This document shows positions 1-64,000 of a DNA stretch of 64,000 bases, one piece after another. Position numbers and translations under genes: made by a program. The notes under the pieces are model-generated. The model ran no database searches, had not been told where the DNA came from, and saw nothing but the letters and a program-made list of their open reading frames with translations. Each line of letters opens with the position of its first letter. The stretch's first letter is position 1. The stretch is from Paramoeba atlantica (taxonomy: Eukaryota; Protista; Discosea), in the NCBI GenBank assembly GCA_977017575.1, contig CDRNVI010000182.1, positions 62,001 to 126,000 of the forward strand, given 5' to 3'.

Positions 1-513
1 GATAAATAATTGCAAGTATCGATCCCCAGCACGATACAATTTCAAAAGTTTACCCAAAATGCTAACCTCGTAAAAGGTCAGCGTGACTTTTCAGCCAAGG
101 CCTTTTGTACTTGTTGATTGTATCAGTGTAGCGCGCGTGCAGCCCAGAACATCTAAAGGGCATCACAGACCTGTTATTGCCTCAAACTTCCCTTGGTTAA
201 ACACCAAGTGTCCCTCTAAGAAGTTTAAAGGAATAAATCCTTTTTAATATCAATAAAAACGAGTTTTCTTAGCAAACAAATTAAGCGTTAACAAAATCCA
301 TTTAACTAAAAACCCTCATAAATGTTATTATTAATACAACTAATTAGTAGGCTGAGGTCTCGTTCGTTATCGGAATTAACCAGACAAATCACTCCACCAA
401 CTAAGAACGGCCATGCACCACCACCCACAGAATCAAGAAAGAGCTCTCAATCTGTCAATCCTAACTGTGTCTGGACCTGGTAAGTTTTCCCGTGTTGAGT
501 CAAATTAAGCCGC

Positions 514-582
<69 letters not shown>

Positions 583-1864
583 AGAACCCAAAAACTTACT
601 GATTTCTCGTAAAAAGGTACTGGGAGAGTCATCTTTATTCAAAATAAAACGTCTTCCAACCTCTGGTCGGCATCGTTTATGGTTAAGACTACGACGGTAT
701 CTGATCGTCTTCGATCCCCTAACTTTCGTTCTTGATTAATGAAAACATCTTTGACAAATGCTTTCGCAGAAGTTAGTCTTTCATAAATCCAAGAATTTCA
801 CCTCTGACAATTAAATACTAATGCCCCCAACTATCCCTTTTAATCATTACATTAGTTCTAAAAAACCAATAAAATAGACCCAATGTCTTGTTCCATTATC
901 CCATGCTAATAGTATTCATTGCAATTTTTTATAATTTTGCTTGCTTTGAACACTCTAATTTACTCAAAGTAAATGAATTAGAATTCTATTTATTAGTTTT
1001 ATTAATAAGCAGAACACAAACTCCAAAGAGAATTTATATCCACAATCTTACTAATAAAGGTCCAATAAACACTGATTCTCCCAAAAGAAAATCAAATTAT
1101 CACCCAATTAAGTGCAATAATGAATATCTAATAAAATATTTAGAGAATATAATTTAATAAAACACATATGAAAAACCATATGGATTAAATTATAAAACTC
1201 TCAAATCCAACTACGAGCTTTTTAACTGCAACAACTTTAATATATGCTATTGAAGCTGGAATTACCGCGGCTGCTGGCACCAGACTTGCCCTCCAATTGT
1301 TACTCGTTAAGGGGTTTAGATTGTACTCATTCCAATTACCAAATCAAAATAATGAATCGGTATTGTTATTTTTTGTCACTACCTCCCCGTGTCGGGATTG
1401 GGTAATTTGCGCGCCTGCTGCCTTCCTTGGAAGTAGTAGCCGTTTCTCAGGCTCTTTCTCCGGAATCAAACCCTAATTCTCCGTTACCCGTTACCACCAT
1501 GGTAGTCCTCTATACTACCATCGAAAGTTGATAGGGCAGAAATTTGAATGAACTATCGTCGGCACAAAAGGCCATACGATTCGTAAAGTTATCATGATTC
1601 ACCATATGTTAACCAACCCCGAAGGATTGCATTGGTTTTTGTATCTAATAAATACATCCCTTCTCTCAAAGGAGTCAGGATTTTATGCATGTATTAGCTC
1701 TAGATTTACCACGGTTATCCAAGTAGTAAAAAAAAGGACCATCAAATAAATTATAACTGATTTAATGAGCCATTCGCAGTTTCACAGTACAAGTGTTTAT
1801 ACTTAGACATGCATGGCTTAGTCTTTAAGACAAGCATATGACTACTGGCAGGATCAACCAGATA
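1..1864 (-). rRNA. 18S: 18S (SSU) rRNA gene, 3' end outside window
   Basis: Minus strand begins TATCTGGTTGATCCTGCCAGTAGTCATATGCTTGTC; universal segments (GTGCCAGCAGCCGCGGTAATTCC, AAACTTAAAGGAATTGACGG, GGCTTAATTTGACTCAACACGGG) in the right order; long AT-rich insertions at about 220-340 and 950-1190. Confidence 0.99.
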
Positions 1865-2900
1865 ACTATTTTTTTTCCAAAAAAAAAAGACTATTTTTTT
1901 CTTCTTCCCCCAATTGGAAAAAAGAAAAAGTAGCTTCGAAAAGAATTCAAAGTATTTCATCAATTTTTTGTTATCAAAAAATAAGTTTTTTGTTTTTCGT
2001 TAGAATTCAATTTTCCAACAAAGAAATCCTCTTTGCAATTTCTCATTGAACCTCTTCATGAAATAATTTGAAAACAAACGTATTCTGTTTCCAAGTTTTC
2101 AAAAGAGAGAGAAATAAACTGAAAGAAAAAGATAATTCTTTTTATTTTTTTTTATTTCCAGAAAAGGGAAAAGAAAAAAAAGAAAAGAAGAAAAATAATT
2201 TTCTTATTCAGAAATTGAAGTTGGTTGTTTTTTCTGTCTTTTGAATCAACAAAAAAATCACCTTCCACAAATTCAATTTTTGTTTTGTTTCAAAATTTGA
2301 AACAGACAAAATAAAAAATAACTCCCACATTTTTTTGAATTTTATTGTCCGAAGTTACAAAAACTCCAAGCAAAAAATGTCACAAAAATGTCTGAGATAT
2401 TTTTCAATGAAAAGAGATCCAAACAAAACTGAGATTGACCTTTTAAACTCAATTCAAATCTGTTTTTACTCACTTCCTTAATATAGACATTACAAAAAGT
2501 CACGATTGAATAGCACTATGTTTGGGCAGAACCTACAATAGGAGAGAGCATCTATCATGTATGTAACCCCTCTGAGAAGAAAGAGCAGCTTTTTTGGCCC
2601 AGAAAGCTAATTTTGGAGTTCCAAAAAAGTGGACCAATCAAATAATGCCACGTCATTTCTTTACTTACTCATTTTTTCCCCCAAAAAGTCTTATTTTATT
2701 CTTCTTTGTTCTTTCTTTTGAACAACCCTTTTTTTTGTTTTTTCACCTCTCAATTCATGAGTTTGTTTTTCCCTTTTCCTTTCTCTTTGGATCAAAAAGA
2801 ATTTCCACAAAAAGTTCAAAGGAAATCACAAACCCCCACACACCACACTCCACACACTACGAAAAACAAAAAAAAATTGAGAATGAAATCAAGAATTTAA
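1865..2900 (-). promoter_or_regulatory. Probable 5' ETS / Pol I promoter region of the rDNA unit
   Basis: Position directly upstream of the 18S 5' end; no start site can be fixed from sequence. Confidence 0.4.
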
Positions 2901-3579
2901 TTTGAAAAAGAGAACAAAACACTTTTTTATTTATTCAACATAACAAGTGAGCTTTGTGAAATTTGTTTTTGTGTTGTGTGGTGGGGCCAAGAGGGGGGGT
3001 AGTAGAGAAACACTCTTTTATCTACACTCAAACCCACAACAACATCAAATTGAGGGTCCATCATTTTAAGAAAAAGAAAGGAAGAAAAAAGAAGGAAGAA
3101 AAAGAAGGAAGAAAAAAGATGAAAGAAAGAAAAAGGAAAAAAAAAAGAAGAGGAAAAAAAAAAAGTTTCATCTGGCAACACAAAAGAGAGAACAAAGCAG
3201 GCTGTGTGTATTGTGTGGTTATATGTAATCTGTATATTTCCACAGAACTCATCACTACTTTGAAAAATGTTCCAAAGAGGCTGCAACATTTGTTTCTGTG
3301 AACAAATATGAAAGCCTTTTTAGTTTTTTTCAATATATCCATTGCAAGATTACCACCCCAACCCCCCCAAACCAAAATAGACCTTGCCCCTCTCCTTTTT
3401 TATTCCATTCCTATACAACCTTGTCAACACAATCCCACCCCCCCTCCAATATTTAACCACCCCCACAATTATCCATATTATCCAACAGGGGTGACCCATT
3501 CAAAGAAAAAAGAAGAAAAAAGAAGAAAAAAAGAAGAAAAAGAAAGAAAAATAAATCAATAAATAAAAAATCACCAACC

Positions 3580-5110
3580 CAAACAGGTGGGAGGGGAACC
3601 ATCAAAAAACAACAAACACAACATGCAAACACAACAATCTAACAACCAATTTACAAGAACAAATAAAAATATCTCCACCACCAAAAATCAAACAACACAA
3701 ACAACAACCCAAACATAAGAAGAAGAATATAACAAAAACAACAAGAAATACCAACACATTAATACAACCAACCAACCAACCAACCCACAATTAAAACCAA
3801 AAAAATAACCTGATAATAATACCACAAATAAAAATACAAAACACCACCATCCAACAAAATAAACAACAAATACAACAACCAACAAAACTTAAAAGAAGGA
3901 AAATAGAAAACTCAAATGGTGATGATTTTCATTCATCACACAAACAATTATACAAACAAAGCTCTCTTTCTTTACAATCAACTCAACAACAACAAACAAC
4001 AACAATTAATAACAAAAAAACAACAATTAATAACAAAAAAACCACAATTAATAACAAAAAAATAACAAGCAAAACAACAACAGCAACAAAACTGGAATAG
4101 AACAAATAAAATAAAATAACAGCACCTCCAACAATAACTGAACAAACACTGAACCACCCAAACAACCAGGTGTTCAAACCAACAAAGCAATTCACAAAAC
4201 AAAATAAACAAAACAATAAACAAATTAAACAAAAAAGAAAAGAGAAAAACAGAACCTGATGGCTTTTATGGTGTGTGGGTGCAGTAACAAAGGTGGTTAC
4301 CATCAAAAAACAACCAAACAAAAAACAAAAACAACCAAACAAAAAACAACCAAACAACCAAACAACAAAATACCAATTACAAATCACACAATAACACAAA
4401 AAACAACAAATAAAAAACAACCAAACAAACAACAATCAGAAGAACTTAAACAGTAACAGAATGACAATAACAACCAACAACCAATAAGATATCAATAACA
4501 GCCAACAGCCAACAACCAACAACCAACAACCAACAACCAACAACCAACAACCAACAACCAACAACCAACAACCAACAACCAACAACCAACAACCAATAAT
4601 AATAAATAATAATTTAAACAGCAACATAAAAATAAAAACAAGCAATGACGCAAAACAAATAAATAACAACACAACAATATTAACCCCAACCAAATAAACA
4701 TCAATAACCAAAATCAACAAATCAACAAAATAAAAAAAAAAAAACAAGAAAAGAGAAAAATGAAACCTGATGTTTCGATGGTGTGGGTGCGAAAGTAAAC
4801 GAGTATTTTATTCTTTGCTGATAACACACAGAGCATTCTCCTTCTGTAACAAAGGTGGTTACCAACAAATACTAATTGCAAATAATAATACAATAACACA
4901 ACAACAACAAACATGCAAACAAACAACAACACAAACAGCAATAATCAGAAAAAAACTTAAACAGTAATGGGATGACAATAACAACAACCATCAAGAAAAT
5001 AACAACAACAACCAAACAATAACAACAGCAACCAATCAACCAATCAACCACAAAACAAATATCAACAACCAAAAACAAAAAAGGGAGAAAAGGGTGTGCC
5101 CAAAAAGAGG
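3580..5110. repeat. CAA-rich simple-sequence region with a ~510-bp tandem duplication and a (AACCAAC)n tract at ~4500-4594
   Basis: Blocks 'gtaacaaaggtggttacca' (4283/4845) and 'aacttaaacagtaa' (4443/4955) recur about 510-560 bp apart within CAA tracts. Confidence 0.75.
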
Positions 5111-5490
5111 AGGAAGAAGGAAGGGCAAAAAAGAACAACAAAAAAAAAATCGGTTGCCACAAACACCCTCCCTCCTCTTTTAAATAACAAGAGGGGAGTG
5201 TTACTTTTCTTATCTTCCTGAGGTTGTGGAGAGGTGGTTCCACACAAACAAATCAAAACAAAAATGGGAAATTACCAAACAGACCCAGGGAGATGCCACC
5301 ATTGTCATGTCGAAACCCCCAACAACAACAAAAAAGAAAACACAATAAGGAAAAAAGATCAAACAAACAAACAGTGAAGTTTTTTTTTCGGAGGGCACTC
5401 AAAAAATGGCTGTTGGGCGTCTGGGCGGTTTTTTAGCCTCCAATAAATAGCGCTCTAAAAAACGCAAGCCTTTTTTCGGTTGGTTTTGGG

Positions 5491-7377
5491 TTGGTGATGG
5501 TTTGTTTGACAAGTTTTGTTTTTTGTCAGAAGTGTGTGGTGGGTGTTGAAACCCCAACCTGCCCTTGGTGCAAGAATAAGGAAACCAAGTCCTATTGCTT
5601 CAAATGTGAACAGTTTTCTCGGTCAGACAACCGCAGTCGACATATGAAACGGTGTCCCAAAAAACCAAACGAGAATGAAACAGAAGAAGTCCAACGTGAG
5701 AAACTCCTCAGAGCCTTGGTGCAGGCATTTTCTTTGGGCTCAATTCTTGGAAAGGTTGTCAAACAGGGAGTTGTTGTTGAGACAAGTGAGGGAGAGAGAA
5801 GATATTTAGAATGGACAGATAATTCAGGTGGGATTGATCTCTTGTGGGTCAGCAAAGAGCCTCTGCTGGAACCAGGTTGGGCCACTTCTTCAATTCAAAA
5901 AAGAAAGAGAAAGAAGGTAGAGAATGATGATCTTGATGGGGATTTCTGGAATACCTCCACCAGAAGAGAGCCATTGAAAAGAGAGGTCCTCTTTCCCCAG
6001 AAGGAACAACTCCATGAGGATGGTGAGATTCTTTCTCTTCAAGCCAAGGTTTCCGATTTTTTTCTCTCTTAAACACAACAAGAAAACTAAATTGAATATT
6101 CAAAATAGATCACTGCTTTGGAAGTACAAGTAAGAGAAACAAACAAATTTCGAGAAAAAGTGGGACAATTTTGTTCAAACATTGTCTCTGAGACTTCACA
6201 TCTTCCAGAAGTAAGAAACTTGCTCGTAAAAAGGATAAGCAATGAGCTTCCAGAATTTTGTAATCAAAAAACTCTGGGGATTTCATCCAAAATTATTCGA
6301 ATTGCAAAGAGGACAGCTGAACAAGAAATCTCTCCAGCAAGAAGGGTAACAAAGCTGGCTGCTTACAAGGAGATATTAATGGATTATTTCAACGAAATTC
6401 TTCCTGTGAAATCAGGTCAGAAATATCGACTCCAATATTTTACTGACAAAGAACTTTTTTTTAAAATCCAGCAATTTTTGCTTGAGAATCACCAACTTCA
6501 AGTCAGTCGAACATCGATCCGAAAATTTGTGAAGAAAGAAACAAAAAGGAGTCACGTTTCAAAATGTGATTCTTGTCCATATTGCCATCAACTCAGGTTT
6601 AGTCCTGAACAGCTTTCTGAACATCAAAAAATAGGTTATGAAAACCACAAGAAGATTGCACAGGATCAACAAGATTTCAAACGGTACATTCTCCAAGCTC
6701 TGAAAGATGATTCAATTCCCAATGGTGTTGTTGTGACGATGGACTTTTCAAAGTTTGAGTGTTCAGCAAAGTGTGAATCACTGGAGTGTCATATTCTTGT
6801 TTTGAGGTACGGAAAAACACTTGCAGAAAAGGTGGAACACCAAACTGGTGTCAGTAAGATGATTAATGGTTTACACTGAGCTTACATCAACATTTTTGCT
6901 TAATCAAGTCGCGACAAACACGACCCTGACTTTGTCTTTTTGTCATGGGTTAAAGTACTTCACAGGTTCAAACCTCTCTTTGAACAAACTGAACACCTTT
7001 TTTTTTTCACAGATGGAGGTCCTCATCATTATAAATCCAAACATGGGATCTTTGGATTTGCTTTTCTGGCACGGATGTTGCAGCCCATCATGAGACCTCC
7101 AAGGACAAATAAGTTTCCGCAGATATCATTCCATTTTCATGCTTCTCACCATGGTTCAGACATTTGTGACTGTATTGCAGCAATTGACAAGAAAGCAGTA
7201 AAGAGGTATACTCTTGGAAACACAAAGTGGGTTCTTAATGGAAAAGATTTTGTTGACTCTGTTGCTCCACTTTCTGGGAATTTTTTTATTGTGATTGGAT
7301 TACCAAAGAATCTGATGCATCAATCAAAGCAAAGAATTCAATTAAAGGAAGACACCTTCAGGAAGGTGGAGGAATAA
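5491..7377 (+). mobile_element. Sola-like (Sola2-type) DDE transposase gene, spliced; second junction unresolved
   Basis: Three same-frame ORFs. Catalytic-type motifs MDFSK, FFTDGGPHHYKS and ASHHGSDICD resemble DFxEN / SDGxxxQYK / HGKGxxD. N-terminal CFKC-x11-H-x3-C zinc finger. A 60-nt phase-0 GT..AG intron (6049-6108) removes three stops. Confidence 0.7.
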
Positions 7378-9135
7378 AGGAAAGTGGTTACAACCAGTCC
7401 AACCACATTGGTTTCAACTCTCTTCTTTTCTCCAATTTTAAAAGGTTCATCTTCTTTATTTTTTCGATATTTTCTTTTGATTTTTTCTCACCTCAAACGT
7501 CGCAGCGATGGTGTCCCTTTGGTGTCTTTTAAGGGGCGTTTTTGATTTTTTTTGTTGGAACTCCATTGTTTCTTTTCAGTAAATCTTTCAAATCCATTTC
7601 TTTTTTTGAACTTGTCAAGAGAGGGTGTTTGGGAACCATAATCTCAAAGGAATTTCTTATCGGAAATGAAGCGAACGAGAACGAGAAAAAAAGTGCCCTG
7701 TCAAAAAAAAACCTCACCAAACAAAAGCAAAAAAAAAAAGAAAGAGAAACAAAAAAGGATATATGGATATTTTCACACCTCTCTCTCCTCAAAAAACAGA
7801 GATCCATTGTCTTTTGAATAAAAGACATCCCCTCCCCCAAGAGTTATACACTCTTTTTTTAGAGATCAAACAAAGGAAACAAAGGAAACAAAGGAAACAA
7901 AGGAAGAATAACAAGAAAAAAGGGAAAAAGAAGAAAAAAGAAAAACCAAAGAATATAAAACACAAGGCGACAAAAAAAAAGTGAAAAAATAAACATAAAA
8001 AAAAACCTTCAACAAAACTGTTCTCATCTCAAGGATGGGGGGGGTCCCTCCCATGTACTCTCTCCCTCCCTCACATCGCTCTTCTACATCATCATCATTG
8101 TCATCCATCCATCCATCACCACGCCAGTCCTCCAGTCCCCAACCCACCCTGACAAGATACTTCCAGGTGGGCTGACCATCAAAAAAAAAATCAAAAATCT
8201 TCTCTTTTTTTCTCTGTCAACAACGAGCGAACAGAACACCTTCCTTCCCCTCTTTCTTTCTTTTCCCCCTCCTCTTTCTCTCTCTCACTCCTTCCTCAAA
8301 AAAAAAAGGAGCGGCTTTTGGAGATCTAAATAAAAAAGAGGAAGCGCTATTTTTTAAATTGGGTTCAAAACACCCAACATTTTTCTTTTTGACTTCCCAA
8401 AAAATTAAGAGTTCGTGGCTAAAAAAATTTCTTTTTTTTTTGCGTTTTGCTCTTTCCTCTCTTCTCTTCTCTTTTCTCTTTCTCTCTCTTCTCTCTCTTC
8501 TCGTCTTCTCTTTCTCTCTCTCTCCTCTATCAGTGTCCCTTTCTTTTTTCTTTCTTTTTTTCTTTTTTTCTTTCTTTCTTTCTTTCTTTTCTCTTCAAGA
8601 AAATTTTTGATGATGATGCTGAGAATGGAGAGTTGTTGTTCTCTTCGAACCCTCTTTTACTTCCGCCCCAGCCCCCCCCTGTTTTCTTTTTCTTTTCTTT
8701 ACTTCTTTTTTTCTTTCTTTTTTCTTTCTTTTTTCTTTCTTCTTCTTTTTTGTTTTTACCATCAAAAAATCGAGAAGTTTGTGGCTAAATTTTGTTTGGT
8801 TTGTTTGTTTTGTGTTCTCTTTCTCTTTCTTTTTTCTCCCTTTTCTCTCTCTTTTCTCTCCTTTTCTCTCTCTTTTGATTTTCTTTTTCTTTTTTTCTTT
8901 CTTTTTTTTTCTCTCTTCTTGAAAGGAATTTTGGTGGTGATATTCAAGCAAGTTCTTCCTTCTCTTCTTTTTCCTTTTCTTTTGGTCTTTTTGTCATTCT
9001 TTTGAACTCTTACTTTCTTGTTCCTTCTCTTCCTTTCTCTTTTCATTCTTTGTCAGAGTTACTCTTTTCTTCTTTTCTTAAAAAGTAACACTCAGTGGGA
9101 AACAAACAAAACTCCTTATTACTTGAGTGATTTGA

Positions 9136-9187
9136 TTCATACTCTCTGGGTTCTTTGAATTCTCAAATTAGAACCCAGAAAGAATGG
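9136..9187 (+). other. Conserved hairpin element, copy 1
   Basis: ctgggttct..agaacccag inverted repeat around gaattctcaaatt. Confidence 0.7.
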
Positions 9188-9558
9188 AGTCTCAAAAACA
9201 CAAACACCCACGAGGGGAGTTAGACCAGTTTTTTCAAAAAAAAAAGAAGAATTATAAAAGAAGATTAAAAAGATTGCTGGTTGATTTGGGTTTTTTACCT
9301 TGCCTTTTTGTGCAGTCTTTTTTTTCTTTCTTGTCTTTTGTTTAGTGTGTGTGCAAACTTGCTGAGGGATACACTAAGAGGGTGTGGATCTTGCCTTCCT
9401 TGTGTGTGTGGGATTGCTGCCACAAAGACTGCAACCAAGAAGGGTTGTTTTTCTTTGTGTGTTATTGCTGTTGGGGGTCTTCCATTGCTGTCAGTTTCCA
9501 ACACTGAATCCTTCTCTGAATCCTTCTCCAAAGCTGTTTTATATTGGGTATCAAATAT

Positions 9559-9608
9559 CCATCCTCTCTGGGTTCCAAATTTTCAAATTAGCATCCAGAG
9601 AGTATGAA
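9559..9608 (+). other. Conserved hairpin element, copy 2
   Basis: ctctctgg..ccagagag around aaattttcaaattag. Confidence 0.7.
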
Positions 9609-9639
9609 AAACCCCAAAACAAAAACAAGGCCCTCTGAT

Positions 9640-9693
9640 TGATAGGGAGCAGTGCATTGGCCTTCTGAGCTGATAGTTCTTCACCCCAGGTGC
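9640..9693 (+). pseudogene. Decayed tRNA-Arg(UCU) copy
   Basis: gcattggccttctgagctgatagtt..ccaggtgc followed by T-run matches the anticodon arm and 3' end of the tRNA at 12713; D- and T-arms are lost. Confidence 0.7.
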
Positions 9694-10707
9694 TTTTTTT
9701 TTTTCTCTCACTCTTCCTCTCTGTTTCTCTGCTTTTTTTTGTTTTGGAAAAGAAAAAAAAAACAAGACAAATGAAAACAAAAAAAAAAGAGAGAGACACA
9801 GGAAAAGAGAAAAAAGAAAAAAAAAGGAGAAAAAAAGAGTCAGGAAAAAAATACCTCACCACACATACACTACACAAGCATCCCTCAAGATGAAGAAGAC
9901 AAACACAAAAAAAAAGTGAAAAAAATAAAAAACCTTCAACAAAAAAACACAAAACACCCCCCCCCCCCAAAAAAAAAAAACACCCACCTCTCTGCTCTCC
10001 CTCCACTCTTGTCCTCCTCCCTCTCTTCTGTGGATCTGGTTTCATCATCCACTCCACTCAATGCCAATCACGATGTCATGTGGTTGAGTTGATGCCCAAA
10101 AACACACACACAAAACGTCTCATCTCGTGGATGCTTCTGGGTGACTTGTCAAAAAAAAATATTTTTTCTTTCTCTTTTTTTTTTTGTCAACAAACATCAA
10201 CAAACTTCTCTTTCCTCTTTTTCAATCTTTTTCTCTTTTTCTCTTCTCTCTTGTCCTCGTTTCTCTTTTTTTTTTTCAAAGGAATTTTGGTGATGGTGAA
10301 AAGATAAAAAAAAAAGAAATTAACCACCCCCTCAAAGCCAAAAGAAAAACAAAAACAAAAAACAAAACAAAAAGATAAAAATAAAAAAAAGGAAACAAAA
10401 AACAAAAAAGGAACAAAAAAGGAACAAAAAACAAAAAGAAGAAAAAAAAAACAAAAGAAAAACCTTCTTTTTTTTGAAGAAAAAGGTTCAAAAATGGAAA
10501 ACACAGATGCACGTGAATCCTCTTTGGGAGATAAGACACCAAAAAGAATGTTTTTCTCTTTCTTCTCCTTCTCGCTTCTCCTCTTTTGTGTGTTGTTTTT
10601 GTTCACTCTTCTCCTCTTTCTCTCTCTCTCTCTCTTTTTCTTCCACACTTCACAAAAAAAATAACCAACAAAAAAAAAACAGGAATTGTGTTTTTTTGGA
10701 ACGCTAA

Positions 10708-11794
<1,087 letters not shown>

Positions 11795-12040
11795 AAGAAA
11801 TAAAAGATATCTATTTATTTAACGACTTATTTATTGGAAAAAATGAATCAGTTTTTTTTTGAGAATTGCTGAGAGAGAAAGAGAGGAGAAAGGACAGGGA
11901 GAACAGGGAGAACAGGGAGAACAGAGAGGGAGAACAGAGAGAGAGAGGGAGGTGAGGAGGTTATCTTCTTTTCCAGAAAAAAAAGGGGATGATTCAAAAT
12001 TTATCATTTTGTTAAAAGAAGAAAAAAAAGAAGAGAAAGT

Positions 12041-12158
12041 GTCTTCGGTCATACCCAGTTGAAAGCACCCGATCCCATCAGAACTCGGAAGTTAAGCAGC
12101 TGTGGGCTCGGTTAGTAGAATGGTGGGTGACCACATTCGAATCCCGAGTGCTGAAGAC
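12041..12158 (+). rRNA. 5S: 5S rRNA gene, copy 1
   Basis: 118-nt GTCTTCGGTCATACC..GATCCCATCAGAACTCGGAAGTTAAGC..GCTGAAGAC with complementary ends and a downstream T-run. Confidence 0.96.
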
Positions 12159-12486
12159 CTTCTCCTTTTTTTCTTTTTTTTCTTTCTTTTTTTCTTTTCT
12201 TTTTTCTTTTTTTCTTTTCTCAATTTTCTTCCCCACCAACCTTCTTTTTCTCTGTCTTGATGGTTCGTTCCTGGATCTTTTTTTTTTCTTTTTTCTTCTT
12301 TTTTTCTTTCCCTTTTTTTTTTTTTTTTCATTTTCTTGCTCCTCCATAATTAAAGCTCTATTTTCCCCCCCCCCCCCTTCCTCCCTCATTCTCCTTTTCT
12401 CAAAAATTTGTTTTTTTTTCCTTCCCCACAGGGTTCATTTTGTTTTTCATCCCTTTTGTGATTGGGTATATTTTTGTGATCATATA

Positions 12487-12536
12487 TTCATACTCTCTGG
12501 GTCCGAATTTTCAAATTAGCATCCAGAGAGTATGAA
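12487..12536 (+). other. Conserved hairpin element, copy 3
   Basis: Perfect 14-bp inverted repeat ttcatactctctgg/ccagagagtatgaa around gtccgaattttcaaattagcat. Confidence 0.8.
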
Positions 12537-12712
12537 ACAAATCCAAAAGAAAAAACAAAAAAAAAACTATTATCTCTCTTTTTTTCCAGATGAAATCTTC
12601 CCAATCCCCATTGGAACAAAAGAATCACAAGCAACAAACCTCCCTCCTCTTGAGACTCCGAGAGAAGAGAGAGAGAAGGACACAAAAAAAATGGAAAATA
12701 TTTTTCAGAAAT

Positions 12713-12785
12713 GCACTAGTGGCGCAATTGGTAGCGCATCGGCCTTCTGAGCTGGTGGTTGTGGGTTCGAGTCCCTCCTGGTGCT
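12713..12785 (+). tRNA. trnR-UCU: tRNA-Arg(UCU)
   Basis: Cloverleaf: GCACTAG/CTGGTGC acceptor, GCGC D-stem, TCGGC-CT[TCT]GA-GCTGG anticodon arm, GTGGG-TTCGAGT-CCCTC T-arm, oligo-T terminator. Confidence 0.9.
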
Positions 12786-14742
12786 TTTTTTTTTCTTTCT
12801 TCTCTCACCCTTTCTCTTTTTTCTTTCTCTCACCTTTTTCTCTTTTTTTTCTTCACTTTTCTCTCTTTTTTCTTTCTCTACTCTCTTTTTTTTTCTTTCT
12901 TTCACTCTTTCTCTTTTTTTCTCTCCCTCTCTCTTTTTTTATCTTCTTCTTCTTTTCCTTCCAAATTCCCTTTTCTTTTCTCTCTCTTTTTTGTTTTTCA
13001 AAGAGAAAAGGGGAAAAAAAGGAAAAAGGAAAAAAAAAAGAAAAAAAAGAAGGAAAAAAAAGAAAAAAAGGGAAAAAATAAGAAAAAAAAGGAAAGAAGG
13101 AAAAAATGAAAAAAATGAAAAAAATGAAAAAAATGAAAAAAAAAAAAAGACCTCTCTTGGTTTGAGCCCCAAGATCACACAACACACCCACCGAGACGGA
13201 TCCCCTGAAAAGAAAGGTGCCACAACCTGAGACAGGGAACAACAGCATGAATTGTTTTGGAAAAAGGAGAATGAGAGAAAAAAAAAGGAGGGGACAACTT
13301 GAGAAGAGAAAAGAGTGGGGGGGAAATGGGGAAAAAAAGGGAGAAACAAGAAAGAGAGAGAAACGAAAAAAAAAAAAACCAAAAGCAGTTTATTGAGTTT
13401 ACAAAAAGCATCTTCCACGGTTTTCGATGTCCTGAAAAATTAAGGGATCTAAAGCAGCGGTTCAACCGCTTTTTTTGTTTTGGTGAGCAGCAGCACAGGT
13501 GACAGAAGAGAGAGAAGAGAGAAAGAAGAAAGAGAAGAAAGAGAGAGAGAGAGAGGAAAGGGAGGAAAGGGAGGGAAGAGAAGAAAGAGAAGAAAGAGAA
13601 GAAAGAGAAGAAAGAGAAGAAAGAGAAGAGAAGAGAGGAAGAGAGGAAAGAGAAGAAAGAGAAGAGAAGAGAGGAAGAGAGGAAAGAGAAGAGAGAAAGA
13701 GAAGAAACTTTCTTGGAGAAAGGAACTTTGTGTTTGAATCTCTTTTTCCTTTGGTTTCTTTTTTTTTTTACCCTTTTTCCTTCTTTTTTTTTCTTTTTTT
13801 CCCCCTGTTTTCCTTTTTTTTCTTTTCTGTTTCTCTCCTTTTTTTCTTTTCTGCTCTTTGATTTCTTTTTATTGCTGTTTTCGCCAAAAGTTGAATTTAG
13901 TTGGTAAACAACAATAAATTTCTTTTTAAAAGAAATTTTCTGTTTCTTAATCCTTTGTGCGGCGAGTGATGGGTTGAGAAAAAAATGTGAACAAGGCTGA
14001 TGATTTTAGACAGCAGTGAGATTGAATAATACACAATGTGTGATGTGGATCTACCAAGATTACTTTCTTGACTCAAAGTTTAGTGGAAAAAGGAGGTTGG
14101 TTGAGTTGAAGTTGTGGCAGTGGCTGCTCAACATAGAAGTCTTCCTCATCATTGGTTCACTGGCAACAGGATAACTGGGATGAGGCAGGCAATACTGCTT
14201 GGGGGGGGGGGGGGTTCTTGGAAGAAGGTCTTCATACAATTACTGGGTGGTCGAGATGCAACTGGGTAGTTGAGATCAAGAAGATCCTGAATATATGCTT
14301 AAGGAAATGATTCTCTTGGAGGTTTTTGTTCAATTTTTGGTCTGAATGAAGAGACAAATGCCAAACAACAATATCTTATTAGGATATTTTGTGTTCGTTT
14401 CCGTTCGGTTCCTTGTTTGCACGTTTCTGGTTTGACCAAGAGAATCGAAAGAGTTTTGTTTTCGAAGCTGCAAAGGATTTCCGTATTTACACCTCTCCCC
14501 CCTTTTTGAAAAATCAAGTGTCCTCACTTGGCAAACTCTTCTTGAATTGTTTGTTCGAGTCTGACTGTCAAGGATAGCAAAATAGCAAAATAGCAAAGAT
14601 AGCAAGGCAAGGGAAAAACCACACGAGTGGAAAGCCCTTGGTTCGAGGGAAAACCAGGACAAACACGGCGCAAAAAACCCTCAGGCGTGAAAGTAGAAAA
14701 AAAATTTCGATCTCCTTTCGCAGTTCCGTAAGATTAGTCTCT

Positions 14743-15183
14743 TTATCCCTTCATTTCGAGGTAATTTTCTAATTCATTCCCATGTGAATCTTTCACATCT
14801 TCTTCGTACATCCAACGTTTTTGAATTCTTCCTCTGCCAGTAGGGCCAACAACAAGATATTGATTATATCCATTGTATATTCTTTCTTGGATAATTTGGG
14901 TGTCAAATCCCTTATTTTCTTGTCCAAGGTTTGAATTTGTGGATTGTGTTAATTTTCGTCTTTTTCTGAATTCTCTCAGGAGAATGGTCTCGCGGAGGAT
15001 TTTATGAATTTCTCTCCTTGCATTCTCTTTTTCTAAGAGGTAATCTTTCAGAAGTTCAGAGTCTTTTAATTGTTCATGTAAAAACCATTCATATCTTATT
15101 TTTCCTGCTGCAGTGGTGATCTGAACGCGATATTTTTTCGGTTCTCCAGAATCATTCTCACTCAGGATTTTGTATTGAAGACT
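14743..15183 (-). CDS. ATG-less open frame with two chromodomain-like repeats (absent from the ORF track)
   Basis: YKILSENDSGEPKKYRVQITTAAGKIRYEWFLHEQLKDSELLKDYL and TQIIQERIYNGYNQYLVVGPTGRGRIQKRWMYEEDVKDSHGNELENYL both fit the I-x-E..Y-x-V..W..E..L..Y chromo pattern. Confidence 0.6.
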   Translation of the reverse strand, partial: SLQYKILSENDSGEPKKYRVQITTAAGKIRYEWFLHEQLKDSELLKDYLLEKENARREIHKILRETILLREFRKRRKLTQSTNSNLGQENKGFDTQIIQERIYNGYNQYLVVGPTGRGRIQKRWMYEEDVKDSHGNELENYLEMKG

Positions 15184-15269
15184 TCAGACATCCTTTCCCA
15201 GGTTCCAACTGGAGGGTCTCTTCTGATTGTTCCATGGGCTCTAAAGTTATCCATTCAACTGTTTTCAAT

Positions 15270-15700
15270 TCACCAATTTCCCCACAGGTTCTGGAAGAAC
15301 CGCGGAAATTTGAGAATTGTCTTTATTTTTCTGCAAAAAGGGAAAGTCAATGTTTGCCCATGCAACAATTTTCGGAATTCGATTTTTCCTTTGTCAAAGT
15401 CAAGGACAGCTCCAATCTTTGAAAGAAATGGAGTTCCAAAAATAATGCTGGAAGAGAGCTCATTTAAGATTGTGAACCCAGTGTCTCCTCCTTTCCCCAG
15501 CAGCAATGTTGATTTCAAGGAGAACTTCCTCCCTTGGTTTGGCACTTGTTTTGTTTGCCATAGTGACCTTGCCGCCTTGATATGGTCTTCTCATTCTTGG
15601 TACAATGTTTTTAATGAGCTTTTCTCGACACCACATCAATTCCAGCACCAGAATCATGTATGCATTTTTGATCAACAGTAAAAGGGGTGTATGGTTAACA
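15270..15700 (-). pseudogene. Retropepsin-like aspartic protease, frameshifted
   Basis: IHDSGAGIDVVS in one frame and TGFTILNELSSSIIFGTPFLSKIGAVLDFDKGKIEF in another. Confidence 0.7.
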
Positions 15701-15844
15701 AATTGTTATTTATTTGACTCAGTTTCGGAAATACTTCTCTCGTCAAGATCTTCTTGTCAAATATAACAAATCCTTTGTCAGTCAGATTAACCAAAGTGTG
15801 ATTTGTATCCTGTTTCCAAGATCTCTTAGTATTTTTCAGATTTG

Positions 15845-16891
15845 TCAAATTGTAAAGAAGTCAAACCTTGCCAGTATTTTTGTGCCCTCTTCAGGTGTTA
15901 GTGTTCCACCTTCCATTGCATCAAAAAGTTCGGAAGCTCTTTCAATTAGTTTCCAGAACTTCTTTTGAGGTTCTTTCCGTCTTTGGGAGTCAGTTTTCAT
16001 GGGGGGGGGTTCTGGTCTCCCCGTGTAGCCATTTTTGATAATCCATTGTCTCAGGGTACTCCTTTTGGATTGCTTTGGAATATTGTTCCATTGCTCTCCT
16101 CCAAGGGGGGTCCTTACCGAAAATGGCATTTGACAATTGCGAACCCTTATGAATTTCGCAGTGTTCAACCAGAAACACTGGCGACTTCCATGGTCTGTAA
16201 AGCCGCAAAGTGAACATCTCATCTTCCCTTGAGTCCTGAAAGAAGCTGCGGATTCAGACCGCAATCCCTCCATCAAGCGACAAAGTCGGAGAAGATGAGC
16301 TCCACCACAAATGAAACAAAAAGGTTCTTCCCTCTTTCTCTTTCGATCAGTTTGGTCCGCAATCTTTTGATACTCTGCCGTATCCTGAACTCCAATCTTT
16401 GCTAATCGAGGTTCTGGCGTCGAGCACTCCAAAGTGAACTTCAGATCGACAAGAAATCTCTTCACTGTATCCTCCCAATCAAGTTTTCTTCCCAAATCCT
16501 TAAACTTCGCCTTGAATACAGACCCTTGTTCAAATTTCTCAGCAAATTCGTCAATAATATCTCTATCACGCGCATCCCTTCGAGAAATTTTGTTCTTCTT
16601 CAAATATAGATCGAGAAAATGGGTCGCGTACTGCTGGAACTTGCTCATTTTCGAATTAGGCATTCGAAAATTTTGGTACCTGGACGAGTCTGTCATCTCC
16701 TCTTCAGTTTGTCCAAACATTTTCCGCAAAGCCTCAAGCAAAACAAGTGGATCTTGGGACTCGCTCACCATCTTCCAGCTAATTGAGTTAGGCAGTTTGA
16801 TAAATAACTTCAGATCCCTCCCAAGAGGTGCCACATTTGGCGAGACTTTTGAGTTCAGCTTCTCTCTCGCCACATAACAAAAATCGTTCAC
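15845..16891 (-). CDS. Gag-like protein with two CCHC zinc knuckles
   Basis: CFICGGAHLLRLC and CSLCGFTDHGSRQC; a low-complexity N-terminal extension to ~17330 is interrupted by a stop and a frameshift. Confidence 0.75.
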   Translation of the reverse strand: MNDFCYVAREKLNSKVSPNVAPLGRDLKLFIKLPNSISWKMVSESQDPLVLLEALRKMFGQTEEEMTDSSRYQNFRMPNSKMSKFQQYATHFLDLYLKKNKISRRDARDRDIIDEFAEKFEQGSVFKAKFKDLGRKLDWEDTVKRFLVDLKFTLECSTPEPRLAKIGVQDTAEYQKIADQTDRKRKREEPFCFICGGAHLLRLCRLMEGLRSESAASFRTQGKMRCSLCGFTDHGSRQCFWLNTAKFIRVRNCQMPFSVRTPLGGEQWNNIPKQSKRSTLRQWIIKNGYTGRPEPPPMKTDSQRRKEPQKKFWKLIERASELFDAMEGGTLTPEEGTKILARFDFFTI

Positions 16892-17333
16892 TTCAGTGGG
16901 GTCCGAAAAATTCGTTTCTTTTACCAGTTCTCTCAGATTATCTCTTTGAGCCTTTGTATACGTTCCAGAGTCTTGAGATGGGTAAGGGTCGATCCATCAA
17001 CATCGAGCTGAGTTGAGAGATTTGTCTTCTCATGCCACTCAAGTCCTTGTTCATCAGCTGTCTCTCTTCTCAGAGTTGAAGAAAACTGTTCTGGAGGTCT
17101 TCATAAGAGGGCGCCTCGTCTTTCCCATTTCCACGAACAGGTGAAAGGCCATCAAGTAGATATCGGTGAGATTCATCTCTCATCACAAACCGAGATGAAG
17201 TTGAAGAACCTGAAGAACCCGAAGAACTTGAAAAGGAGTTGAAAAACTTGAAGGAGTTGAAGAACTGGAAAGGAGCTGAGGAACTTGAGAGAATTGAAGA
17301 ACTTGAAGGAGTTGCAGAACTCGCAGGAGTCAA

Positions 17334-17800
17334 TTGTCTCAAGCTGATATTGATTGAATGGTGAAGGATGCTGAACAGTTTAAGGATGAAGATGAGGAAG
17401 CTCGTAAGAAGGTTGAAGCGAAGAATGGACTTGAGAACTATGCTTACTCTTTGTTGCTGAGTTTGAACACAGGAGGAAGGAATTGGAAGAGAAGGTGATG
17501 CCAATCTTCTCCAAGATCTACCAAGGAGCTGGTGGTGAGGGTGGTGTGCCTGGTGGTATGCCTGGTGGTATGCCTGGGGGTAAGCCCGGTGGTATGCCTG
17601 GGGGTAAGCCCAGTGGTATGCCCGGTGGTATGCCAGGAGGAGGTATGCCTGGTGGATTCCCTGGTGGTGCTGGGGGATTCCCTGGTGGAGCTGGTGGATT
17701 CCCTGGTGGTGATTCTGGTTCTGGAGGTTTCTCTGGTTCTGGTGGAAATGCAGGAGGATCTGGTTCTTCTGCTGAACCCAAGATCGAGGAAGTTGATTAA
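17334..17800 (+). pseudogene. HSP70: Cytosolic Hsp70 C-terminal fragment
   Basis: [39 protein letters not shown], an internal deletion with frameshift, then [27 protein letters not shown] repeats and terminal KIEEVD-stop; in-frame TGA at 17355. Confidence 0.92.
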
Positions 17801-18329
17801 AATTTTGTTGAATACTTTCTCTTTCCTTTTGTATAAAATAAATAAATTATTGGTTGAAAAATATTTATTATTATTATTAAAATAATTTTTTTTTTCTCTC
17901 TCTTTTGGAACTCTCACAACAATCTCAACAAAAGGAGAGGAAATCTCTCACACACACAAACAATCCAATCCCTTTGCCCCTGTCAAGTTAGCAAAAGAAC
18001 ATCACACAGTTTCATTAACCCACCAGACAGAATCCCCACCTCGACTACCATTTTTTTCTTTTGTCAACTTCATCCTCTCTTTTCTCTTTGCTTTTTGTTG
18101 TTTTTTCTCTCCTCTGGGACCATCTCCTGAAAAATAATGAAATCAGATCAATCTGGTGATCTCTTTTTGTTAAAAACACCTCCTCTTTTTGAATTTCCCC
18201 CCACCACACTCTCGCTGCTGCATACATGCTTGAAAATCCCCAAAGAGGCTGCAATATTTGTTTTGTACACAAATATTGTAGTCTTTTTGGCTTCAATAAA
18301 AAGATTAAAGGTACATGTTACACACACAC

Positions 18330-19227
18330 ACTACTCCTCAGGGAGAGGGGGGAAAAAAGTAAGAGAGAAGGAAAAAAAAGAAAAAAGAAAAAACAAATAA
18401 AAAAATAAACAAATAAAAAAGAAAAACAAGAAAAAATAAATAAAAACAAAACAAAAAAACAAAAGGAAAAAAAAAAAAAAGAAAGAAAAAGAAGAAAAAA
18501 GGAAAAGGAAAAACAAAATAAAGGGGAAAAGGAGAGGGAAAGAGAAAAGAAAGGGTCAAAAGAAAAAAAAAGAAAGAAAAGGGAAAGGAAAGGGAAAAGG
18601 AAAAAAAAGAGAAAAAGAAAACAAAAAAACAAAAGAAAACAAAAGAAAAAAAAAGAAAAAAAAAGAAAAAAAAAGAAAAAAAAAGAAAAAAAAAGAAAAA
18701 AAAGAAAAAAAAGAAAAAAAAGAAAAAAAAAGAAAAAGAAAAGAAAAAAAGAAACAAGAAAGAAAAAAGAAAAAAAAAAGAGAAAAAAAGAGAAGAAAAA
18801 AAGAAAAGATAAAAGAAACAAAGAGAAGAAAAAAGAAAAAAAGAAAGAAAAAAGAAAAAGAAAAAAGGAAAAGGAAAAAAAGGAAAGGGGGAAGGAAGAG
18901 GGAAAAGAGAAAGAGAAAAAAGAGAGAACCAACAATTTTCTTTTTATTTTCGCTTTGATCAAGAAAAGAAAGGAGAAAGAGGAGGAAAAGGGAAAAAAAC
19001 AAAAAAAAAACAAAAAACAAAAAAAAAGAAAAGAAAACAAAGGAAAAAAATAAAATAAAAAAACAAAAAAAACAAAAAAAAAGAAAAGAAAAGAAAAGAA
19101 GAGAACAATAAACAAAACAAAACAAAATAAACAAAACAAAACAAAACAAACAAAACAAACAAAACAAAAAAAAAGAAAAAAAAAGAAAAAAAAAAGAAAA
19201 AAGAAAAAAAAAGAAAAAAGAAAAAAA

Positions 19228-19259
<32 letters not shown>

Positions 19260-19922
19260 AAAAAAAAAGAAAAGAAAAAAACTGTGAAGAAAAAGGATCT
19301 CTTTTGATACGTGATTTCACTCTTTTCTAATTCAATGACTTCACTGTCTTAAAAGGAAAGAAAGAGAAGGAAAGAAAAGAAAAGAGAAAGAGAAAGAGGG
19401 GAAAGAGGAGAAAAGAGAAGGGGGAGAAGATTAAAAAGAGGAAAGAGAAAAGATAAAAAAGACAAAAACAAAAGATGAAAGAAAAGAAAAAAAAAAGGAA
19501 AAACACAAAACAAAAGAAAAAAAGAAAAAAGAAAAAACAAAAGAAAAAAAACAAAGAAAAAAAACAAAAAAAACAAAAGAAAAAAAGAAAAAAATCAATG
19601 AAGAAAAAAGGAACATTTTTTTAATACGTGAATTACACTCTCTTCAATTAAACAACTTTCCTGTGTTAAGGAGAAAAGAAAGAGAAAGAAAGAGAGAAGG
19701 AAAAAGAGAGAAAAAGAGAAGAGAGGGGAAAAGATTAAAAAGAGGAAAGATAAAGAGGAAAAGATAAAGAAGAAAAAACAAAAGAAAAATAGGAAAAAAA
19801 ACAAAACAAAACAAAAGAAAAAGAAAAAAAGAAAAAAAGAAAAGAAAAGAAAAAAAAAGAAAAAAAACAAAAAGAAAAAGAAAAAAAAACAAAAAGGAAA
19901 AGAAAAAAAACAAAAAAAAACA

Positions 19923-19954
<32 letters not shown>

Positions 19955-20007
19955 AAAAAAAAGAAAGAAAAGAAAGAAAAAGAAAAGAAAAGAGAAAGAG
20001 AAAAAAA

Positions 20008-20039
<32 letters not shown>

Positions 20040-20081
20040 AAAGAAAAAGAAAGAAAAAAAGAAAGAAAAAAAAAGAAAGAA

Positions 20082-20113
<32 letters not shown>

Positions 20114-20490
20114 AAAGAAAAAAGAATAAACCCCAAGAAAAAAAGAGAACATGATCCCACCTCTTCCCAACTTTCCCAAGCATCCCAACCTTCCCCAACC
20201 TTCCTAAACTTCCCCAACCTTCCTAACCTTCCCCTCCTTTCCCAACCTTCCCAACCTTCCTTTCCCTCTTCCCCTCACCTCTTCCCTCCTTCTCTTTTTT
20301 TTTTTTTTTTAATTTAATTCTTTTTTTCATCTCGCTTTTTTCTTTTTTTCTCTTTCCTCTTTTCTTCCCTCTCCTTTCGCTCTTTCCTCCTTGGCAGGGG
20401 AAAAAAATTATTTTAGCACAAAAAAAAAGATTTTAGGGTTCAAAAAAAAAAAGAAAAAAAGAAAAAAAGAAAAAAAAAGAAAAAAAAAAG

Positions 20491-20521
<31 letters not shown>

Positions 20522-21080
20522 AAAAAGAAAAAAAGAAGAAAAAAAAGAGAAAAACCCTGATTGAGACAATAAACAAAGACCAATTAAGGAAAAGGATCTT
20601 CTTGACACTCTTCTCTGATTCGAGTAATTCAGTGTCCCCTCAAAGAATTGAAGAATTCACAACATTTTTGTCTTTTATCTGTTTTGAAATAAAAGATAAG
20701 ATAAGATAAAAAAGAAAGAAAAAGAAAAAGAGAAAGAGAAAGAGGGGGAAAAAAGAGAAAAAGAGAAAAAAAAGAAAAGAGAAGAAAAAGAAGAAAGAAG
20801 AAAGAGAAGAAAGAAGAAAGAGAGAAGAAGGAGAAAGAAGAGTACCTGAATGGCTTTTTCAAGAAAGAAAAGGAAAGAAAAGGAAAAAAGAAAAGAGAGA
20901 AAAGAGAAAAGAGAAAAGAGATAAAAAAAAAGAAAAAAGAGAAAAAAAAGACTCAAAAGAAAAGAAAACCTTATCAAAAAAACAAGGAGAAAGAGAAGAA
21001 AAGAGAAGAGAAAAGAGAAAAAGAAAAAAAAAAAAAAAGAGAAAAAAAGAAAAAAAAGAAGAAAAAAAAGAAGAAAAAAA
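18330..21080. repeat. Purine-rich (A/G) simple-sequence tracts, probably minus-strand introns with small unresolved exon remnants
   Basis: Long A(n)G arrays separated by short complex islands (19280-19350, 19595-19665, 20570-20690). Confidence 0.7.
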
Positions 21081-21661
21081 AGAACCTTGTCTGGTGGGAT
21101 CTCAAGTCTCCTTGACTCCCTAACTCCCCAACTCCTCTCTTTCTCTCTCTCTCTCTCTCAGCGAGAATTGGATCATCTTCTGGGACATTTCAATTCTTTG
21201 AGGGTCCCAAATCACTGAAAAATATCAAAGAAGAAAAAAGAGTTGTTTGAACAAATCAAAAGAACTCTTTAATTTGTTCATAAAACTCCAAAACATCACC
21301 ACAAAAATCCTTTTAATTGTTCTGTCTTTCTTGATTTTTGATTATATTATCATCTAACAGAAAAAGAAAAAAGAAAAGAAAGAAAAATTAGTTTTCCAAT
21401 TAAAAAAACAAAGAAAAACAAAGAAAAACAAAGAAAAACAAAGAAAAACAAAGAAAAGAAAAAAAACACATCATCACAAAACACCCAACAAAATAAAGGT
21501 TTTTGATCTTGGGTTGGTGGTGGAAAGAAAAAGAGAACGAAAAAGAAAAAGAAAATCAAAAAAGGAAAAAGGAAAAAAAAAAAAAGAAAAAAGAAAAAAG
21601 AAAAAAAAGAAAAAAAAAAAAGAAAAAAAGAAAAAAGAAAAAGAAAAAAGGAAAAAAATAC

Positions 21662-23053
21662 ATTTGAACAAGATTCGTGAGTTGAGTGGTCCTGTGAATG
21701 AATTCTTACTGAAATACCTACAAAGAGAAAAGAAAGAAAGAAGAAAGAAAGAAAAAAGAAAGAAAGAAAGAAAGAAAGAAGAGGGAAAGAAAAGAAATAA
21801 GAGTTAAAAAGGAAAAAAGAAAAAAAAGAAAAAAAAGAAAAAAAAATAATAAAAATAATAAAATAATAATAAAATAATAATAAAATAAATAAAAAAATAA
21901 AATAAATAAAATAAATTAAAAAAATAAAAAAAAAATAAAAAACATCCAAGTCAAATTGGAGAGTTGTCCAAATTCAGTAGGCAAAGTCCCCGTGAAGTTA
22001 TTAGAAACAATGTCTCTAATATTATGAAAGGGAGAGAGAAAGAGAGAGGAGAGAGAGGAGAGAGAGAGAGAAGAAAGAGAAAGAGAGAGAGAAAAGTGAG
22101 AGAGAAAAGAGAGAGAAAGAAAGAAAAAAAAAAATCATCAGAAGAATAATTTGTTCAAAAAATAATCAGAAAAAAAAAGAAAAAAAAGAAAAAAAGAAAA
22201 AAAGAAAGAAAAAAGAAAAAAAAAAGAAAAAAGAAAAAAAAAAAGAAAAAATAAAAAAAAATAAAAAGAAAAACATTTGAAGAAGATGAGAGAGTTGTGT
22301 GAATTCAACAGGCATTGCCCCTGAAAAGAAATTCCCTTCCAGTGATCTGATAAAATCAAAAATAATTTCAATAAAAATGAAAGAAATGAAAAGATAAAAA
22401 AAGAAAAAGAAAAAGAAAAAGAAAAAAGATAAAAAAGAAAAAGATAAAAAAGAAAAAGAAAAAAAAGAAAAAAGATAAAAAAGAAAAAAGATAAAAAAGA
22501 AAAAGAAAAAAAGAAAAAGAAAAAAAGAAAAAGAAAAGAAAAAGAAAAAGAAAAAAAGAAAAAGAAAAGAAAAAGAAAAAGAAAAGAAAAAGAAAAAGAA
22601 AAAGAAAAAGAAAAAGAAAAGAAAAAGAAAAGAAAAAAAAAAGAAAAGAAAAAGAAAAAGAAAAAGAAAAAGAAAAAGAAAAAGAAAAAGAAAAAAAAAG
22701 AAGAAAGAAAAAAATACAAGTCAGTTAAAGAACAAAGTTTTGAAATTTTGTCCAAGATTTTTTCTCCTTTCAGTCGATTGGCTCCTAAAAAAGAAAGAAA
22801 GAAAAGAGAAGAGAAGAAAAGAGAAGAAAAGAGAAGAAAAGAGAAGAGAAGAGAAGAGAAGAGAAGAGAAGAGAAGAGAAGAGAAGAGAAGAGAAGAGAA
22901 GAGAAAAAGAAAGGAAAGGAAAAGAAAGAAAAGGAAAAGAAAAAAAGAAAGAAAAGAAAATGATAAAATTATTAAAAGAATAATAAAAGAAAGAAAAAAA
23001 ATAAAATAATAAAATAATAAAATAATAAAATAATAAAATAAAATAAAAATAAA

Positions 23054-23086
<33 letters not shown>

Positions 23087-23175
23087 AAAATAAAAATAAA
23101 AAAAAAACATAATTAGGCATGATGAAGATTTTCAATTTCTGATGGAACAAGTTCCTCTGTCAGAAAGATCTCTAG
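21662..23175 (-). pseudogene. LRR-repeat gene with 72-nt one-repeat exons, copy A (damaged)
   Basis: AG/GT-bounded exons 22275-22346 (SLEGNFFSGAMPVEFTQLSHLLQ), 21944-22015 (DIVSNNFTGTLPTEFGQLSNLTW), 21662-21717 (16-nt deletion) and 22718-22784 (ANRLKGEKILDKISKLCSLTDL). Confidence 0.8.
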
Positions 23176-23523
23176 AAAGAGAAGAGAAGAGAGAGAGGGA
23201 GAGAGGGAGAGAAAAGGGGAGAGAGAGAGAGAGAAAAGGGGAGAGAGAAAGAGAGAAGAAAGAAAAAGTTAAAAGAAAAAAAAAAAGAGAGAGAAAAGTT
23301 AAAAGAAAAAGAAAAAGAAAAAAGAGAGAGAAAATAAAAGAAAAGAAAAGAAAGAAAAAGAAAAAGAAAAGAAAGAAAAAGAAAAAAAAAGAAAAAAAAA
23401 AGAAAAAGAAAAAAACAAGAGACTCTGCATGGGGGTTGTGGTGTTGCTCTCCTCCTCTCCCATTCTCTCTCCCTCCAAGACCCCCCCCCTTTGGGAACAC
23501 ACGCACTCTCTCTCTCTCCAGAA

Positions 23524-23580
<57 letters not shown>

Positions 23581-24153
23581 GAACCTTTTCACTCTCCTTC
23601 CTCTCTGAAAAAAACCAGTTGGACCTGAAATAGAGGTCCATCATTTCCCTCTTTTTTTTTTGTTTTTTTTTTTCTGGGGGTTTGTGGTTTTTTCTCTTTC
23701 TCTCTTTTTCTCTTTTTCTCAGTCACTCTTCTCTTTTCTTTTGGTGGTTGTGATCTCTTTCTTTCTGTTTTTTTTTTCGCACCCTTTTCTTTTCCTTTTT
23801 TACTTCTTTCTTGTTCTTTCTTTCTTCTTCAAGACCATCACTCTTGTTTTTTGTTTTCCGTTTTTTATGTTTTTCCTTTCAGTCCCGCCCCTAAAACAAG
23901 TTTTTTATTCCGAGAAAAGAGAGTTAAAACAAGAAGAGAGATCACAAAAAAATTCTTTGACAAACCTTTGTCCACAAACAAAATTGAGGTTTTTTCTTTT
24001 CTCTTCTTTTCCTCTCTTTTCTCTTCTTCTTTTCTCTTCTTTTCTCTCTTTTTCTTTTTTCTCTTCTTTCTTTTCTCTTCTCTTTTCTCTTTTCTTTTTT
24101 GTTAATTTTGAGTAATTGGATTGATAAAAAGGAGAAAAAAAAGAAGAGAAAGT

Positions 24154-24271
24154 GTCTTCGGTCATACCCAGTTGAAAGCACCCGATCCCATCAGAACTCG
24201 GAAGTTAAGCAGCTGTGGGCTCGGTTAGTAGAATGGTGGGTGACCACATTCGAATCCCGAGTGCTGAAGAC
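24154..24271 (+). rRNA. 5S: 5S rRNA gene, copy 2
   Basis: Same sequence as copy 1, same aagaagagaaagt leader. Confidence 0.96.
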
Positions 24272-24603
24272 CTTCTCTTTTTCTTTTTTTCTTTTTTTCT
24301 TTTTCTTTCTTTTTCTTTCCCTTTTTTTCTTTTTCTTTTTTTCTTTCCCTTTTTTTTTAATTTTCTTTTTGTTGAAAAACAGGTCTGAGGAAAACACAAA
24401 TTTGATTCTGGTTCAGTCTTTTTCTTGTTATTCTATTTGCAGATCGTGGTATGCCTCCACACAAATATTTGAGAGAAAATATTCAAAATAAGGAGGGTGT
24501 GTTTTGTTATTTTTGGTTCCCTCTCTTCTTGATCATTTCACCCCCAAAAGATGTTCCACAAAAAAAGCAAAAAAGAGTTTTGAAGGCATAGAATTATTAT
24601 TAT

Positions 24604-24649
24604 TACTCTCTGAGTTACGAATTTTCACAAATTAGCAACTCAGAGAGTA
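24604..24649 (+). other. Conserved hairpin element, copy 4
   Basis: Perfect 13-bp inverted repeat tactctctgagtt/aactcagagagta around acgaattttcacaaattagc. Confidence 0.8.
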
Positions 24650-24886
24650 TTACAAGAAGATATCCCTTTCATCTAAATTATGATTTTTAAGGAAGAAAAA
24701 GTGAGAGTTATTGGGAGACTTAAACAGAGAAAAGAAGGAAAAAAGGGGAGAGTGTGTGTGTTGTTTGTTGTTTGACAAGATGCACCCCAACAATGTGAGA
24801 GAAAAGAATAAATAAATAAACCAAAAAAGTGGGATATTCAAAAAGAGAGATTTTATTTTGAAAGGATGATTTTGAAGATCTCCTTT

Positions 24887-25915
24887 CTATTTCCATCTTT
24901 TTTCCTTTGGGGGAGAATAATTCTTTTTGGGAGAACTGTGAGAGTAACGGGAATGTTTACAACGACCATCTTTTCCTTTTCTTGCATTCATAAAAAACTT
25001 CTCATCCTTCTGTTCTTCTGATTGTTCTTCCACTTCAGTCAGGGCCAACCTCTCCGTGATTTCTTCCAAACGTTTCTTGAGAATAATTTCTGTTTCCATC
25101 ATCTTTTTTGACTTCTTTTCTTTCGCTTCAAGATTACAAAGTCTTCTTTCAATGTTCCGTTGTTGATTCTGAAGTTTTCTCAATTGTCCAAACGATCTTG
25201 GTTTACCACAATCTTCTTTTTCCTCTTCCTCTTCCTCTTCCTCTTCCTCTTGGACTGTCTCATCAGACAATTCAGCTTCTTCAATATTCTCCTCCTCTTG
25301 TTTGATAGCAACAACAACTTCACTTTTCTCTTGACTTTTCAAATCAATAAGACTCTCTCGAACTTGGGTTTTGTTTTCAGTCAACTGTTCCTTTCTTTGT
25401 TGAAGAGCCACAATCTTTTCTTCAAGAACATCGATCTGATCTGCCAGTTTCTCGTCACGCTTACTGAGCATTTCAATCTTCTTCTCTCTCTTCTGTTGTT
25501 CCTTGAGTCTTTTCTGAGGGTTCTCAGAAACTGACTCATCATCAGTACTCTCATCACTCGCTTTCTCTTCATCATCATCATCCACTCGATTTTCAATCTC
25601 CTGATGACTCTTCACTGCTGTCACCATCTCGTTGTCCTTTTTGGGGAGAACAAACAAAGCGTCTTCCAAGTCTTGATTACGTTTCACAAAGACGACATCA
25701 CACTCATCATTGAGATAGAACACTCGAACTGCAGCAGTTGAAGTTCCGTACACATCCTGGATCTTCCTTCGCAGACTTCGAAAGTCTTGAGCTTGAATAG
25801 AACACACTTCTCCATTCTCAGTGTTTCGAACTTCCCACCACTGTTCTTCTTCTTCCTTCTCGAGGTTTTTTGATCGAACAACGATCGACGACATCAACTG
25901 AACTCTCATCACCAT
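24887..25915 (-). CDS. PB1-like domain + acidic coiled-coil protein, paralogue 1
   Basis: Intact 342-aa ORF; FYLNDECDVVFVKRNQDLEDAL resembles the PB1 OPCA motif; heptad-rich E/K segment; basic C-terminal tail. Confidence 0.75.
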   Translation of the reverse strand: MVMRVQLMSSIVVRSKNLEKEEEEQWWEVRNTENGEVCSIQAQDFRSLRRKIQDVYGTSTAAVRVFYLNDECDVVFVKRNQDLEDALFVLPKKDNEMVTAVKSHQEIENRVDDDDEEKASDESTDDESVSENPQKRLKEQQKREKKIEMLSKRDEKLADQIDVLEEKIVALQQRKEQLTENKTQVRESLIDLKSQEKSEVVVAIKQEEENIEEAELSDETVQEEEEEEEEEEKEDCGKPRSFGQLRKLQNQQRNIERRLCNLEAKEKKSKKMMETEIILKKRLEEITERLALTEVEEQSEEQKDEKFFMNARKGKDGRCKHSRYSHSSPKKNYSPPKEKRWK

Positions 25916-26521
25916 GTTGGATTGTTGTTTTTCTGTTTCAAGTTATCCAGAAAAAGAAATGTTTTGAATTAAAAACAAAACCTGAGAGAAGAAGTGGTTG
26001 CGTTTGTTGTCGTTCATGGAAGGGGATAAGAGGAAGAGGGGGTGATGGTGAGAAGGAACACCAACCCCACAAACCACAAAAAAACAAAAAACAAAATCAC
26101 CGAAAGAACCAACAAAGCCAAAAAAAAAAAGAGGGGCGGCGTAGGGTGGGAGGTTCAATTCTCACAAAATTTTCCTTTTTTTTACTTTTTATTTTTTATT
26201 TTTTTTTATTCAGTGAAGGTGTTGGGCGGACTTGGACAAAACTTTTTCAAAACGACGAAAAAAGAGGTTGGGAGTGGTTGTCTTCGAAAAATGAGAAACC
26301 ACACCCAATGGATACTTCACTGAACTGAGCCAACTTTTTCCAAGAACAGGTTTCTTCGTCCCCTCCTCGACCCACCAAAAAACACAAAAACAAAAACAAA
26401 AAAACAAAAAAACAAAACAAAAAAACAAAACAAAAAAAACAAAACAAAAAACACAAAACCAAAACAAAAAAAACAGTGCCCCTTCTTGTGTGATTGTGAT
26501 TGATCGACAAATACTACTACT

Positions 26522-26974
26522 ATGGCTTCCGTGGTTCAATTTTCTGATGAATGTATCTCTATTGCTCGCTCCGTCAAATCCGGAAAATCAAAAGGATGTA
26601 TCTTCTTGATCGATGATGGAAAATGTCAAACTGATTATCATGATTTATCGAAAAGTGAGGATGTGGTGGATGGGCGAACAGAATGGGCTGAATTCACGAC
26701 TCATCTCCCAAGAGACAAATGTGCGTATGGATTGACTCACATCAAATACATCTCTCCTTCTGATCACATCGAAAGGAGTAAGTTAGTGTTTGTGATGTGG
26801 GCACCTGACAGAGCTAAAATCAAAGAAAAGATGGTTGTTTCTTTTTCTGCAAATGGAATTGTTGGAAAGATTGGAGAAGGTGGGATTTCTTGTCGACTTC
26901 AGGGTGGTTCGGTTGCATCTGTTGATTATGATGAAGTTTTGGAACATGCATTGGCGCGATCTACAGTGAAGTGA
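26522..26974 (+). CDS. ADF/COF: ADF/cofilin-family actin-depolymerising protein (divergent)
   Basis: MAS start, W-x-EF..LP..KCAYGL, RSKLVFVMWAPDRAKIKEKM; 150 aa. Confidence 0.88.
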   Translation: MASVVQFSDECISIARSVKSGKSKGCIFLIDDGKCQTDYHDLSKSEDVVDGRTEWAEFTTHLPRDKCAYGLTHIKYISPSDHIERSKLVFVMWAPDRAKIKEKMVVSFSANGIVGKIGEGGISCRLQGGSVASVDYDEVLEHALARSTVK

Positions 26975-28229
26975 AAAACAGAAATGAGGAGATTCCCCCT
27001 TCCCTCTCTTTCTCTCTCTCTCTTCCTCTCTCTCCTCTCCTTTCTTGGGTGGAGGGAGTGGAGGAGGGGTGTGTCTGTTTCAAAAGTTGATTTGTGAAAG
27101 AGGAGACAAAAAAATGACTCCTCTCTTCTCTTTCCTCTTCTTCTTTTTTGAATTCCATGAAAATTATTTACTTTAATTTTTAATAAAAGAGATCCTTTTT
27201 CACATTGTCTCTTCTTGCTGCTTTGTTTTTTCGAACCTTTTCTTTCAACAACACAGATTTAGTTCGCTAAAAGTGTGCTAATTTTTTTTTTGTTTTTTTT
27301 TGTTTTCCCTTCTTGTTCCCTGATACAAAACAAGAGAGGCAAGAGGGAGAAAAGGAAGAAAGAACACCGACCTTGAAGTTAAAAGAAAAAAAAGAAAACA
27401 GATTTTCAAAAAAGAGTGATCAAAGAAAAAAAGGAGAGAAAAGAAAACAACCAACTTGTTTCTTTTTTCCTTTTTCGAGAGAGAGAGGCAAGAGGGGTTT
27501 GAAATTGAGCGAATTGGGAATGGCGTGGGGGGCAATTGGGTTATCCACACCAAAAAGACAAAAGGTTATTCTTTTCTTTTCTTTTCTTTTTTAAATCTTT
27601 TTGTTTGTCATGTTTTGTCATGTGGTTATATCTTGTGAGTGTGGTGTGTGATGTGATGTGATGTTTGTTGTTTTCGGCTTTTGGGATTGGGGTTGGGGAT
27701 TGGTTGGTTTTTCTCCTTTTAGTTTCCCTCCTTTTTTTTAATCTTTTTCTTCTCTTTTTCACTTTGTTTTTTTCTTTCTTTCTCTCTTTCTTCTTTTTTT
27801 CTCTTTTTTTTCTTTGACTTTGGTGTTTGGGATTTTTGAATTCTTCATTTTTCCTTTGTCTCTCCTTTCTCCCTTTCTCCTTTTTTTTCTTTACTTTTTT
27901 TTTCTTTTCTTATTTTTTTTCTATCTTTTAAAAGAATTCTAATACCAATATTCTTTTCTCTTCAGGTTTTACATTCCATGAATTGACCACTACAACCAAT
28001 CTATTTTTGCACATCTCAAAATGTTGAAGCGATTTCTTTATCAGATCTAAGAGAAAAAAAAGAGTTGGAATTCTTGTTTGACGTGTTTCTTGGGTCTCTA
28101 TAGCCAAGTCTGAGAGAGTTAAAGAGTTATATTGTAGGGCTGTCTGACTAAGTATCCAAAGAGAACCACTTTGATCACTTTTTCATATGGTTTGTTAACT
28201 TTTTTTTATTTTTATTTTTATTTTTAGTT

Positions 28230-30440
28230 GATTGTGTTTTTTTAGTCTGTTTTTTTTTGTTGTTGTTGATATCCTCTTTTCTTTTTTTTTTGTTCTATTT
28301 TTTTTTTCTCATCTCTCTTCTCACACTCAAGTTCATCTTATAACACAGGTGATCTTGCTATATTGTTCAGGGTTAAGTGTTAGTAATTTATTGGGGTGTT
28401 TTGTTTTGCAACATCCAAAGTTTTTGAGATTGTGAGATGTTTGTAAAAGAATCTCATTTTTGGGCAAATGATCAGGGAAGATGATGGAGATTGTAGAGCA
28501 AAGAGAAAAACAAAGGAGCAAAAAGATAAAACTGGAATCAAAATGTTATCTTCTTTTTCTTTTTTTCTTTTCTTTACTTTTTCTTTTTCTTCTGTCTTTT
28601 CCTTTTTTTCTTTATTCTTTCTTTATTCTTTCTTTATTCTTTCTTTTTTCCTTTTTCCTTTGAGGTAAACCTGATTTTTTTTTTGGTTCAAAATAAACCT
28701 GCAGAAGAAGAGGCTGGACGAATTTCTTTTTCAGATTCGCCCTTGGTGAAGGAGACTCATGAGGGTGATTCTTGCAATAATGTTTGATTAAATCAGGAGC
28801 AGAGATGGTGTCTGATAGCTTTTCCAACACAGTAGTCCTTCTATTAAAGTGTTCCATCCTCATCAATGTGGTGTTCATGAATCTCTTTCACTTTGTAATT
28901 GTAATCATCTCTGTGGTTAAAATCATCCATCTTATTCAATTCAAGGACACATGCAGGAGGGGTTGGTTTTGTATTTGTCCTTCTTCATAATTAACAGAGA
29001 TCTCATATATCTTTACTTTTAATTCCTTTAGGTGCATAATATTTTTGTGGCACATGTTCTGTTGTTCTAGATTGAAATGATCAGCAGAAGTGGTGACTGC
29101 TATTTCTCGTCGATATGCCTCTGTTGTATCCAATACCATTGATGGATGTCTACCAAAGTGAATGAAGAATGAAGTGAAGAGGAATTAGGAGATCCCAATC
29201 ATCTTCAATGATCATGGATATATATATATGCTTAAATGACCTTGATTTGCCAAATCAGCCGTGAAGCTGGTTTGAGAATTCAAAGCCATTGTCAGGGTTA
29301 TAATCTTGATAGGCATAGAGTTGATGCAGGTGTGTATTGCATAAAGCAATTTCTGCAATTGTTTTTGCATTTCTGTGGCTGGGAGATTGGGTAGATTTGG
29401 ATGGATCCATCGAAATTGTCACAATTACAGGCAAAAGTGAATCCTTGTATGATGGTATTTTGGTCCAGGGGGTGCAGGCAGTGGCCCAGGAGGATATGGA
29501 GTAAAGAAGAGGTTTGAGTCTTGCTCCTCTCATTCCTTTTTTTGTTTTTTTTGTTGTTGTCTTGACATTCCAAACAGTTTTGGCAAAAGGAGTAAATGTA
29601 TGGGTATATGATTTAGGAAAAACAGAATGATGAGTCAGAGACTGCTTGATCCAAAGCGCTTCTCAAACTTTCTGTGACCACCATTTAGTATTTCACCCCA
29701 AAAGTGATTGAGGTAGGACTGCTGGAGGCAACCCTCTTTCTCTTTAGGGTTACATTTCAGCCACTTTTCTGAGGATTCCTGCTGGGTCTATCCAGAATTT
29801 GTGGGTTTTTGTTTGAAGCATTTTTTGATTGTTTCTTTAGAGGAAGAATTCCACACAGATGATAGTTGATTATTTTAGTGCAGAAGGAATATCATCTTGC
29901 TATGCTTGAGCAAAAGGCTTGGTAATTCAACTGATTTGGGAATTGGTCTCCCCCTCAAGTGTGTGAATTGATTTTAAGAGGGTGTTAAACATTTGAACAT
30001 CTGGGATGCTCTTGTCTTGTTCCTCTTTTTTTGGTTGGTTTTTGCCATAAGATCATTTTGTTTGTCAAGAATATCTTATATTTGGCAGCAAAAGTGAATG
30101 TCTCTGTTAACTGCTCTGGTTTTCTTTGTATCATATGTGATATTTTGTGTCAGCTGAGCGCATCAGAGGAATTGCTATTTGTCTTCCTGGCTTGTGGATT
30201 ACTTTTTGACATTGTATTTCATGATTCTTGTGCAATCTAGTCTCAAAATATTGTATGGTCTGTGGGTTTTTTTTTCGGATTTGAATACTCTTGAGAGAGC
30301 TGGGACAATGCCTCTATGCACTTCAAATCAACAGGTGGCCTTAGGTAGAAGTATTCCCTCCAGCCTCATATGGGTTTGGTTTGATTTGAGTTATGTTGTG
30401 CAATGGGTTTCAAAATGGATGTTGTATGCAGAGAATTGAG
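28230..30440. other. CpG-depleted complex sequence, probably a decayed retroelement
   Basis: Almost no CG dinucleotides, only short broken ORFs, adjacent to the copia relic; no diagnostic motif recognised. Confidence 0.35.
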
Positions 30441-30469
30441 AATCATATTGTAGAAGTTGTAAAGTAAAA

Positions 30470-32010
30470 GGACAAGGGAAAAACCACAAAACATGGAAAG
30501 CCCTTGGATGAGGGAAAACTGGAATGTGAGCACAGTGCAAAAAACCTCCAGGAATGAGAATAGTTGAATATGTGAGGAAGAGAGAGAGAGAGAGGATATT
30601 GAGTATGCAGGCTAAATGGGCAGATCTGAGACTGAGAGTGAACTTCTATGTTTTCAGAAAGGGTTGTCCATTTAATGCTTTGGTCAGGATGTGTGCACAG
30701 TTTGTTAGTAAGAAGTAGATTCAAAAGAAATGACCTTTGTATCATGTGCATAGTGGAGATCAAAGTAGTGGTGGGGAAGGATATGTCAGCTTCCTTTTGT
30801 AGTCTGGGGATTTGTTATTTGTGCTTCATTGTCTGTGTGTGAAAGGGAATGGGTCAAGTGTAGTTGTCATCAGTGTGTTCAAGAAGGAATGAGGCCCATC
30901 ATCTCTGGTGCTATCCAAACATTTTGATCCAGCAATATAATCTCAGTATGTTGAGTGCTCTTTGGGAACGGTTTTGGAGAGAGAGGAATGCCATATATGC
31001 CCAGCAACAATCATGTTCAGTTTCATACAATAGCCAAGGGATGATTTTCCAGTGTTGAGATCCAAGTTGTAGGAGGCCTCTGAGTGAACATTGAGAGTGA
31101 TGTCAGATGTTTTCAGTTTGTAGAGCAATCCCATCCATTTTGTTCCCTTCAAATATTTGACCACTTGTTTTAGGTGTTTCCAGTGAGACTTCTCTGGGTT
31201 TGAGGTGTATTGAGAGAGAGAGATCACAGAGTAGAAAATATTGGGATGTGTGGCCATTGCAAAATGTATAAAAGTGTTTGCCAATAATGGTGGATTGATA
31301 AGGGATGTTCTTCATATCCTCAAGTTCAGTAGTATTTCTAGTACAATGTTCTTTATGAGGTTGATATCCAAAGGAAGTGTGGGTATTCTGTGTTCCTGGT
31401 GTGTTGACAAACCAAGAGAGTTCAAGAGGTTTTTAATTATAGCAGTTTGGGAGAGGAAGTAGAATCCATCTTTGCAGATTTGGAAGGAGATACTGAATGT
31501 GTAAGAAACTTGCTTGAAAGTTTTAACTTGAAATTCTTTGTGAAGCTATGCAAGAATCTTTGTGGTGTGGTTGTTGTTAGGACCAGTAATAAAGATGTTA
31601 TTGTGACCCAGAGAGCAATAATTGATCCATTGGTGTGATGGTATATAAAGCAAGTTTGTTTGGAGAAGGAATATAACCAATCAATTTGAGATACTTGTCA
31701 AGACAGATGTTCCATACTCTTCCAGCATTTGAAGCTTTGTAAAGTACAACAACATTACTATCTTTTCTAAGAGAATCCCCATTGATTTTGTTCCAGTGTA
31801 GAAAAGAGGTAGATGAGTGAAAACAAGTTTCTCCATTTTTCTTTATTCAGATAAGCATTTTTTTTTGTGTAGCAAGAGCAATAAGCATCCAGATACTTTC
31901 AAGGTGGGTGCAGGGAGAAAATATCTTGTTGTAATAATGGATTCTCTTCTTTCAGATGATATTCTTGAAGAACAAGTTAAACCTTCCATTGAGCAATATT
32001 ACTAAAAACA
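30470..32010 (-). mobile_element. Ty1/copia RT-RNase H relic
   Basis: Decayed motifs KA*LVLQEY..FSPAPT, ASNAGRVWNICLDKYL, ATHPNIFYSVISLSQYTSNPEKSHWKHLKQVVKYLKGT, SSLGY and AHILTKAL. Confidence 0.85.
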
Positions 32011-32706
32011 TTGCAATTCAAAAAAAATCTTTTGTTGTGTTCTATCAAAGATTTTTCTTTCCTCTAGAGTTGGTTCTTAAAATACATTGAGTTGCTCAAT
32101 TCCCCTGTGTTCTTTGTGTGAGATCTTAAGAAACTTTTTCTTCCTTTTTATTTTCTTTACATTCTTCTTTTCCCCACTGATTCTACCTCAACCTTCTACT
32201 CCACCACCAAAATTGCTTCCAAACCTATCCCTCTCAATGCTTTTCTTCTTCATACAATGGATAGAAAATCTTCTTAACACTTCTACAATAATTAACTCTC
32301 TAGTGACTCCAATGTTGAGAATTTTTGATTGGTATTTTTTTATTTTGAAAAAGAAAAGCTTTGAGAGAAATGAACCTTGATTGGAATGAACATTTAAAAA
32401 AAAGAACTATATTTAACAATTTTTTTCTTTTTCTTTTTATTTTTTTCTTTTTGAAACTCCCTCACCTTATCAATAATATCACAAATTCTTTAAAAATTTA
32501 ATATTTGCAATGATTTATTGTTTTCTTTGAAAAAAACTCAAAAAAATTAATATAAAAGAAATAATTGTAAAAAAAAAAAATAAAAAATTAAACTGATTTC
32601 ATTAACTAGCTTGTTTTTTTGTTTTTTTAGAGATGAGTATGATAGTTTAATTGTCCTTTTCTTCAATTTTTCATTTTTGAGGTCTCAAGTTCAATTCTTT
32701 TAATTT

Positions 32707-35700
32707 AAAATTGAATAACAATTTTCTAAAAATGAAAATAATACAAATAGACATTGAAAAAGTGATTGGAAAATAATCAAAAACAAAGGGAAATATGTTT
32801 TTTTTTTTGTAAATAAGTCAAATAGATTGTAAAATTGTGTAAAAAATACAATTTTATTTGTAACTTGTCTGGTAACTAAATTTTAAACATCAAAAACTAA
32901 ATAATAATTTTCTAAAAAATGAAAATAATACAAATATTGATTTATACATTGAAAAAAGTGATTGGGAAATAATCAAAAACAAAGGGAAATATGTTTTTTT
33001 TTTTGTAAATAAATCAAATAGATTGTAAAATTGTGTAAAAAATACAATTTTATTTGTAACTTGTCTGAAAATGAACTTTTAAACATCAAAAATTGAATAA
33101 CAATTTTCTAAAAATGAAAATAATACAAATAGACATTGAAAAAGTGATTGGAAAATAATCAAAAACAAAGGGAAATATGTTTTTTTTTTTGTAAATAAGT
33201 CAAATAGATTGTAAAATTGTGTAAAAAATACAATTTTATTTGTAACTTGTCTGGTAACTAAATTTTAAACATCAAAAACTAAATAATAATTTTCTAAAAA
33301 ATGAAAATAATACAAATATTGATTTATACATTGAAAAAAGTGATTGGGAAATAATCAAAAACAAAGGGAAATATGTTTTTTTTTTTGTAAATAAATCAAA
33401 TAGATTGTAAAATTGTGTAAAAAATACAATTTTATTTGTAACTTGTCTGAAAATGAACTTTTAAACATCAAAAATTGAATAACAATTTTCTAAAAATGAA
33501 AATAATACAAATAGACATTGAAAAAGTGATTGGAAAATAATCAAAAACAAAGGGAAATATGTTTTTTTTTTTGTAAATAAGTCAAATAGATTGTAAAATT
33601 GTGTAAAAAATACAATTTTATTTGTAACTTGTCTGGTAACTAAATTTTAAACATCAAAAACTAAATAATAATTTTCTAAAAAATGAAAATAATACAAATA
33701 TTGATTTATACATTGAAAAAAGTGATTGGGAAATAATCAAAAACAAAGGGAAATATGTTTTTTTTTTTGTAAATAAATCAAATAGATTGTAAAATTGTGT
33801 AAAAAATACAATTTTATTTGTAACTTGTCTGAAAATGAACTTTTAAACATCAAAAATTGAATAACAATTTTCTAAAAATGAAAATAATACAAATAGACAT
33901 TGAAAAAGTGATTGGAAAATAATCAAAAACAAAGGGAAATATGTTTTTTTTTTTGTAAATAAGTCAAATAGATTGTAAAATTGTGTAAAAAATACAATTT
34001 TATTTGTAACTTGTCTGGTAACTAAATTTTAAACATCAAAAACTAAATAATAATTTTCTAAAAAATGAAAATAATACAAATATTGATTTATACATTGAAA
34101 AAAGTGATTGGGAAATAATCAAAAACAAAGGGAAATATGTTTTTTTTTTTGTAAATAAATCAAATAGATTGTAAAATTGTGTAAAAAATACAATTTTATT
34201 TGTAACTTGTCTGAAAATGAACTTTTAAACATCAAAAATTGAATAACAATTTTCTAAAAATGAAAATAATACAAATAGACATTGAAAAAGTGATTGGAAA
34301 ATAATCAAAAACAAAGGGAAATATGTTTTTTTTTTTGTAAATAAGTCAAATAGATTGTAAAATTGTGTAAAAAATACAATTTTATTTGTAACTTGTCTGG
34401 TAACTAAATTTTAAACATCAAAAACTAAATAATAATTTTCTAAAAAATGAAAATAATACAAATATTGATTTATACATTGAAAAAAGTGATTGGGAAATAA
34501 TCAAAAACAAAGGGAAATATGTTTTTTTTTTTGTAAATAAATCAAATAGATTGTAAAATTGTGTAAAAAATACAATTTTATTTGTAACTTGTCTGAAAAT
34601 GAACTTTTAAACATCAAAAATTGAATAACAATTTTCTAAAAATGAAAATAATACAAATAGACATTGAAAAAGTGATTGGAAAATAATCAAAAACAAAGGG
34701 AAATATGTTTTTTTTTTTGTAAATAAGTCAAATAGATTGTAAAATTGTGTAAAAAATACAATTTTATTTGTAACTTGTCTGGTAACTAAATTTTAAACAT
34801 CAAAAACTAAATAATAATTTTCTAAAAAATGAAAATAATACAAATATTGATTTATACATTGAAAAAAGTGATTGGGAAATAATCAAAAACAAAGGGAAAT
34901 ATGTTTTTTTTTTTGTAAATAAATCAAATAGATTGTAAAATTGTGTAAAAAATACAATTTTATTTGTAACTTGTCTGAAAATGAACTTTTAAACATCAAA
35001 AATTGAATAACAATTTTCTAAAAATGAAAATAATACAAATAGACATTGAAAAAGTGATTGGAAAATAATCAAAAACAAAGGGAAATATGTTTTTTTTTTT
35101 GTAAATAAGTCAAATAGATTGTAAAATTGTGTAAAAAATACAATTTTATTTGTAACTTGTCTGGTAACTAAATTTTAAACATCAAAAACTAAATAATAAT
35201 TTTCTAAAAAATGAAAATAATACAAATATTGATTTATACATTGAAAAAAGTGATTGGGAAATAATCAAAAACAAAGGGAAATATGTTTTTTTTTTTGTAA
35301 ATAAATCAAATAGATTGTAAAATTGTGTAAAAAATACAATTTTATTTGTAACTTGTCTGAAAATGAACTTTTAAACATCAAAAATTGAATAACAATTTTC
35401 TAAAAATGAAAATAATACAAATAGACATTGAAAAAGTGATTGGAAAATAATCAAAAACAAAGGGAAATATGTTTTTTTTTTTGTAAATAAGTCAAATAGA
35501 TTGTAAAATTGTGTAAAAAATACAATTTTATTTGTAACTTGTCTGGTAACTAAATTTTAAACATCAAAAACTAAATAATAATTTTCTAAAAAATGAAAAT
35601 AATACAAATATTGATTTATACATTGAAAAAAGTGATTGGGAAATAATCAAAAACAAAGGGAAATATGTTTTTTTTTTTGTAAATAAATCAAATAGATTGT

Positions 35701-38700
35701 AAAATTGTGTAAAAAATACAATTTTATTTGTAACTTGTCTGAAAATGAACTTTTAAACATCAAAAATTGAATAACAATTTTCTAAAAATGAAAATAATAC
35801 AAATAGACATTGAAAAAGTGATTGGAAAATAATCAAAAACAAAGGGAAATATGTTTTTTTTTTTGTAAATAAGTCAAATAGATTGTAAAATTGTGTAAAA
35901 AATACAATTTTATTTGTAACTTGTCTGGTAACTAAATTTTAAACATCAAAAACTAAATAATAATTTTCTAAAAAATGAAAATAATACAAATATTGATTTA
36001 TACATTGAAAAAAGTGATTGGGAAATAATCAAAAACAAAGGGAAATATGTTTTTTTTTTTGTAAATAAATCAAATAGATTGTAAAATTGTGTAAAAAATA
36101 CAATTTTATTTGTAACTTGTCTGAAAATGAACTTTTAAACATCAAAAATTGAATAACAATTTTCTAAAAATGAAAATAATACAAATAGACATTGAAAAAG
36201 TGATTGGAAAATAATCAAAAACAAAGGGAAATATGTTTTTTTTTTTGTAAATAAGTCAAATAGATTGTAAAATTGTGTAAAAAATACAATTTTATTTGTA
36301 ACTTGTCTGGTAACTAAATTTTAAACATCAAAAACTAAATAATAATTTTCTAAAAAATGAAAATAATACAAATATTGATTTATACATTGAAAAAAGTGAT
36401 TGGGAAATAATCAAAAACAAAGGGAAATATGTTTTTTTTTTTGTAAATAAATCAAATAGATTGTAAAATTGTGTAAAAAATACAATTTTATTTGTAACTT
36501 GTCTGAAAATGAACTTTTAAACATCAAAAATTGAATAACAATTTTCTAAAAATGAAAATAATACAAATAGACATTGAAAAAGTGATTGGAAAATAATCAA
36601 AAACAAAGGGAAATATGTTTTTTTTTTTGTAAATAAGTCAAATAGATTGTAAAATTGTGTAAAAAATACAATTTTATTTGTAACTTGTCTGGTAACTAAA
36701 TTTTAAACATCAAAAACTAAATAATAATTTTCTAAAAAATGAAAATAATACAAATATTGATTTATACATTGAAAAAAGTGATTGGGAAATAATCAAAAAC
36801 AAAGGGAAATATGTTTTTTTTTTTGTAAATAAATCAAATAGATTGTAAAATTGTGTAAAAAATACAATTTTATTTGTAACTTGTCTGAAAATGAACTTTT
36901 AAACATCAAAAATTGAATAACAATTTTCTAAAAATGAAAATAATACAAATAGACATTGAAAAAGTGATTGGAAAATAATCAAAAACAAAGGGAAATATGT
37001 TTTTTTTTTTGTAAATAAGTCAAATAGATTGTAAAATTGTGTAAAAAATACAATTTTATTTGTAACTTGTCTGGTAACTAAATTTTAAACATCAAAAACT
37101 AAATAATAATTTTCTAAAAAATGAAAATAATACAAATATTGATTTATACATTGAAAAAAGTGATTGGGAAATAATCAAAAACAAAGGGAAATATGTTTTT
37201 TTTTTTGTAAATAAATCAAATAGATTGTAAAATTGTGTAAAAAATACAATTTTATTTGTAACTTGTCTGAAAATGAACTTTTAAACATCAAAAATTGAAT
37301 AACAATTTTCTAAAAATGAAAATAATACAAATAGACATTGAAAAAGTGATTGGAAAATAATCAAAAACAAAGGGAAATATGTTTTTTTTTTTGTAAATAA
37401 GTCAAATAGATTGTAAAATTGTGTAAAAAATACAATTTTATTTGTAACTTGTCTGGTAACTAAATTTTAAACATCAAAAACTAAATAATAATTTTCTAAA
37501 AAATGAAAATAATACAAATATTGATTTATACATTGAAAAAAGTGATTGGGAAATAATCAAAAACAAAGGGAAATATGTTTTTTTTTTTGTAAATAAATCA
37601 AATAGATTGTAAAATTGTGTAAAAAATACAATTTTATTTGTAACTTGTCTGAAAATGAACTTTTAAACATCAAAAATTGAATAACAATTTTCTAAAAATG
37701 AAAATAATACAAATAGACATTGAAAAAGTGATTGGAAAATAATCAAAAACAAAGGGAAATATGTTTTTTTTTTTGTAAATAAGTCAAATAGATTGTAAAA
37801 TTGTGTAAAAAATACAATTTTATTTGTAACTTGTCTGGTAACTAAATTTTAAACATCAAAAACTAAATAATAATTTTCTAAAAAATGAAAATAATACAAA
37901 TATTGATTTATACATTGAAAAAAGTGATTGGGAAATAATCAAAAACAAAGGGAAATATGTTTTTTTTTTTGTAAATAAATCAAATAGATTGTAAAATTGT
38001 GTAAAAAATACAATTTTATTTGTAACTTGTCTGAAAATGAACTTTTAAACATCAAAAATTGAATAACAATTTTCTAAAAATGAAAATAATACAAATAGAC
38101 ATTGAAAAAGTGATTGGAAAATAATCAAAAACAAAGGGAAATATGTTTTTTTTTTTGTAAATAAGTCAAATAGATTGTAAAATTGTGTAAAAAATACAAT
38201 TTTATTTGTAACTTGTCTGGTAACTAAATTTTAAACATCAAAAACTAAATAATAATTTTCTAAAAAATGAAAATAATACAAATATTGATTTATACATTGA
38301 AAAAAGTGATTGGGAAATAATCAAAAACAAAGGGAAATATGTTTTTTTTTTTGTAAATAAATCAAATAGATTGTAAAATTGTGTAAAAAATACAATTTTA
38401 TTTGTAACTTGTCTGAAAATGAACTTTTAAACATCAAAAATTGAATAACAATTTTCTAAAAATGAAAATAATACAAATAGACATTGAAAAAGTGATTGGA
38501 AAATAATCAAAAACAAAGGGAAATATGTTTTTTTTTTTGTAAATAAGTCAAATAGATTGTAAAATTGTGTAAAAAATACAATTTTATTTGTAACTTGTCT
38601 GGTAACTAAATTTTAAACATCAAAAACTAAATAATAATTTTCTAAAAAATGAAAATAATACAAATATTGATTTATACATTGAAAAAAGTGATTGGGAAAT

Positions 38701-40483
38701 AATCAAAAACAAAGGGAAATATGTTTTTTTTTTTGTAAATAAATCAAATAGATTGTAAAATTGTGTAAAAAATACAATTTTATTTGTAACTTGTCTGAAA
38801 ATGAACTTTTAAACATCAAAAATTGAATAACAATTTTCTAAAAATGAAAATAATACAAATAGACATTGAAAAAGTGATTGGAAAATAATCAAAAACAAAG
38901 GGAAATATGTTTTTTTTTTTGTAAATAAGTCAAATAGATTGTAAAATTGTGTAAAAAATACAATTTTATTTGTAACTTGTCTGGTAACTAAATTTTAAAC
39001 ATCAAAAACTAAATAATAATTTTCTAAAAAATGAAAATAATACAAATATTGATTTATACATTGAAAAAAGTGATTGGGAAATAATCAAAAACAAAGGGAA
39101 ATATGTTTTTTTTTTTGTAAATAAATCAAATAGATTGTAAAATTGTGTAAAAAATACAATTTTATTTGTAACTTGTCTGAAAATGAACTTTTAAACATCA
39201 AAAATTGAATAACAATTTTCTAAAAATGAAAATAATACAAATAGACATTGAAAAAGTGATTGGAAAATAATCAAAAACAAAGGGAAATATGTTTTTTTTT
39301 TTGTAAATAAGTCAAATAGATTGTAAAATTGTGTAAAAAATACAATTTTATTTGTAACTTGTCTGGTAACTAAATTTTAAACATCAAAAACTAAATAATA
39401 ATTTTCTAAAAAATGAAAATAATACAAATATTGATTTATACATTGAAAAAAGTGATTGGGAAATAATCAAAAACAAAGGGAAATATGTTTTTTTTTTTGT
39501 AAATAAATCAAATAGATTGTAAAATTGTGTAAAAAATACAATTTTATTTGTAACTTGTCTGAAAATGAACTTTTAAACATCAAAAATTGAATAACAATTT
39601 TCTAAAAATGAAAATAATACAAATAGACATTGAAAAAGTGATTGGAAAATAATCAAAAACAAAGGGAAATATGTTTTTTTTTTTGTAAATAAGTCAAATA
39701 GATTGTAAAATTGTGTAAAAAATACAATTTTATTTGTAACTTGTCTGGTAACTAAATTTTAAACATCAAAAACTAAATAATAATTTTCTAAAAAATGAAA
39801 ATAATACAAATATTGATTTATACATTGAAAAAAGTGATTGGGAAATAATCAAAAACAAAGGGAAATATGTTTTTTTTTTTGTAAATAAATCAAATAGATT
39901 GTAAAATTGTGTAAAAAATACAATTTTATTTGTAACTTGTCTGAAAATGAACTTTTAAACATCAAAAATTGAATAACAATTTTCTAAAAATGAAAATAAT
40001 ACAAATAGACATTGAAAAAGTGATTGGAAAATAATCAAAAACAAAGGGAAATATGTTTTTTTTTTTGTAAATAAGTCAAATAGATTGTAAAATTGTGTAA
40101 AAAATACAATTTTATTTGTAACTTGTCTGGTAACTAAATTTTAAACATCAAAAACTAAATAATAATTTTCTAAAAAATGAAAATAATACAAATATTGATT
40201 TATACATTGAAAAAAGTGATTGGGAAATAATCAAAAACAAAGGGAAATATGTTTTTTTTTTTGTAAATAAATCAAATAGATTGTAAAATTGTGTAAAAAA
40301 TACAATTTTATTTGTAACTTGTCTGAAAATGAACTTTTAAACATCAAAAATTGAATAACAATTTTCTAAAAATGAAAATAATACAAATAGACATTGAAAA
40401 AGTGATTGGAAAATAATCAAAAACAAAGGGAAATATGTTTTTTTTTTTGTAAATAAGTCAAATAGATTGTAAAATTGTGTAAA
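32707..40483. repeat. Dimeric satellite: about 20.4 copies of a 382-bp unit made of related ~186- and ~196-bp monomers
   Basis: The gtctgaaaatg landmark at 33063 and 40321 is exactly 19 x 382 bp apart; alternating variants ctgaaaatgaac/ctggtaactaaa and aatagac/aatattgatttatac. Confidence 0.98.
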
Positions 40484-40919
40484 TGAACCTCTTTTTTAAG
40501 CCCAGGGTAAACATTTATTTTGTTAAACACTATAAAACTCCTCAATTTCTCATCTTAGAAAGTTGGAGAGTTTGTACACTTTCTAATATTCACCATCAAT
40601 CTTCACTTCTTTAGCTATCTTTCTAACCACTATAACCCCTTACAGTTTGGTCCACAGTCTTCAAAATTTAAAGGAATAACTTAAGTACAACCCCTCACAA
40701 TTTCTCTTTTAATAATATCTTCTCCATTCATTTTGGATGTACATTGAACTCAGAAAAACCTTTCTCCATGTAGTCACTTAGTAACCTTCACTCCTCCCCC
40801 CAAAGCTCCTTCTCACTATTAAATTCCTCTTCAATCTGTTGTTGTACCTTCTTGTTTCTTTAACAAATTTAACAAAATCAATCCATCTCTCTTTTACTTT
40901 CTTAACTCCCCCCAAGGCA

Positions 40920-42904
40920 GTTGAGTTGTACTACTTTCAAGCCTCAAACAGATCAATCACAGGAAGACTCAAAATGATTTACAAGACTCTTTTATAAAAA
41001 GGAAAACTCAAAAAGAAAACATATCTTTCTTCAAGAATAAGAATATTCAACAAACACTTACAAATAAAAACATTCAAAATAAGACAACTCCTCAGGTTCA
41101 AATCCCAAACAAACAAACATTCTTTCAAAACACTTCAGGTGACAACCCAATACCTCTCAAGTGTTTTCTCAACTGAGAAACACTTCATAACCAACAAAAC
41201 AATAAACAACTTAACACTTAACCAGGGATATAATAATCCTTCAGCTCCAAACAGTTGCCTCCCAACACTGACATCTCCAGTGAAAAAGATACTTCTTCCC
41301 ATCAACCACAAAAAAACCCCCACTATCCTCTTCTTCTTCTTCTTCTCTCTGTGAACAATCTCTTCTCATATGTCCCTTTTCTCCACATTCAAAACACACA
41401 GCAGATGGTGGTCAATCCTGGTAAGGTTTCAGTTGGTCCTTCACCACCAAATATCAATGCCATCCTTCTGCATTCTGCACCCACTTTGTCACAACATTCC
41501 ACATAACACATTCATTCTCAACAAACTCTTCTCTAAATTGCTCCTCCCACAGAACTCAATAAACTTTTAAAACAGGTTCATTCAACTTCATCTTCACTTC
41601 AACTGAATTCAAATCTATTTTCAAGTAATCAAGGTACATCACCAACCTCTCTGCAAAATCAAGAATTTTCTCATTTTCCATCTGTCTTACCATCTGCATT
41701 TCTTTCTGAACCTTACTCTTCCAGCTTGAGCCCAAGGTATTTCCTTCCAATACAAACAGAAGCAACTCTTGATAAAAAATATTCTTTAATCTTTGCAATT
41801 GTGGTTTCATTGGACCTTCCACTGCTGATCTCAAATACTGCATCCATAAAGAATCATCTGGCACTTGATTACCCATTGCTGCTTGAAAATCTCTCAGAAA
41901 CACCAACACATCACAGGCTTTTAGGTCCCATTTTGTGTTCAACTTTGGTATGTTGTCCACCTTTTTCAGTGTTTTTAACTCTGTCCCTCTTGTAGACTCA
42001 TCCAAAGTTATTCTTCAAACCTGTGAATTTAAATCATTAATTGTTGTTGACCTTTCAGCACTTTTAACTTCAGCACCAGCCAATGAACTCTGTTGATTTG
42101 AACCACAAGTTCCACCAACCCTTGTTGAATCCTCTGGACTTGGATGAAGAAACCTCACATCTGTTACCAATCAATCCCACTGATGGTTTGGTACAGTATT
42201 CTCACTTGGAAGGGGTTGCAAATCTCTCCCATAATGAGTCACAAAATCTTTCCTCCTTGGTTTAATGTAGTTGCCCTCCTCTTTTAATTTGGTAGCCCCT
42301 GACCTCCTCTGTCCTTGCTCCCCAAAGTTCTGCTGCTCCTCACATTGCCTTGAAATACTCAACTTTAATCATTTCAAATTCCTCTCAAGTTTGTCAAACT
42401 CCTCAGTGAAAGCCTCATCAGTTAGGATTAAATTTGTTAATTCATCTAACTGATGCTCAATTTCATCTCTTTTCAACAACCAACTCTCAAGCATTTGATC
42501 CACAGAAGGAAAATTTGGAGATCTTGCCCCTTCACCCAAACCCTCATCTTCCTCTGATTTGCTACTGTCACTTCCACTCTCAAGATCCCTAAGTAGCTTC
42601 TTGTTCCGCTCCACCCCCCTTTTCTCCCTCTTGTAACCATCTGGTGGTTGCATCTGCTCCCCCAGTCTTGTTCTCTCCTGATACTGCTGAATCATTAATG
42701 CTGAAAGTGAATACATTTCAAGAAAGCCAAAAAAAAACAGAATTTCAACCAGTGAAAACCAAAAAAAGTTGAGTTGTACTACTTTCAAGCCTCAAACAGA
42801 TCAATCACAGGAAGACTCAAGATGGTTTTATGAAGACAACCCCTCAGGTTCAAATCCCAAACAAACAAACATTCTTTCAAAACACTTCAGGTGACAACCC
42901 AATA
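40920..42904 (-). mobile_element. Gag-only retroelement relic between direct repeats (40920-41152 and 42768-42904)
   Basis: Gag-like ORF 41556-42005 (QMENEKILDFAERL), zinc knuckle CFECGEKGHMRRDC at 41355-41396, and a ~135-bp repeat on both sides (left copy has a ~100-bp insert). Confidence 0.7.
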
Positions 42905-44076
42905 AGGACAAATCCAAGAAACTTTCTCCCAAAGAACCCAATAAGTCTTATGTTAGCCCCCTTTCCTGGTTCCTTACCACCCTTTGATAACAAGGAATTT
43001 TCTTGCCCCAAGTTCAACACAACCAAATGATTAAAGGTATTTCTCAATTTCCAACAATTTAACAATTGCACCAATTCCTATCATTTTTTTCCCTCAAGAT
43101 GTTGTTTTCATGCAAGAGACCTTTTCATTTGAACTCTGAAGCTTGGTTGAGTTTAACAATGCTTTCCAGGCACAAAAAAGGCTTGCTTCATTTAAGAAAT
43201 TTTCACAACAAAAAAAAAACAAGACACCACATAAAAAAAGAAAAAGAAAAAAAGAAAAAGAAAATGGAAACAAAAATAAAAAATAATATCTCCAAGAGCA
43301 GACCAGCTGATATAATCATAACAACAATAAATAACAAGAATAATAACCAATAATCAATAACAACAACTACAATAATAACATCCCCAACAATAACTACAAT
43401 AATTAATAGACACAAGAATCAAACAAAACAACAGCACCACAGCAATACTTCAAACAGACTCTTTTCCAACAAACATTTCAGAAGTGAAATCATTCCAAAC
43501 AGTTTTAAACAATATGTTCTTTATACACCACCAAACCAAACAACCAACAACCAAAAAAACCTATAATAAAGAAAGAAACAACAATCCATAAAAACAACTC
43601 AGAATTCTCTCAGTTTTTAATTAATTCTCCTAACAAACAAACAACAAACTCATCCCAACCAACCAACAAAAGAAAAAACCAAAAAATAAAAAACAATACA
43701 AAACACAAACAAAAACACACCAAACATAAAAAAAAAATAACGAAAACAAAACCTTCTTTGAAGAAAAAAGAATATGTTCCATACAAGCTCCCAACAAACA
43801 TAAGCAAGAAAAACAGTCCAAAAAACTCACAATTCAATCTCTCACTGAAGGAAGGGAGTGTCTTTTTTTTTTTGAATTTCATTCAAGAATGTAAAAAACA
43901 GTGGCAAAATTCCTTGTAATATATTATAAGTGATCTAGAAAAGAGAAAAAGGAAAGAGAGTGAGGAACCAAAGGAAAAACCTAACTCTTGAATTTTCTGA
44001 ATTAACCCTCTGGTTCTCTGGTACAAAAGGAGAGAAGTAACCCACCACCCATCACCCCTTGAATTGATCTTTTTAT

Positions 44077-44126
44077 TTCATTCTCTCTGGGTACTAATTT
44101 GAAAATTCGAACACAGAGAATATGAA
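44077..44126 (-). other. Conserved hairpin element, copy 5 (inverted)
   Basis: Minus strand reads ttcatattctctgtgttcgaattttcaaattagtacccagagagaatgaa. Confidence 0.75.
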
Positions 44127-44774
44127 TTTTCTTTTGCTGAATTTTCTTCTGTTGAATTTTCTTCTGTTGAATTTTCTTCTGCTGAATTAAAAGAGAGAAT
44201 CTCAAAAAATCTCCCCTAAAGAGAAAAAAAAAAAGATAGAGCACCTCACTTAGAGAAAAAGAAAAAAATATAAAAAAAAGAAAACACAAAACAGGAAAAG
44301 AAAAAAGAAAGAAAAAAGAAAGAAAAAGAAAGAAAGAAAAAAGAAACTGCAAAACCTCGACTTGACTCTCTTCAAAAATAACATATGAACCCAATAATGA
44401 CAGCATACCTATGAAAGAGAGAAAAAGAGAAAAGGGAAAAAGAAAGAAAAGATAGAGAAAGGGGGGGAAAGGGAGAAAAAAGAGAGAGAAAAAGAGGAGA
44501 GGAGAGAACGAAACAGAAAACAAAAAAACTGGGAATTTTTTTAGCCCCAAAAAAATTGGAGTTCTTTTTTTGCCTTCGTTTTTTTTTGTTTTTCTTTTCT
44601 CTTTTCTTTCCTAGAGAGGATGAAAACTTACCTCATAAAAAGAAAAGATGAAAAACTAACAAAGAAAAGAAGAGGAAAGTGAATAAAAAGAGGAACAAGA
44701 AGAAAAGAAAGAAGAAAAAGAATAGAAATAAACTTTTTCTTGATAAAAACAATTGAATGAGATTTTGTTATTTA

Positions 44775-45734
44775 TTATTTCCGTCTTCTCTCCTTTGGAG
44801 GAGAATTGAAAAACTTCTTTTTTGAGCCATATGAGCGAGAAGAGTATCTCCGACAACCATCTTTTCCTTTTCTCTTATTCATAAACATTTTGTCTTTCTC
44901 TTCTTCTTCTTTTGGTTCAGTCGCCAACCTCTCTGTGATTTCTTCCAAATGCTTCTTGAGAATAATTTCTGTTTCCATCATCTTTTTTGACTTCTTTTCT
45001 TTCACTTCAAGATTACAAAGTCTTCTTTCGATGTTTCGTCGTTGGTTTTGAAGCTTTCTCGATTGCCCAAATGATCTTGGTTTACCATAATCTCTCTCTT
45101 CCTCCTCTTCCTCTTCTTCCTCAGACAATTGGATTTCTTCGATCCCCTCTTTCTCTTGTTTGTTGTCAACAATGTCGTCCTCTTGACTTTTCAAATCAAC
45201 AAGATTCTCTCGAACTTGAGTTTTGTTTTCAGTCAACTGTTCCTTTCTTTGTTGAAGAGCCACAATCTTTTCTTCAAGAACATCAATCTGATCTGCCAGT
45301 TTCTCATCACGTTTACTGAGCATTTCAATCTTCTTCTCTCTCTTCTGTTGTTCCTTGAGTCTTTTCTGAGGGTTCTCAGAAATCTCATCCCCCACTTTCT
45401 CTTCATCATCAGCCACTCGATTTTCAACCTCTTGGATCTCATTTTCGATTTTTTCTTTGACTTGACTCTCCACTGCTTTTGCTGTCTTGTTCTTTTTTGG
45501 GAGGACAAACAAAGCGTCTTCCAAGTCTCGATCACGTTTCACAAAGACAACATCACACTCATCATCAAGATAGAACACTCTTGAAGTTCCGTACACATCC
45601 TGGATCTTCCTTCGCAGACTTTGAAAATCTTGAGCTTGAATAGAACACACTTCTCCATTCTCAGTGTTTCGAACTTCCCACCACTGTTCTTCTCCTTCGA
45701 CAATAATTGACATCAATTGAACTCTCATCACCAT
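44775..45734 (-). CDS. PB1-like + coiled-coil protein, paralogue 2
   Basis: Intact 319-aa ORF, close paralogue of 24887-25915 with a different C-terminal tail. Confidence 0.75.
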   Translation of the reverse strand: MVMRVQLMSIIVEGEEQWWEVRNTENGEVCSIQAQDFQSLRRKIQDVYGTSRVFYLDDECDVVFVKRDRDLEDALFVLPKKNKTAKAVESQVKEKIENEIQEVENRVADDEEKVGDEISENPQKRLKEQQKREKKIEMLSKRDEKLADQIDVLEEKIVALQQRKEQLTENKTQVRENLVDLKSQEDDIVDNKQEKEGIEEIQLSEEEEEEEEERDYGKPRSFGQSRKLQNQRRNIERRLCNLEVKEKKSKKMMETEIILKKHLEEITERLATEPKEEEEKDKMFMNKRKGKDGCRRYSSRSYGSKKKFFNSPPKERRRK

Positions 45735-47849
45735 ATTGAATTGTTGTTGTTTTTCTGTTTCAAGTTATCCAGAAAAAGAAATGTTTTGAATTAAAAACAA
45801 AACCTGAGGGTGGCTGATTGTGTTTGTTGTCGTTCATGAGGGGTGTGGCGAGAAGGAACACCAATCACACAAACAAACAAAAAAAAAGAAATCACCGAAA
45901 GAACAACCAACAAAAAAAAAAAAGGAGTGCCCCAGCGGTTTTGAACCGCTTTTTTTCAGTGAAACCCAATTTTTTTTGTTTTGCGTTTTTTGGAAGGAAG
46001 AGAGAAGAGAAGAGAAGAGAAGAGAAGAGGAGAGGAGAGGAGAGGAGAGGAGAGAGGAGAGAGGAGAGAGGAGAGAGGAGAGGGGAGAGAGGAGAGGAGA
46101 GAGAGGAGAGAAGAGAGGAGAGAAGAGAAGAGAGAAGAGAGAAGAGAGAAGAGAGAAGAGAGAAGGGAGAAGAGAGAAGGGAGAAGAGAGAAGAGAGAAG
46201 AGAGAAGAGAAGAGAAGATATCAGCTTGGAGAGAGTAGCAACAACACATGCGCCGGAGCACCTGAAATCCAGGATACCCTTTTGACCAACTCATTTGAGC
46301 TTCTCTTTCCCACCCTCCCTCAACTCTCTGTCCCTCCTTCTTGCTGTTCTCAGAAAAAGTTTTCTCTTCTCCTCTTCCTTTCTCTTTCCTCTTTTTCTTT
46401 CCTTTTTCTTTCCTCTTCTTTTTCTTTCCTCTTTTTCTTTCCTCCTCTTTTTCTTTCTTTCCTCTTCTTTTTCTTTCTTTTTCTTTTTTTTGGCTTTTGC
46501 TCTTTTCTTTCCTTTTTTTTTTTTCTCATTCTTTCTCTTCCCTCTTTCCCTTTCTTTCTTTCTTTTCTCTTTCCTCTTTTTAAAATGGGAAATACAAAAA
46601 AAAGAATAAAAGCTTTCTCCTCCTTCACATTCTTTGTCATAAGATATATAGATGGTTGTTGTATCGATTTTATAGAGTATAAAAAGAAAAGAAAGAAAAG
46701 AAAGAATGAGAGGAAAAACAAAGGAAGAAAGGGAAAAAAGGTGAAGAGAGGGGAAATGATATGAAAAGAAAAGAAAAAAAGAGAAAAGAAAGAGAAGGAA
46801 AAAGGAGAAGGAGAAAAAAATAAAGAGGGAGATCTATGGTTCTTGGATGAGAAGAAAAACTGAAAAAAAAACCAAAAGAGAACAAAAGAAAGAAAAGAAA
46901 AGAAAAGAAAAGAAAGAAAAAGAGAAAAGAAAGAAAAAGAGAAAAGAGAAAAGAGAGAAGAGAAAAGAGAAATAAAAAGAGAAATAAAAAGAAATAAAAA
47001 GAGAAAAAAAGAAGAGAAAAAGAGAAAAAGAAAAGAAAGAGAAATAAAGAAATAAAAGAGAAATAAAGAAAGAGAAACAAAGAGGTGCAGTGGGGAGACA
47101 ATCAATACAGAGTTTGGTTTCTTCTTTTTTTCTTCTTTTTTTCTTTTTTTTTTCTTTTTTTTTTCTTTTTTTTTCTTTTTTTTTCTTTTTTTTTTCTCTT
47201 TTCTCTCTTTTCTCTCTTTTTTCTTCTTTTTTTCTCTTTTTTTCATATTTTTCTTTTTTCTCTTTCTTTTTTCCCTTTTTTTTTCTCTTTTTTTTTTTAC
47301 TTTTTCTCTCTTTTATTTCTCTTTTTATTCCTCCTTTTTTCTTTTTTTTCTTTTTTTTCTCTTTTTTTCATTTTTCTTTTCATTTCTCTTTTCATTTCTC
47401 TTTTCATTTCTCTTTTCATTTCTTTTTTTCTTTTTTTTTCTTTTTTTTCTCTTTCTTTCTTTTTTCTCTTTCTTTCTCTTTTCTCTTTCTTTCTCTTTTT
47501 TCTTTTTCTATTTCCCTTTCTACTTCTCTTTTTATTTCTCTTTTTTATTTCTCTTTTTTCTCTCTTTTTTCCCCTCTTTTTTTCTTTTTTTTCCTTTTTC
47601 TCTTTTCTCTTTTTTTTTCCTTTTTTTTCTCTTTTTTTTTCTCTTTTTTTTTTCTCTTTTTTTCTCTTTTTTTCTCTTTTTCTCTTTTTTTTTCTCTCTT
47701 TTTTTTCCTCTTTTTTCTCTTTTTTCTTTCTTTTTCTTTCTCTTTTATTTTTTATTTCTCTTTTTTTCTCTTTTTTCTTTTTTTCTCTTTACTTCTCTTT
47801 TTATTCACTCTTTTCTTTTTCTCTTTCTAATTATTTACATTGATTGTAC

Positions 47850-50800
47850 AAAGGGTATTGTCCTAGCACCCATGGCTCAAGGCTAAAGAAAATGCTCTAA
47901 TTCAATATGTCTGTTCAACTTTTCTACCGCTTTCTAAATAAAACTTCTTGTCCTCTGTCACATCTCTACCTCTCTTTTTGTTTTTTTATGTGCTTGAAAG
48001 TACTCGAGTGGGAACATCACCTCTGAGTGTTTATTCCAAAAGAAACAGTCAACAAAACAACACAGCCAAACAACAAAAACCATACTCAAATCCAAAAACA
48101 AAAACCAAAAACCAAAAACCAAAAACAGAGAAACCAGGAAGGAAAACAGAAACGAAGGAAGAAATCCAAAGCACCCCAGCTAGATGGAAGAGAGAACAAA
48201 AGAGAGATCCAAAGCAAGACAAAAAGGGGAAGGAAAGGACAAAGAGGGAAGCAAGAAGGAACAAAAGCCACACAAAGGCAAGGCAGATGCTCGAAGGTGA
48301 GGGAGCCACACCATCTTTGATCTCTTTCGGAGAGCTGCTGGATGAAGCCCTTGTGTGATGGGTTCCTCAGGAAATTCAACATCACGTATAATTTCATTGA
48401 GTTTCGTTCCTTCCAAGTTCCAAGAACTTGCAAAACTTCATTTGGATAATAAACTGAGATCCAGCCCTCCACCCAAGTGCCAATCAGCCCACAAGAGAAT
48501 CCAATCCTTACCCAAACACTTCTTCTGCTATCGCATGGTACATCATAAATGACACCAAAACTGTTGAAAAAATATCATTATATTTAATCTTAAGGAGAGA
48601 ACTAACCCTCAACATCAGCTTACAAACATCTACCCAAATATCTTGATGAGGCTCTTTGATAGAACTGGAAAGCTGAAATCCACTTTGCCTGCCAAGGTTC
48701 ATTGATCTGAAGGGGTCAGGGATGCCAGAGATGATCAACAGCCCTTGACCATTGTCAGAATGTGGAAAAATATTTCAAGTTATGTTGTGAACATGGTTTT
48801 GGTGACCTGTAAAACTTTTGTGTATCCTCGAAAAATATCTTCCATATGCGCTGAATTGGGCCAGAACCCTTCTTGTTATGCTTTTAGAAAGCACTGTGTC
48901 CCCAAACTTCTCAAGAGCCAGCTCTGCAATAAAAATCAACCATCCCAAAACAAATACCATCACTTACTATCTTCTCATTGAAGGGATCAGGAAAGCCAGA
49001 GATGGCATAGCGCTTTCTAAAAGCAGAACAGAAGGATTCTGGCAATTGTTTTCTCAATTCAGCACATATGGAAGATGTATTTTTCAAGGACGCTCGCGTT
49101 GTACAGGTCACTAAAACCATGTTTGCTACAGAACTTGAAGTATTTTTCATATTTTGACAATAGTCAAGGACTGTTGGTTCCTAAGCTTCTCAAGAGCCAA
49201 TTTCTTTCTCCAAACAGGCGGAGTTTGACGACAGGTGGCTGCTAAAGTCACCCAGAGAAGCCAAAAAGAAAACTCTCTCTCAGTTACACAAATTCAAATA
49301 ATGAACTTGCAGAGTGAAAAACAGATCCAAACAAATTCCAGCCAAAACCAATTGTTTTCTTAAGAGCATACAATTCCACACATCTCTGTGAATGACAGAG
49401 CTTCTCTGGAAAATTTGATGACCTCTCCATTCAACAGAAGCCATTCTACCATACAATACCATATCTGCCAAACAAATTTTAATAATTAGTAAAAATAAAT
49501 AAACCTCTTGATATTGTTAGAACCTCTGAAGCATCGAATATTCCAGTGAGGATTCCAGGGAATACAGGAATGTATCAAAGCAGAAACCAGATCAGAAAAA
49601 ATAACTTCTGTAGTGACCTCCAACTTGACAGCAAACCACAGTGGCATCTCCTCAAAAAAGAGAAGCACAATCCTGTTGTTAACCCAATGTAGGAAATAGA
49701 TCCAATCATCTCTCAAAAATACAACACTTTGTTATCCCCACAATAAACTCTTCCTCCAGGAATTTATTCACATGTTGGAGATACATTTCCTCTGCACATT
49801 TGTCATCGACAGCTGCATAGACAAAATCATCAATGTAAAATACTGAACAAAAGTCAACCTCCTCATGGTCCCTCTTGCGTAGTTCCAATAAAAAAGCATT
49901 GTTATCCTTCTCATGACTGAATCTTGAATCCCCAGAGGGGTTTGCAGGCTGAGCAAGTGTGATATGACCGGAGAAAAGGTTGAGCCAAATACAAGCCAAT
50001 GTGCTTCAACATTCACCATTTCTCTTCACCCATTGATAGATTGTTGGTGTTACCAAACTCATTAGGTCTGGAATAACAAATGAGTGAGAAGAGATTTGAT
50101 ACATCAAAAAAAAAGAAGAAAACATCCTGATTACCATTAAAAATGTATTTCTTTTCCTCTGGGGAGAATAAACAAAACGATTTTGGTTTTATCCCCAAAC
50201 ACCCAGGTTTGCCAAAGCTCATTCTAACATGTTATCAACTACATCAGAGTGTCCATACAAATCAAAGTAGACTCCTCGAATATCATCATTGTATCACTTT
50301 CAACACCCTCTTTTCACCATTGTCACTCTCTTCATCCTCTCCAAACACATCCCCTCACAACCCAAACTTTGAAAACAGTCACCTGGAACCCAGGTGCTAT
50401 TCCTACCCCAATCTCCATTCCTTTACACCCTGGTCTCTCCCACGATCACCAAACATTACCAGAGTCATAATTTCGGTCCATTCCCCATGATAATTCCGAT
50501 CACTCCAACGATCTTTATATCCATCACCCACAGTCATAACAATGGTCACTACCACAAACAAAATCACGTTCACAATCTTGGTAACAAGCTGAGTCATAAC
50601 CTTTGTCTCTCTCAACCCCATCAACTCTCTTTTGAGTAACTTCCTCTTCTGAAGAAAAATTCTCTTGGGCACTTTCGAAATATTGCCATAAGCTCTTAGA
50701 TCTATCACCACATACGAGCACTTCTTCTCTGAATTTGAACAGAAAGACATCGCAGCGAACCACACATATATTTGCACCACAAAAGACTTTGCAGCTCTTT

Positions 50801-51230
50801 GGTCTGTTGTAGTGGGGGGAACCACACTCACAATGAAGACACAGGAAAAAGGAGAGAAAAAGGAAAGAAACTAAACTCTGAACCAAAACCTTTATGGGAA
50901 TGACCCCAGCCAACACAAAACAGAACAAGAAAGCAAACAACAAAGAAAAGAAGGGAAAAAGGGAAAACACAAAACAAAGAGGAGAAGAGGAAGCACACAA
51001 CAAGAACCAAGCCAAAACAAAACCAGAGAAAACGGTGTGAAAACGAAATGCAAAAAAAAAACAAAGCACAGAAAGCAAATAAAAAGAGCACTAAAAATCT
51101 CGCGCACCAAACCGGCGCACAGGCTCTCATCAGGAAGGCCAAAACCCATGACAAAAGGCATCAGAGAAGATCTGGGAAGGCTCAGAGAAGCTCAGGAAAG
51201 CTCTAAAAGCTCTGGAAAGTACCACTAATG
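47850..51230 (-). mobile_element. DIRS-like (YR retrotransposon) relic, copy 1
   Basis: RT motifs WLVFGSTFSP and FYIDDF..KC (49706-50019), RNase H IFDASE and ELYALKKTI, YR motifs LMLRVSSLLKIKYNDI and VLGTWKERNSMKLY. Confidence 0.7.
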
Positions 51231-51599
51231 TGTTGGAGGCAGGTCTCACTCACTCCAACACTGTAATAGATCAGAGAGGTATATTTGGTATTGTTGCAAA
51301 AATAATCAATCACTTCAGTTCGGCCATCTGAATTTCCGATCCTGCATCCACAAGTTCATTTTGCATGATCTGACATCTTTAAAATAAATTAAAACCAGAG
51401 GAGAAGAAAGCAAAGAGGCAAGACAAGAAGTGGATGAGGGGGCAAAATGGGACACAGGAGATGGACAAAAAGCACATACATCATCAGAAGGAACGCAATA
51501 TCTCAAAAGATATCCTTGATAAAGGATCTGAGCACTTTCCGCACATAAAAAGCTCTCATGCCTCATCATGTATCACCATGGTCAAATTCATGTAAGCAT

Positions 51600-52232
51600 G
51601 GCATGGAAGACCAGCTTGTAGAATTAACAGGGGAACAGAAAAAATGGAGAAAGAGAATCAGGACTTGAGAAGGAAAATAGAAAAGAGAGACACATATGAG
51701 AATGGAAAGGATGAGAAAGTGAAATTTGATTTAGGAGAAATCTTCAATCCCATCAACAGAACAGAAGAAAACGATTCTCTAATACCAACTTTAGGAAATC
51801 CAAGGATCTCAGAGGTGAGGTGGATGTCATTGAATGAGGTTCAAGGAGATTTCAAAGAAAGTGACAAAGAAATATGAACCCAAGGCAGACCAGAGTAATT
51901 CATAATGCCAATCAGCTCAGCTGGCCAGAAGGCCAAAAATTTCCATGAATTGACAATGTTGATCAGGAAGAAGAGAAGATGGAAGAGGAAGATCAAGATA
52001 AACAAAGGAGGTTTGGAGTTGGCTCAAGAAACTCTACTTCAAAAGGGGAAGAGACCAAAACCAAGGATAATCAAGGGGATAATGATGCGAGAAGGAGGCT
52101 GGAGAAAGTACTCAAGAAGTATGTAAAGGAACAGGAGGAGTTAGGATTCACAGTGGAAGAGGAGACTTCACCAACAGTGGTATCTCTAGCCTTTGTTGTA
52201 CCAAAGAAAGAAAGAGGGAAATGGAGATTAAA
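51600..52232 (+). mobile_element. Truncated gag/RT N-terminal fragment of another retroelement
   Basis: EQEELGFTVEEETSPTVVSLAFVVPKKERGKWRL is the RT N-terminal motif; it is cut off where the duplicated A/G tract starts. Confidence 0.65.
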
Positions 52233-52430
52233 CAAAAGAAAAGGAACAAAGAAAAAAAAAGAAAAGAGGAAAAAGAAAGAAAAGAGGAAAAAAGAAAAAA
52301 CAAAGAAAAAGAAGAAAAACAAAGGAAAAAAAAAGAAAAAAACAAAGAAAAAGAATAAAAAAAAAAGAATAAAAAAAGAACCTCGTTTGGTGGGATCTCA
52401 AGTCTCCTTGACTCCCTAACTCCCCGACTC

Positions 52431-52461
<31 letters not shown>

Positions 52462-52926
52462 AGCGAGAATTGGATCATCTTCTGGGACATTCAGTCTTGA
52501 GGGGTCAAATAGCTTAAAAATATCAAAGAAGAAAAAAAAGTTGTTTGAACAAATCAAAAGAACTTTTTAATTTGTTCATAAAACTCCAAAACATCACCAC
52601 AAAAATCCCTTCAATTGTTATGTCTTTCTTGATTTTTGATTATATTGTCATCTAACAGAAAAAAGAAAAAAGAAAAGAAAGAAAAGTTAGTTTTTCAATT
52701 CAAAAAAAACAAAGAAAAACAAAGAAAAACAAAGAAAAACAAAGAAAAGAAAAAAAACACATCATCACAAAACACCCAACAAAATAAAGGTTTTTGATCT
52801 TGGATTGGTGGTGGAAAGAAAAAGAGAACGAAAAAAGAAAATGAAAAAAGGAAAAGGAAAAAAAAAAGAAAAAAGAAAAAAAAAAGAAAAAAGAAAAAGA
52901 AAAAAAAGAAAAAAAGAAAAAAATAC

Positions 52927-53888
52927 ATTTGAACAAGATTTGTGAGTTGTCTTATTTCGGTTGGAAGTGGTCTTGTGAATGAATTCTTACTGAAATACCT
53001 ACAAAAATAAAAGAAAGAAAGAAGAAAGAAAGAAGAAAGAAGAAAAGAAGAAAGAAAGAAGAGGGAAAGAATGAAAGAAAGAAGAGGGAAAGAAAAGAAA
53101 TAAGAGTTAAAAAGGAAAAAAAGAAAAAGAAAAAGAATAAAAAAAAGAATAAAAAAAGAATAAAAAATAATAAAAAAATAATAATAATAATAAAAAAAAA
53201 ATAATAAAATAATAAAAAAATAATAAAATAAAATAAATAAAAAAAAAAAAATAAAAAACATCCCCGTGAAGTTAGAAACAATGTCTCTAATAATATTATG
53301 AAAAGGAGAGAGAGAAGAGAGAGAGAGGAGAGAGAGAGGAGAGAGAGAGAGAAGAAAGAGAGAGAGAAAAGAGAGAAAGAAAGAAAAGAAAAAAATCATC
53401 AGAACAGAATAATTTATTCAAAAAATAATCAGAAAAAAAAAGAAAAAAAAAAGAAAAAAAGAAAAAAAGAAAAAAGAAAGAAAGAAAAAGAAAAAGAAAA
53501 AGAAAAAGAAAAAGAAAAAGAAAAAAAGAAAGAAAAAGAAAAAGAAAAAGAAAAACATTTGAGGAAGATCAAAGAGTTGTGCGAATTCAACAGGCATTGT
53601 CTCTAAAAAGAAATTCCCTCCCAGTGATCTAATAAAATCAAAAATAATTTCAATAAAAATGAAGGAAATGAAAAGAAATGAAAGAAAGAAAGAAAATGAA
53701 AGAAAAATGGGAAAGAAAGAAATAAAGAAATAAAGAAAAAAGAAAAAGATAAAAGAAAGAAAAAGAAAAGAAAAAAAAACAAAAAAGAAAAAAGAAAAAA
53801 AAGAAAAAAAAGAAAAAAAAGAAAAAAAAGAAAAAAAAGAAAAAAAAGAAAAAAAAGAAAGAAAAAGAAAGAAAAAAGAAAGAAAAAG

Positions 53889-53920
<32 letters not shown>

Positions 53921-54400
53921 AAAAAAAAAGAAAAAAAAAAAGAAAAAGAAAAAATTACAAATCAGTTAAAGAACAAAGTTTTGAAATTTTGTCTAAGATT
54001 TTTTCTCCTTTCAGTTGATTGACTCCTAAAAACCTTTTGGAAAAGAAAGAAAGAAAAAAGAAAAGAAGAGAAGAAAAGAAAAGAAAAGAGAAAAGGAAAG
54101 GAAAGGAAAGGAAAAGAAAGAAAAGGAAAAGAAAAAGAAAAGAAAGAAAATAAAGAAAATGATAAAATTATTAAAAGAATAATAAAAAAAAGAAAAATAA
54201 TAAAATAAAAAATAAAAATAAAAAATAAAAGAGAGAAGAAAGAAAAAGAGAAAAGAAAAAGAAAAAAGAGAGAGAAAAGTTAAAAGAAAAAGAAAAAAGA
54301 AAGAAAAAGAAAAAAAAAAGAAAAAGAAAGAAAAAGAAACAAATAAACAAGAGAAATTTGGTTGGGGTCGTCCCACTGAGATAGTTGTCCGCCAAAAGCC
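52927..54400 (-). pseudogene. LRR-repeat gene with 72-nt exons, copy B (damaged)
   Basis: Exons 53557-53628 (SLGGNFFLETMPVEFAQLFDLPQ), 52927-52998 (YFSKNSFTRPLPTEIRQLTNLVQ), 53260-53286 (shortened to 27 nt) and ~54350-54400 (LLADNYLSGTTPTKF). Confidence 0.8.
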
Positions 54401-55489
54401 CTTTTTAACAAAGAAGAGAGAAGAGAAAGAGAGAGAGAAGAGAGAGAAGAGAGAAGAGAGAAGAGAGAAGAGAGAAGAGAGAAGAGAGAAGAGAGAAGAG
54501 AGAAGAGAGAAGAGAGAAGAGAGAAGAGAGAAGAGAGAAGAGAGAAGAGAGAAGAGAGAAAAGAGAAAGAGAAAGAGAAAGAGGAGAGGAGAGGAGAGAA
54601 AGAGAGAGAAGAGAGAAGAGAGAAAGAGAAAGAGAAAGCGGAAGAGGAAGAGGAAGAGAAAAGAAAAAGAGAAAGAGAAAAGAAAGAGAGAAAAAGGAAA
54701 GTATTTCAAAAGTTTTTTCTTTTTCAAAAGAAAAAGAAAAAAAAAGAAAAACCAGCAAACATGGGGGTTGTCCAAAAGCCTCTCCCAAAGCCCTCCCCCA
54801 AAACCCTCCCCCAAAAACCCTCCCCCAAAAACCCTCCCCCAAAACCCTCTCCCAAAAAGCCTCTTCCACCCCTTGAACCCTGAGCACTCTCTTTCTCTCT
54901 CTCTCTCTGGGTTTCTGATCCCTTTATTTCACTTCACCACAAAAAAACCATTCAGACCCGAAATAGAGGTCCATCTTTTCCCGTTTTTTTTTTTTTTTTT
55001 TTTTTTTTGGTTTTTTTTTCGTGGGTTGTGTTTTTTTCTCTTTCTCCATTCTCCTCTTTTCTTTTGGTGTGTTGTGATCTCTTTCTTTCTGTTTTTTTTT
55101 CACATCCTTTTCTTTTCTTTTTTTTTACTTCTTTCTTTGTTCTTTCTTTGTTCTTTCTTTGTTCTTCTTCAAGACTGTCACTCTCTCTCTTTCCTTGATT
55201 TGTTTTTTGTTTTCCGTTTTATGTTTTTCTTTCAGTCCCGCTCCTTTTATTTCAGATTAAAACAAGTTTTTTATTCTGAGAAAAGAGTTGAAACAAAAGA
55301 AGAGAGATCACAAAGAAATTCTTTTCGACAAACCTTTGTCCAAAAACAAAATTGAGGTTTTTCTTTTCTCTTCTTCTTTTCTCTTCTTTCTTTTCTCTTT
55401 CTCTTTTCTCTTCTTTCTTTTTCCATTTTCTTTTTTGTTGATTTTGAATAATTGGATTGATAAAAAGGAGAAAAAAAAGAAGAGAAAGT

Positions 55490-55607
55490 GTCTTCGGTCA
55501 TACCCAGTTGAAAGCACCCGATCCCATCAGAACTCGGAAGTTAAGCAGCTGTGGGCTCGGTTAGTAGAATGGTGGGTGACCACATTCGAATCCCGAGTGC
55601 TGAAGAC
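55490..55607 (+). rRNA. 5S: 5S rRNA gene, copy 3
   Basis: Same sequence as copies 1 and 2. Confidence 0.96.
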
Positions 55608-55902
55608 CTTCTCTTTTCTTCTTTTTTTCTTTTTCTTTCTTTTCCTTTCCCTTTTTTTTGAATTTTCTTTTTGTTGAAAAACAGGTCCGAGAAAAACACA
55701 AATTTGATTTTGGTTCAGTCTTTTTCTTGTTATTCTATTCACAGATTGTGGTATGCCTCCACACAAATATTCGAGAGAAAATATTCAAAATAAGGAGGGT
55801 GTGTTTTGTTATTTTTGGTTCCCTCTCTTCTTGATCATTTCCCCCCGAAAGATGTTCCACAAAAGCAAAAAAAGAGTTTTGAAGGCATAGAATTATTATT
55901 AT

Positions 55903-55948
55903 TACTCTCTGAGTTACGAATTTTCACAAATTAGCAACTCAGAGAGTA
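55903..55948 (+). other. Conserved hairpin element, copy 6
   Basis: Same as copy 4. Confidence 0.8.
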
Positions 55949-56197
55949 TTACAAGAAGATATCCCTCCACAGTGGCCAACATCCCCTTTCATCTAAATTA
56001 TGATTTTTAAGGAAGAAAAAGTGAGAGTTATTGGGAGACTTAAACAGAGAAAAGAAGGAAAAAAGGGAGAGTGTGTGTGTGTTGTTTGTTGTTTGGCAAG
56101 ATGCACCCCAACAATGTGAGAGAAAAGAATAAATAAATAATGGAATATTCAAAAAGAGAGATTTTATTTTGAAAGGATGATTTTGAAGATCTCCTTT

Positions 56198-57169
56198 CTA
56201 TTTCCATCTTTTTTCCTTTGGGGGAGAATAATTCTTTTTGGGAGAACCACGAGAGTAACGGGAATGTTTACAACGACCATCTTTTCCTTTTCTCTTATTC
56301 ATAAAAAACTTCTCATCCTTCTGTTCTTCTGATTGTTCTTCCACTTCAGTCAGGGCCAACCTCTCCGTGATTTCTTCCAAACGCCTCTTGAGAATAATTT
56401 CTGTTTCCATCATCTTTTTTGACTTCTTTTCTTTCGCTTCAAGATTACAAAGTCTTCTTTCGATGTTCCGTTGTTGATTCTGAAGTTTTCTCAATTGTCC
56501 AAACAATCTTGGTTTACCACAATCTTCTTTTTCCTCTTCCTCTTCCTCTTCTTCCTCAGACAATTGGATTTCTTCAATCCCCTCTTCCTCTTGTTTGTTG
56601 TCAGCAATGTCGTCCTCTTGACTTTTCAAATCAACAAGATTCTCTCGAACTTGGGTTTTGTTTTCAGTCAACTGTTCCTTTCTTCGTTGGAGGGCCACAA
56701 TCTTTTCTTCAAGAACATCGATTTGATCTGCCAGTTTCTCATCACGTTTACTGAGCATTTCAATCTTCTTCTCTCTCTTCTGTTGTTCCTTGAGTCTTTT
56801 CTGAGGGTTCTCAGAAATCTCATCCCCCACTTTCTCTTCATCATCATCCACTCGATTTTCGACCTCTTGGATTTCATTTTCGATTTCTTCTTTGACTTGA
56901 CTCTCCACCACTCTTGTTGTCTTGTTCTTTTTTGGGAGAACAAACAAAGCGTCTTCCAAGTCTCGATCACGTTTCACAAAGACGACATCACACTCATCAT
57001 CAAGATAGAACACTCGAACCGCAGTTGAAGTTCCGTACACATCCTGGATCTTCCTTCGCAGACTTTGAAAATCTTGAGCTTGAATCGAACACACTTCTCC
57101 GTTCTCAGTGTTTCGAACTTCCCACTCTCCTTCTCCTTCGACAATCGACATCAACTGAACTCTCATCAT
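56198..57169 (-). CDS. PB1-like + coiled-coil protein, paralogue 3
   Basis: Intact 323-aa ORF with FYLDDECDVVFVKRDRDLEDAL. Confidence 0.75.
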   Translation of the reverse strand: MMRVQLMSIVEGEGEWEVRNTENGEVCSIQAQDFQSLRRKIQDVYGTSTAVRVFYLDDECDVVFVKRDRDLEDALFVLPKKNKTTRVVESQVKEEIENEIQEVENRVDDDEEKVGDEISENPQKRLKEQQKREKKIEMLSKRDEKLADQIDVLEEKIVALQRRKEQLTENKTQVRENLVDLKSQEDDIADNKQEEEGIEEIQLSEEEEEEEEEKEDCGKPRLFGQLRKLQNQQRNIERRLCNLEAKEKKSKKMMETEIILKRRLEEITERLALTEVEEQSEEQKDEKFFMNKRKGKDGRCKHSRYSRGSPKKNYSPPKEKRWK

Positions 57170-57967
57170 TGTGTTGTTGTTGTTTTTTCTGTTTCAAGTT
57201 ATCCAGAAAAAGAAATGTTTTGAATTAAAAACAAAACCTGCCTGAGGGGTGGGGTGGTTGATTGTGTTTGTTGTCGTTCATGAGGGAATGAGAGGGGATG
57301 TGGCGAGAAGGAACACCAATCACACAAACAAACAAAAAAGAAATCACCGAAAGAACAACCAACACACACCGAAAAAAGAACAACAAAAAAAAAGAGAACC
57401 CACCGGGTTCGATTCTGGGTGGGTTTTTTTTTTCAGTGAAACCCAATTTTTTTTTTGTTTTGCGTTTGGAGAGAAGAGGAATGAGAAAGAGGAGAGAGAG
57501 AAGAGAGAGAAGAGAGAGAAGAGAGAAGAGAGAGAAAGAGAGGAGAGAAGAGAGAGAAGAAAAGAGAGAGAAGAGAGAGAAGAGAGAGAAGAAAGAAGAG
57601 AGAAGAGAGGAAGAGAGAGAGAAGAGAGAGAGAAGAGAGAGAGAAGAGAGAGAGAAATGGTCCATACATTCAGGAAGTGGTTGGGAGAAGGGGGGGGGGA
57701 GGAAGGAAGAGGGGACAGATGAGAAAGAGGTGGTTGTGTGCGTTCCCCATTAATGTATTTTTGGTCTTCTCTTTTGCTGGTTGTCCTCAGAAAAAGTTTT
57801 CTCTTCTTCTCTTCTCTCTTTTCTTTCTTTTTTCTCTCTTTTCTTTCTCTTCTCTTCTCTCTTTTCTTTCTCTCTTCTCTTCTCTCTTTTCTTTCTCTTT
57901 TTCTTTCTCTTTCTCTTTCTCTTTTTCCTTCTCTTTTTCTTTTTCTTTCTTTTTCTTTCTTTTTTTT

Positions 57968-57999
<32 letters not shown>

Positions 58000-58428
58000 C
58001 TTTTTTTTTCCCTTTCTTTCTCTTCCCTCTTTCCCTTTCTTTCTTTCTTTTATTGAATTTTGAGACTGGAAAAATGAGAACAATGAGAGAAAAGCACCAT
58101 TTAAGGAGTGTTGTTCCCTTCAGATAAACAAAGATAATTGAAAAAAAATTCATTCCAACAAGATAATTGAAAAAATCAATAAAAAAGAACATAATTGAAT
58201 CCAAAAATCATTTATATGAAAAAAAAATTCAAAAATCATCACAAAATTACTTTCAATTTTCACCCAAGGTGGCTTGAACTCATTGCCCACCATTTGGCTG
58301 GAATGTCACAGTTACTGTTACAGGAGGGGTTTCTGTTGGTGGTTGTGCGGTTTCAGCTTGCTCGGATTCAACGATCCGGTTGGCACGTTCACCTGCGGCT
58401 CGTTCAGAATCTTCATAATATCCATGAG

Positions 58429-58855
58429 GTTGGCGCCTGTAGTTTAGTTGTAAATTCAACTATGTCCAACCCCGGGGGGGCGAGTTCAAATCCCAGTTTT
58501 TCGATATTATAGAAAATTTTTCTGGTGCTGTAGAGTGATTTGATTGGAGTGAGGAGCTCTTGAAGAAGTGTGAAAATTGGAACAGGTTACATCTCAGCCC
58601 TGTCTGCTAAAAAGTTGAGGATAAATTCCCTTAGAAGGAGCTTTGGATTATTCTCCCTTTTGATGTGCATCCTCCAGCCTGAACTTGCAGAAGTTCTAAA
58701 GTTCAGCATAAAGACCGACTGAACTAAGCTGAAGTTTAAAACTTCACCTTTCGTTAGAGGTTAAAAAAAAACAAACATAATTTAATGTAATTCAAATGGC
58801 TTAGATTAAGAACTACTAATTGAATAAAGTCTGCCTCAAAAAGAAAAAAAAAAAA
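58429..58855 (+). mobile_element. tRNA-like SINE / poly(A) retroposon inserted in the YR gene
   Basis: 17-bp TSD ttcataatatccatgag at 58412-58428 and 58856-58872; A-box-like tagtttagttg (58440), B-box-like gagttcaaatcc (58482), AATAAA (58823), A-tail 58838-58855. Confidence 0.88.
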
Positions 58856-59976
58856 TTCATAATATCCATGAGCAACCCGCTCGCTTGTCCACCCACCAGA
58901 CACCATCAATTGGTCTGTGGTGCCTCCTCCTTCCACCATGGCAGTGGCTCCCGACTGATGAAAACTGTGTGATGCATAATTTTCTTCAGGCTTCTTGAGA
59001 AAACATGCTATTTTCTTTGCCAATTTCGCAAGATAGTTTTTTCCTAAGTGCTGAGCTGCAAAGTTCTCTCGGTTCTTGTTCCACTTCCACCAAAGGCAAG
59101 TACCAGGGGGGAGGTTCTCCAGGTGATCCTCCAACGCTTCAGAAGGAATAAACCCATCAAGCACAGGGATGACCACTTTGGTTTTCCTCAAAGATTTCGA
59201 TTTTGCGCACCGTTCCATGGTGAAGCATACACTCCCATTTTTCTTTAACTTCACTTCATCACGAGAAATGTTAATAACTTCAACACTTCTGGCTAATCCA
59301 AAGAAAGCAAAAAGAGCCAACAGAGAGTCTTGTAGATCTCCCCCATTCATTATCCCTCAAGACAAATATTGTTTTATCTCCTCCAAGGTAAAAACATTCT
59401 TCTTATTTGGCTGATAACCAGCTGTTTCTCCCTTTAGGATTTGATTTAACTGCTGAGTCTCACTGAAATCAATTGCATATTTACACAAAACATAGCGTTT
59501 CACGAGCGAAATCACTGGAAAGAATGATGACAATCCGTAAACACAGTTGCCATTTCGATGAGAAAGGACAAACAAATATTTTTGGTAAAACTCGATCAAC
59601 AATGCCTCATTTATCACATAATCTCGGTGTTCTTCCTCATTTTTTTTATAAAAACATGTCAAGAAATCCTTGAAACGACTTGCAGCAGTCAGGAACGCCT
59701 TTCAAGTCACATGCGGGCCATTCAACACCATCCGAACAGAATGGCATGTGGAGTCAAATTCAAAGTGGTTCCATTCCTTCGCTCGGAGGGACACAATCAG
59801 TGGGTTTTCCACTCTTCATGCAGGGTTCATCTCTTGCAAGAAAATGAAAAAATGCCCACAAGGCTTTTTCTTTCAATTGTTGTCACACAATCGTCCCAAA
59901 ACAAACTCAAACCAATCAAAATACACCATATTTATTGCTCTCATTTTTCCCAGCCTCAAAATTCAATAAAATGTTG

Positions 59977-60139
59977 TAGCCAATGTTTGAAAAGGCTTAT
60001 CATGTCTTGAGTGTTTCTGATCAGTCTCAACCAGGATTCTGTGGTCTCATGCCGCAAGCGGCCCTTGACCTCAAAAATCCTGGGTCTTGACATCAAAAAC
60101 ACCCTTGACAATAAACTGCCTTTTTTCAAACATTGGCTA
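59977..60139. repeat. 163-bp imperfect palindrome centred on GCCGC-AA-GCGGC
   Basis: Arms begin tagccaatgtttgaaaa / ttttcaaacattggcta and pair along their whole length with regular internal mismatches. Confidence 0.9.
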
Positions 60140-61589
60140 AATAGCTATTCTCTTTCCTCTTTTTGAGAGACAAAAAAAAAAGAATAAAAGCTTTTCTCTC
60201 CTCTACATTCTTTGTCCTTTCAGAAGTATCTCATCACATGTATAGATGGTGATGGTTGTATTGACTTTATAGGTGTTCTATTTTGGCAATTCAATATCCT
60301 AGAGAGTATGAAAAGAACCCTTTCATCAAAACAAAATTCTCATCAGAGAAAATCCATCCAAAGATGAGAAGAAAGAGTTAAAGGAGGAAAAAAGGCTGAC
60401 TGTTGGATCCAAAAACCTGAAACATTCAGAAAAAGAAAAGAAAGAAAAGAAAGAATGAGAGGAAAAACAAAGGAAGAAAAAGGGGGGAAAATAGAAAAAG
60501 GTGAAGAGAGGGGGAAATGATATGAAAAGAAAGAAAAAAAGAGAAAAGAAAGAGAAAAAAAAAAGAAAAAGGAGAAAGGAGAAAGGAGAAAAAAAATAAA
60601 GAGGGAGATCTATGGTTCTTGGATGGGAAGAAAAACTGAAAAAAAAAACCAAAAGAGAACAAAAGAAAGAAAAAAAAAGAAAAGAATGAGAAAGAGAAAG
60701 AGAAAAGAGAAAAGAGAAATAAAAAGAGAAAAGAGAAAAGAGAAATAAAAAGAGAAAAAAAGAAGAGAAAAAGAGAAAAAGAAAAGAAAGAGAAATAAAG
60801 AAATAAAAGAGAAATAAAGAGAAAAAAAAAAGAGAAACAAAGAGAAACAAAGAGATGTGGTGGGGAGACAATCAATACACACATTTTTTCAATTCTCTTT
60901 TCATTTCTTTTTTTTCTTTTTTTTTCTTTTTTTTTCTTTCTTTTCTCTCTTTTTCTCTCTTTCTATTTTCATTTCTATTTCTCTTTTATTTCTCTTTTTC
61001 TCTCTTTTTTTTCTTTTTTTTTTCTCTTTTTTTTCTTTTTTTCTCTTTTTTCTCTTTTTTCTCTTTATTTCTTTTTATTTTTCTCTTTTATTTTTCTCTT
61101 TTATTTTTCCCTCTTTTTTTCTTTTTTTCCCTTTTTCTCTTTTCTCTTTTTTTTTCCCCCTTTTTTTTCTCTTTTTTTTCTCTTTTCTCTTTTCTCTTTT
61201 ATTTCTCTTTTATTTCTCTTTTTTTTCTTTTTCACTTTTTTTTTGCTTTTTTTTCCCCTTTTTTTCTATTTTTTCTCTCTTTCTTTTATTTTTTATTTCT
61301 CTTTTTTTCTCTTTTTTTCTTTTTTCTCTTTTACTTCTCTTTTTATTTCACTCTTTTCTTTTTCTCTTTCTAATTCAAGGATTTGTCATTGGGAAAAAAA
61401 AGAGAAAAAAGACAAAGAAAAAAAGACAAAGAAAAAAAGACAAAGAAAAAAAGACAAATAAAAAGACAAAAAAAAAAGACAAAAAAATAAAGAAAATTAA
61501 AAGAGAGAATGTTTGGTTTCGAGGAGCTGACATTGCAAATATCTTTTATTTGTTGGTTTTTTCTGATTGTTCAACTTTTCTACTGTCTT

Positions 61590-64000
61590 TCTAAATAAAA
61601 CTTCTTGGCCTCTGTCACATCTCCACCTCCTCTCTTTTTGTTTTTTTATGTGCTTGAAAGTACTCAAGTAACACCCCTGAGCGTTTATTCCAAAAAGAGA
61701 CAGTCAACAAAACAACACAGCCAAACAACAAAAAACCATACTCAAATCCAAAAACAAAATCCAAAAATCCAAAACAGACAAAAAGAATGGGAAGAAAATA
61801 GAAACAAAGAGACAAGGAAGGAAGAAATCCAAACCAGCACAAGAGATGGAGGAGAGAACAAAGAGAGATCCAAAGCAAGACAAAAAGGGGAAGGAAAGGA
61901 CAAAGAGGGAAGCAAGAAGGAACAAAAGCCACACAAAGGAAAGGCAGATGCTCAAAGGCGGGGAGCCACACCATCTTTGATCTCTTTCGGAGAGCTGCTG
62001 GATGAAGCCCTTGTGCCTGGAGATGGTTTCCTCAGGGAATTCAACACCACTTATGAATAATTCATTGAGTTTCATTCCTTCCAAGTTCAAGAGCTTGTAA
62101 AACTTCATTTGGATAATTCCAATCATTCATAAACTGAGATCCAGTTGACTTAAATCATGCCAAGTATGCCAATAAACGATCCCAACTCTTCATTTAAGGG
62201 TCAATCAGTCCACAAGAGAATCCAATCCTTACCCAAATATTTTTTTTGCTATCGCATGGTACATTATAAATGACACCAAAACTGTTGAAAAAAATATCAT
62301 TATATTAAATCTTAAGGAGAGTACTAACCCTCACATTCTGCCACATAGATATCAACATCAGTCATAAACATCTATCCAAATATCCTGATGAGGCTCTTGT
62401 GGTCAGAACTGGAAAGTTGAAATCCACTTTGCCTGCCAAAGTTCATTGATCTGAAGGGGTCAGGGATGCCAGAGATGATCAACAGCCCTTGGCCATTGTC
62501 AGAATGTGGAAAAATACTTCAAGTTATGTTGTGAACATGGTTTTGGTGACCTGTAAAACTTTTGTGTATCCTCGAAAAATATATCTTCCATATGCGCTGA
62601 ATTGGGCCAGAATCCTTCTGTTGTGCTTTTAGAAAGCACTGTGTCCCCAAACTTCTCAAGAGCCAGCTCTGCAAGAAAAATCAGCCATACCAAAACAAAT
62701 ACCATCACTTACTCCAAACAGGGGGAGTTTGCTTGCAGAGTGAAAAACAGATCCAAACAAATTCCAGCCAAAACCAATTGTTTTCTTAAGAGCATACAAT
62801 TCCACATATCTCTTGCGATGACAGAGTTTCTCAGGAAAATTCAATGACTTCACCATACAATATACCATATCTGCCAAACAAATTTTGAGAATCAGTAAAA
62901 ATAAACCTCTTAATATTGTTAGAACCTCTGAAAAGCATTGAATATTCCAGTGAGGACTCCAGGGAATACAGGAATGTATCAAAGCAGAAACCAGATCAGA
63001 AAAAATAACTTTTGTAGTGACCTCTAACTTCTTGACAGCAAACCACAATGACATCTCCTCAAAAAAGAGAAACACAATCCTGTTGTTAACCCCCAATGTA
63101 GGAAATAGATCCAATCATCTCTCAAAAATGCAACACTTTGCTATCCCCACAATAAACTCTTCCTCATCGATAGCTGTATAGACAAAATCATCAATGTAAA
63201 ATACTGAACAAAAGTCAACCTCCTCATGGTCCCTCTTGCATAGTTCCAATAAAAAAGCGTTGTTATCCTTCTCATGACTGAATCTTGAATCCCCAGAGGG
63301 GCTTGTAGTGATATGACCAGAGAAAAGGTCGAGCCAAATACAAGCCAATGTGCTTTGTCATTCGCCATTTCTCTTCACCCATTGATAGATTGTTGGTGTT
63401 ACCAAACTCATTAGGTCTAGAATAACAAATGAGTGAGAAGAGATTTGATACATCAAAAGAAAAGAAGAAAACATCCTGATTACCATTAAAAATGTATTTC
63501 TTTTCCTCTGGGGAGAATAAACAAAACGATTTTGGTTTTATCCCCAAACACCCAGGTTCGCCAAAGCTCATTCTAACATGTTATCAACTACATCAGAGTG
63601 TCCATACAAATCAAAATAGACTCCTCGAACATCATCATTGTATCACTTTCAACACCCCCTTTTCATCATTGCCACTCTCTTCATCCTTTCCAAACACATC
63701 CCCTCACAACCCAAACTTTGAAACACCTGGAACCCCAGGTGCTATTCCTACCCCAATCTCCATTCCTTTACACCCTGGTCTCTCCCACAATCATTAAACA
63801 TTACCAAAGTCATAATTTCAGTCCATTCCCCATGATAATTCCGATCACTCTAATGATCTTTATATCCGTCACCCCACAGTCATAATAATGGTCATGACCA
63901 CAAACAAAATCATGTTCATAATCTTGGTAACGAGCTGAGTCATAACCTTTGTCTCTCTCTCAACCTCATCAACTCTCTTTTGAGTGACTTCCTCTTCTGA
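61590..64000 (-). mobile_element. DIRS-like relic, copy 2 (runs off window)
   Basis: Collinear with 47930-50650; FYIDDF at 63115-63348; additional small deletions. Confidence 0.7.

What the first reader, a model, noticed from the sequence alone, without database searches (positions are those of the whole stretch)
58052..60149. YR-only element with ends defined by an empty paralogous site and a long subterminal hairpin
The paralogous flank at 46548-46581 reads ccctttctttctttctttt|ctctttcctcttttt. Here those two halves are separated by 2098 bp, or about 1.65 kb once the SINE and one TSD are removed. The insert encodes only a tyrosine recombinase and has TATT at both junctions (58051-54, 60146-49), which fits the short direct repeats of Crypton-type elements. 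Unusually, a 163-bp fold-back ends 10 bp from the right terminus, and the left end carries 2-3 copies of aagataattgaaaaaa. This could be a distinct hairpin-ended YR element.
Basis: partly seen in the sequence, partly recalled or inferred. Interest (0 to 1): 0.8.

Follow-up and report, generated by a model that had tools for sequence, protein, structure and literature searches.

The report
Hairpin-bearing tyrosine-recombinase transposon, dead copy
This is a dead copy of a small mobile DNA element that encodes only a tyrosine recombinase. It belongs to a widespread lineage I could not find described, whose members all carry the same 10-base end motif, a long structured hairpin and a pair of inverted repeats, which gives a concrete way to test how such "Crypton-like" elements move.

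Summary
Compared with the paralogous site at 46548-46581, window 58052-60149 is a clean 2098-bp insertion, 1655 bp without a nested SINE. It encodes only a tyrosine recombinase (YR), on the minus strand. A 163-nt palindrome ends 10 nt from one terminus.

This copy is dead. It has three CGA-to-TGA stops, the box II Arg is lost, and a SINE sits in the catalytic-Tyr codons.

It pairs the far terminus with an internal site 5 nt beyond the palindrome.

The same layout recurs in eight relatives, down to about 30% protein identity:
- 5' AATAG(CTATT)
- a 115-172-nt hairpin with phased tandem G.A mismatches
- CAACA
- inverted-repeat arm
- YR gene
- inverted-repeat arm ending in AA

The relatives include an intact, recently active pair from the same organism (99.3% identical, unrelated flanks).

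If the ends are joined as in a circle, the crossover lies at the edge of a bubble in a 230-290-nt quasi-palindrome.

The papers I could search describe Cryptons as having no inverted repeats or hairpins. I rate this a new structural variant of Crypton-type elements. The mechanism is inferred, not shown. An earlier first-stage note (s1-389384) describes what is probably the intact relative elsewhere in this genome.

The parts
58052..60149 (-). Whole inserted unit (2098 bp; 1655 bp without the SINE and one target duplication). Position ambiguous by 2 nt because TT (AA in gene orientation) is shared with the target.
   Evidence: Alignment to empty paralogous site 46516-46580. The termini match the family-conserved ends.
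60140..60149 (-). 5' terminal 10-mer AATAGCTATT, itself a perfect palindrome. The inferred crossover is at AA|TAGCTATT.
   Evidence: The exact 10-mer occurs once per locus, always directly 5' of the hairpin, in L001, L005, L012, L013 and L014. L004 starts at ATAGCTATT. Variants are AATAGATGTT (L002) and AATAGTCTT (L007).
59977..60139 (-). 163-nt imperfect hairpin/palindrome. It carries CpG-decayed relics (TCAAGG, TTGAGA) of six same-strand YCGAGR motifs spaced about 21 nt apart, which face each other as internal loops.
   Evidence: DNA fold z = -8.2. Motif positions are given and loop contents. Against L002 there are 14 compensatory pair changes.
59972..59976 (-). Conserved spacer CAACA between the hairpin and the internal inverted-repeat arm.
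   Evidence: CAACA in the window copy, L002 and L004; CACAG in L005; CAATA in L007; CAGCA in L012.
59934..59971 (-). Internal inverted-repeat arm (IR-L), starting TTTTATTGAAT in gene orientation.
   Evidence: 38 nt, 92% complementary to 58048-58084. Arms in the equivalent position occur in L002, L004, L005, L007 and L013.
58280..59830 (-). Decayed YR coding region. Likely start is MNPA at 59830. In-frame TGA stops lie at 59816-18, 59702-04 and 59357-59, with one more upstream at 59873-75. The box II Arg-Arg codons now read His-Gln (58955-58960). The frame is split by the SINE at the HGYY codons. The stop is at 58280-82.
   Evidence: L003 has CGA where the window has TGA. PF00589 gives only 15.8 bits here but 39-43 bits in relatives.
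58429..58855 (+). Nested A-tailed SINE with a perfect 17-bp target duplication (58412-58428 and 58856-58872). It is a later insertion and not part of the element.
   Evidence: repeat family D4. The frame is restored when it is removed.
58131..58199 (+). Three subterminal copies of ATAATTGAA (58134, 58163, 58191), spaced 28-29 nt. This is the same core as the terminal arm (TATTGAA). They are candidate accessory recombinase-binding sites.
   Evidence: The motif also occurs in the 3' region of L002 and L049.
58052..58084 (-). Terminal inverted-repeat arm (IR-R). In gene orientation the element ends ...AAAATTCAAT(AA).
   Evidence: In the joined-ends fold it pairs with IR-L as a 35-bp outer stem.
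46548..46581 (.). Paralogous empty site. In gene orientation it reads ...gagAAaagaaag..., with a single AA where the filled site has AA at both junctions.

Best explanation
Window 58052-60149 is an inactivated copy of a small (about 1.5-2.2 kb) DNA transposon that encodes only a Cre-like tyrosine recombinase.

It belongs to a lineage with a fixed architecture, written in gene orientation:
- 5' AA|TAGCTATT
- an imperfect hairpin of 115-172 nt with up to three tandem G.A mismatch loops about 21 nt apart
- CAACA
- inverted-repeat arm IR-L (TTTTAT...)
- the YR gene
- subterminal repeats
- inverted-repeat arm IR-R, ending ...ATAA 3'

Shown:
- The whole unit, hairpin included, is what inserted.
- It sits at an A-rich site, with AA at both junctions and a single AA in the empty site.
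- An intact relative in the same organism has moved recently.
- This copy decayed afterwards: CpG-biased mutation made CGA-to-TGA stops and removed the box II Arg, and a SINE then landed in the catalytic-Tyr codons.

Inferred:
- The element excises as a circle. Joining the ends puts IR-R, the 8-10-nt core, the hairpin, CAACA and IR-L side by side, forming one 230-290-nt quasi-palindrome.
- The recombinase binds the paired or symmetric IR arms and exchanges strands at AA|TAG, at the edge of the asymmetric bubble, with an AA in the target.
- The hairpin, whose unpaired purine motifs lie on the sense strand only, acts as a folded (cruciform or single-strand) part of the attachment site or as its accessory scaffold.
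For: Insertion against the empty paralog, with boundaries on the conserved termini.

YR identity:
- 470 relatives at E <= 1e-3; the family keeps R, H-x-x-R, W and Y invariant or nearly so.
- PF00589 scores 39-43 bits in relatives.
- The family profile hits Cre box II at E = 1e-6.
- The AF2 model (pLDDT 84) matches Cre over both domains, TM 0.62-0.75.

Architecture repeated in relatives:
- L002, L004, L005, L007, L012 and L013/L014 all show it.
- The exact 10-mer occurs once per locus, at the same spot.
- Hairpin fold z-scores run from -6.6 to -13.5.
- Six phased same-strand GAGR motifs form C[GA]G/C[GA]G loops. Counts are 46 on the top strand against 7 on the bottom.
- Pairwise comparisons show 5-14 compensatory pair changes, for example 14 between L002 and the window copy and 8 between L005 and L004.

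Hairpin is inside the mobile unit:
- L002 and L049 are 99.3% identical over AATAATAG...GATTAA, with unrelated flanks.
- Contigs L004 and L014 begin and end exactly at the element termini.

Joined-ends folds: in all six elements tested the junction falls at the stem/bubble boundary, with dG from -73 to -114 kcal/mol.

Decay of this copy:
- CpG observed/expected is 0.51 here against 1.0 in L003.
- CpG-to-TpG/CpA differences run 19:3 against this copy.
- TGA here corresponds to CGA in L003.

Tree: the window YR sits in a clade with 99% SH-aLRT support in which 6 of 8 members were examined and all 6 have the hairpin.
Against: - No circle junction, excision footprint or transcript was observed.
- The shared junction repeat is only 2 nt. 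That is shorter than the 4-6 bp of described Cryptons and the 6-8 bp overlap of typical YR sites, so the exact crossover is uncertain.
- Only one true empty site is available, and it is a paralog (about 85% identical), not an allele.
- Palindromy can be kept up by template switching or gene conversion, so compensatory changes are weaker evidence for a functional fold than they would be for an RNA.
- Top- and bottom-strand fold energies differ by only 1.5-6 kcal/mol, and in two of eight hairpins not in the top strand's favour.
- Two decayed copies in the same organism (L003, L006) lack the hairpin. They are truncated or diverged, so they neither support nor refute.
- A distant YR clade (L050) places its hairpin inside true terminal inverted repeats and has no 10-mer. 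The layout is therefore not universal in the wider family.
- The hosts of the relatives are unknown (metagenome and Logan contigs).
Confidence: 0.8

Rival explanations
1. It is an ordinary Crypton: a double-stranded circle recombines with a short target match. The hairpin and inverted repeats take no part in recombination chemistry. They would serve expression (promoter, leader or terminator), replication of the excised circle, or host silencing.
For: - The hairpin always lies upstream of the gene and in the sense orientation.
- Chlamydomonas Cryptons insert by a short donor/target match and rise in copy number by an unknown route (PMC9977147).
- The protein is a plain two-domain Cre-like YR with no extra domain.
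Against: - The crossover point lies 8-10 nt from the hairpin base in every element.
- It coincides with the stem/bubble boundary of the joined-ends fold.
- The 10-mer next to the hairpin is conserved down to 30% protein identity.
- A perfect 160-nt hairpin in a 5' leader would be expected to hinder translation.
- No Rfam family matches.
Confidence: 0.3
2. The palindrome is an independent fold-back element or MITE that inserted beside a YR element. The 2098-bp 'insert' would then be two events.
For: The inverted repeat (58052-84 / 59934-71) by itself would delimit a shorter unit that excludes the palindrome.
Against: - The hairpin sits at the same place, with the same 10-mer and spacer, in eight diverged elements and diverges along with them.
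- Two 99.3%-identical copies share it up to the same 5' boundary.
- There is no other copy of the palindrome in the window.
Confidence: 0.02
3. Paralog A lost this segment by deletion. The element is older than the duplication and its ends are not defined by the comparison.
For: The flanks are low-complexity CT-rich DNA that is prone to slippage, and the paralogs differ by other indels.
Against: - The breakpoints coincide to within 2 nt with termini defined independently in other loci.
- The flanks match 47/49 and 16/16 right up to the junction.
Confidence: 0.03
4. The in-frame TGAs are sense codons (a variant genetic code) and the gene is intact apart from the SINE.
For: All five in-frame stops are TGA, with no TAA or TAG.
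Against: - L003 has CGA at the one alignable position, and relatives have Arg at the others.
- The conserved box II Arg is also lost.
- The CpG-decay bias is 19:3.
- Other long reading frames in the window end in TGA as well as TAA and TAG.
Confidence: 0.03

Closest known systems
Crypton DNA transposons (CryptonF, S, A and I; Goodwin 2003; Kojima & Jurka 2011, PMC3212892)
   Same: - Eukaryotic, small, and encode only a tyrosine recombinase, with no reverse transcriptase or DDE transposase.
- Inserted without a conventional target duplication.
- A short repeat at both ends is also present once in the empty site.
- A circular intermediate is presumed.
   Different: - Described Cryptons have 'neither terminal inverted repeats nor long direct repeats', only 4-6-bp direct repeats. 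Animal Cryptons show no terminal repeats at all.
- Here there is a conserved 10-bp palindromic end motif, a 115-172-nt hairpin, a 25-57-nt inverted repeat and subterminal repeats. The shared repeat is only AA.
- No GCR1_C or DUF3504 domain was detected.
- Relatives found here come only from metagenome or Logan assemblies, and none is named.
Cre/loxP (phage P1)
   Same: Best sequence and structure match:
- box II H-x-x-R, then W, then Y
- a two-domain fold, TM 0.62-0.75.
   Different: - loxP is a simple 34-bp site (13-bp inverted repeats around an 8-bp spacer).
- Here the inverted arms are 25-57 nt and are separated, in the joined form, by about 180 nt of hairpin plus an asymmetric 8-10 / 5-nt bubble.
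- Protein identity to Cre is only 13-14%.
Folded single-strand recombination sites of bacterial tyrosine recombinases: integron attC with IntI, and CTX-phage attP(+) with XerCD (from established knowledge)
   Same: - An imperfect hairpin with conserved unpaired bases that differ between the two strands.
- The crossover lies at the edge of an unpaired region at the base of a stem.
- Recombination is with an unstructured duplex target that shares very little homology.
   Different: - There is no evidence here for a single-stranded stage.
- The hairpin is much longer, and its unpaired features are tandem G.A pairs rather than extrahelical bases.
- The protein resembles Cre more than IntI (IntI structure 2a3v ranks 44th).
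- The host is a eukaryote.
DIRS1-type retrotransposons (inverted terminal repeats plus an internal complementary region)
   Same: - A tyrosine-recombinase element in which an internal sequence is complementary to a terminus.
- A circle is the presumed integrating form.
   Different: - There is no reverse transcriptase, RNase H or methyltransferase. 1.65 kb holds one gene.
- The internal complementary arm pairs with one terminus only and abuts a hairpin.
Tn916/Tn1549-type conjugative transposon integrases
   Same: - YR-mediated excision to a circle.
- Integration into AT-rich targets with little or no homology in the overlap region.
   Different: - Those are bacterial and large, and carry an extra N-terminal arm-binding domain.
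- They have no hairpin module.
- The structural match is weaker than to Cre (ranks 48-50).

Membership tests
Tyrosine recombinase / phage-integrase superfamily (PF00589, Cre-like) | Catalytic R ... H-x-x-R ... H/W ... Y | tested here: met
   The family alignment A4 (45 sequences) has R188, H292 and Y327 invariant, and R295 and W318 in at least 90%. The intact relative P0153 has all of them. The window copy itself fails: H-x-x-R reads H-x-x-H, and a SINE splits the frame within the HGYY (catalytic-Tyr) codons.
Tyrosine recombinase / phage-integrase superfamily (PF00589, Cre-like) | Pfam PF00589 at or above its gathering score of 27.1 bits | tested here: met
   Relatives P0007, P0009, P0021 and P0025 score 39-43.6 bits. 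The window fragment scores only 15.8 bits and P0153 scores 20.7 bits.
Tyrosine recombinase / phage-integrase superfamily (PF00589, Cre-like) | Two-domain fold: a helical core-binding domain plus the catalytic domain | tested here: met
   The AF2 model of P0153:36-409 has pLDDT 84.3 and pTM 0.78. The top 27 PDB matches are Cre or Tre, with TM 0.60-0.76 over 330-340 columns.
Crypton (YR-only DNA transposon) | Encodes a YR and no reverse transcriptase or DDE transposase | tested here: met
   There is one reading frame in 1655 bp. The same holds in L002, L004, L005, L007 and L013.
Crypton (YR-only DNA transposon) | Short (4-6 bp) direct repeat at both termini that matches the target | tested here: inconclusive
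Only AA is shared, seen in the window copy against its empty site and at the L002 and L049 junctions.
Crypton (YR-only DNA transposon) | No terminal inverted repeats or other long terminal structure (as the family is described) | tested here: not met
   There is a 25-57-nt inverted repeat plus a 115-172-nt hairpin in every full-length member examined. For the published descriptions.
Crypton (YR-only DNA transposon) | Group markers: GCR1_C (CryptonF), conserved C-terminal region with TATGG termini (CryptonS), DUF3504 (CryptonA-derived) | tested here: not met
   Pfam finds only PF00589. The termini are AATAG... and ...ATAA. A tree with curated Crypton references could not be built because no reference sequences were available.
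Crypton (YR-only DNA transposon) | Circular excised intermediate | not testable with these tools
DIRS / Ngaro / VIPER YR retrotransposons | Reverse transcriptase and RNase H genes; split direct repeats, or inverted terminal repeats plus an internal complementary region | tested here: not met
   There is no RT frame in the element. Only one terminus has an internal complement.
Telomere resolvase (protelomerase) systems | Cleavage at the dyad of a palindromic site, giving hairpin ends; a large multi-domain enzyme | tested here: not met
   The integration junction is 10 nt outside the palindrome, not at its dyad. The protein is about 400 aa and Cre-like.
Folded-hairpin att sites (integron attC, CTX attP(+)) | The recombination site is formed by a folded single strand, with strand-specific unpaired bases | tested here: inconclusive
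   The hairpin, its strand-specific G.A loops and a junction at a bubble edge are all present. No evidence exists for or against a single-stranded substrate.

The most novel reading that the evidence does not exclude
A eukaryotic transposon lineage whose Cre-like recombinase uses a folded DNA hairpin as its attachment site, either a cruciform or a single strand of the excised circle. Strand choice would be set by phased tandem G.A mismatches, and strand exchange would occur at the edge of an asymmetric bubble. This would be a eukaryotic counterpart of integron attC and CTX-phage integration, and the first mechanistic handle on Crypton-type transposition.
Probability: 0.3. Interest if true: 0.9.

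Novelty: new variant of a known kind. Interest (0 to 1): 0.72.

Why it matters
Cryptons are the least understood class of eukaryotic DNA transposons. Their ends are usually undefinable, and their mechanism rests on analogy.

This lineage has sharply defined, deeply conserved cis elements:
- a 10-bp palindromic core
- a hairpin with phased G.A mismatches
- inverted arms
- subterminal repeats

An intact and apparently recently active copy exists in the same organism. That makes binding, cleavage and circle-junction experiments straightforward to design.

The signature also gives annotators a DNA-level marker for finding such elements, and any non-autonomous derivatives, where protein searches fail.

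If the hairpin proves to be a folded recombination substrate, structure-specific tyrosine recombination, so far a bacterial speciality, would extend to eukaryotes.

Tried and rejected
That used the only call, so there is no read evidence for circles, empty alleles or transcripts.
- phmmer of the window fragment against the PDB gave nothing meaningful.
- The search for related loci with the wide alignment A1 failed because it had no conserved stretch. With A2 it returned only 5 metagenome loci, one of them informative.
- The protein scan of viral contigs found nothing.
- The DNA-signature scan of viral contigs gave 33 hits, all spurious. They have no hairpin (dG -1 to -20 kcal/mol), no YR gene, and the same phage sequence recurs.
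- MAFFT plus RNAalifold on the hairpins failed because the sequences are too diverged to align. I used pairwise structure-projected counts instead.
- Rfam gave no match.
- Variant genetic code (TGA as sense): rejected.
- Palindrome as a separate MITE: rejected.
- Telomere-resolvase reading: rejected.
- A kinetoplastid host, suggested by earlier notes: the 5' end of the SSU rRNA is of the ordinary eukaryotic type as far as I recall kinetoplastid sequences. The host remains unidentified.
- The literature searches found no description of a YR-only eukaryotic element with this architecture. Repbase reports could not be searched.
Full report
**What is in the window.** The window is eukaryotic nuclear DNA. 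It holds an 18S rRNA gene at 1-1864 and three 5S genes, and is 33% G+C. The finding lies in copy B of a segmental duplication, 44776-48000 against 56199-61660, which is 81-92% identical outside low-complexity DNA.

A gap-tolerant alignment of the two copies puts A 46516-46564 on B 58001-58049 (47/49) and A 46565-46580 on B 60148-60163 (16/16). B therefore carries 2098 extra bases, 58052-60149, with 2 nt of positional ambiguity because TT occurs on both sides.

Inside this stretch is a later insertion: an A-tailed SINE at 58429-58855 with a perfect 17-bp target duplication. Removing it and one duplicate leaves 1655 bp and restores one long minus-strand frame.

**The gene.** The frame is a tyrosine recombinase. 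An exhaustive HMMER search with the 166-aa catalytic piece found 470 relatives at E <= 1e-3. The relatives read SHSFRRSGAT...GGW...Y. In a 45-sequence alignment the Arg of box I, the His of box II and the Tyr are invariant, and the box II Arg and the Trp are present in at least 90%. Relatives pass the Pfam PF00589 threshold. The family profile hits box II of Cre at E = 1e-6. An AlphaFold model of the intact relative (pLDDT 84) superposes on Cre over both domains, TM 0.62-0.75.

**This copy is dead.**
- It has three in-frame TGAs inside the homologous coding region and one more upstream. All fall where relatives have Arg.
- At the one position that can be aligned at DNA level, the sister copy L003 reads CGA.
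- Box II Arg-Arg now reads His-Gln.
- The SINE sits in the HGYY codons.
- CpG observed/expected is 0.51 here against 1.0 in L003. CpG-to-TpG/CpA differences run 19:3 against the window copy.
- A variant genetic code is therefore rejected.

A 38-nt, 92% inverted repeat joins the far terminus (58048-58084) to an internal site (59934-59971) that lies 5 nt beyond the palindrome. In gene orientation the element reads:
- AATAGCTATT
- the 163-nt hairpin
- CAACA
- arm IR-L
- the gene
- three phased ATAATTGAA repeats
- arm IR-R

**The decisive test: do other copies share this?**

Locus L001, from a public metagenome assembly, is the same locus as the window (99.3% identical).

On the same contig, L002 carries an intact 409-aa YR of a sister subfamily with the same layout. 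It has AATAGATGTT, a 172-nt hairpin, CAACA, and a 26-nt arm whose partner lies 3' of the gene.

L049 is a second copy of that element, 99.3% identical over 1.58 kb and with unrelated flanks. The shared span runs from AATAATAG, upstream of the hairpin, to GATTAA. The hairpin is therefore inside the mobile unit, and the subfamily moved recently.

Five further elements come from other samples, with YRs 28-52% identical. All show the same order of parts:
- L004 and L014 are contigs that begin and end exactly at the element ends.
- L005, L007, L012 and L013 show the element within flanking sequence.
- The exact 10-mer AATAGCTATT is present in four of the five (L005, L012, L013/L014). L004 starts at ATAGCTATT and L007 has the variant AATAGTCTT.

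In a maximum-likelihood tree the window YR lies in a clade with 99% SH-aLRT support. Six of its eight members were examined and all six have the hairpin. L013's protein lies in a neighbouring clade.

A more distant clade (L050) has 81-nt true terminal inverted repeats, with a hairpin just inside one of them and no 10-mer. The module is thus older than this layout, but the layout is not universal.

Two decayed copies in the same organism (L003, L006) are truncated or diverged and carry no information on this point.

**The hairpin.**
- All hairpins fold far better than shuffled controls, z = -6.6 to -13.5.
- Counted from the terminal A, GAGR motifs lie at about 45, 66 and 88 on one arm and about 109, 131 and 151 on the other. 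They are always on the sense strand: 46 copies against 7 on the other strand.
- Because both arms carry the motif in the same 5'-to-3' sense, the motifs cannot pair with each other. They form symmetric internal loops C[GA]G / C[GA]G. From established knowledge, the 5'-pyrimidine-GA-purine-3' context is the one that favours stable tandem sheared G.A pairs in DNA.
- In the window copy the same positions read C[AA]G or T[GA]G. These are CpG-decayed relics.
- Pairing is kept through 5-14 double substitutions in pairwise comparisons. Palindromes can also be homogenised by template switching, so this is supportive rather than conclusive.

**Junctions and a working model.**

In gene orientation the filled sites read:
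- window: gag[AA]TAGC...TTCAAT[AA]aagaaag
- L002: ...aaaaaa[AA]TAATAG...GATT[AA]agaaaa
- L049: ...tatttt[AA]TAATAG...GATT[AA]taaata

The window's empty paralog reads gagAAaagaaag. This fits recombination between an AA at the joined ends of the element and an AA in an A-rich target, with no target duplication. That is the Crypton model, with a very short match.

I joined each element's 3' end to its 5' end in silico and folded the sense strand. In all six elements tested the result is one long quasi-palindrome with three parts:
- an outer stem of IR-R paired with IR-L
- an asymmetric bubble, with TAGCTATT opposite CAACA
- the inner hairpin

The junction lies exactly at the boundary between the outer stem and the bubble.

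What is shown is the geometry and its conservation. The rest is inferred: a circular intermediate, recombinase binding to the arms and the subterminal repeats, and use of the hairpin as a folded substrate or scaffold.

**Comparison with what is known.** The papers I could search describe Cryptons as lacking inverted repeats and long terminal structure, with only 4-6-bp direct repeats. Animal Cryptons are reported to have no terminal repeats at all (PMC3212892, PMC8969392, PMC13465315, PMC3627910). Active Chlamydomonas Cryptons fit the short-match model (PMC9977147).

No GCR1_C or DUF3504 domain is present. Rfam has no match. The closest relatives come only from metagenome or Logan assemblies and none is named.

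By function and gene content this is a Crypton-type element. By its cis architecture it does not fit the family as described. I therefore file it as a new structural variant.

The nearest mechanistic analogies are bacterial: integron attC with IntI, and CTX-phage attP(+) with XerCD. These are resemblances only.

An earlier first-stage note on another piece of this genome (s1-389384) describes a stand-alone recombinase cassette with 26-bp inverted repeats and an abutting hairpin, which is probably the L002-type element. The scan has therefore seen this before on other DNA, but as far as the index shows it was not followed up.

**Verdict.** This copy is a relic. Its value is that it has an empty-site control and led to the definition of the lineage.

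Noticed in passing
window 58429-58855 (target duplications 58412-28 and 58856-72): An A-tailed SINE of about 427 bp with a tRNA-like head that ARAGORN does not call. It has a perfect 17-bp target duplication and is inserted in the catalytic-Tyr codons of the recombinase. No second copy exists in the window.
   Followed up: partly
window 44776-48000 and 56199-61660: A segmental duplication that carries a PB1-domain gene (44775-45734 and 56198-57169, 85% identical). Copy B has a further extra stretch of about 171 bp at 60217-60429.
   Followed up: partly
window 1-1864, 12041-12159, 24154-24272, 55490-55608: The 5' part of an 18S rRNA gene lies at the window edge. Three 5S rRNA genes with identical Rfam scores (102.8 bits each) are dispersed among transposons.
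   Followed up: no
window 32000-40000: About 8 kb at 18% G+C with steady positive GC skew, unlike the rest of the window. This could be a satellite or other AT-rich repeat.
   Followed up: no
L012:243-361: A second hairpin of about 120 nt abuts the AATAGCTATT end of the element from outside. It could be a remnant of another element, or a sign that hairpins are preferred targets.
   Followed up: no
L050:44-301 and 2360-2440: A YR element from a distant clade has 81-nt true terminal inverted repeats. Their outer end resembles the arm of L005. A 178-nt hairpin built of tandem units lies just inside the left repeat, and there is no 10-mer.
   Followed up: partly
L051:4-94 and L005:185-200: The hairpin interiors are rich in GAGCGAAG and GCGAAGC units. 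From memory, GCGAAGC is known as an unusually stable DNA mini-hairpin.
   Followed up: no
L002:5440-5525: A tRNA-like sequence on the minus strand about 70 nt 3' of the intact element. It could be a tRNA gene or a SINE head.
   Followed up: no
L006:3100-3127 and 4978-5003: A decayed third-subfamily copy without a hairpin is flanked on both sides by the same AAAAATAAAAATAAAAATTAAATTA stretch. This could be a long duplication or microsatellite context.
   Followed up: no
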